Part shown: positions 1 through 64,000 of the stretch, piece by piece
Numbering within the stretch: the stretch's first letter is position 1
How the letters are laid out: every line of letters starts with the position of its first letter
From: Eledone cirrhosa
Lineage: Eukaryota
Reading direction: 5' to 3'
NCBI GenBank assembly: GCA_964016885.1
Contig: OZ024742.1
Coordinates: 151,776,001 to 151,840,000 of the forward strand
DNA: 64,000 nt
The notes under the pieces: model-generated
What the model saw: only the letters and a program-made list of their open reading frames with translations
Databases searched by the model: none
What the model was told of the DNA's origin: nothing
Made by a program: the position numbers and the translations under genes

Positions 1-1
1 A

Positions 2-1396
2 AATAAGGCACTAAATTACGCATTCAAACATACAGACCTAACTAGCAATGAAATGCACATTATATTATCGGCTAGGAAAACATTGATAGAATTTAATGAC
101 CAACTATGGACCTGAGCAGATAGAGATAGCAATTTTGACATTACTATGGGATCATCCGACTCAGCTCAGGTAACTGACCTTGTGGGCTTATTTTTAATCA
201 ATTCGCTGCATAGGAAAATACCTGGTACTACCGGAGGTTTATATAGAGATGACATGCTTTTACTTATTGATAATAATAACTCTGAACTAAATAGAAAAAG
301 AAAACAAATTACACAATTTTTTAATTACTTTAATCTAAAAATAGAAATTGAGAATAACCATAGATTAGTCAATTTCCTAGATATAACATTCAATCTCAAC
401 ACATGTCTTCACTATCCATTTCACAAGTTGAATGAAAACTTAAACTATGTCAGCTTTAACTCTAACCACCCCAGATCTGTTAAAAATACTATAGTAAACT
501 CTGTTCAAAAACGTATCTCTAGAATCTCGTCTAATAGAAAGATTTTCGACAAAAAAGCCCAATACTACAATGAAGCGTTAGCTAGAGCAGGATATAGTGA
601 TAAAATTATGTACATAGATAATGATAGACAAACTAAACAAAATAACAACTATTTTAATTACGGCCACAACCTTAACAACTATAATAGAAAGCATTACAAT
701 AATTCCAAAAGCCAAAAAAGAAATAGAACTAGGAACATAATATGGTTTGCCCCCCCTTTCTCACTAAACATTAAAACCCACATCGCTAAACTATTTTTTA
801 AAGCTCTTGATAATCGATTCCCTAGAACACATAGGTGTCACTCAATTTTCAATAGACATACTATAAAATTAACCTACTCATCCACCAAAAATTTAGCACA
901 AAATATTAATAGAATAAATAATAGGAATTTAAAACCTAGCGATAATAGCATAAATAATATACAAGTTAACAAATGTAACTGTAGAGATAGATCTAAATGT
1001 CCGTTAAATAACAACTGCTTAGTTAAAAATATAATATACAACTGTAATGTTAAAACGGACTTTAATTCTTTTAACTACGTTGGTTCCACATCGACGGAAT
1101 TTAAACTTCGCTATAATAACCACAAGAATTCTTTCACAGATCCAAGCAAAAAATCTTCAACAGCACTATCAGGCGTACTCTGGCAACTTAGGCATGATAA
1201 CGTTAGATATTCGACGGCTTGGAATATAGTCTCAAGAGGGATTCCTTTTAATTCATCCTCTGAGACATGTGACCTCTGCGCGGAGGAGATATTCTTTATA
1301 CTAAAATCTAAAAATTCCCTTAATCTACGGACAAATTTATTCAGTTGCTGCAAACATAGATTGAACTCAACTTTTAAATATAAATTTAAATTTTAA
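2..1396 (+). pseudogene. PLE reverse transcriptase + C-terminal GIY-YIG endonuclease (runs off window start; in-frame TGA at 113-115)
   Basis: YRDD catalytic motif; CNCR..CPL...C linker; IIY..YVG..FK.RY.NH GIY-YIG; CDLC..E and CKH terminal motifs. The frame is open upstream of 146 except for one TGA. Confidence 0.88.
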
Positions 1397-2706
1397 ATGT
1401 AGTATATTTAGTTTGATTTGTAATTATTTATGAAACTAGCCGATAAATCTTTCGATTTCTTCTTTTTATTCTTCTTTTTATTTTTATTTTAAACATTCTT
1501 CATGAAAAATTAAACTACCCTAAAAGTTGATGCTCCAGATATATCGAATAAATGTTACACTTGATAAACTTCTATATTAAATATAAGAACATATGTAGAC
1601 CTAATGGGTATCCTAAACTTTTGAAAAGATTTCTGCTAGACAGGATTTGGTAAATAATTTTTGGTTTTATCTGTTTTCGACTCTGATGCTTATAATGAAC
1701 TTGGCAATATATTGTCAATTAACTTTGAAGGGTTGATCTTTGTGGTCGTTTTGCGTGGCATACTATGTTTTTATTATAATTATTTTAATATTTTTTAATA
1801 TTTTTAATATTTTTATTTTTAATATTTAATATTTTTTAGTTTTCTGTTTTATTTATTTATTATTATTATTATTATTTTTTGTTTTTGTTTCTGATATTTT
1901 TATTAATATATTGAAATCTGTTCTCTATTTCTGCTTGATAGATAATCATGTAGAGTAAAGACAAGAATAGTATTGTTAAAATTAATATAGACTCTATACA
2001 TATGTGTATATATACACATATATGTATACTTAAATTTTTATAGCACAATGAGAATGTTCTCCGTGTGAAATAGGAGTTTGCAGAGCTGATCACGTAAATT
2101 CACATCGATGTTTGTAATTATGATATAAACATATGAATTTTTAAAACTAGACATAAGATCATTACTTTTCACACATTATAGATACGTGTCTCATTCATGA
2201 ATACTGATATTTACATTATAGTGCCTGTTTTTATACGAACTAATATTTCTACATTGAAACATAGGGTTTTAAATTCTGCCTCGCCTATGTCTGGTTATTT
2301 TTCATTTTTTTCTCTCTATATAACGGCTGGTTTCTCTCCTAACCACATATATCTCCCTTACATTAATACTAGAGCTAAATAAATAAATAAATAAATAAAT
2401 GTATCATTGATACGTCATTCAACGGATGTTCAACTACCTACTTTTCTCTATATATATCTATCTCTATCTATTTCCTCTCTCTATATATCTCTCTCTGTTT
2501 CTTTACATGAAGTTCTTCTCTTTATCTCTCTTTTCATCTCTCTATTTAGTTGCATGCATTTCTTCTTTTTCTTCGTTTTCTTTCTTTCTTTCCTTCTTTC
2601 TTTCTTTCTTTCTGTTTACAATTTTCACTGCCAAATCAACTTTTCAAATGCAAGTCGATGTTGAAAGGTATGTCAAATCTATTTATTTATAAAACTGTCT
2701 ATATTG

Positions 2707-2773
2707 TATTTTGTCTCTAAGAAGGCATAACATATTGTTAATATGATATCTCTGAAATATATATAATGAAATA
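2707..2773 (+). ncRNA. Degenerate type I hammerhead in PLE 3' end
   Basis: tattttgt-[ctctaaga, mutated core]-stem II-GAAA-tatata-TA-atgaaata. The intact homolog is at 59481-59546. Confidence 0.6.
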
Positions 2774-2813
2774 AATATGGTTTTATAAATATAGTTTCCA
2801 TTTATTTAATATC

Positions 2814-2849
<36 letters not shown>

Positions 2850-2856
<7 letters not shown>

Positions 2857-3135
2857 TGAAAAAGAACAAAGGAACTATTATGACACTATAACAAGTTTAT
2901 TGCCGACAGCCGTTTCGTCCGACCACATGGTGGGTTTTTCAAGGCATATAACATGTGACTGTAAGATCATTATCTACATCAACGTATCACTCAAGGCTAG
3001 CATAATAGTTCCTTTGTTCTTTTTCACTAATATTTCTGCTCTGCGTATACGCATAGAGCTTAACTAGCTACCGTCACATATTTGGTAGGACAGACGTGAT
3101 CATCGCGATTCACATACGACCTACCATACATCTTA
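2850..3135. mobile_element. Small PLE-type foldback insertion in (AT)n containing an HHR-like motif (2901-2946, minus)
   Basis: Perfect 33-bp inverted repeat 2850-2882/3001-3033. Minus strand reads tgcc-TTGAAAA-hairpin-GAAACGGCTGTC-ggca-ATAAA. Confidence 0.65.
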
Positions 3136-3329
3136 TATATATATATATAAAGTAAGTCCATATAATCATTAGATAAAATATATACAGTATTTCTAATGAT
3201 TCTATGGACTTACTTTTTATATATTGCTCTTATTATTAATTATTTAAATTAATTCGTCATTCAGCCACACCGTGAATGGTTGCCAAAACATATATATATA
3301 TCTATGGCTCTGTCTAGTTTATATGTATA

Positions 3330-4224
3330 CTAGCATTAAAGCCCGGCGTTGCTCGGGGTTAGTAAGTTACCAAAGTTAGGTTGCACCACCCATTTTATGG
3401 CAGCACTTTTTTGTCTGCCAGGCACTGGTTGAATGAATTGCAAACCTGGACTGCCAAAGCAGGAGCTGCGCCAGCAGTAACAATTGTAGTTTCGCCTATG
3501 GATATTATCTCTGTGCAAAGAAGTGTTGAAATTTATTGTTTCACAGTACTTGCGCAACACGCGCGTAGACGATGCCAGCCGAACAACAGAGCTGCGATGG
3601 AGTTGTTCTGCATGGTTGTCTAATGTGTGTTTTCTAAATTTAAGACAGTAGGGAGGGGTATGATATGGGGGAGAGTTAACTGCTGTTTCTAGCAGGTTTA
3701 GTGACCTCATAGAGGATATGTGTTTTGTAAATTTAAGACAGTAGGGAGTGGTGTGATATGGGGCAGAGTTAGCTGCTGTTTCTAGCAGGTTCAGTGACCT
3801 CATAGAGGATATGTTTTCTAAATTTAAGACAGTAGGGAGTGGTGTGATATGGGGGAGAGTTAGCTGCTGTTTCTAGCAGGTTTAGTGACCACATAGAGGA
3901 TATGTTTTCTAAATTTAAGACAGTAGGGAGGGGTGTCATATGGGGGAGAGTTAGCTGCTGTTTCTAGTAGGTTTAGTGACCTCATAGAGGATATTATTGT
4001 GTATCATCATTATCTATAAAAGGCAGATTGTTGTTGTTGTGTGTGTGTGTGCATGTTCTTTGACCGTTCCACACTCAAAAAGAAACGTTCTCTCTCTCCC
4101 TCTCACTCTCTCTCTCTCTCTTCGGCGTTCCTAAAGAAAGTTTGCAAGTTTAATCGTATATCAAAAACAAACGTTCTCTCGTTCTCTCTCCCCCCTCTCT
4201 CTCTCTCTCTCTCTCTCTCCCTCC

Positions 4225-4306
<82 letters not shown>

Positions 4307-4593
4307 TAAAGTTTGTAAGTTTAATCATTATCTAAGAGAAAGTTGCAGCATGTATGTAGTTTTATCGAATTTTAAGGGGAGTAGAGAGGGGTAAAGCGTC
4401 ATGTATTTAGTTTTATCCATTATATCCGTAATTGTGGGTGAGTGTGAATGAAATAAATAGTCGTTGATCTAAGTTAGACCATTTACAACATTCTTACAGA
4501 CTTTGAGTTGAATCGGTTTGAAATTGTGCAAATGTATAAACATGGAACATGCACACACACACACAACAACAATCTGCCTTTTATAGATAATGA
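3330..4593 (-). mobile_element. Non-autonomous Helitron
   Basis: Minus strand starts TC(ATTATCTATAAAAGG) and ends in hairpin CCCGAGCAACGCCGGG + CTAG. Inserted between A and T with no TSD; the empty site gtata|taccct is seen in the host-repeat copy at about 5276-5286. Confidence 0.88.
3625..3993. repeat. Minisatellite, four copies of ~91 bp, inside the Helitron
   Basis: aaatttaagacagtagggag recurs at 3636, 3729, 3820 and 3911. Confidence 0.95.
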
Positions 4594-4797
4594 TACCCTT
4601 TAAATTATATATACTCCCGTAAGGTTGAGTAAAACTTTGGGCAGTATTCCGCTGCGCTTTCTAGCAACCAGCCTACTCGCTGACAGGCACCCATCACAAA
4701 CATTCTGCTTTGACCACTAGCAACGTAACGATTCTTAGCCATTTTGAAATCGTATCTGGCGGGGATCATGTTAGAAAATTCTTTGTCCAATTGAGTT

Positions 4798-4881
4798 TAT
4801 CTCCTGATGATTTCCAACCTCGTTGATTTATCCAAGATCGGATATATCCATAAAGTGAATGAACCAGCGGGTGTAGAGATA
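4798..4881 (+). ncRNA. Type I hammerhead with large domain II (one core substitution, GAAC)
   Basis: tatctc-CTGATGA-(50 nt)-GAAC..GTA-gagata; perfect 6-bp stem I. Confidence 0.7.
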
Positions 4882-5320
4882 TTTTGATGATTTTGGTATG
4901 TTTATGTACATTTTTCTTCTAACTTTGATTTTGTACCTAATTATGTATGGTTAACTATATGTCTAGTCAATTTCTACAGGCTATCAGAAATACTAGGTCA
5001 ATTTTCTGTAGCTGTGAGTCGCGGATAAAAAGCTATATCATTTATCTATTGTTTCTTCATAAGTATATTTTAAATTTATAGGCTCGTTTAAATGATTTTT
5101 TGTGTGGTTGATTTATGCTGATTGGGAGAAGAAATACTGTATATATTTTATCTAATGATTCTATGGACTTACTTTTTATATATTGCTCTGATTATTAATT
5201 ATTTAATTAATTCGTCATTGAGCCACACCGTGAATGGTTGCCAAAAACATATATATGGCTCTGTCTAGTTTATACGTATATACCCTCTAAATTTTTAATA
5301 TATATATATATACATATATA

Positions 5321-5686
5321 ATAATTGTTTCTACTTTTGGCATAAGGCCAGCAAATACTCAGTGTATTACTGGTACTTTATTTTATCGACCCCATAAGGA
5401 TGAAAGGCGAAGTTAATCTCGACGGGATTTGAACTCAGACCGTAAAGGGACGTTACTACGTTAGAAAGCATGGCGTCCAATCCTCTACCGATACAGCCAA
5501 ATAATAATTGTTTCTACATTTGGCAGAAGGCCAGAATTAACCAGTACATTACTGGTACTTTATTTTATCGATCCCGTAAGGATGAAAGGCAAAGTTAACC
5601 TCGGCGGGATTTGAACTCAGAATTGCAAGGGCCGTAACTCTATGCGTCAAAGTATGGCGTCCGACCTTCTACCGATACTGCCAATC
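5321..5686 (-). mobile_element. Two adjacent tRNA-derived SINE copies (Meta-domain-like core)
   Basis: B-box-like GAGTTCAAATCCC and core GCCTTTCATCCTTA(C/T)GGG(G/A)TCGATAAAATAAAGTACCAG; copies at 5321-5500 and 5501-5686. Confidence 0.85.
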
Positions 5687-5687
5687 A

Positions 5688-5792
5688 ATAATAGTAATAA
5701 TAATAAATGTGAAGACTAAAATCCAAAGAGGGCTTGATAAGATCCCGTTAAGGGTGAAAGCAGCGATTCTTTGCTTAAACTTTAATCTATTA

Positions 5793-5795
<3 letters not shown>
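5688..5795. mobile_element. Short rearranged piece of the PLE pLTR family seen at 35.5-38.6 kb
   Basis: Inverted terminal tail (gaagactaaaatccaaagagggc) fused to the HHR 3' half (gatcccgttaagggtgaaagcagc). Same junction type at 9375-9478. Confidence 0.75.
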
Positions 5796-5821
<26 letters not shown>

Positions 5822-5823
<2 letters not shown>

Positions 5824-5875
5824 TCGGATCTAGCTGTTGAAACGGCAGGAGCTCAGCCATCGGGGTCCCGAATGT
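5822..5875 (+). mobile_element. Mini-insertion: 3' half of the 49.5-kb HHR family, in (AT)n
   Basis: GAAACGGC..GAGCTC..GCCATCGGGGTC; homologs at 32825-32885 (minus) and 49525-49585 (minus). Confidence 0.65.
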
Positions 5876-6239
5876 TATATATATAATAATGTGAACGAAG
5901 CTGTCGAATAGGATCCATACACTTTGGTCATTTTCGCCGTCAGTCAAAAATTTAATTAAGTCAGTATCATTAAGACACCAACCGTAGGAAGTAAGAGTGA
6001 GCAATCATACGTTAAATAATGAGGAAAACGATTTCGTGCAGGTAGACAATTTTATATTCCGGCCCCGGACCAATGCATTAGTTTCTGAGACTCTATTTGC
6101 CAGCAGCAGTCCAAATGGAACTACTGTGCACAGAGTTAGGTAATGTTATTAAGCATTACATAATCGGCTAAGTATTGCTTCATCAGCAGGGAATATACAT
6201 CAGCCATTGCAGTAGTAAACTCTGCATTCAGTGTCACGT

Positions 6240-6800
6240 GACTTGATACCGAAGGGGAGTGGAGGTAGTTCTGACTATTCACAGAAGACACATTTCTGAC
6301 CCCGTCACTTCTCGTTTCTTTCTTAACCCACTCATCACCGCATTCAAGTGCGCCTGTAATATCCGTGGCCTCCTTGTGCACAGTTCCTTCTCCGCCTTCC
6401 CTAAGATTCCAGTCACTGTTCTCACTCCCTTTGTAATACATATTAAACATCACTACCCCCACATGTACGAACCATTTTTTCGCATTTGCGTCTCCTTAAC
6501 TTGCGTCTCTACCAACGTTTATGCCGTCTGGTATTCCCTTTGCGGGTCTATATATGTCGGACAAACAGGCTGCCATTTGCCGGCTCGATTCGCCGAACAA
6601 CTGAGGTACATACGACTGGGAAAACACACCCCTGTAGCGCGTCACGTCCATTCTCTCAACCACACTACTCAATAACTCACTGTCTCACGCCTCACTTTAC
6701 ACCACGGGTCCCCAGCCACACACATCAGGATAGAGTAGAATTTAATTTTTCGCCTTAGAACTACTTTTCTGAATGGACTCAATCCCTACTATATCCAGCA
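6240..6800 (+). pseudogene. Degraded PLE GIY-YIG endonuclease (Penelope/Neptune-type, distinct from the Naiad-like copies)
   Basis: NIRGLLVHS; TCVSTNVYAVW.SLCGSIYVGQTG..L.ARFAE.LR.I....TPVARH. Confidence 0.8.
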
Positions 6801-7045
6801 TTAAACTAATATATTGCTTCATTATACTGTGTAGTTTGCTTTGTTATTTCTGATTACTTTTTGCACACACACACACACACATACATTCACACACAGTTTT
6901 GTGTGTGTTTGTGTGTGTGTGTCTGTATGTGTATGTGTGTGTGTAAATATATCTATATGTCTATATGTATATATATATATATTTGTGTGTATGTATATAT
7001 GTATGTATGTGTGTGTATGTGCATGTGTATGTGTGTATTGTATTG

Positions 7046-7195
<150 letters not shown>

Positions 7196-8012
7196 CATGC
7201 ACATATTGGTTATAGAGAAAGATGAAAGATAGAAACAAACACACACATACAAAGAGTGGTGTACGATAAACTGAGACAAGTTGATGAAGAAATATACGAA
7301 ATTTTTTTTTGTAATTGTGATTGATGATCTGCTATGCGTTATGTTTTTAGCAATACGCGAATATTTACACTGATCCGATAAGGTCATTAGTTTTTGTCTG
7401 AAAGACTTTTGAATATTCATACACACTTACCCTATTATGGAAATGGCGAATATTGGATTCAGGAAATTTTCTCAAGTACCGATATTTTCATTGTTCTTGT
7501 ATTTACGCACTTCAATAAAGATCTTTACACTTCAGAGAGGCGAAAGTCTTTATACGAATTAGTAATAATAGTTATATACACTCATTTTTGTTTTCATTCT
7601 TTTGTGTCTAATACTCTATTGATATGTTAAGAAGAAGTAATACAAGCTAGTATAATATACCGAAAGAACGGCAAATAGTTCTCATTGTAAGCAGATTTCC
7701 TAACAGGCAGCGAATTCTAAAGACACAACGCGAACCGAAAAGCAAACTAACAAGAATAAACACAGATTGTGTAGTTCAGTTACAACAGATATAAATATAT
7801 ATAGAAAGATCGGCACTGATGAAAGTCCGACCAGCTTTCTGGCATTTTATAATACCTATTTAATAACTTTAGCATTGTTCATATTTTCCCTTGTTCAAAT
7901 TCCAGCTCTTTGTAAATACGTGAATATTTATATACGTCCATACAATGCTGCGTATGTAGGAGTATATCTGTATATATGAACATAAATTTCTAGGTTTGAT
8001 ACACATACACGT

Positions 8013-8045
<33 letters not shown>

Positions 8046-8175
8046 CATTAAATATACACTAAATATACGTACATGAATATTTCATACATATACACTAAAT
8101 ATACGTACATGAATATTTCATATAAACAAACAAAATATGTTCCATATACATGCACACAATATGACCAATATAGTA

Positions 8176-8226
<51 letters not shown>

Positions 8227-8245
8227 ATGTATATATATCTCTAGC

Positions 8246-8277
<32 letters not shown>

Positions 8278-8395
8278 ACTTAAGTACATACATGTACAAA
8301 GGGAGACGAAGGAAACACACACGTAAAGGGAGATAATACATTAACATATGCAAGATTTTATCTCTGTAATAAACTGAGAGAGTTATATATATATG

Positions 8396-8507
<112 letters not shown>

Positions 8508-8789
8508 TATATATATATATGGTAATCTGTATAATGTTTACTGTCTACGAACATCAACACCATTTCCCACGAAAAAAACAAAAAAACAAAAAACATTGAA
8601 TGCTTCAGATTTGCATTTAGAAAACACAATTATACTAAAATATATAATCCCCAACCACATCTCCAAATAAATATTGTTGTTTATTGAGGGATGATAGAAT
8701 AATCAAAACAGAGATTGAACCCATGTACCTAATACGTGGATCAAAAAAATTGGAAACATCTTTGAATAGCGTTTTTCCGACATTATGTC

Positions 8790-9368
<579 letters not shown>

Positions 9369-9471
9369 TACCATATAGTAATAATAATATATGTGAAGAC
9401 TAAAATCCGAAGAGGGCTTGATTTCGTTAAGGGTGAAAGCAGCGATTCATTGCTTAAGATTTAATCTGTTA

Positions 9472-9557
<86 letters not shown>

Positions 9558-9561
9558 TATA

Positions 9562-9812
9562 TACTATAAATTATGTCCATAGAATCATTTGATAAGATAT
9601 ATACACAATTTCCTCTCCCAATTAGCATAATCAACCACACAAAAAAACAATTAAACCAGGCTATAAGATTAAAAGGCATCTATAAAGAAATAATAGATAA
9701 ATAAACGACTGCCATCTATTCGCGATCAACAGCTATAGAATATTTACCCAGCATTTCAATAGCACGGGGAAATCGATTAAATATATCGTCAACCATACAC
9801 AATTAGGTATAA
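9562..9812 (-). mobile_element. Truncated, divergent third member of the ~690-nt HHR element family
   Basis: Shares blocks (tgtgtatggttgacgatatattt; gtgtggttgattatgctaattgggag; aatgattctatggac) with 4930-5170 and 58020-58260. Flanked by (AT)n. Confidence 0.75.
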
Positions 9813-9851
9813 ATATATATATATATATATAGCGAGAGAGGGAGAGAGGGT

Positions 9852-9964
<113 letters not shown>

Positions 9965-10250
9965 TTGAGTAGAGACAAATGCATGGTTTAGGTTCTATTT
10001 TGTATTTAGCTGGGGTTTAATACCACTTCAATATTTAAAAGTTTGAACGTGTTTGGCTGAGATTCTTGCAAACACAGTCAATGTAATTAATGTGTAGGAT
10101 GTGAAATTGGCAGAATCATTTGACCTACACATGTATGTATGTGCGTATGTATGTGTGTATGTATGTATGATTTATATGTATGTCTGTATGTATGTAGGTA
10201 TGTTTGTATGTGTTTTGGTTTCATTATTGGATTGGTTAGATTGGTTAGAG

Positions 10251-10461
10251 GGCGGTGGATTGGCAGAGGGCGGTGGATTGGGAGTAACGGTAGAGAATCG
10301 GACACCATACTTTACAGCATAGAGTTATGGCCCTTTGCGGTCTGAGTTCAAATCATGCTGAGGTTAACTTTGCCTTTCATCCTTACGGGCTCGATAAAAT
10401 AAAGTACCAGTAATGCACTGGGATTAATGCTGGCATTGTGCCAAAAGTAGAAACAATTATT
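10251..10461 (+). mobile_element. tRNA-derived SINE (duplicated head)
   Basis: GGCGGTGGATTGG head twice, GAGTTCAAATC, core domain, tail GTAGAAACAATTATT. Confidence 0.85.
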
Positions 10462-11050
10462 TTATAAAATTTCACCAATAGAGAGGGGGGGGGGGCGATT
10501 TCTAGCGTAGACACAGGACTCTTTCATTGGGATTTACACCAACTAGGTAAATATGTCTGCATGTCTGCATGTGCGCTTGTCCTTGTCTGTGTGTGTGTGT
10601 ATGCGTGCGTGTGTGTATGCGCGCGCGCGTGTGTGTGCAGGTATTCATATTACTGTATGTGTGGATTTATATGTTTTAAGTTATATGTGTACACGTGCAT
10701 ATGTTTTGTATCTATACCTGTGTATATGCAGTTATTACATGCATAATATTAATGGCACTTTATTTTATACAGTTCCATTAATGGGTTGTACTTTTAAGGT
10801 TATAAACTAGTCGTGTTCTTTTTGTTTCTATGAACCTAGCTTCTCAAGATTTGTACTGAGGCATTTAGTAAAATATCACTGAGCCCCAATGATCACAGGT
10901 ATAAATCTTAAGGTATAGTCAGGGTGGAGAATCTGCAGATTTCTCATCAGATCTGCATAAATATTCCCCTTTTCGCTAATATTTAATATTATATTGGCAT
11001 CTGCTGGGCAGCTGACTTCCACTACTGTGCATGCCTTTTCCCTGTCCCGT
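10462..11050 (-). mobile_element. Second, diverged 3'-end copy of the R4/Dong-like LINE
   Basis: Colinear similarity to 11075-11600. Confidence 0.7.
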
Positions 11051-12761
11051 ATCACTATATGTATGTTCTTCTAGTTTTATAATTTCACAAATTTTTACCA
11101 ATAGAGAGAGAGTCGGTTTCTAACATAGACACAAGACACTCATTGGAATTTACACAACATCAACTAGGTAGATTATGTATGCATGCCTGCATGCATGCAT
11201 GCATGCATGTGTAGATATGGACGTTATTTTATGTGTGTATGTTTTGAGTTGTATATGTTTATGCTTTGTATCTGTACATGTGTATATGCAGTTATTAGAT
11301 GCAAAATTTTGGGAATGTTTTACATATTTTTACTTGTAATTTCCTAACTAGTTGTGTTCTTTCTGTTCCTGTGAAGCCTAGCTTCTCAAGATTGATTTGT
11401 ATTGAGGCAGTTACTAACATACCCCAGTGCCCCAATAATCACAGGCATACATCTGAAGGTGTAATCAGGGTGGAGTATCTGCAGATTCCTCATCAGATCT
11501 GCATAAATATTCTCCTTTTCGCTAATCTTTGATATTATATTGGCATTTGCCGGGCAGCTAGTTTGCGTTACTGTGCATCCTTTCTTTTCCATGTCCCATA
11601 TCATAATATCTGGTCTGTTATGCCTGCATTTTATTGGAGTTTTTACTGGAACATTCCACCAGTAGTCTTTCATATTATGTATATGGATGTCTTCCACATT
11701 GCTGTAGCTTTTAATGTGTTTATTATTGGGGCTATCTTTTCTACGGATTGCATTGTACAGTGTTTTGGCCACTACATCATGCCTCATAGGTAGATAGTAC
11801 CGCGATGATATCTTTGGGCTGCTGCTGATGACATGGGTGACATCTTCGATGTTAATTCTGCAGAGTCTGCACTTGTTATCACATCTAGGTGTTTTGCCTG
11901 CATCCCTATCTCTTTTGTGAATCTGGTATTTCGTGTTAATTTCCTGTTCTTGGATTGCAAAAGCGTATCCTTCAAAGTGGGAGCTAATATAGCGGTTGTT
12001 GGTCCAAGATAGACTACTTTCCTTATCTATATTACTCTCACTCTGGAGCTTCCTCGCAACATATCCATGCATGATTTTTTGCTGATAAGCATGCAGTTTT
12101 TCATCCATGGATTCTCTGCGATACTGCTGAGCGACTTCCCTGGGTGTGAGTTTTTGATTATCACACAGGGAATATCTCTCGAGGAGTTCCATCCCAACTC
12201 TCATGATCTTATCTGTTTCATGCAGATAGACATGCTCGAGAGACGGGCTCCTACGCTTCGAGGTTCGTAGATGTTGTTCATCTGTGATGATGTTATTATT
12301 TTCACGGTGATCTTGGAGGAATAAATTCAGGCAGGCTGTATACATCTTATACATCAGGCTCTGGCATGCAATGGTTCGATCGATTTTTGCCAAGTGGGAG
12401 TCTTTGTTCTTGGGCCTAGTAATGTTTGTCAACCATTCTGGTATAAGTGTATCTCCCTGAAGAACTTGTTGGTAGAGGTCAGCAAGATACCTCCGATAGA
12501 ATATCAGTTTTTTTGTACCAGTAGCCGACAATCATGTCTCTACCTGGTGTTTTCTTATCTTGGGGTTTTCCTATCACAGCCTCAAGAGTAGCCTCACTTA
12601 TTTCCTATGTTTTTGTTATAGTGTAGGAGCAATAGTTCTTTCGGATTTCTTTTAGCCACACTGCATCTTGGTTGAAATTCTTCTTTTCACCCCATATTTT
12701 TCCCCAAAAGGAATCTGTCTTTCTGGGATGGGGCCTCATCGACACTTATTATTTTGCTCTT

Positions 12762-12886
12762 TACGATCTGAGTTCAAATCCCGCCGATGTTGACTTTGCC
12801 TTTCATCCTTACGGCGTCGATAAAATAAAGTACCAGTAATGCAGTGAGTAATTGCTGGCCTTGTGCCTAAAGTACAAACAATTATT
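12762..12886 (+). mobile_element. 5'-truncated SINE
   Basis: Core and tail of the SINE family. Confidence 0.8.
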
Positions 12887-13590
12887 TTGTCTTCATATCT
12901 CTATAGAGTGATGTTTGGTTTCGTCTGAATCTTTTATTAAGCACTTTTCTTTCATCTACTTTCTTCATGTACCAGCGTTTTTCGCTATCAGCTCTCAATT
13001 TTTGTTTGAGGGTGATCAGCTTCTATTGAACAGTTATGGTTCTACTGTTACCAAACATCGTCTCTATTATATTTTTCACTCTTTGTTGGTGAGGAGTGAG
13101 TTTCTTTTGCGTTTGTTTGCATGTAAGTAGCATTGTCATATATCCTATGGTTTTTCGTAGGTCAGCAACCTTTTTTTCTATTTTAGTTATATATGATGGT
13201 ATTTTTTGTGGTGTTTACTACTTGTTAATATATCTACTATCACCAAGATAATGTTTCACTGTCGTTTCTAGGGCATATAAATAGGCGTTGATTTGCCAAA
13301 ATGTTGGGGATTTTATCCGTCGTAAATATTCATCCCCTATTTCGTCAATAACACGTGATATTTCATTATTTGGTTTTTTATTAAATATTGTTGTTTCAAT
13401 ACGTTCAGCAAGAGAGATATTTATACACGAATTAATTAATCTCTGGAAGAATTCGTTGAGGGAAATTTTCAATTGTTTATACTTTTGATTATTATCATTA
13501 TCGATAGTATTTTCCACAATAGTCGAGAGTGGCTCGGATAGTACACGTGGTGTCAAATGTCTTCGATTATTATTATTATCGATAGTGGAG

Positions 13591-13783
13591 GGCGGTGGAT
13601 TGGCAGTATCGGTGGAGGGTCGGACGCCATGCTTTCCAGCATAGTTACGTCCCTTTACAATCTGAGTTCAAATCCCGCCGAGGTTGACTTTGCCTTTCAT
13701 CCTTACGGGGTCGATAAAATAAAGTACAAGTAATGCACTGGGTAATTGCTGGCCTTGTGCCTAAAGTAGAAACAATTATTATT
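13591..13783 (+). mobile_element. Full-length SINE with TSD attattattatcgatagtg
   Basis: Head, core and tail present; flanking direct repeat. Confidence 0.88.
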
Positions 13784-14417
13784 ATCGATAGTGTTTTACC
13801 CAGCATTGGAGGTAGACTTAGATGGTACACGTGGTGTCAAGTTTCTTACAGGCATAGTTGTTTCAAGGCACTGTTCAACCTGGCTGCTAAGAAGTCTAGT
13901 AGCATGGCGACCTGTAGCACGTGCTGTTGATCCCATGTTTGTTGTGGGGGACTTACAATTAATAATATTTATTTTATTTTTACGTTCAACAAACGTCGCT
14001 TGTTGGGGTAATTGTTTCGCTGTGAAGTGATTTAGCTCTGGGTCGCAGTGTAGCTTCGGTCTGTTCATATAGCCAATGGAGGCATTGTGTTTTGCAATTT
14101 TATAACAATTAAATAAATCATTATTAAGTTCGCAACTCCAAGAGAAATGCGATTTATAATTTCGTTTTTTTCTGTAGCTACAACTGAATAAATTTTGTTT
14201 ACCTTTCTCGTTGTTTTTCTTCGGTACTTCCTTAATGTTGTTGTTATTGATGTTCTGTTCAGCCATGCTGTTTGTAGCAAATCCTTGTAAAATGAATTAT
14301 GTATTTAGTCGGATATCTCTACGAATTCGAATAAAAGGTGTCTTCAGTAGATATAGTTAGAAGAATATCCAGTTATTCAACATGACTGGTAGTTGTGACA
14401 TTATGTATGTATGTATG

Positions 14418-14449
<32 letters not shown>

Positions 14450-14725
14450 AGGCCCCCAGTTGTCACAACACCTTTTTAAGAGAGGGAAACTAGTTCTGGG
14501 CTAAAGAGACACATGGTGGTACCAAAAGATTGTGTTCGATGGGGTGACACCACCGGTCCTGTGGAAAGCACAACTCTCTTCTGTCACCTGTGTTCGTAAA
14601 ACATGCAGATCTACAGCTGGTCTACAAAGTCATCTACGATGTCATGGATACAGATCGTATGATAACGAAGAATCAATAAGAGACGGCAATCGTCTGTGAA
14701 GACGCTGCATTCTTCATGTATGTAT

Positions 14726-15865
14726 GTTGGTTCACATTGGAGTGCTACTGGTAACATGTATCCCAGTACAACCTGTCGCATGGTCATGCCATCGGCGACT
14801 AAACCGGCAACCACACCAAGTTTACTTGGGGAGGAGGGTGATTTTGGACACCCTGCAGGATAAAAAACAAAACATGACAAAAGGCGGAAGAACTCATAAG
14901 AGTCAACGGCCATCCCAAAATGTGTAAATATGTATATACATCTGTATATATGAGTGTATGTATATATGTATATACATGTATACATATGTATGTATATACA
15001 TGTATACATATGTATGTATATGCGCGGGGTCATAGAAATAATCGAGCTGGATACCCGATCGCGCGGTTAAACCAATGGGAGTGAAGGAGCCCTAGCTTTT
15101 GTCAGGGAGTTCTTCTAGGAGAAGGTTACTCAGGAAACTGGGATAACTCAGACATAAAACCTGCGGCTCAGTAGTTACTGATGATGTCGATCTTTTCTTC
15201 TTTTCGGGTTATAGCTACTGTCATTGAGAGAGTGGGATTGGTTCAGTGCACAGTCTTTCTTCCCTTTAAAAACATCTTCACGCACAGGAATTGCACGATG
15301 GCATTAATTGATAATTATAAATAATGTTATATCGTGCAATGGCCATACTCGATAACGAGGGGGCAGCCACCATGTATGTATGTAAGTTATGTCGGGTCAC
15401 TCTTGAGTGCTACTGGTAACATGTAACCCAGTACAACCTGTCGCATGGTCGGGTCGTCGGCGACTAACCCGGCAACCCCACCAAGTTTACTTAGTGAGTA
15501 GGGTGAGATGGACATCTTGCAGGACAAAAAGCAAAACCTGAGAAAGGGCAGAATAACTCATAAGGGTCAACGGCCATCGAAATGTGAGTAAATATGTATA
15601 TACACATGTACATATGTATGTATATGTATATGTGTATGTGCATGGGTGCATGTGTATGTATATTAGTAGTTACCGATGATGTTTATCTTTTCTTCTTTTC
15701 GGGATATAGCTACTGTCGCTCAGAGAATGGAATTGGCTCAGTGCACAGTCTTTCCTCACTTTAAAAATTATCTTCACGCACAGGCATTGCACGATAGATT
15801 AATTAATAATTATTGATAATGGTATATCGTGCAATGGACATAACGAGAGGGCAGCCATCATCATG
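14726..15865 (+). mobile_element. Two tandem copies of a ~600-bp non-coding, RTE-UTR-like element with (ATGT)n tails
   Basis: Copies at 14726-15325 and 15390-15865; homolog at 53387-53996 (minus). Motif CTAGGAGAAGG resembles RTE 5' UTRs. Confidence 0.65.
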
Positions 15866-15872
15866 TATGTAA

Positions 15873-15912
<40 letters not shown>

Positions 15913-16193
15913 CTACCTTGAATTATAGACAACCTATGTATTTCTGGGGGTACCTTGTACCCTTAGACATATTAACTTTATTCATTATACTCCGTTATGT
16001 AGAGAACAAATCTGTCGTTCTATCTAGCTGCTATTTTTTTAGTGGCGAATATAGACAACAAGTCTGTGATTTCCCACCTTCACTTAACACCGGCGTACAT
16101 ACGGGTCACTTTTACGACCTTTCAGGCCTGTGTTAGCTGGGGACGAGGTCATATACTTTATCGTTCCTGGGGTTTTTTAACCCTAGGAAAGGA

Positions 16194-16283
16194 AAATGCT
16201 TCTCTGATGATCTTTGTTTTTCCATTAATATCCATGTGATATCTAATGTTTTGCAAAGTGAAACTGTACAGTAAGGGCCATTT
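16194..16283 (+). ncRNA. Type I hammerhead ribozyme, canonical core
   Basis: aaatgcttct-CTGATGA-t-ctttg..caaag-t-GAAAC-tgtaca-GTA-agggccattt; predicted cut after 16273. Confidence 0.85.
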
Positions 16284-16712
16284 GAATAGGTATATATTTA
16301 TATTATATTTTTTAATTTTGATTAATTTTAATTTCATATTAATTTTGATTTATTTTGAAAAATTAGTTGAATTTTACTTGTTCTGCTTATCTTGATATTA
16401 AGTTCTGGTATATCAAATTATTACCATAGAACCACCTTGAATCATAGACAACCTATGTATTTCTGGGGGTACCTTGTACCCTTAGACATATTAACTTTAT
16501 TCATTAATCTCCGTTATGTAGAGAACAAATCTGTCGTTCTATCTAGCTGCTATTTTTTTAGTGGCGACTATAGACAACAAGTCTATAATTTCCCGCCTTC
16601 ACTTCACACCGGCGTACATACGGGTCACTTTTACGACCTTTCAGGCCTGTGTTAGCTGGGGACGAGGTCATATATGTTATCGTTCCTGGGGTTTTTTAAC
16701 CCTAGGAAAGGA

Positions 16713-16804
16713 AAATGCTTCTCTGATGATCTTTGTTTTTTTCCATTAATATCCATGTGATATCTAATATTTTGCAAAGTGAAACTGTTCAGTAAGGGTC
16801 ATTT
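16713..16804 (+). ncRNA. Type I hammerhead ribozyme, second tandem copy
   Basis: Same fold; predicted cut after 16794. Confidence 0.82.
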
Positions 16805-16913
16805 GAATAGGTAAATATTTATATTATTTTTTTTAATTTTGATTAATTTTAATTTTATATTAATTTTGATTTATTTTGAAAAATGAGTTGAATTTTACTT
16901 GTTCTGCTTATCT

Positions 16914-16971
<58 letters not shown>

Positions 16972-17022
16972 TATAAACATATATATATATGTAAGTATAT
17001 ATATATATATATATATATATAA

Positions 17023-17073
<51 letters not shown>

Positions 17074-17077
17074 AATA

Positions 17078-17123
<46 letters not shown>

Positions 17124-17139
17124 TTATTCATTGGCAATC

Positions 17140-19310
17140 ACATATGATTAATATTGAAGTGTTGGGTCGATGTCATATTGAATCTCTCATAATTCAATAT
17201 AGATCGCATTGGAGCAGACATGTTATAAGAATGGCAGGTCATTGTATTCCTATGCAATTAGCAATACAAAGCACGATTTAGTCAAAGGGAAAGGACCAAG
17301 GAATAAACTAAAACTCATGTATCAAGACTGCATCAAAAGTGCTTATAAGGTCAAAAACAAGAAAAGATAACTGGGAAGACATTGCCTAAGATTGATCATT
17401 TTGGAGGAAAAACAGTGTTTAATGGAAAACAGGAAGTTGAAGAATCTCGTGTGATGCATGAAAAATTAAATAGGGGTCTGAGGAAGGGTCTACACAATAT
17501 TACCTTACCTGGATTTTCAGATGTTCAAAATGACTTTATGTGCAATGTGTGGCCAAATTTGCCTCAATAAAGTTTGTCTTAGAAAACACCATAGAAGCAG
17601 CGTACAAAATGTTGTCGATTATGGTCTCTTTTGCATTTCTTCCTGTTGGAAGTGTGGAAAAAAATGTTGGTAGCCCGGTGGACTCAAACATCAAGTGAAA
17701 GCAAAACAGCGAACCAAATTGGAAGTACTGTTCATCCCTGCAGCTTATGGAATGTAAATCCTTGGCAGGGCTAAAGTGTCATGTTCGTTCCACCCATGTG
17801 TGAGAGAGGAATCGGGAACAACCGACTTTAGAGGAAGTGGCAGTAGCTGTCTCGAAGCTGAACCGTGGAAGGTGTCCAGGTATGGATGGCATACAGGCAG
17901 AGCTCTTACAATATGGTGGTGAGAAACTTCTGTGACATCACTCTTTTTTGGCAAGATATAGGCCAGTGAATCCGTTCATGAAGACTGAAAAGATGCAGTA
18001 ATAGTAGTCTTGTAGAAGGGAAGGGGTAACAAGAAGGAATTGTGAAAACTATAGGTGTATATCTTTGCTTTCTGTCGTAGGAAAAATTTTATGTAGGGTG
18101 CTTCCGGACCGTTTGCTGACATACATTGAAGATGCGGCACTACTGATTTGATCTCAGCTAGACAGCTTCAGGAGAATTGCATGGAACAGGGTTTGGATCT
18201 GTATCAGTTTATTCTCGATCTGACAAAAGCTTTTGATACTGTTAACAGAAATGCTCTGTGGAAGGTTCTCCAGAAACGTGGATGTTCTGATGAGTTTCAT
18301 GCTTTGGTTAGGTCTTTCCATGATGACATGAAGGCTTGGGTTAATGTCAGAGGTATCATGTCAGAGTATACCTCAGTGAAAAATGGAGTAAAGCAGGGGG
18401 ATATTCCGGCACCGACCCTATTTTCCATATACTTTGCGATGGTTTTCTATATTTTATTCAGGAATTGCAAGCATGGTGCTTACATCTACTATTGAACCTC
18501 TGGCAGTATATTTAACATCAGGCGCTTTGCTTTAAAACAAAAGAATTTACCTCTATCATAAGAGACCTTTTGTATGCAGATGATTGCGATCTTATAGCGC
18601 ACACAGAGACTGATATGCAACACATTTTGAATGGATTTTCTGATGCTTACACTGCCCTAGGATTGACTATCAGTCTCAAGTAAATCGTTATCATGTACCA
18701 ACCTGCCCCTGGTAAGCAGTGCAATGAACCAAATATATATGTGTATGGTAAACGACTTGGAGAGGTTGATCAGTTAGTTAAAGGAAAACGACCTCCACAA
18801 AAACGAAAAAAGAGGTATACGGATTTGTTGAAAGCCTCCTTAAAAGACGCTAACATCTCTGCTGATACATGGGAAAGCGTATCTGTTGATCATCGTAAAT
18901 GGAGAAAGATTGTACATGAAGGCAAAGCTGCTTTTGAAGCATCTTTAATCGCATACGAGAAAGCAAAAAGGGATGTAAGGAAAGGCATTGCTGTTACATT
19001 TCCAAACATGCAACGTCTGTGCAAGACTCTGCCTCAGCAAAGCTGAACTCGAAAGTCGTCTTCGCAATCATAAAGTGAGATCAGTGGTTAACTACTAGGC
19101 TACTGTCGGATATGCTACTCATCATACCTGTTAAGCATGTGGAAAAGAGTGTAGATCAGCAGGAGGGCCCAAACGACATGCAAAAGTACATGACGACCAG
19201 CTACAGCCGTCAATTGCCAGTGAATGTTTTTATCATGGTTGCCAACTCAGTGCAAGACATTTTAGATTATTGGCTGGGCTGTAAAGTTTCATCCGATTGC
19301 AGCAATTATT
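17140..19310 (+). mobile_element. Degraded RTE (BovB-like) LINE fragments
   Basis: ARQLQE.C.EQ..LY..F.DLTKAFDTVNR..LW; GVKQG...APTLF; LYADD; 3' fragments GKRPPQ.RKKRY.D.LK. Confidence 0.85.
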
Positions 19311-19535
19311 GATATATATATATATGTATGTGTATGTATATGTGTTTATATGTATATATTTGTGTATGTATGCACATATATATATATCTGCGGGCATCGC
19401 CTTGTGGCGTTAGCTGCCGGTGTGTTATTCATAGATATGGCTTTCTAAATGTTTATTTATAAACATACCGTATTTCTCTAGAAATACGAATTTCAAATGT
19501 ATAATTGTATATAGCTATGTTCGAAGTTAAATTCT

Positions 19536-19646
<111 letters not shown>

Positions 19647-19742
19647 CACATACACATATATGGACGCCCACACACATATATATATACATATACACACACA
19701 ACGCACGTGCGCACACACACACATACGCACACATATACATAT

Positions 19743-19773
<31 letters not shown>

Positions 19774-20345
19774 CTCACAAATAGCAGAAACTCGATGTTT
19801 TTGATAGGTTAATTAAATAAAATAAATATCTAATATGGTTATATAATATATGCTGTTGACTATAGGTTTGTTGTTCCGGGACGAGTTTAATCTCTGTGTT
19901 GTAAATTCCTCTGTTCAACTTGAGACTCGTTTCCTCAGCTCTCACCTCAGCTATAGAAACTTTACATATTAAATAGAAACTTTTGATGGAAAACCTTACT
20001 TGATATTTTCGTTAATATACACACCAGAATTCTACACATTGTGATTTCTATTGAACTTTCCTCAAATGGCATACAATGATCAAGTATGAATGCAGACAAT
20101 CTCAAACTATCCAATTGTAATTTCCGAAATACCATTACAAACATGAAAGTAAATTTCCAATATTTAAAGCAATTTTAACTCTTGAAGTATATTTAAGTCT
20201 CTCGATTAGTTTTGACCAACTCAATAAACGAAACAATTCATAGTTTGATACACACGTACTCACTAATTCTTATATCTGTATGAATGAGTATTGCATGGAT
20301 ATTTGTGTATCTAACTATCTATTTACACACACATATGCATATGTA

Positions 20346-20445
<100 letters not shown>

Positions 20446-20474
20446 TTTATATATACATACATATATATATATAT

Positions 20475-20518
<44 letters not shown>

Positions 20519-20546
20519 TTATATATATACATACATATATATACAT

Positions 20547-20580
<34 letters not shown>

Positions 20581-20686
20581 GTGTGTATATATATATATAT
20601 GTATGTGTGTATATATATGTATATGTATGTGTGTGTATATATATATGTATGTGTGTGTATATATATATATATATTTATGTGTATAT

Positions 20687-20790
<104 letters not shown>

Positions 20791-21220
20791 CATATATTAA
20801 GTCCTACGCATTCATATATTTAATCAAATTCCGAGAAGGAATTGCAATATAAATGGCTATCAACCAAAAGCGTTGTTCTAAATATCGTTGTAAGATAGAA
20901 TTATCTGTACATTCAAAGAATAGAAATGCTTAACTTGGTTTTCTGAGATGCGGGTGTAACTAACTAGAAATTGGAAGTTTCAGAGAATCGAAATTTCGAA
21001 ATATCCATATTTATGGCTATCTTGTTTCCAGTCTAGAAGTGTTTTCTACTCTTCATAAATAATCCATTATGTATCCACTGCTGCCGGGTAACTGTATATT
21101 CATGGCAATCTGAGGTGATTATCTATTTCAAGCCATTTTCACTGTACCTCCATAGATTAATGCCCTTGACAACTATATCAATATAATAGATGCTTATTTC
21201 CCTTTCATATATATATATGA

Positions 21221-21279
<59 letters not shown>

Positions 21280-22141
21280 ATGCCTTGAATCTATGTACAA
21301 AAAAAATCAATAGTTTTATTATTATGTGGTGAATACTGGAGAAAGGAACTAAGTTATTTTTGAAGGCCGAGGTCACATGTTTGAAATCTCAGATGTGGTT
21401 TTTAACTAATATCTCTTAGAAAATCCTTCTCAATCTGGGCTTTATAGGTGTTTACTCAGTTACGGAGATTCGGACCTGACTTGCAGCTCCACTTTAATTC
21501 GAAGGCCATGAAAAATGTGGTGGAGACTGCTTTTCCTCTTTAGTCTAAACCATGAAAAATATAAAAAATGCTGTAGCCTGTTTCGATAATTTCACGGGCA
21601 TCGTACTTCAGATTCTTGAGATACTTAGATGCTTGAATCAATACAATTTCTGACTGTATATAATTATAAAATTATCACTCTATATACGAAACCTGCGATA
21701 TTCCTTACTGGCACATCAAACGCCAAGTCTATCATCAATTTTGGTTGTTGATTCGTACTTATCAAAACTATACTTGGTGGTCAACTATAAATATACAGAG
21801 AAAAAACGAAAAACGTAAAACTAGAAAATCATATACAAAAGAAACCAAATCTTGTACGATGATTTATACTTCTCTAACAAAGAAAGCTATGAGGTTCTTT
21901 CATAAAGTGTTTGTTAAAGTTCTACTTATTACGATATTTAGACTAGGGTTATGTTATGACACTCTATTTAAGGGATTCAGACAACCATATTGACTCCCAA
22001 ATCAATTTGAAACTAACACATATTTAATCGAACCCTATATATTGAATAATTATGTTTTGTTTTGTGAGTGTAATTTGGCAAACCAAAAGCGCAGACGCCT
22101 GAGTCTCACAAGGTATATTTTATAAGCTGTAATCATGTCAC

Positions 22142-23612
22142 ATAAATACCTTCCCATCCTTATCCTTTATTGGCACTTGGCTGGAGGTGCTAGAACGGCG
22201 TAGCTCTTTTGCAATATCTGTAGAGGTTCTAGCTCCTCCACTCACGTGTCAATAAAGGATAAAGATGGGAAGGTGCTTATATAAGAACAAGATCAGAATG
22301 CAAGATGGGTGGAGCACTTCAAGAAGGTATTAACCAACCAGATCCACTATCCCTCTTTGACACACGAACCCAAGATACTTTGGATCCTCTCGACGTAGAT
22401 ATTGGAGAGATAACGGTGACAGAATATTGTCGAGTCATAAAAACACTAAAGAATGCAATGGCACCGGCACTAGATCATATCTCACCAGAAACATTGAAGC
22501 TTGGGAATCGGAACTTCGCGCAACAACTTACCTACCACTTCAACATGGTCTAGAAATCAAAGAATATGGCAGAAAATTGGGGGAAAGGAGTGATTGTCAG
22601 GGGACCAAAGAAGGGAGACCTTAGCAACTATAACTGGAGAGGGATTATGCTACTATCAATCCCTGGCAAGGTGTTCTGTTCGTTCCTACTGATAGATTAG
22701 GGGATACCCTAGACACAAAATTGCCTGAGGGGTAGGCAGGTTTTAGGAAGGGAAGATCATGTATTGACCAGGTTCTAACCTTTACGAACATCAATGAACA
22801 GATTATGGAGTTCAACAAAACACTTTACATCAACTTCATCGATTTCAAGAAGGCCTTTGACAGTAATACAGGGAGACTGTTTGAAGAATAGTCGAAATCT
22901 ATGGAATTCCTCAAAAGCTTATCATCATTATCAAGAGCATATACAGGGATTAATACTGCTGCATCAGAACTAATAGAGGCTATACAAAGTCCCTCGTACA
23001 GTTTCAGCAGTACGTCAATGCTGCATATTATATCCTCTACTGTTCCTACTCACAATTTATTTTGTAATGCGAATGGTCAGAAAAACCCACATATTGGAAT
23101 CAGGTGGAATATTTCTCGTTTGATTGACCGGGATTTTGCAGACGACATTGTCCTTGTCAGCCAATCAGAACACTCATTGCAGATGTTGACCGACAGCATG
23201 GCAAATAATTGTTTCTACTTTAGGCACAAGGCCAGCAATTACCCAGTGCATTACTGGTTGGCAAATAATGCTGCTAAAGTTGGGCTAAGAATCAACTCAG
23301 AAAAGACAAAGGTCATGTCAGTGAAGGAAGAAAACCCTATCAACATACAATTAATTAACACAGGTGCAGATGAGGTTGAGAGGTTTACCTACCTGGGTGG
23401 CAACATTTCCAACATGGGTGACACGGAGCAAGACGTGCTGAAGGTGGATAAAGGAAACGTGGATGCCCATTAACAACATGGAAGGGGACAGTCCTGAAGG
23501 ATCTAGATGCGGAAGAGCTGATTTGGGAGGATGCCAAATCTCTTGCAGAGGATGGAGATTTTTGTGGCTGCCCAATGTTCTACATGTGATTGGAGGAACC
23601 AACTAACTAATT
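22142..23612 (+). mobile_element. Degraded RTE-clade LINE, 5'-truncated with an inverted 5' segment, (CTAA)n tail
   Basis: IKDKDGK..RW.EHF, NWRGI.LLS.PGK, FIDFKKAFD, DFADD, GLRIN..KTK. 22148-22215 is inverted. A SINE fragment (23207-23258) with an 11-bp TSD (tggcaaataat) lies inside. Confidence 0.85.
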
Positions 23613-25258
23613 AATTATATCACGGCTAGCTGTGAGAATGCCAGATAGCTATTTCTGGAATTTTATCTGTCATAAGTGACATTTACTCCCTGGATACAGA
23701 GACAAAATGGGTTCAAAACTATATGACAGGCACATTTGCATATAGTGGAAGTTGACAGTTGAAAGGGGGCGATTAGAAGTGGCACTAACATAGCGTGGTT
23801 CATCATAGGTTTGCATATGAAAGCATATACGATATTGTTATATATAATAAAGATACACGTGTCTCACTAGGTATATTCTATAAGCTGTGACCAGGTCACG
23901 GCTATCTCAGTAGCGATGAGAATGCTATTTCTAGATATTTATCCGTCATCACTAACACTTATTCAATTGTTTCTGAGATAAAATGGGTTAAAACCCCGTT
24001 AGGGCTTTCCGGTCTGAGACGCTCATTTGATGAACTACTCTATGTTAATGCCACGTCTAATTACCTCCCTTTCACCAGTTAAGTTTGCCTATTTATGCAA
24101 ACAAGCATCTCCAGCCGATGAGATGAAGTGGTAAAATATATTTATAAGTTTCTGGAAGAGTACAGCGAAAGTAGAACACCGCTTTGACCGGCTAAACAAT
24201 CTGGAACATCCTGCCATCCTTAAATATAACCGGTTGGTGATTTGCGTCTGTACGTGAATGGTAAGTGGTTTGCTGTTTTGGTAAACGCTTAAACACTTTC
24301 TCTGACGAACTCTGATGAAAGCAAAACTGCCTTATATATCCAACTGAGACCTGTTTATAAGAACATCCCCATATCCATTAACGTCATTCAGCTTCGGGAC
24401 TTCAATGGCAGGGTTGAAAGAGATTGGCAAACGTGGAAACCATCTTGATTGTTTCGCTAGGAGAACTGATGAAACGCAACGGCCTCCTACTCCTACAACT
24501 GGTCTTTATATTGATATTTAGCTTAGCTGAAGGAACAGAACGGAAATAAAATACTGATTATTTTATATAGGCGTGACTTTGTGATATTTGTTCTGCGTCG
24601 ATTTGCAGACACTTCCTTGTTATTCTTCATCTAAATGCAGTGACACCTATGAGAGACGAAGCGAATATTGACTGACTGTCATATAAAATAAATAAACTAC
24701 AACAGTAAAAGCTAAAACATGTAATCCGAAGCAAGTTGCTTTCTGTTAGCCTTAAAGGTGCAGGTGTAAGGGCTGTCACATTTGTATTGTATATTCTAAA
24801 TGGAAATATTTTTCTCTTTATACTTACTATGGAAGCAGCAAAAACGATGGTGCAACTTTAGCTCACCTTAACGTTACCTCTATTAATGATCTTATCATAT
24901 ATATGATATATATCATATTTTTTAACGTTTAATGAGATTCAGCATGACTGTGAGTTACAAGGCTGATTCTTTGAATTACAAATCCAGTCCACCCTTCGGG
25001 CTTCTAAAATGTTTCGATATGTGTAATTGCATTCACACAACATGTAAACACATGAAGCTATGACTTTTGACATTTGATTTAGTCAAATCAATCGACTCCA
25101 GTACTTTTTCAAGTTGGGTAATTATTTTATCGATCTCTTTGTGTAGAATCGTTAGGTTATGGGAAATAAACTAAGTCACATACACTCAGAATCATATAGT
25201 TGCGAAGCAAACTCCTAAATTGTTCAACCATGACAGCGCATACGTAAATATTATATAG

Positions 25259-25378
25259 ATATGACTTCTACAGGACTAGAACTGTTTCATTCGCCTGCAA
25301 TTATAGGGATATTCTTGTTGACGTCATACGAATGAAACAGTTTTAGTCCTATAGAAGTCATATAGAATCTACCCATGA
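25259..25378. mobile_element. Small foldback of a PLE-like terminus with an HHR 3' half
   Basis: 35-bp inverted arms 25259-25293/25329-25363 containing GAAACAGTTTTAGTC; related sequence at 28195-28310 (minus). Confidence 0.55.
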
Positions 25379-25384
25379 TATATA

Positions 25385-27931
<2,547 letters not shown>

Positions 27932-28041
27932 TAAACGGAAAAGGAAATGCTGACAAATTGTTCCCAGTGAAAAATAGTTTAATTAGGAATAAGTATAAAT
28001 TAGTAATACGTATCGGTTAGTATTCAGTTTTAGTTTTAACT

Positions 28042-28077
28042 TTTTACCGGTTGCGCATTTCTAATGCTTTTCAAAAA
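28042..28077 (-). ncRNA. Minimal hammerhead, U3-A8 variant (degenerate copy)
   Basis: ttt-TTGAAAA-gcat/atgc-GCAAC-cg-GTA-aaa. Confidence 0.55.
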
Positions 28078-28339
28078 TAATGTTGAGATAGAGCGCTCGT
28101 GATGTTTGCTCTAAATATGTTTGCTCTCTCTCTCTCTATATATATAATATAATATATATAATATATAATATATCTATATATATATATATATATATCATAG
28201 GTAGATTCCCTAGGGGGATCAGAAGGAGACCACAGCTAAAGAAGGTACTAAATACGTTGGTAGAACATAAGCGTTTTTGTTTTATATAAATGACTTCTAT
28301 AAGACTAAACTTCTACAGAGATTCCGTCGTTTCCGACGA

Positions 28340-28707
28340 CGAGTACTCCAGTTGTTTCAATCAACAGAAGAGCCTGGTCATGAAATTAACGTGTAAGTAG
28401 CTGAATATTCGACAGAAACGTGCTCCTTTAACGTAGTTCTCTGGAAGATTCAACGTTACACTGTATGTGACAAGGCTAGCCCGTCGCCTTTTACTAGCTG
28501 GAGCAAGGTGAAATATAATGCCTTGCTCATGAACACAATATACCACCCGGTTGAAATATAATGCCTTGCTCATGGACACAATATACCACCCGGTTGAAAT
28601 AAAATGCCTTGCTCATGGATACAACGTGCCTCCCGGTCTGATAATCGAAATCTCTACCTTATGACCGTAAACCGAACATCTTAACTACTAAGCCATGCGC
28701 ATTCACA
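28340..28707 (-). mobile_element. Second tRNA-derived SINE family (octopus-type) with an internal 36-bp triplication
   Basis: Minus-strand head GCGCATGGCTTAGTAGTTAAGATGTTCGG..GATTTCGATT; gaaatataatgccttgctcatg occurs three times. Confidence 0.72.
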
Positions 28708-29543
28708 TACATCTATACACACACACGTATGATACATATATACTTACATATGTACAACGACTCGATATAAAAGCATATTAAAACAACGAAGTTTGCAAAA
28801 CTACTTCAGGGCTGAGATTGCGTTTTTCTTGGAGGTTTATCGAATTTCATTAAAACTGTCATTAATTACTACACTCACGACTTTGATAAATATATGAAAC
28901 AAAGGGAATTGAATGGAATCAAAAGAAAGATAAGAGTTAGTACGTTTGATATTAATTCCATCACAAACTACCCATCACCACGATCACCCATTACCAGTTT
29001 AGTTTATGTATTTGTTTTCATTTTGATGTGTAACATCTCCATTCTACTCTCTTTGTGCTTTGATACTTTGGCCCTAGGATATTTTTACAGCTTTCATTTA
29101 TTTAAAGGTATTTTCATTCCCCTAGAGCATTGATAATCAAGTCTGAAAGTTGGTATAGATTTATATTAAAATTTTCTTTCGTTTTTATTCCTGAAAAAAA
29201 AAATGTGTTTTGAATAATGGAAAATTTTGAATTGTTTAATAATTTGTTTTTATCATTAAATATAATCAGAAAATGATGGGTATTTCAGTTTTTATTTGAA
29301 GTATTTATTTTATTGAGATATGTAAATATTCACTCATGCATACACCCCTACATCGATACATAATATATATTCATACATGTATACATACATACATACATTC
29401 ATACATACATAATATACATTCATATATGAATAAATACATATAAACATTCATACGTGCATAAACGTATACACGTAGGTTATACATGCAAGTGTTCTCTCAC
29501 ACACACAGACACACACACAGACACACACACACACACACACACA

Positions 29544-29679
<136 letters not shown>

Positions 29680-31306
29680 GCATGTTTAAGGTATTTAGTG
29701 GATCTTAAAGTATCATTTGATGAATAAAGATTTTCCTTTGTAATTTTATCGTTAGATATTGTCGAAAAATGAAGGAGAAAATTGTATACGAAAGAAACAC
29801 AAACAAGAATGAACACAATACTACACAAGTGGGGAAAATGGCGTTTTTTAATTATTAATTATAAATATAATAAGCTCTAAATGTTTTTTGCATTCATATT
29901 TTGGATATTAATATACTTTTATTTTATTTTCTATCTTATTCAACATGATTATACAGCTACTTCCACAAATAATGTACATGGTTGCTTTAACATCCAGTCC
30001 CCTGCCAAAGTAGTAATAATCTTGGGCAAGTTATGAAATGTACCTCTCTCCCCATCAAAGCTGGAAATATGCCCTGACCAGGTATGAAATGTATGTACAA
30101 TTTCAACTTGCTCAGTATTTATTTTAGTACCTAATGCTATATGCACATGATTTATCTATGGGTTACATGCATGTTTAGTGTACGTGATGATCTTATAAGC
30201 AACAGATAGGAATAAAAGAAATAGAACTTGAAGCTAGGAGTCCACTTCAATATCTTAGGCCCATATCAACAGGTCAAACTGCCCCTCCTTTGACCTGACC
30301 TGTGGAAAATGAAGGCATTAGATAGTATATGATTATATTTTAAAGATTCCTGTTTATGTGAGACGAAGTAACAGATCCCGATCGTTTATTACTGTTCGCG
30401 TCGTCGTTTTGTTGACGATTAGCAAGTTTTTAGGATTGATTTTTAGCTCAGCTCTGATCCACTAGAGCTATTATCAAAGAATAGTTAACCTAGGATTAAA
30501 TCATCTAAGGCGCCTTTGTTGCTTTTGTGTAGTATGCATGATCTGATGTTGATTTGATCGTTAATGTGAAGGGCGTCACTGATCAGATAGAAACTTTTTA
30601 GAGTATTTTCTCGACCCTTAAGTTTTAAGCTAGCATTTATAACATTGTTTGGTAACCTTAAAAATCAAAGCTATACATACTCATCTTAAATATCACCAAA
30701 TGTGTAATTACGTTTCGACACTAGTACTTCACCAGACGATATAGTGAGAAATATTAGATGAAATAGAAAGATAGAGAGGGAGAAGAGAAAGGAACATATG
30801 GCAGGTATGTATGTGTAAGTGTACGTGTTTCCTATCTACATTTGAACATCGGTGAGGAAACCGATAAAAAAATATTCTGCTATTTGTTTCATACGGGTTG
30901 TCACTCTCACCATCTTAAATAAATGAAACGACTGCTTGGTCCATTGGAAATCTATCACGAACGACGCAATTGTTCACAAAATGTAATAAAATAAAATAAA
31001 TATAATTTTCTTCTTTGATGATCGGGGTTCTAAATATCTTCGCGAAGGACTCGCTTTCTCTTTTATTTCTCTCGCATCCATTGATAACAGTGATATATCG
31101 CAGTCCGTCATATGACCAATCCTTTAAATGAGAGGATTTTTGTGACTAGTGAAAAGAAGTCAATATTAAAATCAAAACATCATCCTTTTTGTTGCCGAAA
31201 TTAAAGTTAATATTATTAAATATCGATCTTGCTGTTAATAAGGATTTGAGTAACTTTTAATTTCATTTCTAATTATTTTTCAATCAATATAATCTTCGAT
31301 CGTCTT

Positions 31307-31347
<41 letters not shown>

Positions 31348-31421
31348 GCACACACACACACACATATATATGTGTATATTTGAGGATATATATATACATA
31401 TACACTAATATAAAATATTGA

Positions 31422-31633
31422 CTTCTTATATAGGCACAAGGCCAGCAATTTTGGAGGAGGGGAAAGTCGATTAAATCGACTCCAGTGCGTGACTAGTACT
31501 TTATTTTATTGACCCCGTAAGGATGAAAGGCAAAGTTAACCTCGTCGGATTTGAACTCATATCGTAAAGGGCCGTAACTCTATGTTGAAAAGCATGGTGT
31601 CCGACCCTCTACCGATATTGCCAATCCACTGCC
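31422..31633 (-). mobile_element. Full-length SINE with 21-bp TSD
   Basis: tacactaatataaaatattga at 31401-31421 and 31635-31655. Confidence 0.9.
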
Positions 31634-31924
31634 TTACACTAATATAAAATATTGATACATTACAAGGTAAATTTCTACACAACATGTGTTATTTCTTGTT
31701 TGAAGATACAATTAAACAATACTGGCTATTGGACCACCTGAACATCAGCTGTCATTTTACGAAACAGATAACTTACTCCGCACTATGTATATTAGAAAGT
31801 GAGGTTTTTTTTACAAAATAAAAAATAACCGAGGTGTCTTACACAAGTGAAAGTATAAGGAAAAAAGATAAAATCGAAAATGCAACTGGAGTCTTTTTTT
31901 AAAAAATATATATTTATTTGGTTC

Positions 31925-31960
31925 CTTTACCGGTTTAGCAGTTCTTCTGCTTTTCAAAAG
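31925..31960 (-). ncRNA. Minimal hammerhead, U3-A8 variant
   Basis: ctt-TTGAAAA-gcag/ctgc-TAAAC(G12 mutated)-cg-GTA-aag. Confidence 0.6.
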
Positions 31961-32693
31961 TAGAATTGAGATGGAGGGTCTGTGGTTTTCCTCACACCTG
32001 GTTGGTCTTTGAATGTTACTTCTGTTTTATATGGAAAAAAGAGGCTCGAAATGCCAGGTTTTTAGAGAAGTAATTTGGTTGGTTGGTGAATAAGTATAAT
32101 AAATTTCGGCCAGTTCGCGTTACAAGTTCTTCAAACAAGGGCGGGGGTTAGGTTGTTTTTCATATATGAGTGAAGTTTGGTTGGTTGATGCAGCCACGTG
32201 AATAAGCACATCAGCTTTCGCGCTAGTTCGTGTTTGAATTTCTTTTTACTTAAAAAAAGGTGGCTCACGAAGGCTTTTTTTAAATAAATGTAATTTGATT
32301 GGTTATAAATCGAATTATGACTGTCACGTGAACAAGTACATTAAATTTGGCGCCCGCATTTAGGAATTTGGCGCCGTATTTAGGCAAAAAATTCTCTGAA
32401 AGGCTACAAAATAAATTCCTAAATACGGGCGCCAAATTTAATGTACTTGTTAACGTAACTGCCTCAACAAACCAAACTTCACTCACATATGAAAAAACAA
32501 CCAGACCCTCCCCTTTATTTGAAGAACTTTGTAACGCAAACTGGCGCGAATTTGTTATACTTATTCACCAGCCAACCAAATTACTTCTCTAAAAACCTGG
32601 CATTTCGAGCCACTTTTTTCCATATAAAACGGAAGTAACATTCAAAGACCAACCAGATGTGAGGAAAACAACAAACCCTCCATCTTAATTCTA

Positions 32694-32729
32694 CTTTTGA
32701 AAAGGAGAAGACTTGCGAAACCGGTAAAG
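32694..32729 (+). ncRNA. Minimal hammerhead, U3-A8 variant
   Basis: ctt-TTGAAAA-ggag/ttgc-GAAAC-cg-GTA-aag. Confidence 0.65.
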
Positions 32730-32909
32730 AAACCAAATAAATATATATTTAAAAAAAAACAAACTCCAGTTGCATTTTCGATTTAATCTTTTTTCCCTAT
32801 AAATATATATATATATATATATATAGGAAACGAGTCAGGACGCCGACGGGTGAGCTCCGGCCGTTTCAACAGCTATATCCGAAGACCTATGTTATATATA
32901 TATATATAA

Positions 32910-33107
32910 ATAACAAAAATAATATTGCTAATGTTACATAAATCGTTTAATCATTATAATCACTTCCACGGTTCTCCATGTTATCGAGAAGTCTTTCGTG
33001 CATTTGTTGTTGTTATGAGAACGGTATCCCCGATTGCATGGAGAACCGTGGAAATAATTGTAATGATTAAACGATTTATGTAACATCATCATTATTATTT
33101 TTGTTAT
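32910..33107. repeat. Small foldback (~70-bp arms) with a degenerate HHR-like motif
   Basis: 32910-32980 vs 33037-33107; acggt..accgt-g-GAAA-taattg-TA. Confidence 0.6.
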
Positions 33108-33112
33108 TGCTA

Positions 33113-33305
33113 GGGCGGTGAATTGGCAGTATCGGTAGAGGGTTGGACGCCATGTTTTCTAGCAAAGTTACGTCCCTTTTCGGTCTGAGTTCAAATCCCG
33201 CCGAGGTTAACGTTGCCTTTCATCCTTAAGGGGTCGATAAAATAAAGTACCAGTAATGTACTGGGTAATTGCTGGCCTTGTGCCTAAAGTAGAAACAATT
33301 GTTAT
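33113..33305 (+). mobile_element. Full-length SINE
   Basis: Head, core and tail of the family. Confidence 0.88.
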
Positions 33306-33396
33306 TTTTATAAAAATCTCCATCGTACCTACAAACTATGAATGTTGAGAGCTTTACCCTGCTTACACCTGTTTTTACCAAAACAATCTCTTCGGA

Positions 33397-33450
<54 letters not shown>

Positions 33451-33727
33451 AGTCCACCTTGTTGTGGTAGGTCTGATACCGTTGTTAAAACTCAATGTGT
33501 CATTGGAAGGATGGTTGCAGCGAGATTCGATATGTGACCGGTAGTATATGTGGCAGGTGTTCACCTCCTACGGTATCCTCGAAGAAAATGCGCCCGGGTT
33601 ACAGAATCAGTTACATATATGTGTTTGTGCATAGAACAATAAAAAAAACAGAAGTTGGGGGTAGGTAGAGAGTTAGTTCATTGTTTTACGATTGTTTCAG
33701 AGGGTCAATTGATCGATGGATATATAT

Positions 33728-33806
<79 letters not shown>

Positions 33807-33876
33807 TCTATGTCTCTCTTTATCCCTCCTCTCTCTCTCTCTCTCTCTCACTCTCTCTATGTCTCTCTTTATCCCT

Positions 33877-33912
<36 letters not shown>

Positions 33913-35292
33913 ATGTCTGTGTATTTTAGTATTATCATTATCCATTTCACAGAGAACTAATGTGCTTTACATAGGGATGACAGTCACAATTTTACTCAGA
34001 GTACTACAAGCAATAACTAACGCATCCCATACCACCTACACCGCTTCTCTACCACTGTATGCAAATTACTTCAACAGGCACCTATTAGGAACACTACCGC
34101 TGGTACACGTATATTCTGTACAATATACAAAACAAGTTTGTATGCACATGAATATGTCTATATATTGATTGTGTAAGTATAAGCTTTTACAATCAACAGA
34201 TACTCAATGAGTTTATTCACACAACAATAAACGTATTATAATAGAAAATCGTCCATCTTGAAAATTGACAAAATTTTACACTAATTTACAAGAAATTCTT
34301 ATCAGTATAATTTACTTTTGTATTTTAAATTTTCATTTTGTTATTGTCTTAAGTATGAATTAATATGAAAAAATGAAATCTTGAAAGACAAAACGAAAAT
34401 ATAAAAAAACAAACCGAAACAATATTAAGAGTATTATCACAAAGATCAGATATTTTCTCTAATGGAATATTTCGTCATAGATGGAACCTCATCATATTTG
34501 CCACTGCAATTATCGATCACCCACCACTATTTCAATTTAGATTTGTTTAATAGAAGAACAATAAAGACTAGTCTTTTTTTATCCAAGCTTTCTCTTTGAA
34601 ACTCTTTATTTCCAATTAACCCGCAGTACGAAAATAAAATACAATAATCGATAAATTTAATTAAAAAAAATTTAGCAAAAATCTTTTCTGAAAAGTAATC
34701 TGAGAGTTACTTTTAGATTCCAGCATTGGGAAAACTATAGAATTTGATTAAAGTTCTGCTTCATTAAGAAAGAACTCTTCAGAAAATTAACCAAGCTGCT
34801 CGAATCACCTCCCTGTCTTTAAAGTAATTTCGAAGAAATTTCACAAGAAATCACGTTGGATGTATTTTTCGTTATAATGAAGTCAGCCTTGACTGCGAGT
34901 ATAAAAGATAGTACACCATCTTTTCATTTTGATGCAGTATTGGTTCTTGCCTTTGTGGAAGCTGTCTAACTGCCGGCAGATTTTTCTATTCGCTATTTCA
35001 GACAGTTTACTATTGTTTTGTTTGTCAATGAATTCTACAACAGATTTAACAAGTAGGAAATTAAATGCGGTCATGTAGAAAAGATGATTAAAAATTATTA
35101 TTAAAAACAACAAATAAACTGATTCTGCTTGTTGAATATATAATTATCACATTGTCTTAATGTAATTAGGATATTATTTCAATGCTTCATTTAGTTTAGT
35201 AGTTGAAGAAAAACTCAAGAGCTTATTCTATATTGGTTAATCCTCCAATTAATTAATGTTTATTAAAATGAGACATTCCATCTACCCCAAGG

Positions 35293-35397
<105 letters not shown>

Positions 35398-35461
35398 TGT
35401 GTATGTGTGTGTGTCTGTGTGTGTGTGTGCGTGTGCGTTCATATATACAATTATACAGACA

Positions 35462-35542
<81 letters not shown>

Positions 35543-35558
35543 TAAAATAACAGATTCA

Positions 35559-35609
35559 AGTTTAAGCAAAGAATCGCTGCTTTCACTCTTAACGGGATCT
35601 TCTGAAACT
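35559..35609 (-). ncRNA. Hammerhead-like motif with CAGAAGA core
   Basis: Reverse complement of 38450-38500. Confidence 0.6.
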
Positions 35610-36538
35610 AACAAAGTCAATCTGTAAACGCAGAAGTGAATATTTCAAAAAACGTTGCAACCGGAGGAAGACAGGAAGACGATACTTTGGTTCGTGGAAA
35701 GGTTCCCTGGCAAAGAACGGGAAAAACGAATATAATACGTCATTATTTGGAGCGGTGAAAAAGAATTACACGCAAAGACAGAACCACGTTTATGGCATAA
35801 AAGAAGTCGTAGACTAATATTCTCTAAGTGGTGCATAGAGACGTTCTCTGGCAATGAACGGAAAAAACGAAGAAAATACGTCATATCTGGAGCGTGGAGA
35901 ACAATTGCACGCAAAGACAAAACCACGTAAATGGTATAACTGAAGTCGTAGACTAAAATTCTAACTAGGAAACCGAATGATTCTCCGCTTCAGAGTTAAG
36001 AATAAAGTAAATAAAATACAGAGGTAATTGAAATTAAATAAATACATACACGCATCCAAATACAGACATATACAAGCATACGCGAAAAGACTCGCCATAG
36101 GTATACAAATACTAGCACATATAAATATGTGTGTGTGTGTGTGTGCGTGTATACAAATAATTAAATAAAGGTATATAAATAAATAAATAAGTATATAACA
36201 AGCGCACACACATACCTACATGCAACTACCCAAATGTTCGGAAACGTACGTCAACCAAAACACGAAGTACACATATACACACACCCTACATACCTACGAA
36301 CCCGTATACTCACGCAGACGCAAAACACACGTATACACATAACCAAAAGCATATGTACCAGAATATATAAAAAATATACGCCATAACATATACAATCAAA
36401 TGTACGTACGAGAAAGTATACGTACCTTCACAAAACATACAGGTAATATATACTTACCTATCCAAATAGGCAACGGTATAAACATAACATATACTTAGCT
36501 ACCACATCAAGTCGTAAAATATCCGCGTATAGATCGTA

Positions 36539-37476
36539 CTATCCGTTAGGGTATAATGTGGGGCTGTAATACAGGAAAGTTTTGGGCAATTTATGTTTAC
36601 AAGCCGAAATTGCCTCAGATTTTTTGTTTAAGATGTGGTCTGAGGCGTAGAGTATTTCCAGGGCCACAGCGGCGCAGAGGTCACATGGTCTTTTATTTCC
36701 GTTATACGATCTAGCCCTAGCTAGGATCTCCCAGTGTAACTTATATTGGGTGTGGTTGTCTTTTAGACTCCAGATATAAGCTGAAAGTGACGTCATATTC
36801 CTTCTTAGAGGGTAACGAAAAGAATGGGTATGCATGTAAAGACGCTGCTTGAATTTATTGGCGGTTAACCCTATGTAGGCCCTACAGGACGTGGGTGTTT
36901 CAACCTTACATTTGTAGACAATGTTACTAGAGAGGCATTTCCCGGATAGGGCGCAATCAACCCGATTCCTACAATTACAGTTAGTACAAACTACAGAGTG
37001 CACGTGTTGCTACGGCTAGGTAGTTTAGCTAAATTTGAAGCTGTGATGTTATGTGCAAGGTTAGGAGTCGTAGAGTAACAAACTTTAATAGTATTTCTAT
37101 TAACAATTTTACTATATTATGTGTAGGGGGAAAATGCTTCGTAATAAGGGATAGAAAGATCTTAGCTAATGGTGTGGCCATCTCCATTTTATATGGTGGG
37201 TTATACCATATAATGCATCGGGATCTATTTCATCTAGGTCTATTCTCGTACTCTGTATATGCTACCTTATCGACAAATCCACTCCGGGAAAGAGCTTCAT
37301 TGTAATATGTGGAATGGTCGTTGAAAATACGCTCGTTAGTAGATAGACTGGAAAGCCTCAACGAAACGTTTCTTACCAGGTTCTTGGTTATGCTGGCAGG
37401 ATGGTTGGAATGCTTACTTATGTAATTAAGCGTATCATTCGGCTTTCTATACGGGTAATACAAGCCATTCGATAAA
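36539..37476 (-). pseudogene. PLE thumb + GIY-YIG endonuclease remnant
   Basis: YRKPN..YI..SNHP; IIWY.PPY; CNCR..C.L.GKCL..NIVY..YIG.T..FKQR..H; CDLC; CKH. Confidence 0.9.
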
Positions 37477-38449
37477 TTGTAAACATAAATTACACAAAAC
37501 TTTCCTGTATTACCGCCCCACATTATACCCTAACGGATAGTACGATCTATACGTGGATATTTTACGTCTTGATGTGGTAACTAAGTATATGTTATGTTTA
37601 TACCGTTACTTATTTGTATAGGTAAGTATATATTACCTGTATGTTTTGTGAAGGTACGTATACTTTCTCGTACGTATATTTGATTGTATATGTTATGGCG
37701 TATATTTTTATATATTCTGGTACATATGCTTTTGGTTATGTGTATACGTGTGTTTTGCGTCTGTGTGAGTATACGGGTTCATAGGTATGTAGGGTGTGTA
37801 TATATGTGTACTTCGTGTTTTGGTTGACGTAGTTTCCGAACATTTGGGTATTTACATGTAGGTATGTGTGTGCGCTTGTTATATACGTATTTATTTATTT
37901 ATATACGTTTATTTAATTATTTGTATACACGCGCACACACACACACATATTTATATGTGCTAGTATTTGTATACCTATGGCGAGTGTTTTCGCGTATGCT
38001 TGTATATGTCTGTATTTGGATGCGTGTATGTATTTACTTAATTTCAATTACCTCTGTATTTTATTTACTTTATTCTTAACTCTGAAGCGGAGAATCATTC
38101 GGTTTCCTAGTTAGAATTTTAGTCTACGACTTCAGTTATACCATTTACGTGGTTTTGTCTTTGCGTGCAATTGTTCTCCACGCTCCACATATGACGTATT
38201 TTCTTCGTTTTTTCCGTTCATTGCCAGAGAACGCCTCTATGAACCACCTAAGAGAATATTAGTCTATAAACGTGGCTCTGTCTTTGCGTGTAATTGTTTT
38301 TCACCGCTCCAAATAATGACGTATTATATTCGTTTTTCCCGTTCTTTGCCAGGGAACCTTTCCACGAACCAAAGTATCGTCTTCCTGTCTTCCTCCAGTT
38401 GCAACGTTTTTTGAAATATTCACTTCTGCGTTTACAGATTGACTTTGTT

Positions 38450-38500
38450 AGTTTCAGAAGATCCCGTTAAGAGTGAAAGCAGCGATTCTTTGCTTAAACT
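38450..38500 (+). ncRNA. Hammerhead-like motif with CAGAAGA core
   Basis: agttt-CAGAAGA-tccc..gagt-GAAA-gcag..ttgc-TT-aaact, followed by AATAAA. Confidence 0.62.
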
Positions 38501-39582
38501 TTAATCTGATATTTTAATAAATAACAGATTCTTATATATTTGATATATATTTAACCTCATCGAGCCCTCTTTGGATTTTAGTCTTCATATTTATTATTAT
38601 TACTATATATATATATATATATTTGGGGTGGGTCATATTTGTGTAATATTGCCAGATTTAATAACAGAACACACTCACTGTTTTGTTGGTTTTCGCTTTT
38701 CGCTTCTGTGTCTTTTATATCGGTAGTCTAATTTATTCGGTCCTCAATGTTGCCATTGACTGACCAACGGTCAAAAATACAGATACAATGTAGACACAAA
38801 CACATATATATAGTTTATCAAAGTTCTTTCGCTGCACATCTGCAACATCGTCAGTAGTGCTATTGTTTCTTCCCGTTGCATTGTATTTTCTACGCCATCT
38901 TTATTTAGTCTGTTTATATATTTATTTATTTGTTTATTTTATTTTGTCTTCTTTGCGCATGCGTGTGTGTATAGTGTTTTGTTTGATGTGTGTTCGTGAT
39001 TGGGTGACTGCGTATTGGTTAATGTATTTTATCTTTACTAGTGTGTGTTTATGTGTTTGTTGTTATTGTGCTTGTGTATGTATTTATTTATTTATTTATC
39101 TATTTATTTATTTATCTTCTCTTAGGTCAGAGTTGTTTGTTTGGGTGTTGTTGTTATTCCATTCATTCTTTCTGTTTAGCCTTGGCCTTCTAACTTCTAT
39201 TTCACTGGCCTCTTTGATTTGTCTATCTGCTGGGTCATTTCTATGTTTAGATATTATTCTAATTTCTATGTTGTCTATGTTACCGTCGTGTTGTTGTCTG
39301 GCATGTTCGTATAGTACATATATATATATATATATGTTTAGCGATTTTGCTGAAAAATAGCTTGCTTAGTATAATCATTGTATATCCCGTGGTGTATCTA
39401 TAGATCACATATATGTAACCCTCACACACACACGTACTCACGATCAAAAACCCACCCCCTCACACACACACTTATATATATATATATATATCGAATATAA
39501 TTCACCGAAAATTAACATTACCATGCTATAAAATACGCAATACATATAATTCTAATACATTATTATTATTGATGTCTTTGAA

Positions 39583-39775
39583 AGGCGGTGGATTGGCAGT
39601 ATCGGTGGAGGGTCGGACGCGATGCTTTGACGTATAAAGTTACGTCCCTTGCCATTCTGAGTTAAAATCTCGCCGAGGTTAACTTTGCCTTTCATCCTTA
39701 CGGGGTCGATAAAATAAAGTACCAGTAATGCACTGGGTAATTTGCTGGCCTTGTGCCAAACGTAGAAACAATTAT
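39583..39775 (+). mobile_element. Full-length SINE with TSD attattattattgatgtct
   Basis: Head, core, tail and flanking direct repeat. Confidence 0.9.
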
Positions 39776-39933
39776 TATTATTGATGTCTACAACCGTCTC
39801 AATTAGGTCTCGGAACTTCATCAGGGTGAATACGTCTATTCTTTCCTGACAATGTTGTGTGAGTGGACCCAAAAGTGTGATCTAACAAGTAGGGTCAATA
39901 TTCAAATACTAAGTTGGTCTATATATACATACA

Positions 39934-40050
<117 letters not shown>

Positions 40051-40255
40051 ATATATGTATATATATATATATATATATATGTATGTAAATATATTAGGAT
40101 TGATGCTCTGAAATAGCGATGTATACATAAATGTATGTATAGTATATTTGATAATATAACGTATGTTTAATTAAAAACATTTAGAAGACCATACGCTATT
40201 AGTTTTAAAGTAGTGACTATATCACTTACTTCTTTTCGGCGAAAGAAGGGAGAGG

Positions 40256-40297
40256 AGCTGACAGTCTGTTTCACGCTGGTTGACGTTCGTCAGAGCC
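40256..40297 (-). ncRNA. Minimal type I hammerhead, canonical core
   Basis: ggct-CTGACGA-acgt/gcgt-GAAAC-agact-GTC-agct. Confidence 0.8.
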
Positions 40298-40454
40298 ACG
40301 TACACTCCTGCTTTTACCCGAAAATTATAGAAGCTGGATTCTTATAGAAGCTGGATTCCAGTAATAATCAGGAGCTGATTATACAGAGCGATTGCCGGTC
40401 CAGCAATAATTACATATATATATATATATAATACATATATATATATATATAATA

Positions 40455-40665
40455 CGGGCAAAAACCAAACGACAGGAGACCCTGGGGTTGACCCCAATGT
40501 TAGGATAAAATTGTTAAGCTCGACTGGTCATGCTTGGAGATCCAGCTGGATGTATTGGAGACGGAAGCCTCTGACAAGACGCTTTGGAAGGCGTGGTTGA
40601 GGACTCTGCCTCCACGACCATCCTAGGAATAAGTGGCTGAAAAAGAAGATGAAAAAGAAGAAAAA
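40455..40665 (+). mobile_element. 3' end fragment of an RTE-like LINE
   Basis: R.P.G.P..(W) type C-terminal remnant with a GAA-rich tail; similar to the 3' end of 55900-56560. Confidence 0.5.
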
Positions 40666-40855
40666 GAATAATAATATAGATATAGATATACATATATATG
40701 TGTGGGCATGTCCATATATATATATATAGAGAGAGAGAGGGGGGGGGTGAGATGTTAGTAACTAAGTCCAGTAAGAACATTATTCACCTTAGTACTCTGC
40801 ACTTTTCTTTGTTTTGGAAATGATTTAAGCTTAGCCATCGAGCAGATCAGCCCTT

Positions 40856-40894
<39 letters not shown>

Positions 40895-40916
40895 ACACAC
40901 ACGCACACACACACAT

Positions 40917-40950
<34 letters not shown>

Positions 40951-42202
40951 TATGTGGTCAGACAAACACACATAGTTTCTCTCACACATATATAGTCTCA
41001 CACAAGTTCACACATATATATACACATTATACACGCTTACACAGTAGATTACCCATATCCAACAACATCAGTGTTGATTTGATCTGTAAAAAATGACAAT
41101 AAAATCACACTCGCATCAGACTCTAACGTTTTACATAACACCACACACTAAAGAACCACCTACACACTTCTGAGCGGATACACACACAAAAACAAAGACA
41201 CATATGTACACACAAATTAATTAACTTAATCATCATACTACTGAATGAAAACTAAAATTTTGCCTTGGATTCGCTATTCTCAATAATCTATTGGGAAAAA
41301 TTGAATTCAAATACGTTGGAAGAGCTGGTAATCGATGGGGAAATTCAAGACAAAATTCATGCACAACAATAACACATGTAAATGCTAGAAATAAATCCTA
41401 CTGTTTTGTTAATATGCGTTCATCTTAATTCTATTTGTAACTACTGCACGAATTACTGATTACAGAACCCTCTAAGTATAACCCTATGATCGACCTTCTG
41501 ATATATATATATAGAAATATTAAAACAATGAAATTAAATAAAAAACTGTTAATTCATAGTAAAACTCATTATTTTATGATCGTTTCTGGGGGGGGGGTAG
41601 TTCCCTGTATGTTCATTCAATTATTGATCTATGTAAAACATATTACAAAATATCATAGTAAGAAAAAGATACATACGTCTTCACTACCAGCCGTCTTCAG
41701 AAATAATGAGTTTTGTTTATTGAAAAACATACATATGAATAAGTAAGGTTTTTATAACCAGGTTGAAATTAACCAATGTTCAGAATGGAAAGGGACAGTA
41801 TAAATCCTTAAGGTTGGTGGTAGTAGATAAGGTATCAAATGTCTTTTAAGAAAAGAAATGAAAGTTGCTAGTGTAAATGAAATTTTAACGGCTGCTATTT
41901 TTAGTAGCGAGAGATTGACCTGTCCACCTTGCTTTCAGTCTGTGCACACGGTACTAGACAAAATTGTTTCATCATTCATTTGTTGGGGCAGTTTTGTATG
42001 GCGCCAGTTTGTATTTTGAACTCGGCAATCTTATATTCTCCGAGAGAGAAAAGCCTTCTGACGAGGATCCCTTTCTCAATGGAAATCCGCTTGGATTATC
42101 TATTTGTTTTGGGATCTGAAACCGCAGTAAAGGCTCATACAGTAAGTACAGTGACTTTTTAAAGATGTATTTAAACATTTTTTCTTTATTTGCTTTTCCT
42201 CG

Positions 42203-42259
<57 letters not shown>

Positions 42260-43468
42260 GTACCCACACACCCTCGTACACCACCAACTCTACACACCCT
42301 ACCCCCACTAACCCCCACTCACACCTGCATTCCACCCCTCCCCACCTCCCGTATACTAACACCCACTAACACCTCTTCACCAAACTACACACACACCATT
42401 ACACCACATTCCCTCCATAGAACCACACACACCCTTCTCTCCCCGCTCCACACTCACTCATCCCACTAACACCCCTACTAATACACACACACACACACCC
42501 CCACACACCCACCCTCCTCCTTCCAACTCTCACACCTACCCATCCTCGCCTCCCTACCATTCCGCCGACTGCTGCTATGCCCATCCGACCACTGTCTCAG
42601 CACTCCCACTGCTGACCACTTCCTGTTGCGCGCGCACCCCACATCTCTCCTCTTCCGACCACCGCTTCTTGGATTACCCACACGCGTTATTGACTTCTAA
42701 CCCAAATCTCCAAACATCCGTGTAACTTACCAACTTTTCAACCATCCTCTTACACCATCACCTATATAACTCACCCACACACACACCCCAAAAAAAGTTT
42801 TTTATCCACATGCCACCCACACCCACAACACGCTTAAACCACACACACGTGCTTCCCACCACATATTTACACCCTCAGCCTCCTGATTCCTCTCCCCCCA
42901 CCCCCCTATCCACACACGCGCAGACCCTCCGACCCACAAAAACAGCCCCACACACACCTTCCTGAACATGCAACCCCGTTCTTCCCCCAACCCTCACTTT
43001 CACATACACACACACACACACACACACGCACACCTAACCACACACACCACCTTCAGCCCTCCCCGCTCGGACACCCCGTCTCCCTCTCCCCACTCCACCC
43101 GACACCACCTCTACTCACCCCACACCTTTCCACCACCTGTTTACCCCCCTTTTAATTTCAGTTTATTTTGATCATGCCTTTATTTTTAAATTTTCTCATT
43201 CCTTGTATTTCGATCATGCTTTATTTTTATTTATTATTTATTATATTTTTGTCTTTATTTGTTAATTTTTCATTCGCACCGTCTCCTTTCGCTATATGTC
43301 TCTCCACCACTCCCCTACACACCTTTTGAACTCTGTTCCCACACACTTCTCAGCTGAAGAAGGGCTTATGCCCGAAACGTCGTCCCCCACCTACCCCCCA
43401 CTCTCCTGAGCGTGAATTTAATAAACATTTGTCGTACTGCCTCTCTGTTCTGTCCCTGTTCAATTTTT

Positions 43469-43470
<2 letters not shown>
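42260..43470 (+). mobile_element. C-rich PLE 3' remnant with a minimal hammerhead motif at 43354-43384
   Basis: CTGAAGA-a-gggc-ttat-gccc-GAAACGTC, then AATAAA and (AT)n. Stem I is not convincingly paired. Confidence 0.6.
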
Positions 43471-43536
<66 letters not shown>

Positions 43537-43904
43537 AAAAATCGGAGTGGGTTAAAATACTGCAGATTATGCAGCCTTGAACTTTTTATATCTTGAAATC
43601 TAAAAACAATTTACTAAATGACAGAATCGAACGATCGTTATACTGCAACCACAAACTGATGGCTAAATTTTCTCACTATAAAAGTAACTTAACATAATTT
43701 GAACCGGAGACTACTACACCACTTTCTCGCTAACTAATTTCACTAAATACTTACTTCCTAACTATATCCCCCCTCCGCCCACACTACTAACCAGTTGCTT
43801 GCTTATCGTAATAAATGGATACTTAAGTACGATCAGCAAACTACAACCATCAACTAGGTGTATATCCCCTTTCCTTCCCCTTCTCTTCACTTTTTCTGCC
43901 CCTC

Positions 43905-44015
<111 letters not shown>

Positions 44016-44205
44016 CCTTCTCTACATCTATTAACCTGCTTTCTGTGGCAATAAATAATTCCAAACTTGAAAATATCAACACAATGCCTAAGTTGTCACT
44101 TTGAGAGTAAGCAGTAAAATAAAACCACTTGTTGGACCCTATCACAACATTTAGATTAAGCTATCTGTATTCTCCAAACCACCCTCTCCCATTCTCCTAC
44201 CACTA

Positions 44206-44259
<54 letters not shown>

Positions 44260-44698
44260 GCTCTCTCTCTTTCTCTCCCTCTACCTTTCTTTCTCTCTTC
44301 CTTTTCTACTATATCTAAATACAAAGAAACCATAATTCAGCCATTCGTTCTGAAGAATTGGTGGTACGAACAACATTTGAAAATTGAGTATCTGCAAATT
44401 AATAACTACCAATTTGCATATAGCATGACTAGGCTGTGTAACTACTGAAGAAACATTTGTAAACACTTTGAATAAATTACCTTTTTATGATGTCTACCTT
44501 TTTTATTAATCATTCTTTATCTACACTCCGGAATATAGAAGAATCGGAAACCAAGTTTCTTTAACTGTTCTTTTGTAACTCGTTGAGTAACGCCTCACCG
44601 TACGTTGACTCTATCTAGTGTAGTAATTAACCATTACTGCATTCAGGATAATCCTAAGCATTTCTTGCTTAACCTAATATATATATATATATACATAT

Positions 44699-45612
44699 AG
44701 TTTTCATAAAATAGTCTTACGACTATACAGAGCATTTGAAGTTTTTCGAAATTGAAGGATAGGTTTCTTGAACATTATTTTATCATGAGTTAAGGCTCTA
44801 TTGATTTTTCCCTGGATTTCACTAAATTCTGTGGATGAATTTATATCCTGATTCTCTTTAGGATGAGTTTAAATTATTTTTCCCACATCTTACGTTAACT
44901 ATTTTTCCCATTTTGACGCTATAGTCACTTATATACTATGGAATGCTGTTCGGTTTTCGCTGCAGTGTTTTCTATACCTTTCATTTATATATTTATACTC
45001 GGATTTTTCCTCGAGTGCTTAAATTATTTGTGACTAATCCCGTTTTTTTGTTTTTTTATAAAAAACTGCGATAATATTGCATTTTGCTGAACTCCTTACT
45101 GTAGAGTTTTTTTCGGAATGTTTTTGACTGTTGTTTCTTGTAAACAAACTTTCGTCTCATTTTGCCGTCAATAGCCATTTTTTCCTCATGTGCGTTTTTC
45201 GTGATCACGCATGATGTTGGACTGGCCAGCTTTAGAATTCCCTTTTTGGCATATTAATCTGCGAGAATCCTGGTTATCGAGTTGAGCTCTGCTGATGATG
45301 AATCCCAACCGTGACCATCTCCGCTGAAAGTTTTCATGAAATAGTCTTACGACTATACAGAGCATTTGAAGTTTTTCCAAATTGAAGGATAGGTATCTTG
45401 AACTTTATTTTATCATGAGTTAAGGCTCTATTGATTTTTCCCTGGATTTCGCTAAATTCTGTGGATGAATTAATATCCTGATTCTCTTTAGGATGAGTTT
45501 AAATTATTTTCCCCACATCTTACGTTAACTATTTTTCCCATTTTGACGCTATAGTCACTTATATCCTATGGAATGCTGTTCGCTTTTCGCTGCAGTGTTT
45601 TCTATACCTTTC

Positions 45613-45615
<3 letters not shown>
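44699..45615 (+). mobile_element. Retrozyme-like tandem element, unit 630 nt (~1.45 units)
   Basis: 44699-44985 is repeated at 45329-45615; non-coding; (AT)n flanks. Confidence 0.85.
45286..45363 (+). ncRNA. Type I hammerhead ribozyme, canonical core, stable stem III
   Basis: gctctg-CTGATGA-tgaa..ttca-t-GAAA-tagtc-ttac-gacta-TA-cagagc; predicted cut after 45357. Confidence 0.88.
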
Positions 45616-45681
<66 letters not shown>

Positions 45682-45882
45682 ATGCGATACAAATCTTACG
45701 TAAATAGTATAATAATATTGCTAGTTTTGGAGTAAAGAGACAAAAGTATTCGCTTATTATTTTACTATTATATTATTTTAATGGAAATTGCTTGCACGGG
45801 ATTAACTTAGATATAGACAGACACAAAAACATATACATACAATTACACAAGGAAGGACACAGACACCCATACACACTACATA

Positions 45883-46073
45883 TAATTGTCTCTAATTTTG
45901 GCACCAGGCCAGCAATTACCCTAGTGCATTATTGGTGCTTTATTTTATCAAACCCGGTAAGGGTGAAAGGCAAAGTAAACCTCGGCGGGTTTGAACGCAG
46001 AACGCAAAGGCCCATAACTCTATGCTGCAAACCATGGTGTCTGATGGCCTACTGATGTTGCCAATCCACCGCC
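45883..46073 (-). mobile_element. Full-length diverged SINE
   Basis: Family core and head; imperfect TSD acacta/gc/tatataat. Confidence 0.82.
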
Positions 46074-47620
46074 TAACAACACTGTATATAATGTTTTAAT
46101 ATATGTTGGATATTTATTGTATCTTTAAAGAAGGAATATACCTTAGGTTTAGAACGATATAGCTTAATATAAGTGGATTAACAGAATGAAAAAAGCAATT
46201 GAAGGAATACTTATAATATTATTTATATTCTCATTGGGAATCAGCTGGACAAGAAATGACTTGCCGAAGAGTCATTGGTTTTAATATATTTATCGTCAGT
46301 TTGTTGTGACAAAGACTAAGGCATCTATTGTTCTGAAGACTGTTTGCTTTCGTTGTGATTTGTTAATACATGGTAATATAGTTCAGTGATCTCAGCATTG
46401 TAAATCTAAAGATTGCTTCGTCAACCTGAAACCTGAGGTCAGTCATTTTTGGTACGCTTAAACATTGAAATGACACTAAAGTACTTTTGGGCGCCGGATT
46501 GATAGAGTCGTTAGAACGTCGAATAGAATACTTTTCTTGACGAAAAACTGTAAAGAGATTTACTAAGCACTGCAAGATAAAGAAAAGATGGTCAATTATA
46601 CAATAGTACATGAGTTATATCGATCGGAAGCGCTACTCCATGCTACGTATTTACTATTGTGTGTGTTAAGATATTTGAAGGTTGAAACGTTTCATAAAGG
46701 AAGACCGTCATCTTATTAGCTATACTAGCAGTGCTTTATAATAACCAATACATAAACTTATATAATCATTTCGTAAGATAGTTTTAATAATACTTTCATA
46801 AATATTAAGTAAAGAATTCGTTAAATACGTATTCAAAGCTATAGGTTATCATTAACTAATAATTGAACTCTTTAATGCAATTATTAATTAAACCTTTTCT
46901 ATTCTTTGGCTTTCAGATTCACTAAAATATTTTTCTAGAATCTTCTGAATGCAGTATTGTTTCGACGAAAATTCTATTTGTATTAGATTACAAAGTGAAA
47001 TAACTGTAAATATAAAAATGATAAAATCTTAGTTTTCTGGCATTTTTGTTTAAATTGTAATTACATGAAGTGACAAATTACAAAGAATATCATCTGAACC
47101 CTGAAAATAAAGAACAAAACAAAACAAACAAATAGAAGGAAAAACACAACACAAAAACTATAAATCACAAAAGAATGATATCGAAGAAACAGAAAAATTA
47201 AACATACATTAGAGAATTAACGATATATCATTCTGTGATCATAGACATTAGCTAACTATATCATAGCAATGCTGTTTAATTTAATTAAAATTCAGGTTTT
47301 ATATGTGCTGCTGCAATGATTATAGGAAAATAAAAATGAGACCTGTAATGTAATACAGAAGAAATGAAATCAATATAAATTATTGACAATTATTGCGGTA
47401 TTCCCGCTTTTTCTTTGATATAAATGGTTTCATGTTAAGCATTATTAATGGCTCATACACGCACAAATACACGCACACACACACGAGCCCACACACACGT
47501 CCATACACATGCACACACACAAACACAAAGTCACATCTATCTATCAAATACACGCACACACACACATACATGCACAAACACACACATATATATATACATA
47601 TATATATATACATATACAGT

Positions 47621-47781
<161 letters not shown>

Positions 47782-49023
47782 GTACGGAAAACACAAACTA
47801 AGGATAGATCCCCTCTTCAGTTGCCTGCTGTGGGTCTCGGACGTTTCGATGCATCAAAGACAATACGTCAATAACTGGAAAGTTATTGGGGAAGGAAAAG
47901 ACAAGGAGACGATGGCGAAGAGAATGAAAATAAACAAGAAAAACAAAATACGGAGAACAAAAGAAAAACAAAATACAGAAAAGATATATATACCGATATA
48001 GAGGGGGAAACACGATATATATATATATATATATATCATCATCGTTTGACGTCTATCTTCCACGCTAGCATGGGTTAGACGAGAATTGTCCCACTTGAGA
48101 CAACATATATACGTATATATATTATATTATATATATGTATATATATTATATTATATAAAAATTACATGAATCAAAGTTCTGTTTAAATCATTTATTTGCT
48201 TACAATTGTTTCTTCCAAACCGAGGTTTGGAGTCTTCGGAGCAATTATTCAGTGATTTTTTACATACTTAACCTGCTTTTCAACACAAGAAACATATAGA
48301 AACATATGTATATATTGACCCACAGTGGGTTGACATCCATTATAATAATACAGCATAGCAATTTACATACAAAGATTACAGTCATATTAAAGGACAAAAT
48401 TAAAGTTAAAATTAAAATTAAAATTAAAATAAAACATTGGCAGTTTAAGAAGATAAAGTAAGAGGAAAGTTTTGAGTAGCCAGTGTATGCAACAGTCACA
48501 CGTGAGGCATGTACGCGTGTCCTATTTATACAAGATTATAGTGCGGCAGAATGTAAAACAAGCAGTCAAAGCAGGCAATCTTGACTGCTTGTTTTATATA
48601 TATCAAATATTTAATAGCTGGTAATAGTATGAATGTGGAATGTATTTGTCGTCTCTGGTTCACAATACGGGCCTGAGATATTAAACATTTGTAAACAAGT
48701 AAGTACCTCTATAGTTCGGTTGTATACTCGTCAACAACATGAATACGTCTCTAATTTCATAATTAAGTTAATCAGCTAACAATTAGCTAATTCACACCAT
48801 AAACATAATTTCTTGCTCTATCAACTCAAAGTACGTTGCTGGAATATATATCAATTAATTTCAATATTCATTAGAAATACTTACAATATCTGAATAATAT
48901 TATGAATTATCGATGGTTGTGTTAATAAAGAGAATAACGTAGAAAATAACTGAGGTAAACCTGGTTCTGAATACTTAAATCTCTTTGTCTTACCAATAAA
49001 GACATACATACATACATAGTATA

Positions 49024-49095
<72 letters not shown>

Positions 49096-49102
49096 GTATA
49101 TG

Positions 49103-49135
<33 letters not shown>

Positions 49136-49174
49136 GTATATATATATATGTATATATGTATATATATATATATA

Positions 49175-49389
<215 letters not shown>

Positions 49390-49484
49390 TATATTTATAT
49401 ATATATATATATTTATCTATTTCTGTCTCCCCCTCTCTCTTTATGTATGTTTGTGTGTATATATATACATATATATATATATAT

Positions 49485-49524
<40 letters not shown>

Positions 49525-49529
<5 letters not shown>

Positions 49530-50400
49530 GAACAAGTATGACCCCGACGGCAGAGCTCAAGCCGTTTCGACGGCTATTTCTGGACTAAATAAAAATTTTT
49601 AGCCTGGTAAATAAATAGCCGAACTTCTCAGTGGGTATTTCCTTATTTGGGAAGATAATAATTGTCGTGAGGATTGGTCAAAAGTTTGTTGTAAAGGCAG
49701 ATGAATGTATCATGGCATTTGGTCTACCTTTGTAAGCAGGCGTTACCCCTTACAAAATCGGCAAGTGGGGCGTATCAGCCCTTGTCTCCCCCCCCCTCCC
49801 CGGGTCATTATGGGGTTTTAGGGCGAAGTAGTATTTTAGTATTTTTGTTCTCAACTTATTAACTTGTCATTGTAAGATAGCATTGGCTGATTACTAAATA
49901 TCCATAGCAGTGGTGTTTGACTCCCTGTAAAGCCGGCTTTATAAAATTCTTTCACTACTATCTCGTATTTAGTATTGTTCCCAATCACCACCTATTAAAC
50001 TTTTCTATAGCTTAGCAATACCAATGAGAGATTTGGTGATTGTGGAAATGGCTTAGTAACCAGAAATTGTTTTTTATATATTTATTCCCTTATTTTTATA
50101 ATGGGTTTTCTTTACTCCCTTTCGATTTACCTATTCTTTCAACCCCCCCTCTCCAGTACACTTTTTTCGACCTTTTATGCACTATGCTTAGAATCTGCAT
50201 ATATATATTTCAATTTCAACGCTTGACTGTGTTTCCCCCACTCTCTCTTTGTTCTTCCGGCAAGTTCACCCACCCCTACTTCCCACAAAATGCCATGATA
50301 CATTCATCTGTCGTTACAACAAACTTTTGACCAATCCTCTCGATAATTACTATCTTCCCAAATAAGAAAATACCCCATGAGGAGTTCGGCTATTTATTTA
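49525..50400. mobile_element. Non-coding foldback element with hammerhead (49541-49636, minus)
   Basis: Inverted arms 49608-49720/50288-50400. HHR reads accca-CTGAGAA-g..cggctattt/aaatagccg..c-GAAAC-ggc..gcc-GTC-ggggt. Confidence 0.75.
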
Positions 50401-50402
50401 TA

Positions 50403-50584
50403 TAGCTCGATAAGGATAAATATATATCAAATATATAAGACCCATAGAGCAAATATTTATTAAAATAACAGATTAAAGGTTAAGCAAAGAATCGCTGCTT
50501 TCACCCTTAACGGGATCTTCTGAAACTAACAAAGTCAATCTGTGAACGCAGAAGTGAATATTTCGAAAAACGTTGCAACCGGAG
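50403..50584 (-). mobile_element. Truncated pLTR of the 35.5-38.6 kb PLE family (CAGAAGA HHR at 50478-50527)
   Basis: Near-identical to 35538-35665. Confidence 0.85.
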
Positions 50585-50765
50585 TGTATGTGTGTGCGTG
50601 TGTGTATATATATATAAAATATATTTATATTTATATATATATATATATACGTGTGTGTGTGTATGTATATATATGTATATATATATATATAAATGTATAT
50701 ATATATATACATATATATATACATACACACACACATATATATATATGTATATATATATATACATA

Positions 50766-50806
<41 letters not shown>

Positions 50807-50855
50807 TGTGTATGTATATATATATGTATATATATATATATATATATACACATAC

Positions 50856-50886
<31 letters not shown>

Positions 50887-50903
50887 TATATTTATATATA
50901 TAT

Positions 50904-50956
<53 letters not shown>

Positions 50957-51048
50957 TATATATATATATATATACATATATGTAATTTATATATATATAT
51001 GTGTATATATATACATACATATATATAAATATATATTTATATAATATA

Positions 51049-52293
51049 CTAGCAGATTTATCCGGCGTTGCTCGGGGTTTGAAATTATGCTAAGAATATA
51101 CAGCTAGGAAGTAAAAGAAGAACATTATTTGTCCCCAACCTGTCAAAATAAGCAGAAGTCTTCAATAATTAATGCAAACGAATATTTAGTGCAATCTTTC
51201 TACACATAAAACAATGCTGATAATGAAGGAAAACACTGAACAGGATGTAGTTATACAAATGATTAAAGACAATACACGTTGCAAATCTGTAACAAAAACA
51301 GGCAGTTTTACTAAAGTACAAAACGTTTTAATGACAGCAGAGTTGTATACAAACAAAAAAAGAACAATGAGAGTAGAATAAGAGAAAATCTATTCTTTGA
51401 GAGCATCCTTTGCTGTGTATGGTTAAATTTTTAACTTATAATCCAAAATATCCTGCCTAACATATTCATTGGTATGTTTTCTAATGAGTAAGGTGAAGTC
51501 AAGGCAGAGCTGTAATAAGTTCATTTGAAACGCAATGTTGTACTGTCGGATATGCTTCAGAAAATCACGTGATTTTGAATGCTTACCTTGTTAGAAGCAT
51601 CTGGAGATGTTGCGGTGGTTCCCTAAGGGTGGGCAAATTAACCTTACCGTTGGAGCAGCACATTCCAGCTGATTCTCCCCCCCCCCCCCTCCCCACATTT
51701 TTTAGCTTTACAATGTTGGCAAGTATTTGACATGGCATATATTTGAATATCAGGATGGATTTGATAGTTTACATTAGAGTCATAATTAACTGCCTTAAGT
51801 TGCCATCGTGGGCGTGATGCCTTTGAAATACCCCGTGATAAAGCTCTACGTTGAGCGTTACCCTCCAACCGAATAGCTCGACTTGTTACGGTCTCTACAG
51901 CTCGTGCCGTAGCAGCAGCTGAAGCATTTCTCAATAACTTTGAAAGTGCAACAAAGAATAAACAAGAAACAAAAGATAAAACCATCATCAAAATCTCGCC
52001 AATCAAATGAATGTGATTTTTATATTGAAAAGTATGATATCTCCCTTTTTTATAAGGATTGGCAATAAAGTTTGTTATCTCCCTTACATCAATTTTTCTA
52101 CCGATAATTTTGATATCGATTTTTTATTGCTCAACGTGGGTCGATTTGAAAATTGTTTGTGATGTGACAATCTTATTGACCTCTGCAACGTACACAGAAA
52201 ATTTGGTCAAATTCAGTTGGTAATTGTGAAAGCCTTATGCATGCCAAGTTGTACACAGACACACACACAGCCTAACTTTTATATATATAAAGA
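51049..52293 (-). mobile_element. Internally deleted Helitron with RepHel N-terminal remnant
   Basis: 5' TC(TTTATATATATAAAA); 3' hairpin CCCGAGCAACGCCGG + CTAG; A|T target. Coding remnant M...CQHCKA..E..GMCCSNGKVNLP.L..PP..L. Confidence 0.9.
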
Positions 52294-52422
52294 TACATAA
52301 CATATATATATATTACATATATTTCTCACAGACATATATATATTCAATATATATATATATATTATACACACACACACACGGGCACACCCACACCCACACA
52401 TACATGCACACACACACACATA

Positions 52423-52502
<80 letters not shown>

Positions 52503-52991
52503 AGTGCGTGCCTGCTGCGTGCGGTTCAGAATGATGCTGGTTCACAATTTCTTGGTTCAACATTCGATTGCCTTGGGATGTGTTTTCAAGTAAATATTAC
52601 CGTTCACATCTACCTTCGTGCGGTCGTTGCACTGTGAGTTCAAGTACCCGCGTGGCCACTCTTACTTTTGTGTTTAGTAAAATATAGTACCAGTCAAGGC
52701 AAAAGACTGGTGAAAATGTTAAAATATCGGATGAGTTGCCTTATGATATTTATTTAGGATCTTTGGGTTGTGAGTTCAAATCCCATCGTGGTTTACTTAT
52801 TTAATCGAAAACCCGCTCTTAGTTCTAATGGCAGGATCATATTGAATTCTGGGTAGACACACTACGTCTCAGTTAAAGGCATTCTTCGTATATAACATTC
52901 TTCTCTGGAACATAAATGCATCCGCTCGAAAAACAATAGAAATCAAAACAAAAACAAAACAAATCCTTTTGCCATTTATCTACTGACTGAA

Positions 52992-53110
52992 GGCGGCGAA
53001 TTGACAGAATTCGTTCCGGCTCGCTGCGTTCTGATTTCAAATTTCTCGGAGTCAATTTTGCATTTCACCATTTCGAGATCGCTAAAGTAAGTATCATTTC
53101 AGTACTGGGA
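52992..53110 (+). mobile_element. Old, diverged SINE
   Basis: GGCGGCGAATTGACAGAAT head and degenerate core. Confidence 0.6.
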
Positions 53111-53114
53111 TTGA

Positions 53115-53215
<101 letters not shown>

Positions 53216-53386
53216 CGGTTCCGTTCCCTCATACCCTCTACCCCTGTCTCTCACAGAGAGAAATCAGCTGGTCCAAATCTGGAGAAAGGTGGTCTTCGCC
53301 ATATTCAGAATGATCAAGACGTTACGACAATGCCTCCACGATTCCATCTGATGTTATAATACATACATACATACATACATACATAC

Positions 53387-53996
53387 ATGGTGGCTGCCAA
53401 CTCGTTTTCGAGTACGGCCACTACTTTATATCCATGTAGGAGAACCCCTACCAATGCGCTGAACGAGTGTGACATTCTAGTCCAGCCAGCGACTTGAAAA
53501 CTCTGGTACAAACACTACTCTTGTGACAATTATTGACACATAGTGCTGGGCCCATGGTACCATGTGACGACAAGTGTAGAGAGATCTCCAGATATAAAGC
53601 AATACCTGTGCCGTGAAGCTTTTATAGTGAGCAAAGGCACTGCACAAAGCCAGTCCCACTCTCTTAACCAAGATGATATTTACCAAAAAGAAGAACAAGT
53701 CAACATCATTGGATACCATCAGGGTTGCAGGTGTTATATCAGAGTTTTCCTTCTCCTAGAATTCTGCCTTGACAAAGGCTAACGGGTCATCTCTCCCGGT
53801 GATTTTGGATGGCCATTGACTCTTAAGAGCTCCTTTGCCCTTTGACAGGTTTTGTTTTTAGTCCTGCAGGATGTCCAAAGTCACCCTCCTCACCAAGAAA
53901 CCTTGGTGGGGTTGCCAGTTTAGTCGCCAACGACCCGACCATGAGACAGGTTGTACTGGGATACATGTTACCAGTAGCACCAACTGGTGACCTGAC
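53387..53996 (-). mobile_element. ~600-bp RTE-UTR-like non-autonomous element in (ATAC)n
   Basis: Homologous to 14726-15865; CTAGGAGAAGGAAAACTCTG motif. Confidence 0.7.
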
Positions 53997-54109
53997 ATAC
54001 ATACATACATACATACATACATACATACATACATACATACATACATACATACATACATACATACATACATACATACATGCGTAAATACATATATATATTT
54101 TTTTACCTA

Positions 54110-54592
54110 CAGTGGTAATTTTACGGAATATATTATGTAAATACAGTTTAATAGAAAAAGTAAAAAGGAACATTTAGATTGAGAAGGATGGAATATAAAA
54201 CAGGGAAATAAATAGAAGATTGGGGAGAGGGAGGATGATTGGGCTCTGGGCCTAGTGCGCGACGTAAAGGGGCTGCGCTCCTTGGACAATAGCCAGTGAC
54301 ACCCGCTGCAACAGCTAAACCCATCTCTCGGGCTCTTTCCTCAGACGGGCCGCCTAGGTTCCGATCTTGCGGAGGAGCCCGACTGTACGGGGGTCCAAGT
54401 ACGCCTGAGGTCTCGATGGCGACCAGTGCGAAGAAGAAGCGGCCGGACAATCCCCAGTATTTGTTTATTTTCCGTTCCTCGGCCAGGCGGGCCGCGGCAC
54501 CGGGGTTTGTGGCCGAAGCCACTAAGTTGGAGGCAGAGAAAATGTCACATCAGGTGGCGTTCGAATGGGAAGAGAGTGATTCCATCGGGACG
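54110..54592 (-). mobile_element. 3' fragment of a CRE-like non-LTR retrotransposon (RLE domain)
   Basis: GAAARLAEERK..KY..L....F..VAIETSGVLGP. Confidence 0.78.
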
Positions 54593-54978
54593 CTTTTTGT
54601 ACATTAATATGAAGTCTAAATAAAATTTCTTATCGATAACTTTTCTATCAACGCCTTTCTTCTTATGATAGAGTTCCTCGTTTAATGTCTTTAATCGTTA
54701 TTTTAGATATATTAACATATATTCAGCTGTTCCTATATTACTGGACCAAAACATCATTGTTATTCTCTCTTTAGAATTTCAGTTGACGAGAAGTGGAAAG
54801 TGAAACCAGGACTCTGCCATACACTTGTAAACTAATAATCAAACGGATACCAGACATGATATTTCGCAATCAAATAACACTAAGCTTTTGTTTCATTGAA
54901 GAGAGCAGGAGAAGCAGAGCATTCCTCTCACTGTCTGTCTTGATCCCCCCCTCTTTCTCACACACATACACACACACA

Positions 54979-55021
<43 letters not shown>

Positions 55022-55090
55022 AATGAGAGAGAGCTGAATAGATTGTTAGGTAAATATATCAGTAAATAAGATACATGGTTATATAAACAG

Positions 55091-55142
<52 letters not shown>

Positions 55143-55203
55143 GAAAGAGAGAAATAGAGATAGATAGATAGAGAGAGTGAGAGAGAGGGAAAGAGAGAAA
55201 TAG

Positions 55204-55253
<50 letters not shown>

Positions 55254-55899
55254 GGTGTGGGGGGTGGGTGGGGTGTGTGTGTGTGTGTGTGTGAAAGATC
55301 GCTATATATGCGAATGGCGGAGGAAACAGTTATAGATAAATATGTATGAGTGTGTGTTATTGATAGAATCGTTCATGTGGAGCGAAAGTAATGTTATTTT
55401 AAGTGACTAATTGTCCAGTAAATCACAATTGCTGCCCGAACTTGACTGCAAAACCAATTGTATTGAACAAATTTATGTTTATTGTTTCTTGTGAAAGAAC
55501 GACGAGAAAGAAACTTTCTTGGCTTCTATTTCCAATATATCGTTACGAAAATGTCAAGAAGATCGTCAATGTTACAAGGTCATCTAACATTGCGTGGAAC
55601 TAAGTATTTTGTTTCCGTTTGTTCCAAGAGAATTGACAATGTCAATGGGTGTTTTGTTAATAGTAGAACTGTCACGATACTGAAGACAGAGTTTGTGGAT
55701 TTGTTTGCAGCATATTCTTGATAATAGTATCTGTTAATCTCTCACAAGATCTTAGCTTATTTTAACGATGTAGAAAACTGTGAGCACAAATTGAAATTTG
55801 GAATGTTTTAGTTCTGTGGAGAAATGATCTGAATTTTAATTTAGAATGTTTGGGAAGAGATAAAGTGTAGAGCTAACGAGGAAAGGAGAATAGCTTTAT

Positions 55900-56560
55900 T
55901 GACTTTAGGTTGCATGGCAGTATACACACTTTGCTATTAAATAAATTGATGTTACAACAGCTAGAAGTATTCCAGCTGAAGTGCCTCTGCACGTGGGTGG
56001 AGTTATACTGAATCGGATGGAGGAGTTGAAGATACTCGGGTTCGTGTTCACGCGTGATGGAAGACAGGGAGCTGAATTGAATACAACAATTGCTGGAGTT
56101 GTTGCAGTAATGCATCAACTTTAACTCTTTGTCAGGAAGGGAGGTAGGTATAAACGTCAAATTCGCTATCTACAATTTCATATCCGTACCAACGCCTTGC
56201 CTGTGGTCATGAATCTTGGGTAATGATCGAAAGAACACGATCGCGAATACAAACGGCCAATATGGGGTTTCTTCAAAAAGTATTCAGTGTAATATTATTC
56301 GATAGTGTGCGTAGCTCTGAGATTAGGGAGTAGCTCCTGGTAAAGCCACTACTTCTCCGAATCAAGAAATCGCAGCGCGGATGCTATGGATATGTAGTTA
56401 GAATGTTTGAGGAAGGAAGAGATTTTGATGGTAACGCCAATCCACATGAGGTTCAGAAGCTGGTCTTGCTTGGGGATTCAGCCGGATCAGTTGGAGGCGG
56501 ATGTGTCTGATAGCGTCCTCTGGAAAGAGTGCCTGAACTCCATGACCTTCCCAGGAAGTC
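55900..56560 (+). mobile_element. Degraded 3' part of an RTE (Expander-like) LINE
   Basis: Remnants of (F)KYLG.VFT.DG and GHESWVM..R.RSRIQ..MGFL after frameshifts. Confidence 0.7.
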
Positions 56561-56813
56561 TCTCATACATAAATGCTGTGAAATATTCCAATATATTACT
56601 ACAGGATGCTACCAAGATATCTGTTTATGAAAATACCATATATAGTTGGTGTTTGTGATTAGACCGGAGTAAGTTCTGATTCAAAAAAAACCCCCAAAAC
56701 CCAACAACTATGACACGTAGTTAATCATCTGAAAGAACAGCTGTAACCACCGATATTGATGTTTTTGTTCCATGTGGTAAATAACAGGGCCGGGCAAGAT
56801 ATCAAATACGAAG

Positions 56814-56891
<78 letters not shown>

Positions 56892-56920
56892 GTGGTTACA
56901 CAACAGTTAGTTCACCATAC

Positions 56921-56958
56921 CGAGAACAATTGTTTCACCTTAGCGTATCCTCAGCTCG
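56921..56958 (-). ncRNA. Minimal hammerhead (inverted pLTR copy)
   Basis: cgag-CTGAGGA-tacgctaaggt-GAAAC-aatt-GTT-ctcg. Confidence 0.72.
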
Positions 56959-57871
56959 TAATGGACATGGTTATACGGAAGAGGAAGGAGAACCGTACGA
57001 ACGCGCATGCGCAGAAACCGTCACTTCACAGAAGAAATACTAAAAAGCGTGCGAGAAGTGTAAGGGAGATAACTGCGAAAGTCCGAAAAGTACCTAGTTG
57101 ATAAGAAAATTAGGATATTGTTGTGATTCAATCCGGAACTTTGTAGTTAGGTCATAAATACCGCTCCATCTTTAAAGGACACAAAGATACTCCTGCGCTA
57201 AAGACATGAAGGCCCACATCACCAACAGCCCTAAGAGCAACACCCCACCAGGGTGCTCTTGCCGTAAGCACGAAGCTTGTCCCCTTCAACAGCAATGAAA
57301 CACACCCGCTGTAATTTATGAAGCTGTGGTCACTTCCAACCGATCAAACCAACCACAGTAGGTCAAATCCTATGTGGGTATGGCGAGGGCCGATTTAAGG
57401 AACGCTTCCTGAACCACCAGTCGACCTTTAGGTATCCCGACAGACGTTCATCCACGAAACTCGCGAGCCACGTATGGCCCCTCAAGGACTCAAGTATAGA
57501 CTACTTCATTCAATGGAAAGCCATCACTAAGTCCAAGTCATACGCAAGTGGAAATCCGTCGTGTGGACTATGTATTGATGAACGAATAAATATTCTAAAG
57601 AGATTATGCAATAGTGATTGCCTAAACACGACAACTGAATTCTTCACACGTTGTCCACACGTTTTGAAATACCTCTTACATAACTACAAAGTTCCGGATT
57701 GAATGACAACAACATCCTAATTTTCTTATCAACTAGATACTTTTCGGACTTTCGCAGTTATCTCCCTTACACCTCTCGCACGCTTTTTAGTACTGCTTCT
57801 GTGAAGTGACGGTTTCTGCGCATGCGCGTTCGTACGGCTGTCCTTCCTGTTCCGTGTAACCATGTCCATTA

Positions 57872-57909
57872 CAAGCTGAGGATCCGCTAAGGCGAAACAA
57901 TTGTTCTCG
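57872..57909 (+). ncRNA. Minimal hammerhead in PLE pLTR
   Basis: caag-CTGAGGA-tccgctaaggc-GAAAC-aatt-GTT-ctcg. Confidence 0.75.
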
Positions 57910-58303
57910 GTATGTTGAACTAACTGTTGTCTAACGTCCCATGGACTGAGTGCTCTACCACTACGGATATTACCTTCCAGTGTTCTAACACTATATATAT
58001 ATATATATATATATATATCATAAAACATGTCTATAGAATCAATCAGATATTAAAATATATACTATTTCTTCCTCTAATCAGCATAATTAACCATATACAT
58101 AATCAAATCCAGCAAGCTTTAAGAGTAAATTTTCTAACGGGGAAATCTCCGACAAATAATTGATTGCAGCTAGTTCGCGTTAACTCCGTTCCATTATTTA
58201 TCAAACACTTCGGCAGCATGTAGAATCCGATCAAATATATCGTCAACCACACGTAATTAGTAGTAAAATTAAACTTAGAAGAAATGCGCACATACCGTAA
58301 TTA

Positions 58304-58383
58304 TATCTCTACCATGGTTTCTTCCTTGTTTAGGACATCCAAATAATATGGACTTGCCCGAGTCAGGTTATCATCAGGAGATA
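58304..58383 (-). ncRNA. Type I hammerhead, canonical core, large domain II
   Basis: tatctc-CTGATGA-(49 nt)-GAAAC-catg-GTA-gagata; predicted cut between 58310 and 58309. Confidence 0.85.
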
Positions 58384-58992
58384 AACTCAGAAATAGACAT
58401 TTAATTTCTCAGACCGACCCCGCCAAATTTAGATTCAAAAATGGCTAAGATCGCTATGTAGCTGTGTACCAGCCAGAGAGAAAGCGTGTGTTTGGTCGCT
58501 TACGGCGGGTAGGTATGCTGCTAGAAAGCGCAGCCATATAACGCCAAATTTAATCTCAACCGATAGGGAGATTATTAAATATAGAGGTTATCACATACAT
58601 AAAATTAAATTAAATTAAATCAAGGATACATATATGTGTTGCAACTGTTCACTTTTAAGCTCAATGAAGAATTAATAAGTTAAAATAAAAAAATCAGAGC
58701 ATTATATCATAAAACATGTCTATAGAATCAATCAGATATTAAAATATATACTATTTCTTCCTCTAATCAGCATAATTAACCATATACATAATCAAATCCA
58801 GCAAGCTTTAAGACTAAATTTTCTAACGGGGAAATCTCCGACAAATAATTGATCGCAGCTAGTTCGCGTTAACTCCGTTCCATTATTTATCAAACACTTC
58901 GGCAGCATGCAGAATCCGATCAAATATATCGTCAACCGCACGTAATTAGTAGTAAAATTAAATTTAGAAGAAATGCGCACATACCGTAATTA

Positions 58993-59073
58993 TATCTCTA
59001 CCATGGTTTCTTCCTTGTTTAGGACATCCAAATAATATGGACTTGCCCCGAGTCAGGTTATCATCAGGAGATA
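58993..59073 (-). ncRNA. Type I hammerhead, second tandem copy
   Basis: Same fold; predicted cut between 58999 and 58998. Confidence 0.85.
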
Positions 59074-59164
59074 AACTCAGAAATAAACATTTAATTTCTC
59101 AGACCGACCCCGCCAAATTTAGATTCAAAAATGGCTAAGATCGCTATGTAGCTGTGTACCAGCC

Positions 59165-59229
<65 letters not shown>

Positions 59230-59269
59230 GATATTAAACAAATGGAAACTATATTTATAAAACCATATT

Positions 59270-59335
59270 TATTTCGTTATATATATTTCTGGGATATCAT
59301 ATTAAAAATATGTTATGCCTTCCTCAGACAAAATA
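59270..59335 (-). ncRNA. Type I hammerhead (left arm of palindrome)
   Basis: Reverse complement of 59481-59546. Confidence 0.78.
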
Positions 59336-59480
59336 CAATACATAAGCTGTTTTATAAATAATTAGTGACATACCTTTTGAGAATGCAACTTCCTTTTAAA
59401 AAAAAATCAAATTTTTTTAAAAGGAAGTTGCATTCTCAAAAGGTATGTCACTAATTATTTATAAAACAGCTTACGTATTG

Positions 59481-59546
59481 TATTTTGTCTGAGGAAGGCA
59501 TAACATATTTTTAATATGATATCCCAGAAATATATATAACGAAATA
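59481..59546 (+). ncRNA. Type I hammerhead, canonical core
   Basis: tattttgt-CTGAGGA-interrupted stem II (catat/atatg)-GAAA-tatata-TA-acgaaata. Confidence 0.8.
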
Positions 59547-59674
59547 AATATGGTTTTATAAATATAGTTTCCATTTGTTTAATATCGTAAACCTACTCCA
59601 GAAACTGTCGAGTGCTTTTATATCTGTTATAAAATATTTACTCGTTGTAACCCAACAATCTTAAATAAAACTTT

Positions 59675-59742
<68 letters not shown>

Positions 59743-59782
59743 TATATATATATGTATGTGCATATATATATATATATATTCA

Positions 59783-59935
59783 TATATTTATTAAAATAAC
59801 AGATTAAAGTTTAAGCAACGAATCGCTGCTTTCACCCTTAACGGGATCTTACTTTTTGTTTTTTGTTTCAGAAGATCCCGTTAAGGGTGAAAGCAGCGAT
59901 TCTTTGCTTAAACTTTAATCTGTTATTTTAATAAA

Positions 59936-59940
<5 letters not shown>
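59783..59940. mobile_element. Mini-foldback of the CAGAAGA-HHR pLTR family (HHR 59865-59913, plus)
   Basis: ~68-bp inverted arms in (AT)n. Confidence 0.82.
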
Positions 59941-60007
<67 letters not shown>

Positions 60008-60035
60008 TACATGTATATATATACATATATGCATA

Positions 60036-60061
<26 letters not shown>

Positions 60062-60066
<5 letters not shown>

Positions 60067-63000
60067 CTATCTATCTAAGGCGGGTAAAATTCCCGAGATC
60101 CATGGACGAGTTCTCTCCAGCGGTCTCTGTCCCTAATTATCGCTGCCATATCCTGCATCTCCAACAGACCAGTGTCTGTCCTTAGGGCATCAACATATGT
60201 TAACCTTGGTCTTCCTCTTCTAGTGTGTCAATGTAGGGGCTCCCAAAGGAGCACTGAGTGCAATGTCAACTCTGGATGTCGGTGAGCATGTCCAGCCAAC
60301 CTCAGTCTCCTCTGTGTCACTTTTGAGCTGACTTTTGGGATGCTCCCATACAGCTCTGAGATTTTCATCCTCAGTGTATACTGATTAATGTTCAGAGCCA
60401 TCCTCAGCATTCTCGTGTAGCACCCATCCAACATCTGAGTGAGTCTCTTGGTCAGTGTCCAAGTCTCAGACCCATACAGCAGCACAGACTCCACTACAGC
60501 AATGAAGAGGCGGATTTTCAGGTCTCTACGAAGGTCCGACTTCCACACCGATCTCAAGCTGTGACACGCCGCCCAGGCCTTGCTCTTCCTCTCAACCACA
60601 TCATCTTTCGTATTCCCAATCTTTGCTCCCAAATACAGGAAGTCCTCAACCAATTCCAGCGGCTTCCCGCCTACATTAGTGATCCCCTCTGGCTTCTCAA
60701 CATTCTCTACCAGATATTTTGTTTTAGTCTCATTCACGCTCAGCCCCACACTCATCGACACAGTCTCAACCTCCCGCATCAAATCCTCTGCCTCCTTCAC
60801 TGTATTTGTCACCAAAACTATGTCGTCGGCAAATTCAGCATCCGATACCTTTTTCGCCCCAACTCTCCTGCTCTGAGCCGGTGCTACAGTAAAGCCAGTG
60901 TCCTGGTGTTTCTCCAGTGCAAGGCGCATACAATAGTCCACTACGGTGATAAAAAGGTAGGGAGCCAATGTATCTCCCTGGAGCACTCCAGCCAGTATCT
61001 CAAAGAACTCTGTCATCCCATCAGGTGTAATGACTTGGGCTTTGGTGTTGGTGTAGAGCAGTGATATCAGGTCCACTATCTTCTTGGGGATTCCATAAGC
61101 CTGTAAGATCTTCATCAGGCAGTAACGGTCCACAGAATCAAAGGCCTTCCTAAAGTCAATGAAAACCATGACCGCAGGAAGGCACTTTGCTCTAGCTCCC
61201 TCTAATATCCTCCTCAGCATCAGGATGTGACTGGTGGTTTATCTACCCTCTCTGAAGCCGTTCTGATTGTCCCTGAGCTTCTTCTCCATCTCAGGCTGGA
61301 TCCTGTTAAGAATCATCCTGTTGAGGGTCTTTGCCACAAGTGACGTCAGTGAGATCCCCCGGTAGTTGTTGGTGTTAGAGAGATCTCCCTTCTTTGGCAC
61401 TGGGACGATGTTACTGATCCTCCACTGATTCGGGGCAACTCCTTTCTCCAGTGCCCCGTTACAGAACCCCAGGATGATATCATCAAAATCACACCTCTTC
61501 ATCACCTCTGATGCCACTCCATCTTCTCCATGAGCCTTGCCCTCCTTGATCTTCTTCTTGGCTCTCTGAAGCTCCTCTCTGGTGAAGGGCTCTGTCTCAA
61601 CATCCAGTTCCTCAAACAGCCGCCTGATCTCCCCAGTGCTCTGGGCTGTGGAGGGTGGCTCTCCTAGTAGGGTCCTAAAATGGTCTAGCCATTTCCTCTT
61701 CCTATCCTCGGGCCCCGTTCCCTGGATCTGACTCGAACACCTTTTCTTCCTCCCTGTGATCTCGTTGATGATCATCCAGCTCTCCTTACATCCAGATCTG
61801 TCAACCGCTCACTCCACACTTCTGATCTTCTCTATCAGTGCCTCCTCTCTGACCTCAGTGTAAGCGGTACAGAGCTCTTCCCTCATCACCTCCACAGTCT
61901 GCATCCTCTCCTCCGTAGGATCAGCATAGAATTGGTCCCTGGCAGCTTTCAGGTGTTCTCTGGCTGCACACACTTTTGGGCTTGCAGAGCTGACGTGCTT
62001 CCCTTTGTTCTTTTTCCTCAGCACCAGGGTTTCACTTGCTTTCGCCACTGCATTGGTGAAGTGCCCGTACCTCCTCGTCACACTCTCCTCAGTCCATCCA
62101 ATCTCTCTCTCCTCTGACTCTCCACACAGAGCACTAAACCTGTTTCTCACTTCCACTGTGAACCTCTCCTGTAGCTTATCATCTTCCTTGAAAGCTCCCC
62201 AGTCATAGATTGTTCTCCGGGGCTGAGCCTTGCTCTTTCTTAAGCTCACGCGGACCTCACTTATAACAAGCCGGTGGTCACTACCCAGTGTACTGAAATA
62301 GCTGTATGGTTCCGTGTTCAGAACACTATTCCGCCACTTTTTCTTCACCAGAATGAAATCAATCTGGGACTTGGACAGGTGCATATCTGAGATGTAGGTC
62401 CACATCTTCCCCAGATTCTTCCTAAACCTTAGGTTGGTCGCCATCAAGTTCGCCTCCAGCAGGGTGTCTCTCAGTAGTCTTCCATTTCGGTTGGTGTTGT
62501 TATGGAAGTACCAGCAAGGATCTTCAGTGCCCTCCTTACTCAGATGTGCATTGAAGTCCCCCAAAACAAGCAGGATATTGTGTGCCTGAGTGGTGTTGAG
62601 AGCTCTACACACCTCATCATGGAACTCCTAGGCATTCACATCACTGTCCCCCTCGGTTGGACTATAGGCTGAGATGACTGTCAGTCTTGGGTTTCCATTG
62701 AAGGTCACCCTCAACACTCGCGGGGAGATAGGCATTATTTCCCTCACCAACAGATTGGTTTTTGCACTGAACACGAAACCCACTCCTCCTACTGCAGCAT
62801 TTGTTGTGTTCTTCACTGCCGATGTAGTGATGAGCTGGCTCTTCCTCCCGATCATCACACTCCTCACGGGCTCATCGTGTAGAATCCTGTGTTCTTGGAT
62901 CGCAAGTATCTGTATACCACTCTCCTCGAACAGATGTCCCAACTCCTCTCTCTTCTCCAGCGTTCGAATAGTCCTCACATTCAAAGTGCCCATTTTGATG

Positions 63001-63382
63001 GCTCTTCTGCAGGACAAAACTGCATTCTTTATATTTGTCTCAGAGACAGCTGATCCATCATCCACTGGCCCTCTCTGTGGCTCTAAGCCAGCAGAGTCAT
63101 AACGACCAGGCTTCTCCTTGACAGTGTAATTAGGGGCTCTAACCCTAGTGCTGTTAGATCGACTCTCCATATTTCTTTTCAATGGCTGACAATACCTTAC
63201 CGGCGCCACTCGAATAAGGTAGTTATTTAACTCATAAATGGAGCCCTAACAAGTACTACCACCCCGGGCCAGGGCAGACCTGGGAGTCATGACAACTAAG
63301 GGGTAACTCCACATTCCCCACATCTCCTGAACTCCCGAACTGGAGCCTTGCCACTGGATGTAGTTTAATGTCATACCCAGGC
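60062..63382 (-). mobile_element. Full-length RTE-clade LINE (~3.3 kb) in (AT)n, (TAGA)n tail
   Basis: 5' UTR of about 210 nt, single APE+RT frame, short-repeat tail. Confidence 0.93.
60075..63170 (-). pseudogene. APE endonuclease-reverse transcriptase, one frame with four premature stops
   Basis: GTLNVRT, AIQEHR, GDFNAH, QIDFIL, SDHRL; NYRGISL, FIDFRKAFDS, GVLQGDTLAP, FADD, YLG. Stops at 62628, 61809, 61239 and 60228 are all in the same frame. Confidence 0.93.
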
Positions 63383-63416
<34 letters not shown>

Positions 63417-63448
63417 GTATATATATATATGCATATATATATAAATGC

Positions 63449-63525
<77 letters not shown>

Positions 63526-64000
63526 TATACATACACACATATATATATGTGCATATGTATATATATATATGCACCAACCGGAGGTATATATATGGTCTTT
63601 AAAGCGATGAAATACCAATGAAGGTTGGAAGATCACTGATGAAGGACTAATTTATTCATATGTAACACATTTGCAACCACGCAGCACCCCATGTTTTCAT
63701 ATCAATATATAATTCCCTCCGCTGTGACCCGTCTGTTTCTTTCTTACGGCTTTCCCTTTTCTCTGTATCTCTCACTTCCTTCTACCCCTTCTAACAGTCA
63801 CTCTCTGTTAGCCTCTTCCTCACACTTTCAGTCACTCACTCTCTGCTACTACCTCTACTAATTCCTCCCATTTGACCTGTGCGAGATTCTTTCCTCACGC
63901 ACACTTTGACAAGGTCGGATGGTCTTTATTCTCTCTCGTCTACGATTTCACAGAACTTATGTTCATCGATTTCAGGGACTTAACTCCTTCTTCCTCACTT

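Follow-up and report, generated by a model that had tools for sequence, protein, structure and literature searches.

A non-coding ~690-nt hammerhead repeat of Eledone cirrhosa with predicted paired end hairpins in common with Hydra-type Penelope-like elements

The window analyzed here, a stretch of 64,000 nt from Eledone cirrhosa (assembly GCA_964016885.1, contig OZ024742.1, forward strand positions 151,776,001 to 151,840,000), contains two divergent copies of a protein-less repeat of about 690 nt, one at 3149..5297 and one near 58 kb, that start and stop at different points of the unit. The original prediction took them for different circular permutations of one closed element and proposed a circular or multimeric RNA template. 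Are the ends of this repeat free, as such a permutation would have them, what template was it copied from, and by what means does a repeat without a protein of its own move?

The copy at 3149..5297 and its relatives

The copy is decayed and spans ≈1.2 units, or 885 nt once a Helitron-like insert is excised. The inverted arm and the broken hammerhead core were absent from the original prediction. The features of the copy and of its relatives in the window are as follows:

3150..3194, minus strand: inverted arm, 5'-truncated, with its 3' end at the fixed site s1, where it joins (TA)n; circle positions 475 to 422
3195..3329, plus strand: start of the forward arm (a partial upstream turn), with a decayed s1 hairpin at 3226-3265
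3330..4593, minus strand: non-autonomous Helitron-like insert of 1,264 nt, A/CTAG...GA/T (slashes mark the junctions)
4594..5297, plus strand: rest of the forward arm, roughly one complete turn of 687 nt, which stops at site s2, where it joins (TA)n
4613..4630, plus strand: bulged hairpin (ACUC-CC/GG-UU-GAGU) directly 3' of s2, a predicted reverse-transcriptase positioning signal
4651..4764, plus strand: GC-richer conserved blocks with a predicted CUGC/GCA hairpin, a CCAAT word and a GCCA...UGGC pairing
4792..4881, plus strand: motif of a type I hammerhead ribozyme, here with a broken core; stem I 4798-4803/4876-4881, CUGAUGA 4804-4810, long stem II, cut after GUA (4875)
4792-4797, plus strand: predicted pseudoknot strand UGAGUU
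5185..5223, plus strand: bulged hairpin (GCUC-UGA...UCA-UU-GAGC) directly 3' of s1
9559..9813, minus strand: fragment of a further family of the ~690-nt unit, ending at about s1, (TA)n on both sides
58014..59165, minus strand: copy of sister family B, 1.67 turns of 689 nt, ending at s1 between (TA)n runs, with an intact hammerhead core

The insert has the 5' TC and the 3' CTAG with a subterminal hairpin of a Helitron, lies between A and T without a target site duplication (TSD), and holds a 91-nt tandem repeat. At other loci of its family the left end is identical in 14/14 cases and the right end reads GA/T in 7/14. All 14 loci listed follow a TA-rich tract, often TATA, and this family thus shares its targets with the ~690-nt elements, both window copies of which, like the relative at 9559-9813, lie in (TA)n runs.

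In the insert-free copy, shared 12-mers recur at offsets of 695 (35), 694 (19) and 687 nt (10). The predicted period of 695 nt therefore holds for part of the overlap, but the majority monomer of the family is 687 nt. A circular global alignment of the copy with the 689-nt unit of its 58-kb sister gave 472 identical columns out of 730 (64.7%) and a score of 460, against 102±16 (maximum 137) for 100 block-shuffled controls. The alignment goes round the whole circle without a break point, with 52–76% identity in 50-column windows, the weakest of which (52–58%) are close to the 51% of the shuffled background. The predicted colinearity was thus borne out, all seven of the shared blocks that had been quoted are present in both elements, and the alignment supports a closed ~690-nt unit kept through long divergence.

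The unit is one of several dispersed families. DNA searches of the 3.0-Gb genome returned 4,317 first-look candidates for the family of the copy at 3149..5297 (family A) and 1,991 for that of the 58-kb unit (family B); 40 per family were scored, and the figures should not be read as copy numbers. Exact matches to a shared 19-mer number 1,076, and in 20 regions drawn from the first 100 of these listed, further families were seen, with periods that include 642–667 nt. The majority monomers, of 687 nt and 690 nt, have a GC fraction of 0.34–0.35 and are non-coding, their longest ATG-initiated reading frames being 63 and 38 aa.

A sister family of 657–667 nt forms an array of ≈29 kb at G000:C1:92,986,000-93,016,000 (loci L250, L251, L270 and L271). 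It contains 43 or more units (43 measured), with core and stem I intact in 31/43, and is framed like a single insertion by an inverted s2 arm, an s1 end and TA flanks. We considered the possibility that it was one rolling-circle product, and rejected it on account of near-identical higher-order blocks inside the array, that is, later local duplications.

Several other repeats lie in the window. An abundant SINE-like repeat of ≈180 nt is in tandem at 5324-5686 and occurs in at least seven other places, e.g., 10266-10465, 13566-13783, 33087-33309 and 39558-39785. LINE-like remnants lie at 60228-63245 (minus strand; endonuclease- and reverse transcriptase (RT)-like frames broken by stops), 11386-12531 (minus) and 18130-19046 (plus).

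Insertion ends and the hairpins beside them

The first 100 listed of 122 exact matches to a family B probe comprised 63 insertions, all of which (101 segments) were used to map ends; for family A, 85 loci (139 segments) came from the first 100 of 296 matches listed, omitting three evenly spaced neighbors of one locus that are probable segmental duplicates. The 3' ends fall on two sites, s1 and s2, which are homologous between the families and 117–127 nt apart: s1 accounted for 57 segments, s2 for 31 and other positions for 13 in B, compared to 67, 40 and 32 in A, so that 88/101 and 107/139 are fixed. TA repeats follow 83 of these 88 and 94 of these 107 ends. The 5' ends are scattered in both families.

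Head-to-head inverted pairs are common (32 in 63 loci in B, 35 in 85 loci in A). Most combine an s1 with an s2 arm (23/32 and 20/35), an excess with p=1.5e-8 and p=3e-6 under independence; one of the 67 uses the same site twice, and the remainder have an arm elsewhere. When both arms end at a site, 43 of 44 pairs use one site per arm. The copy at 3149..5297 has this layout, its forward arm running to s2 and its inverted arm to s1, and the 58-kb copy runs to s1. The two insertions do differ in their end points, as predicted, but the permutation is not free: variation is confined to the 5' ends, the 3' ends being tied to two sites, and thus a choice of two fixed starts, followed by truncation on the 5' side, makes up the "different permutation" of the two copies. 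Fixed 3' ends with 5' truncation, an adjacent inverted truncated copy and a tail at one end only make up the insertion signature of Penelope-like elements (PLEs).

A candidate source of the enzyme for such insertions lies in the window itself:

1..2815, plus strand: copy of the PLE H1 (RT + GIY-YIG reading frame at 116-1396), ending at its own site 1

The full H1 unit is 3,859 nt long and has a 735-aa reading frame with RWR, DKT, YRDD and CNCRDRSKC motifs, a hammerhead-like motif, likewise with a long stem II, and (TA)n ends, which would place it among the Hydra-type PLEs. That clade is defined by an RWK-like motif, DKT, a CxCX5C linker, a C-terminal GIY-YIG domain, a hammerhead and (TA)n targets, all found in H1, but its members are generally <3 kb and the H1 unit is longer. 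Pfam gave no match for the full H1 reading frame, nor for five frames of the window; the Atlas neighbors of the H1 frame carry GIY-YIG/HTH_animal. No same-strand tandem pair of H1 was seen among the 98 best-scoring hits to its reading frame in a list read by eye. H1, present in the window at 1-2815 (plus) and 59221-59674, is young and very abundant, with many intact copies, and is a candidate mobilizing partner of the ~690-nt unit.

The window has two further Hydra-type PLE families, H2 and H3, at 35539-38520 and 56895-57935. Both are inserted in (TA)n as inverted arms joined head to head and carry a short hammerhead-like motif close to the 3' end. Between TA runs at 2854-3029 lies a 176-nt element with a 29-nt terminal inverted repeat; its minus strand carries a degenerate hammerhead-like motif, and it is probably a very small inverted insertion of a PLE end. 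A GIY-YIG-like fragment (IYVGQTG) at 6247-6675 (plus) apparently belongs to another PLE clade.

Within a few nt 3' of both s1 and s2 there is a predicted bulged hairpin, RCUC-stem-UY-GAGY. The pattern RCUC-stem-loop-UU-GAGY occurs exactly twice in each of A, B and the 3,859-nt H1 unit, always within a few nt 3' of the mapped ends and nowhere on the minus strands; 0.016–0.017 occurrences per shuffled monomer would be expected by chance. The closing pairs (A-U, U-A or G-C), inner stems and loops vary between sites. Most of the pairs are Watson-Crick, and UU or UC is the usual bulge, with UA in one family. Since the pattern came to light by visual inspection of A, B and H1, H2 served as an independent check; once the pattern was fixed, the hairpin was found after both H2 ends. 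These PLEs also place one arm at each site (14/20 loci in H1, 12/22 in H2); the H1 end sites are ≈86 nt apart, and the tail is ≈86–90 nt in H1 and H2. H3 has a hairpin with a one-base bulge at its first end, and a second hairpin, seen in one copy, does not fit the pattern. Two hairpins are thus common to the ~690-nt unit and to both ends of two intact Hydra-type PLE families.

This likeness is structural. A BLAST search of the unit against 40 loci of the three PLE families found no homology to their pLTRs, only an inserted copy of the unit and a 38-nt AT-rich hit. Descent of the unit from a PLE pLTR is therefore unsupported in these families and loci, there being no alignable similarity beyond the hairpin.

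The end hairpins also bear on the conserved blocks, some of which, upstream of the ribozyme, had been read as a possible internal promoter. A promoter reading is doubtful for TGCTCTGATT and TCATTGAGC, the last two of the quoted blocks, which form one strand each of the s1 hairpin. The "GC box" is not conserved, reading TGGCGCG in 66/247 matches, and its TGGC is able to pair with GCCA. The likenesses of the conserved blocks to YY1 and NF-Y sites are putative. The CCAAT word is conserved in 207/282 matches (some of them off-target) and mutated in the copy at 3149..5297; GCCA/UGGC and CUGC/GCAG can pair. The blocks at 4651..4764 may have a role as promoter or as RNA structure, and a putative internal promoter in the CCAAT/GCCATTTT region is possible.

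The hammerhead ribozyme and the template

Each unit has one type I hammerhead with a 6-bp stem I, CUGAUGA, a stem II of 4–5 bp that opens into an insert of ≈45 nt with a distal hairpin, GAAA, a short stem III and a cut triplet. To score covariation, 225 hits were grouped into 23 clusters, from which medoids and singletons were picked; with the two window copies added, the set numbered 17 sequences. Paired states fill 91.1% of the cells, three stem II pairs show two-sided change, and the covariation score of 0.258, which kinship among the 17 sequences can inflate, compares with 0.155±0.018 for shuffled sets and drops in slid controls. Stem II thus covaries, but two of five measures were no better than shuffles (165/500 and 422/500), and the 20-72 pair is unpaired in 10/17 sequences. 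Among 145 sequences, the cut triplet is GUA in 100, GUC in 32 and GUU in 1 (133/145 together). Loop II reads ACUC in 111/145 and CUC in 28/145, complementary to the invariant UGAGU that precedes stem I; a pseudoknot between them is a prediction from this complementarity, without covariation. Loop contacts of this kind are known in hammerheads (PMC3088659). In the copy at 3149..5297, GAAA reads GAAC, and its ribozyme is therefore probably dead. No hammerhead was among the 150 rows listed, out of 211, of an Rfam scan; these 150 were microsatellite-driven matches, nearly all to miRNA families.

Most cDNAs run across the ribozyme cut site (58/71 segments at risk in B, 79/90 in A), and a cleaved linear monomer is therefore not the main template. 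Segments longer than one unit make up 31/101 in B and 24/139 in A. Successive turns agree with each other in 597 of 617 diagnostic comparisons; the 20 discordant ones compare with ≈260 expected, and between the arms of one insertion 36/940 were discordant, compared to ≈394 expected. Two candidate proofs were set aside. The 5' ends in B pile up at the cut site (13/71, p=6e-5), but 6 of the 13 abut TA microhomology, without which 7/71 are left (p=0.024, uncorrected), and the excess in A is not significant (11/90, p=0.18); the pile-up was rejected as evidence of cleavage. Arms that end after exactly one turn were rejected as proof of a circle, since a bound hairpin explains the stops without one; in B, the s1 and s2 arms both stop near circle positions 579-603 (8/41 non-TA).

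The crossing of the cut site and the single haplotype over the turns support spread of the unit by RNA copying and not by local duplication, which the original prediction had doubted; the template would either exceed one unit in length or be a unit closed on itself. To this extent the predicted circular or multimeric template stands. We lean towards a circle: the hairpins lie beyond the copied end, and a linear cycle would therefore shorten the element each round. In full, we consider it likely that this non-coding hammerhead repeat, of the non-LTR retrozyme type, is trans-mobilized by a Hydra-clade PLE, with a circular monomer RNA as the probable template. The transcript would come from a tandem or partial-tandem copy, and two hammerheads would release a monomer whose ends stem I would hold together for ligation. 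The PLE protein would then bind both hairpins and nick both strands of a (TA)n target, with each nick priming at the TA tract 5' of one hairpin. Both cDNAs would be extended, often beyond the ligation point and one turn, ending in variable stops and head-to-head joining. Being 3' of the priming sites, the hairpins would be missing from new ends, and thus only more-than-unit copying would restore a working element.

A linear multimer as template is rather unlikely by our estimate. On this account the element and its PLE partner are the same, uncleaved RNA transcribed from genomic arrays is copied, the hammerhead plays a minor part, and DNA-level duplication or template jumps renew the arrays. 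The genomic multimers of 43 or more units, with the same layout of s2 arm and s1 end, could indeed supply such RNA, and the family B copies of 2.3–3.5 turns, the cDNAs that cross the cut site, the weak, dimer-type stem III helix of family B and the use of uncleaved RNA as the dominant substrate of the anole PLE PAc (PMC11167929) all agree with it. So does position 393, at which turns differ from each other in one and the same direction in three loci; two loci, L121 and L129, look chimeric. However, only 1/101 segments in B and 1/139 in A exceed two units, subfamily mutations are present in all turns, which calls for a monomer bottleneck, compensatory changes accompany the conservation of the ribozyme, and every round would lose at least the part beyond the last hairpin.

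It is improbable that the hairpins act in DNA instead, with the GIY-YIG endonuclease cutting a more-than-unit cDNA so that the fixed ends are cut sites, not priming sites. The mostly Watson-Crick pairs would fold on either strand, and the PLE tail has been ascribed to endonuclease resolution of an intermediate (PMC8557442). Against this, the RT starts of PAc in vitro coincide with the genomic ends and tail (PMC11167929), the ends lie at TA tracts able to pair with the target, and the excess of structure is on the ribozyme strand: circular folding gave z-scores of -3.1 (A) and -4.5 (B) for this strand, compared to -1.8 and +2.1 for the other (25 shuffles). The same strand-specific structure, together with the polar ends (fixed 3', variable 5'), the covarying hammerhead and the PLE-like layout, makes it scarcely credible that DNA mechanisms spread the unit as a satellite or MITE-like repeat whose likeness to a ribozyme is incidental. 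The one array with higher-order local duplication would suit a satellite. As for a MITE, which the original prediction had set against its own reading, the 3' ends are fixed, but terminal inverted repeats are absent and no TSD is visible in the mapped A and B insertions (the (TA)n flanks would hide one), and the inverted arms vary in length and junction.

Retrozymes, Penelope-like elements and a two-hairpin signal

The element class and the idea of a circle are already known; the paired end-hairpin signal is new as far as the accessible literature goes. Like the animal non-LTR retrozymes, the unit is a non-coding, low-GC repeat with one type I hammerhead (PMC7229834; bioRxiv 10.64898/2026.07.22.740005), occurs as anything from monomers to long arrays, and coexists with PLEs (PMC7229834). 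It also has two features described for axolotl, a basal U-U in stem II and a stem III of a single pair whose loop is palindromic (PMC7229834; bioRxiv 10.64898/2026.07.22.740005). The monomers here are 642–695 nt, compared to 170–400 nt for retrozyme circRNAs, for which, at their smaller size, circles have been demonstrated (PMC7229834); the 51–972 nt range of Li et al. 2026 covers 687 and 690 nt (bioRxiv 10.64898/2026.07.22.740005). The ≈45-nt stem II insert with its predicted pseudoknot is unlike the animal non-LTR retrozymes as described in PMC7229834. Li et al. argue that retrozyme-like repeats come from PLE pLTRs, and 24/57 Xenopus families have pLTR homology, whereas the ~690-nt unit has none that can be aligned (bioRxiv 10.64898/2026.07.22.740005). 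The accessible text of these retrozyme papers contains neither a map of insertion ends nor a cis signal in common with PLEs (PMC7229834; bioRxiv 10.64898/2026.07.22.740005).

On the PLE side, Hydra-clade insertions also show 5' truncation, partial tandems, an adjoining inverted truncated copy, a one-end tail, (TA)n targets and a hammerhead upstream of the ends, but the ~690-nt unit has no reading frame, and its tail of ≈117–127 nt (≈86–90 nt in H1 and H2) compares with the 30–40 nt described for PLEs; paired bulged hairpins are not mentioned in the accessible part of that description (PMC8557442). PAc, a Poseidon element, likewise has two internal start sites that bound the tail, AT-rich targets and an upstream hammerhead, and both target strands are nicked and extended, to which we liken the ~690-nt unit. 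The PAc starts lie in an AC-rich stem-loop without target homology, whereas here TA tracts lie 5' of a separate hairpin, one per site; in vitro, the anole PLE used uncleaved RNA and the hammerhead was dispensable (PMC11167929). The non-autonomous Chlamys PLEs such as MRC1 are also PLE-dependent and inserted as head-to-tail multicopies, but they have 3' sequence in common with their partners and mostly lack hammerheads, whereas the ~690-nt unit has only a structural motif in common (PMC8557442). A circular template was earlier proposed for PLEs (PMC4209133). No report of paired end hairpins common to a retrozyme and Hydra PLEs was found in the literature, mostly outside subscription journals.

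Tentatively, we propose that a two-hairpin code (a TA tract, then RCUC-stem-UY-GAGY), common to Hydra-clade PLEs and their retrozyme parasites, places two reverse transcriptases on a ribozyme-made circle, one per strand. Since the code lies beyond the copied end, rolling-circle copying would be obligatory, which would explain pLTRs, tail and inverted arms together.

How PLEs recognize their RNA, how tails and inverted arms arise and whether retrozymes move via circles are stated as open in the accessible parts of the cited literature. The family described here offers a protein-free substrate of 690 nt with two mapped start sites and a defined hairpin in common with intact local PLEs, which makes the questions of recognition, tail and circle simple in vitro tests. 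The cis signal ties animal retrozymes to a PLE clade beyond co-occurrence or sequence descent and, if it is portable, would be a compact handle for RNA-templated insertion at (TA)n.

What the first reader, a model, noticed from the sequence alone, without database searches (positions are those of the whole stretch)
44699..45615. Third unrelated tandem family (630-nt unit) with a monomer-competent hammerhead
Seen: about 1.45 units. The complete HHR has a perfect 6-bp stem I and a 6-bp stem III with tetraloop, so it needs no dimerisation, and cleaves at AUA. The upstream unit begins inside the ribozyme, about 28 nt before the equivalent cut site (44727), so the insertion spans cut-to-cut (630 nt) plus overhangs, as expected if RT ran more than once round a circle.
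Basis: partly seen in the sequence, partly recalled or inferred. Interest (0 to 1): 0.75.

Follow-up and report, generated by a model that had tools for sequence, protein, structure and literature searches.

The report
Ribozyme-bearing retroelement targeting TA repeats
This is one of thousands of copies of a non-coding, hammerhead-ribozyme-bearing repeat that sits in TA microsatellites of an animal genome, and the ends of the copies show that copying starts at one fixed internal point and runs straight through the predicted self-cutting site, which likely means a circular RNA was copied by a Penelope-type retrotransposon enzyme.

Summary
The repeat is real: 287-nt direct repeats 630 nt apart (278/287 identical), one complete type I hammerhead at 45286-45363, (TA)n on both sides. 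It belongs to a dispersed non-coding family (2179 exact 3' ends, at least 1734 intact cleavage junctions; unit 614-640 nt). All copies share one 3' end 258 nt downstream of the predicted cut, have variable 5' ends, and form precise head-to-tail tandems: the Penelope-like (PLE) insertion signature. Only 8 copies stop at the cut site. The ribozyme is under purifying selection across subfamilies (1/34 versus 142/545 sites changed; stem II covaries). Best reading: an animal non-LTR retrozyme, copied from a ligated circle by a PLE enzyme priming on (TA)n (0.6); an uncleaved multimeric transcript remains possible (0.22). No RNA data exist here, and the driver PLE is not tied by homology. Known kind; moderate interest.

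The parts
44677..44698 (+). upstream (TA)n tract, remnant of the target microsatellite; 5' junction
   Evidence: sequence; 66 of 98 sampled copies have a TA-like 5' flank
44699..44985 (+). 5'-truncated upstream unit (last 287 nt of the unit); carries only the 3' half of the hammerhead, with G12 changed to A at 44708
44986..45615 (+). one complete unit in the family's own register (630 nt here; 614-640 nt in 53 units); non-coding
   Evidence: longest ATG frame 41 aa (+) and 67 aa (-) in a natural two-unit stretch
44986..44991 (+). TATATA at the unit origin, directly 3' of the fixed end in a tandem or circular RNA; predicted to anneal to the nicked (TA)n target
   Evidence: sequence; same junction in the tandems; role inferred
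45043..45050 (+). private T-run expansion that makes this unit 630 nt
45286..45363 (+). type I hammerhead: stem I 45286-91/45358-63, CUGAUGA 45292-98, stem II 45299-302/45333-36 with 30-nt loop, unpaired U 45337, GAAA 45338-41, stem III 45341-46/45351-56, H17 = A45357; predicted cut 45357|45358
45560..45565 (+). internal TATATA-like site, the family's main 5'-truncation hot spot
   Evidence: 46 of 99 sampled insertions are 51-67 nt long and end here; at most 14 copies use it as a 3' end
45598..45615 (+). fixed 3' end of the family, 258 nt downstream of the cut; inferred start of reverse transcription
45616..45683 (+). downstream (TA)n tract

Best explanation
This is a dispersed, non-coding tandem retroelement with a type I hammerhead in each unit, one fixed 3' end and variable 5' ends inside (TA)n, and it is likely an animal retrozyme whose RNA is predicted to cut itself out of tandem transcripts, be ligated into a ~625-nt circle and be copied by a Penelope-type RT/endonuclease. 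Steps: (1) a locus with two whole ribozymes (about 960 nt or more; 4 of 99 sampled are that long) is transcribed [inferred]; (2) double self-cleavage and ligation by a host ligase give a monomer circle [inferred from PMC7229834, where this was shown for coral, mussel and axolotl elements]; (3) a PLE protein nicks (TA)n and starts reverse transcription at one internal site, 258 nt 3' of the ligation site, where the RNA continues with UAUAUA that can pair with the target [fixed end and target shown; enzyme and pairing inferred]; (4) the RT passes the ribozyme junction and the unit origin and falls off at variable points, joining the target at short TA matches [shown as a length distribution]; (5) some insertions later grow by unequal crossing-over into satellites [shown: period-2 and higher-order arrays, one of 51 units]. 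The window's copy is a 1.46-round product and a dead end, having only one whole ribozyme.
For: Fixed 3' end: 2179 exact ends followed by (TA)n; 36 of 38 loci picked by the cleavage junction, with both ends in view, end at the same base, 35 followed by TA. No stop at the cut: 1734 intact junctions vs 8 with (TA)n joined there although the site offers a TATA match; 0 of 99 end at 251-265 nt, 33 pass it, 14 exceed 640 nt. Ribozyme kept by selection on source lineages: shared substitutions at 1 of 34 core/stem I/stem III sites vs 142 of 545 other sites, Fisher p=0.0008 (53 units); N7 free; stem II 10.2:11.2 switches U-A/C-G together. Units of one insertion share alleles: 794 of 836 unit pairs agree at 47 polymorphic sites (my sum); L175 has 3.4 units with no substitution between them. 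PLE marks: partial tandems, inverted 5'-truncated copies in L024, L114, L161. A young PLE-type family is present: 34 of 98 scored matches have open frames of 730 aa or more, 481 exact pLTR ends in (TA)n, minimal hammerhead upstream of its ends, nearest Atlas clusters carry HTH_animal, GIY-YIG, RVT_1.
Against: No RNA evidence: no RNA holder listed, so cleavage and circle are untested. The window's subfamily lacks N10.1, a state seen in two separate clades that both spread, and its local fold is weaker (median P(stem I) 0.26 vs 0.91 and 0.74). L007 carries G5C in both units, which a self-cleaved monomer should not transmit unless conversion followed. Position 311 differs between units of one insertion in 6 of 17 pairs. 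Hammerhead-less Naiad PLEs also form partial tandems and non-autonomous Chlamys form multicopy tandems (PMC8557442), and hammerhead mutants did not impair PLE insertion in vitro (PMC11167929). No sequence homology to the one PLE family tested.
Confidence: 0.6

Rival explanations
1. The template is an uncleaved linear read-through transcript of an existing tandem locus; PLE RT starts at the same fixed site (internal junction or the (UA)n tail) and runs back through however many units the source holds. The ribozyme cuts rarely or acts at another step.
For: Explains seamless passage of the cut site equally well. Long arrays exist as possible sources. The delta-10.1 core spread twice and L007 has G5C in both units. 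In vitro, unprocessed RNA was the dominant PLE substrate (PMC11167929, main text read).
Against: Unit-to-unit differences are mostly private: 187 differences at 131 sites in 19 loci with no set shared between loci beyond position 311. The 51-unit array is not the source of the window's subfamily (different loop III). Does not explain why core and stems are conserved over about 20% divergence, nor how new alleles become fixed in all units each generation without conversion.
Confidence: 0.22
2. The template is the linear cut-to-cut monomer; RT starts internally, reaches the cut 5' end after 258 nt and jumps precisely to the 3' end of the same or a sister molecule.
For: Needs an active ribozyme (fits) and gives identical units (fits); template jumping by target-primed RTs is known (recalled, no call).
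Against: Only 8 ends at the cut vs 1734 intact junctions; no insertions or deletions at the junction among the 117 ribozymes aligned, although that extraction required a near-intact junction.
Confidence: 0.1
3. Same RNA, but mobilised by a microsatellite-targeting LINE rather than a PLE.
For: No homology to the tested PLE; LINE-like RT frames are present in the window (family labels recalled).
Against: Precise partial tandems, inverted truncated copies and a start site downstream of a hammerhead match PLEs (PMC8557442, PMC11167929).
Confidence: 0.05
4. A satellite or the 3' UTR of a coding element, spread at the DNA level.
For: DNA-level array growth is seen.
Against: One fixed end with graded 5' truncation; 66 of 98 5' flanks are TA-like and only 9 flank pairs share homology up to the junction, no two with the same partner sequence; no coding remnant.
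Confidence: 0.03

Closest known systems
Animal non-LTR retrozymes (Cervera & de la Pena 2020, PMC7229834; Li, Clavereau & Pollet 2026, bioRxiv 10.64898/2026.07.22.740005)
   Same: Non-coding, AT-rich tandem repeat with one type I hammerhead per unit, thousands of dispersed copies, monomers to long arrays, co-occurring PLEs; a U-U pair at the base of stem II as in axolotl HHR_Amex2 occurs in several subfamilies.
   Different: Unit larger than the 150-450 bp of the 2020 paper but inside the 51-972 bp of the 2026 preprint; helix III of 6 bp instead of 1-2 bp; 30-nt loop II; strict (TA)n targeting; a mapped fixed start 258 nt from the cut; a core variant without N10.1. Circular RNA not shown here.
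EN+ Penelope-like elements and their pseudo-LTRs (PMC4209133, PMC8557442, PMC11167929)
   Same: 5'-truncated copy ahead of a full copy, inverted truncated copies, microsatellite targets, internal RT start a short way downstream of a hammerhead.
   Different: No ORF; full canonical-type hammerhead rather than the minimal dimer-dependent form of animal PLEs; no sequence homology to the PLE family tested; the start site is followed by target-like UAUAUA, whereas the anole PLE started at a non-homologous site.
Non-autonomous Chlamys elements such as MRC1 (PMC8557442, passage)
   Same: Non-coding PLE passengers forming pLTRs and multicopy head-to-tail insertions.
   Different: Those resemble their autonomous partner at the 3' end and mostly lack hammerheads; here no partner homology was found and a conserved hammerhead is present.

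Membership tests
type I hammerhead ribozyme | core CUGANGA, GAAA and UH in order | tested here: met
   core invariant among shared substitutions in 53 units, N7 varies
type I hammerhead ribozyme | three helices with helix I open-ended | tested here: met
   covariation U-A/C-G at 10.2:11.2
type I hammerhead ribozyme | N10.1-N11.1 pair (or tolerated U-U) next to the core | tested here: not met
   this copy and 135 exact cores lack N10.1; 1020 family cores have A or U there. PMC3088659 rejected hits mispaired here but found U-U tolerated
type I hammerhead ribozyme | loop 1-loop 2 tertiary contact | not tested
   an extended stem I with a bulge can be drawn by eye; not modelled
type I hammerhead ribozyme | self-cleavage | not testable with these tools
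   needs a cleavage assay
non-LTR retrozyme | non-coding tandem unit with a type I hammerhead in each unit | tested here: met
   (family level)
non-LTR retrozyme | two consecutive complete hammerheads ('active' copy in the 2026 preprint) | tested here: not met
   this locus has one complete and one truncated, G12A-mutated motif; other loci meet it
non-LTR retrozyme | many dispersed copies, GC below 50% | tested here: met
non-LTR retrozyme | expressed as monomeric circular RNA | not testable with these tools
   no RNA holder listed
non-autonomous Penelope-like element | partial tandem with 5'-truncated upstream copy; inverted truncated copies | tested here: met
non-autonomous Penelope-like element | fixed 3' end in a microsatellite target | tested here: met
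non-autonomous Penelope-like element | young autonomous PLE with the same target in the genome | tested here: met
   Pfam and PDB sequence searches gave nothing, so the PLE label rests on the Atlas neighbours, visible motifs and anatomy
non-autonomous Penelope-like element | sequence homology to an autonomous partner's pLTR or 3' end | tested here: inconclusive
   none to the one family tested; the search had 90,656 candidates and other PLE families were not examined

The most novel reading that the evidence does not exclude
This family is a natural record of rolling-circle reverse transcription of a retrozyme circle: it maps the RT start to one base 258 nt past the ligation site, shows priming at a target-like UAUAUA chosen over a second such site 56 nt away, and contains an undescribed hammerhead core lacking N10.1 that arose twice and still cleaves well enough to keep the cycle going.
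Probability: 0.25. Interest if true: 0.65.

Novelty: new member of a known kind. Interest (0 to 1): 0.42.

Why it matters
How animal retrozymes are primed and inserted is proposed but not shown in the papers read (PMC7229834; the 2026 preprint says the mechanism remains to be elucidated). This family supplies a defined start base, a defined target, a candidate enzyme family with intact frames in the same genome, and natural ribozyme variants, so circle versus linear template and the need for cleavage become directly testable in a PLE target-primed assay. As a kind of element it is already known.

Tried and rejected
Rfam: no hammerhead hit in the window listing or in 44690-45615 at E<=10. RNA evidence: no RNA holder listed; two runs of unrecorded kind hold the family as contigs and say nothing on expression. 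The 51-unit array as source of the window's subfamily: rejected, different loop III and higher-order repeats. Second RT start ('tail') at the internal TATATA: rejected as common, at most 14 matches, and 5 of the 10 viewed were TA expansions inside whole units. Idea that canonical cores are masked in the circle and delta-10.1 cores exposed: suggested by 5 units, refuted on 50 of 53. RNA-editing signature in copies: none, A>G rate 0.0036 not raised. Homology of unit to the PLE (blastn, tblastn): none. Pfam and PDB for the PLE protein: none. Earlier notes on this genome or sequence: none. Literature searches for this family in cephalopods (a guess at the host from its microsatellite load, recalled and untested) gave no paper whose title or abstract describes it (listings only); searches for a core with an extra base before G12 gave none in listings or in the passages of PMC3088659. 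The supplement of PMC7229834 could not be read and may hold mollusc examples.

Full report
Observation. The 917 nt at 44699-45615 are a 287-nt direct repeat at lag 630 (278 of 287 identical) between two (TA)n tracts. AUA is a natural triplet (abstract start of PMC1636495 in the listing). Rfam misses the motif. Three details were overlooked: an unpaired U at 45337 before G12, a G12-to-A change in the upstream half ribozyme (44708), and that 630 nt includes a private T-run expansion.

Family. A DNA search gave 3115 candidates, 39 scored. An exact 3'-end pattern followed by (TA)n has 2179 matches, reversed control 0. I fetched the first 100 listed; one (L115) was cut on the wrong side and dropped; two pairs are not independent (L105/L106 one array; L036/L037 an inverted pair). 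Of 99, 13 are 50 nt or shorter, 46 are 51-67 nt and end at an internal TATATA, 7 are 68-250 nt, none is 251-265 nt (the cut lies at 258), 33 are longer, 14 exceed 640 nt, 4 exceed 900 nt (four loci with internal deletions were set by hand). 66 of 98 5' flanks are TA-like, and 9 flank pairs share other repeats up to the junction, with no common upstream body. As these loci were chosen by their 3' end, I took 40 more mostly by the cleavage junction (from the 100 listed): of 38 with both ends in view, 36 end at the same base and 35 run into TA. The unit is non-coding and 614-640 nt in 53 units.

Register and cut site. The fixed end is 45615, 258 nt downstream of the cut, and in tandems it is followed at once by TATATA or TATA and then unique sequence. 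Genome-wide, 1734 junctions read through the cut site and 8 have (TA)n joined there. The internal TATATA is the main 5' junction but serves as a 3' end in at most 14 cases (pattern of different degeneracy, so a rough contrast). Start choice therefore needs more than a TA match. Internal initiation downstream of a hammerhead is what the one biochemically studied PLE does (PMC11167929, parts 1-2 of 4 read), though there the start was not homologous to the target.

Ribozyme. Across 53 units, substitutions shared by 3 or more loci touch 0 of 12 core, 0 of 12 stem I and 1 of 10 stem III sites against 142 of 545 elsewhere (p=0.0008; units are related, so the p value is a guide); N7 takes all four bases; pair 10.2:11.2 is U-A or C-G in nearly all canonical-register copies, a change that CpG decay could ease. 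Most copies have A or U at 10.1 opposite U11.1 (1020 exact cores). The window's subfamily lacks that base (135 exact cores, about a third in one array). The state occurs in two separate clades of the tree, while the shortest branches belong to a clade with a normal A-U pair. PMC3088659 (passages).1-11.1 the most conserved pair after 15.1-16.1 and found U-U tolerated; I found no account of a missing 10.1. PMC4209133 (parts 1-2 of 4) says animal type I hammerheads usually have a 1-2 bp helix III, so the 6-bp helix is unusual and does remove the usual need to dimerise; whether this particular core cleaves is open.

One template per insertion. Units in one locus agree at 794 of 836 comparisons over 47 polymorphic sites (sum; L018 and L020 are neighbours and count twice); L175 has 3.4 units with no substitution between them; differences within 19 young loci are mostly private. 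Against a clean monomer bottleneck: position 311 is discordant in 6 of 17 pairs, and L007 has G5C in both units. Long arrays show period-2 or higher-order structure (L153, L157, the 51-unit array at G000:C3:161.512-161.544 Mb), so DNA-level growth follows insertion, yet these arrays keep the fixed 3' end and, where seen, a truncated 5' end in (TA)n.

Driver. The frame at window 116-1396 belongs to a large young family: 90,656 candidates, 34 of 98 scored with open frames of 730 aa or more, 0.5% mean divergence among the 30 best-scoring copies (biased low) against 1.7% for the window's subfamily. [quoted passage not shown] A Neptune- or Nematis-type PLE is likely (linker described in PMC8557442, passages). 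It shares target and anatomy with the element but no detectable sequence, so it is a candidate, not the proven partner.

Mechanism and rivals. A conserved self-cleaving motif plus almost no ends at the cut is best reconciled by cleavage followed by ligation, as shown for other retrozymes (PMC7229834, parts 2-4 of 6 read; supplement unavailable): 0.6. Uncleaved multimeric read-through fits the same genomic pattern and is helped by the delta-10.1 and G5C cases and by hammerhead-less PLE tandems: 0.22. Seamless template jumps 0.1, a LINE driver 0.05, DNA-only origin 0.03. Earlier scan notes from other genomes report ribozyme-less tandem elements with the same insertion pattern (unchecked), which is a further reason not to read tandem structure as proof of a circle.

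Verdict. A new family of a known kind, the animal non-LTR retrozymes, argued to be non-autonomous PLE derivatives (bioRxiv 10.64898/2026.07.22.740005, parts 1-3 of 5 read). The value lies in the mapped start site, the cut-site statistics and the natural core variant. Interest 0.42.

Noticed in passing
window 116-about 2600 (+): Copy of a very abundant young PLE-type family (RT plus C-terminal GIY-YIG-like domain, long AT-rich 3' region); many genomic copies have intact frames of about 745 aa, tandem and inverted layouts, and at least two 3' end points in (TA)n.
   Followed up: partly
window 58018-59167 (-): Unrelated hammerhead tandem element, unit about 690 nt, about 1.7 units, ending in (TA)n; short helix III.
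   Followed up: no
window 59230-59340 (-): Fragment of the young PLE's pseudo-LTR with its minimal hammerhead, ending in (TA)n, directly beside the 690-nt element.
   Followed up: partly
window 42050-42204 (+) and 43350-43471 (+): Two further hammerhead-like motifs, each 80-100 nt upstream of a (TA)n tract; the second is of the minimal PLE type and follows a 900-nt C/A-rich stretch.
   Followed up: no
G000:C3:161512235-161543861 (L207-L210): 51-unit, 31.6-kb satellite born from one insertion of this family, with higher-order repeats, still bounded by the fixed 3' end and (TA)n.
   Followed up: yes
unit positions 310-311 (window 45302-45303): Stem II/loop II boundary varies among and within insertions far above background (11 of 30 units T>C at 311, 4 of 30 A>G at 310); no double variant among the 100 cores listed. 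Unexplained.
   Followed up: partly
family-wide: Nearly half of the sampled insertions are 51-67-nt stubs between two TA tracts, which would look like interrupted microsatellites to repeat annotators.
   Followed up: yes
window 36539-37009 (-), 57322-57702, 6247-6675 (+): Further endonuclease-like frame fragments resembling PLE C-termini (by eye).
   Followed up: no
window 60228-63245 (-), 11386-14296 (-), 18130-19046 (+): LINE-like RT and endonuclease frames in pieces.
   Followed up: no
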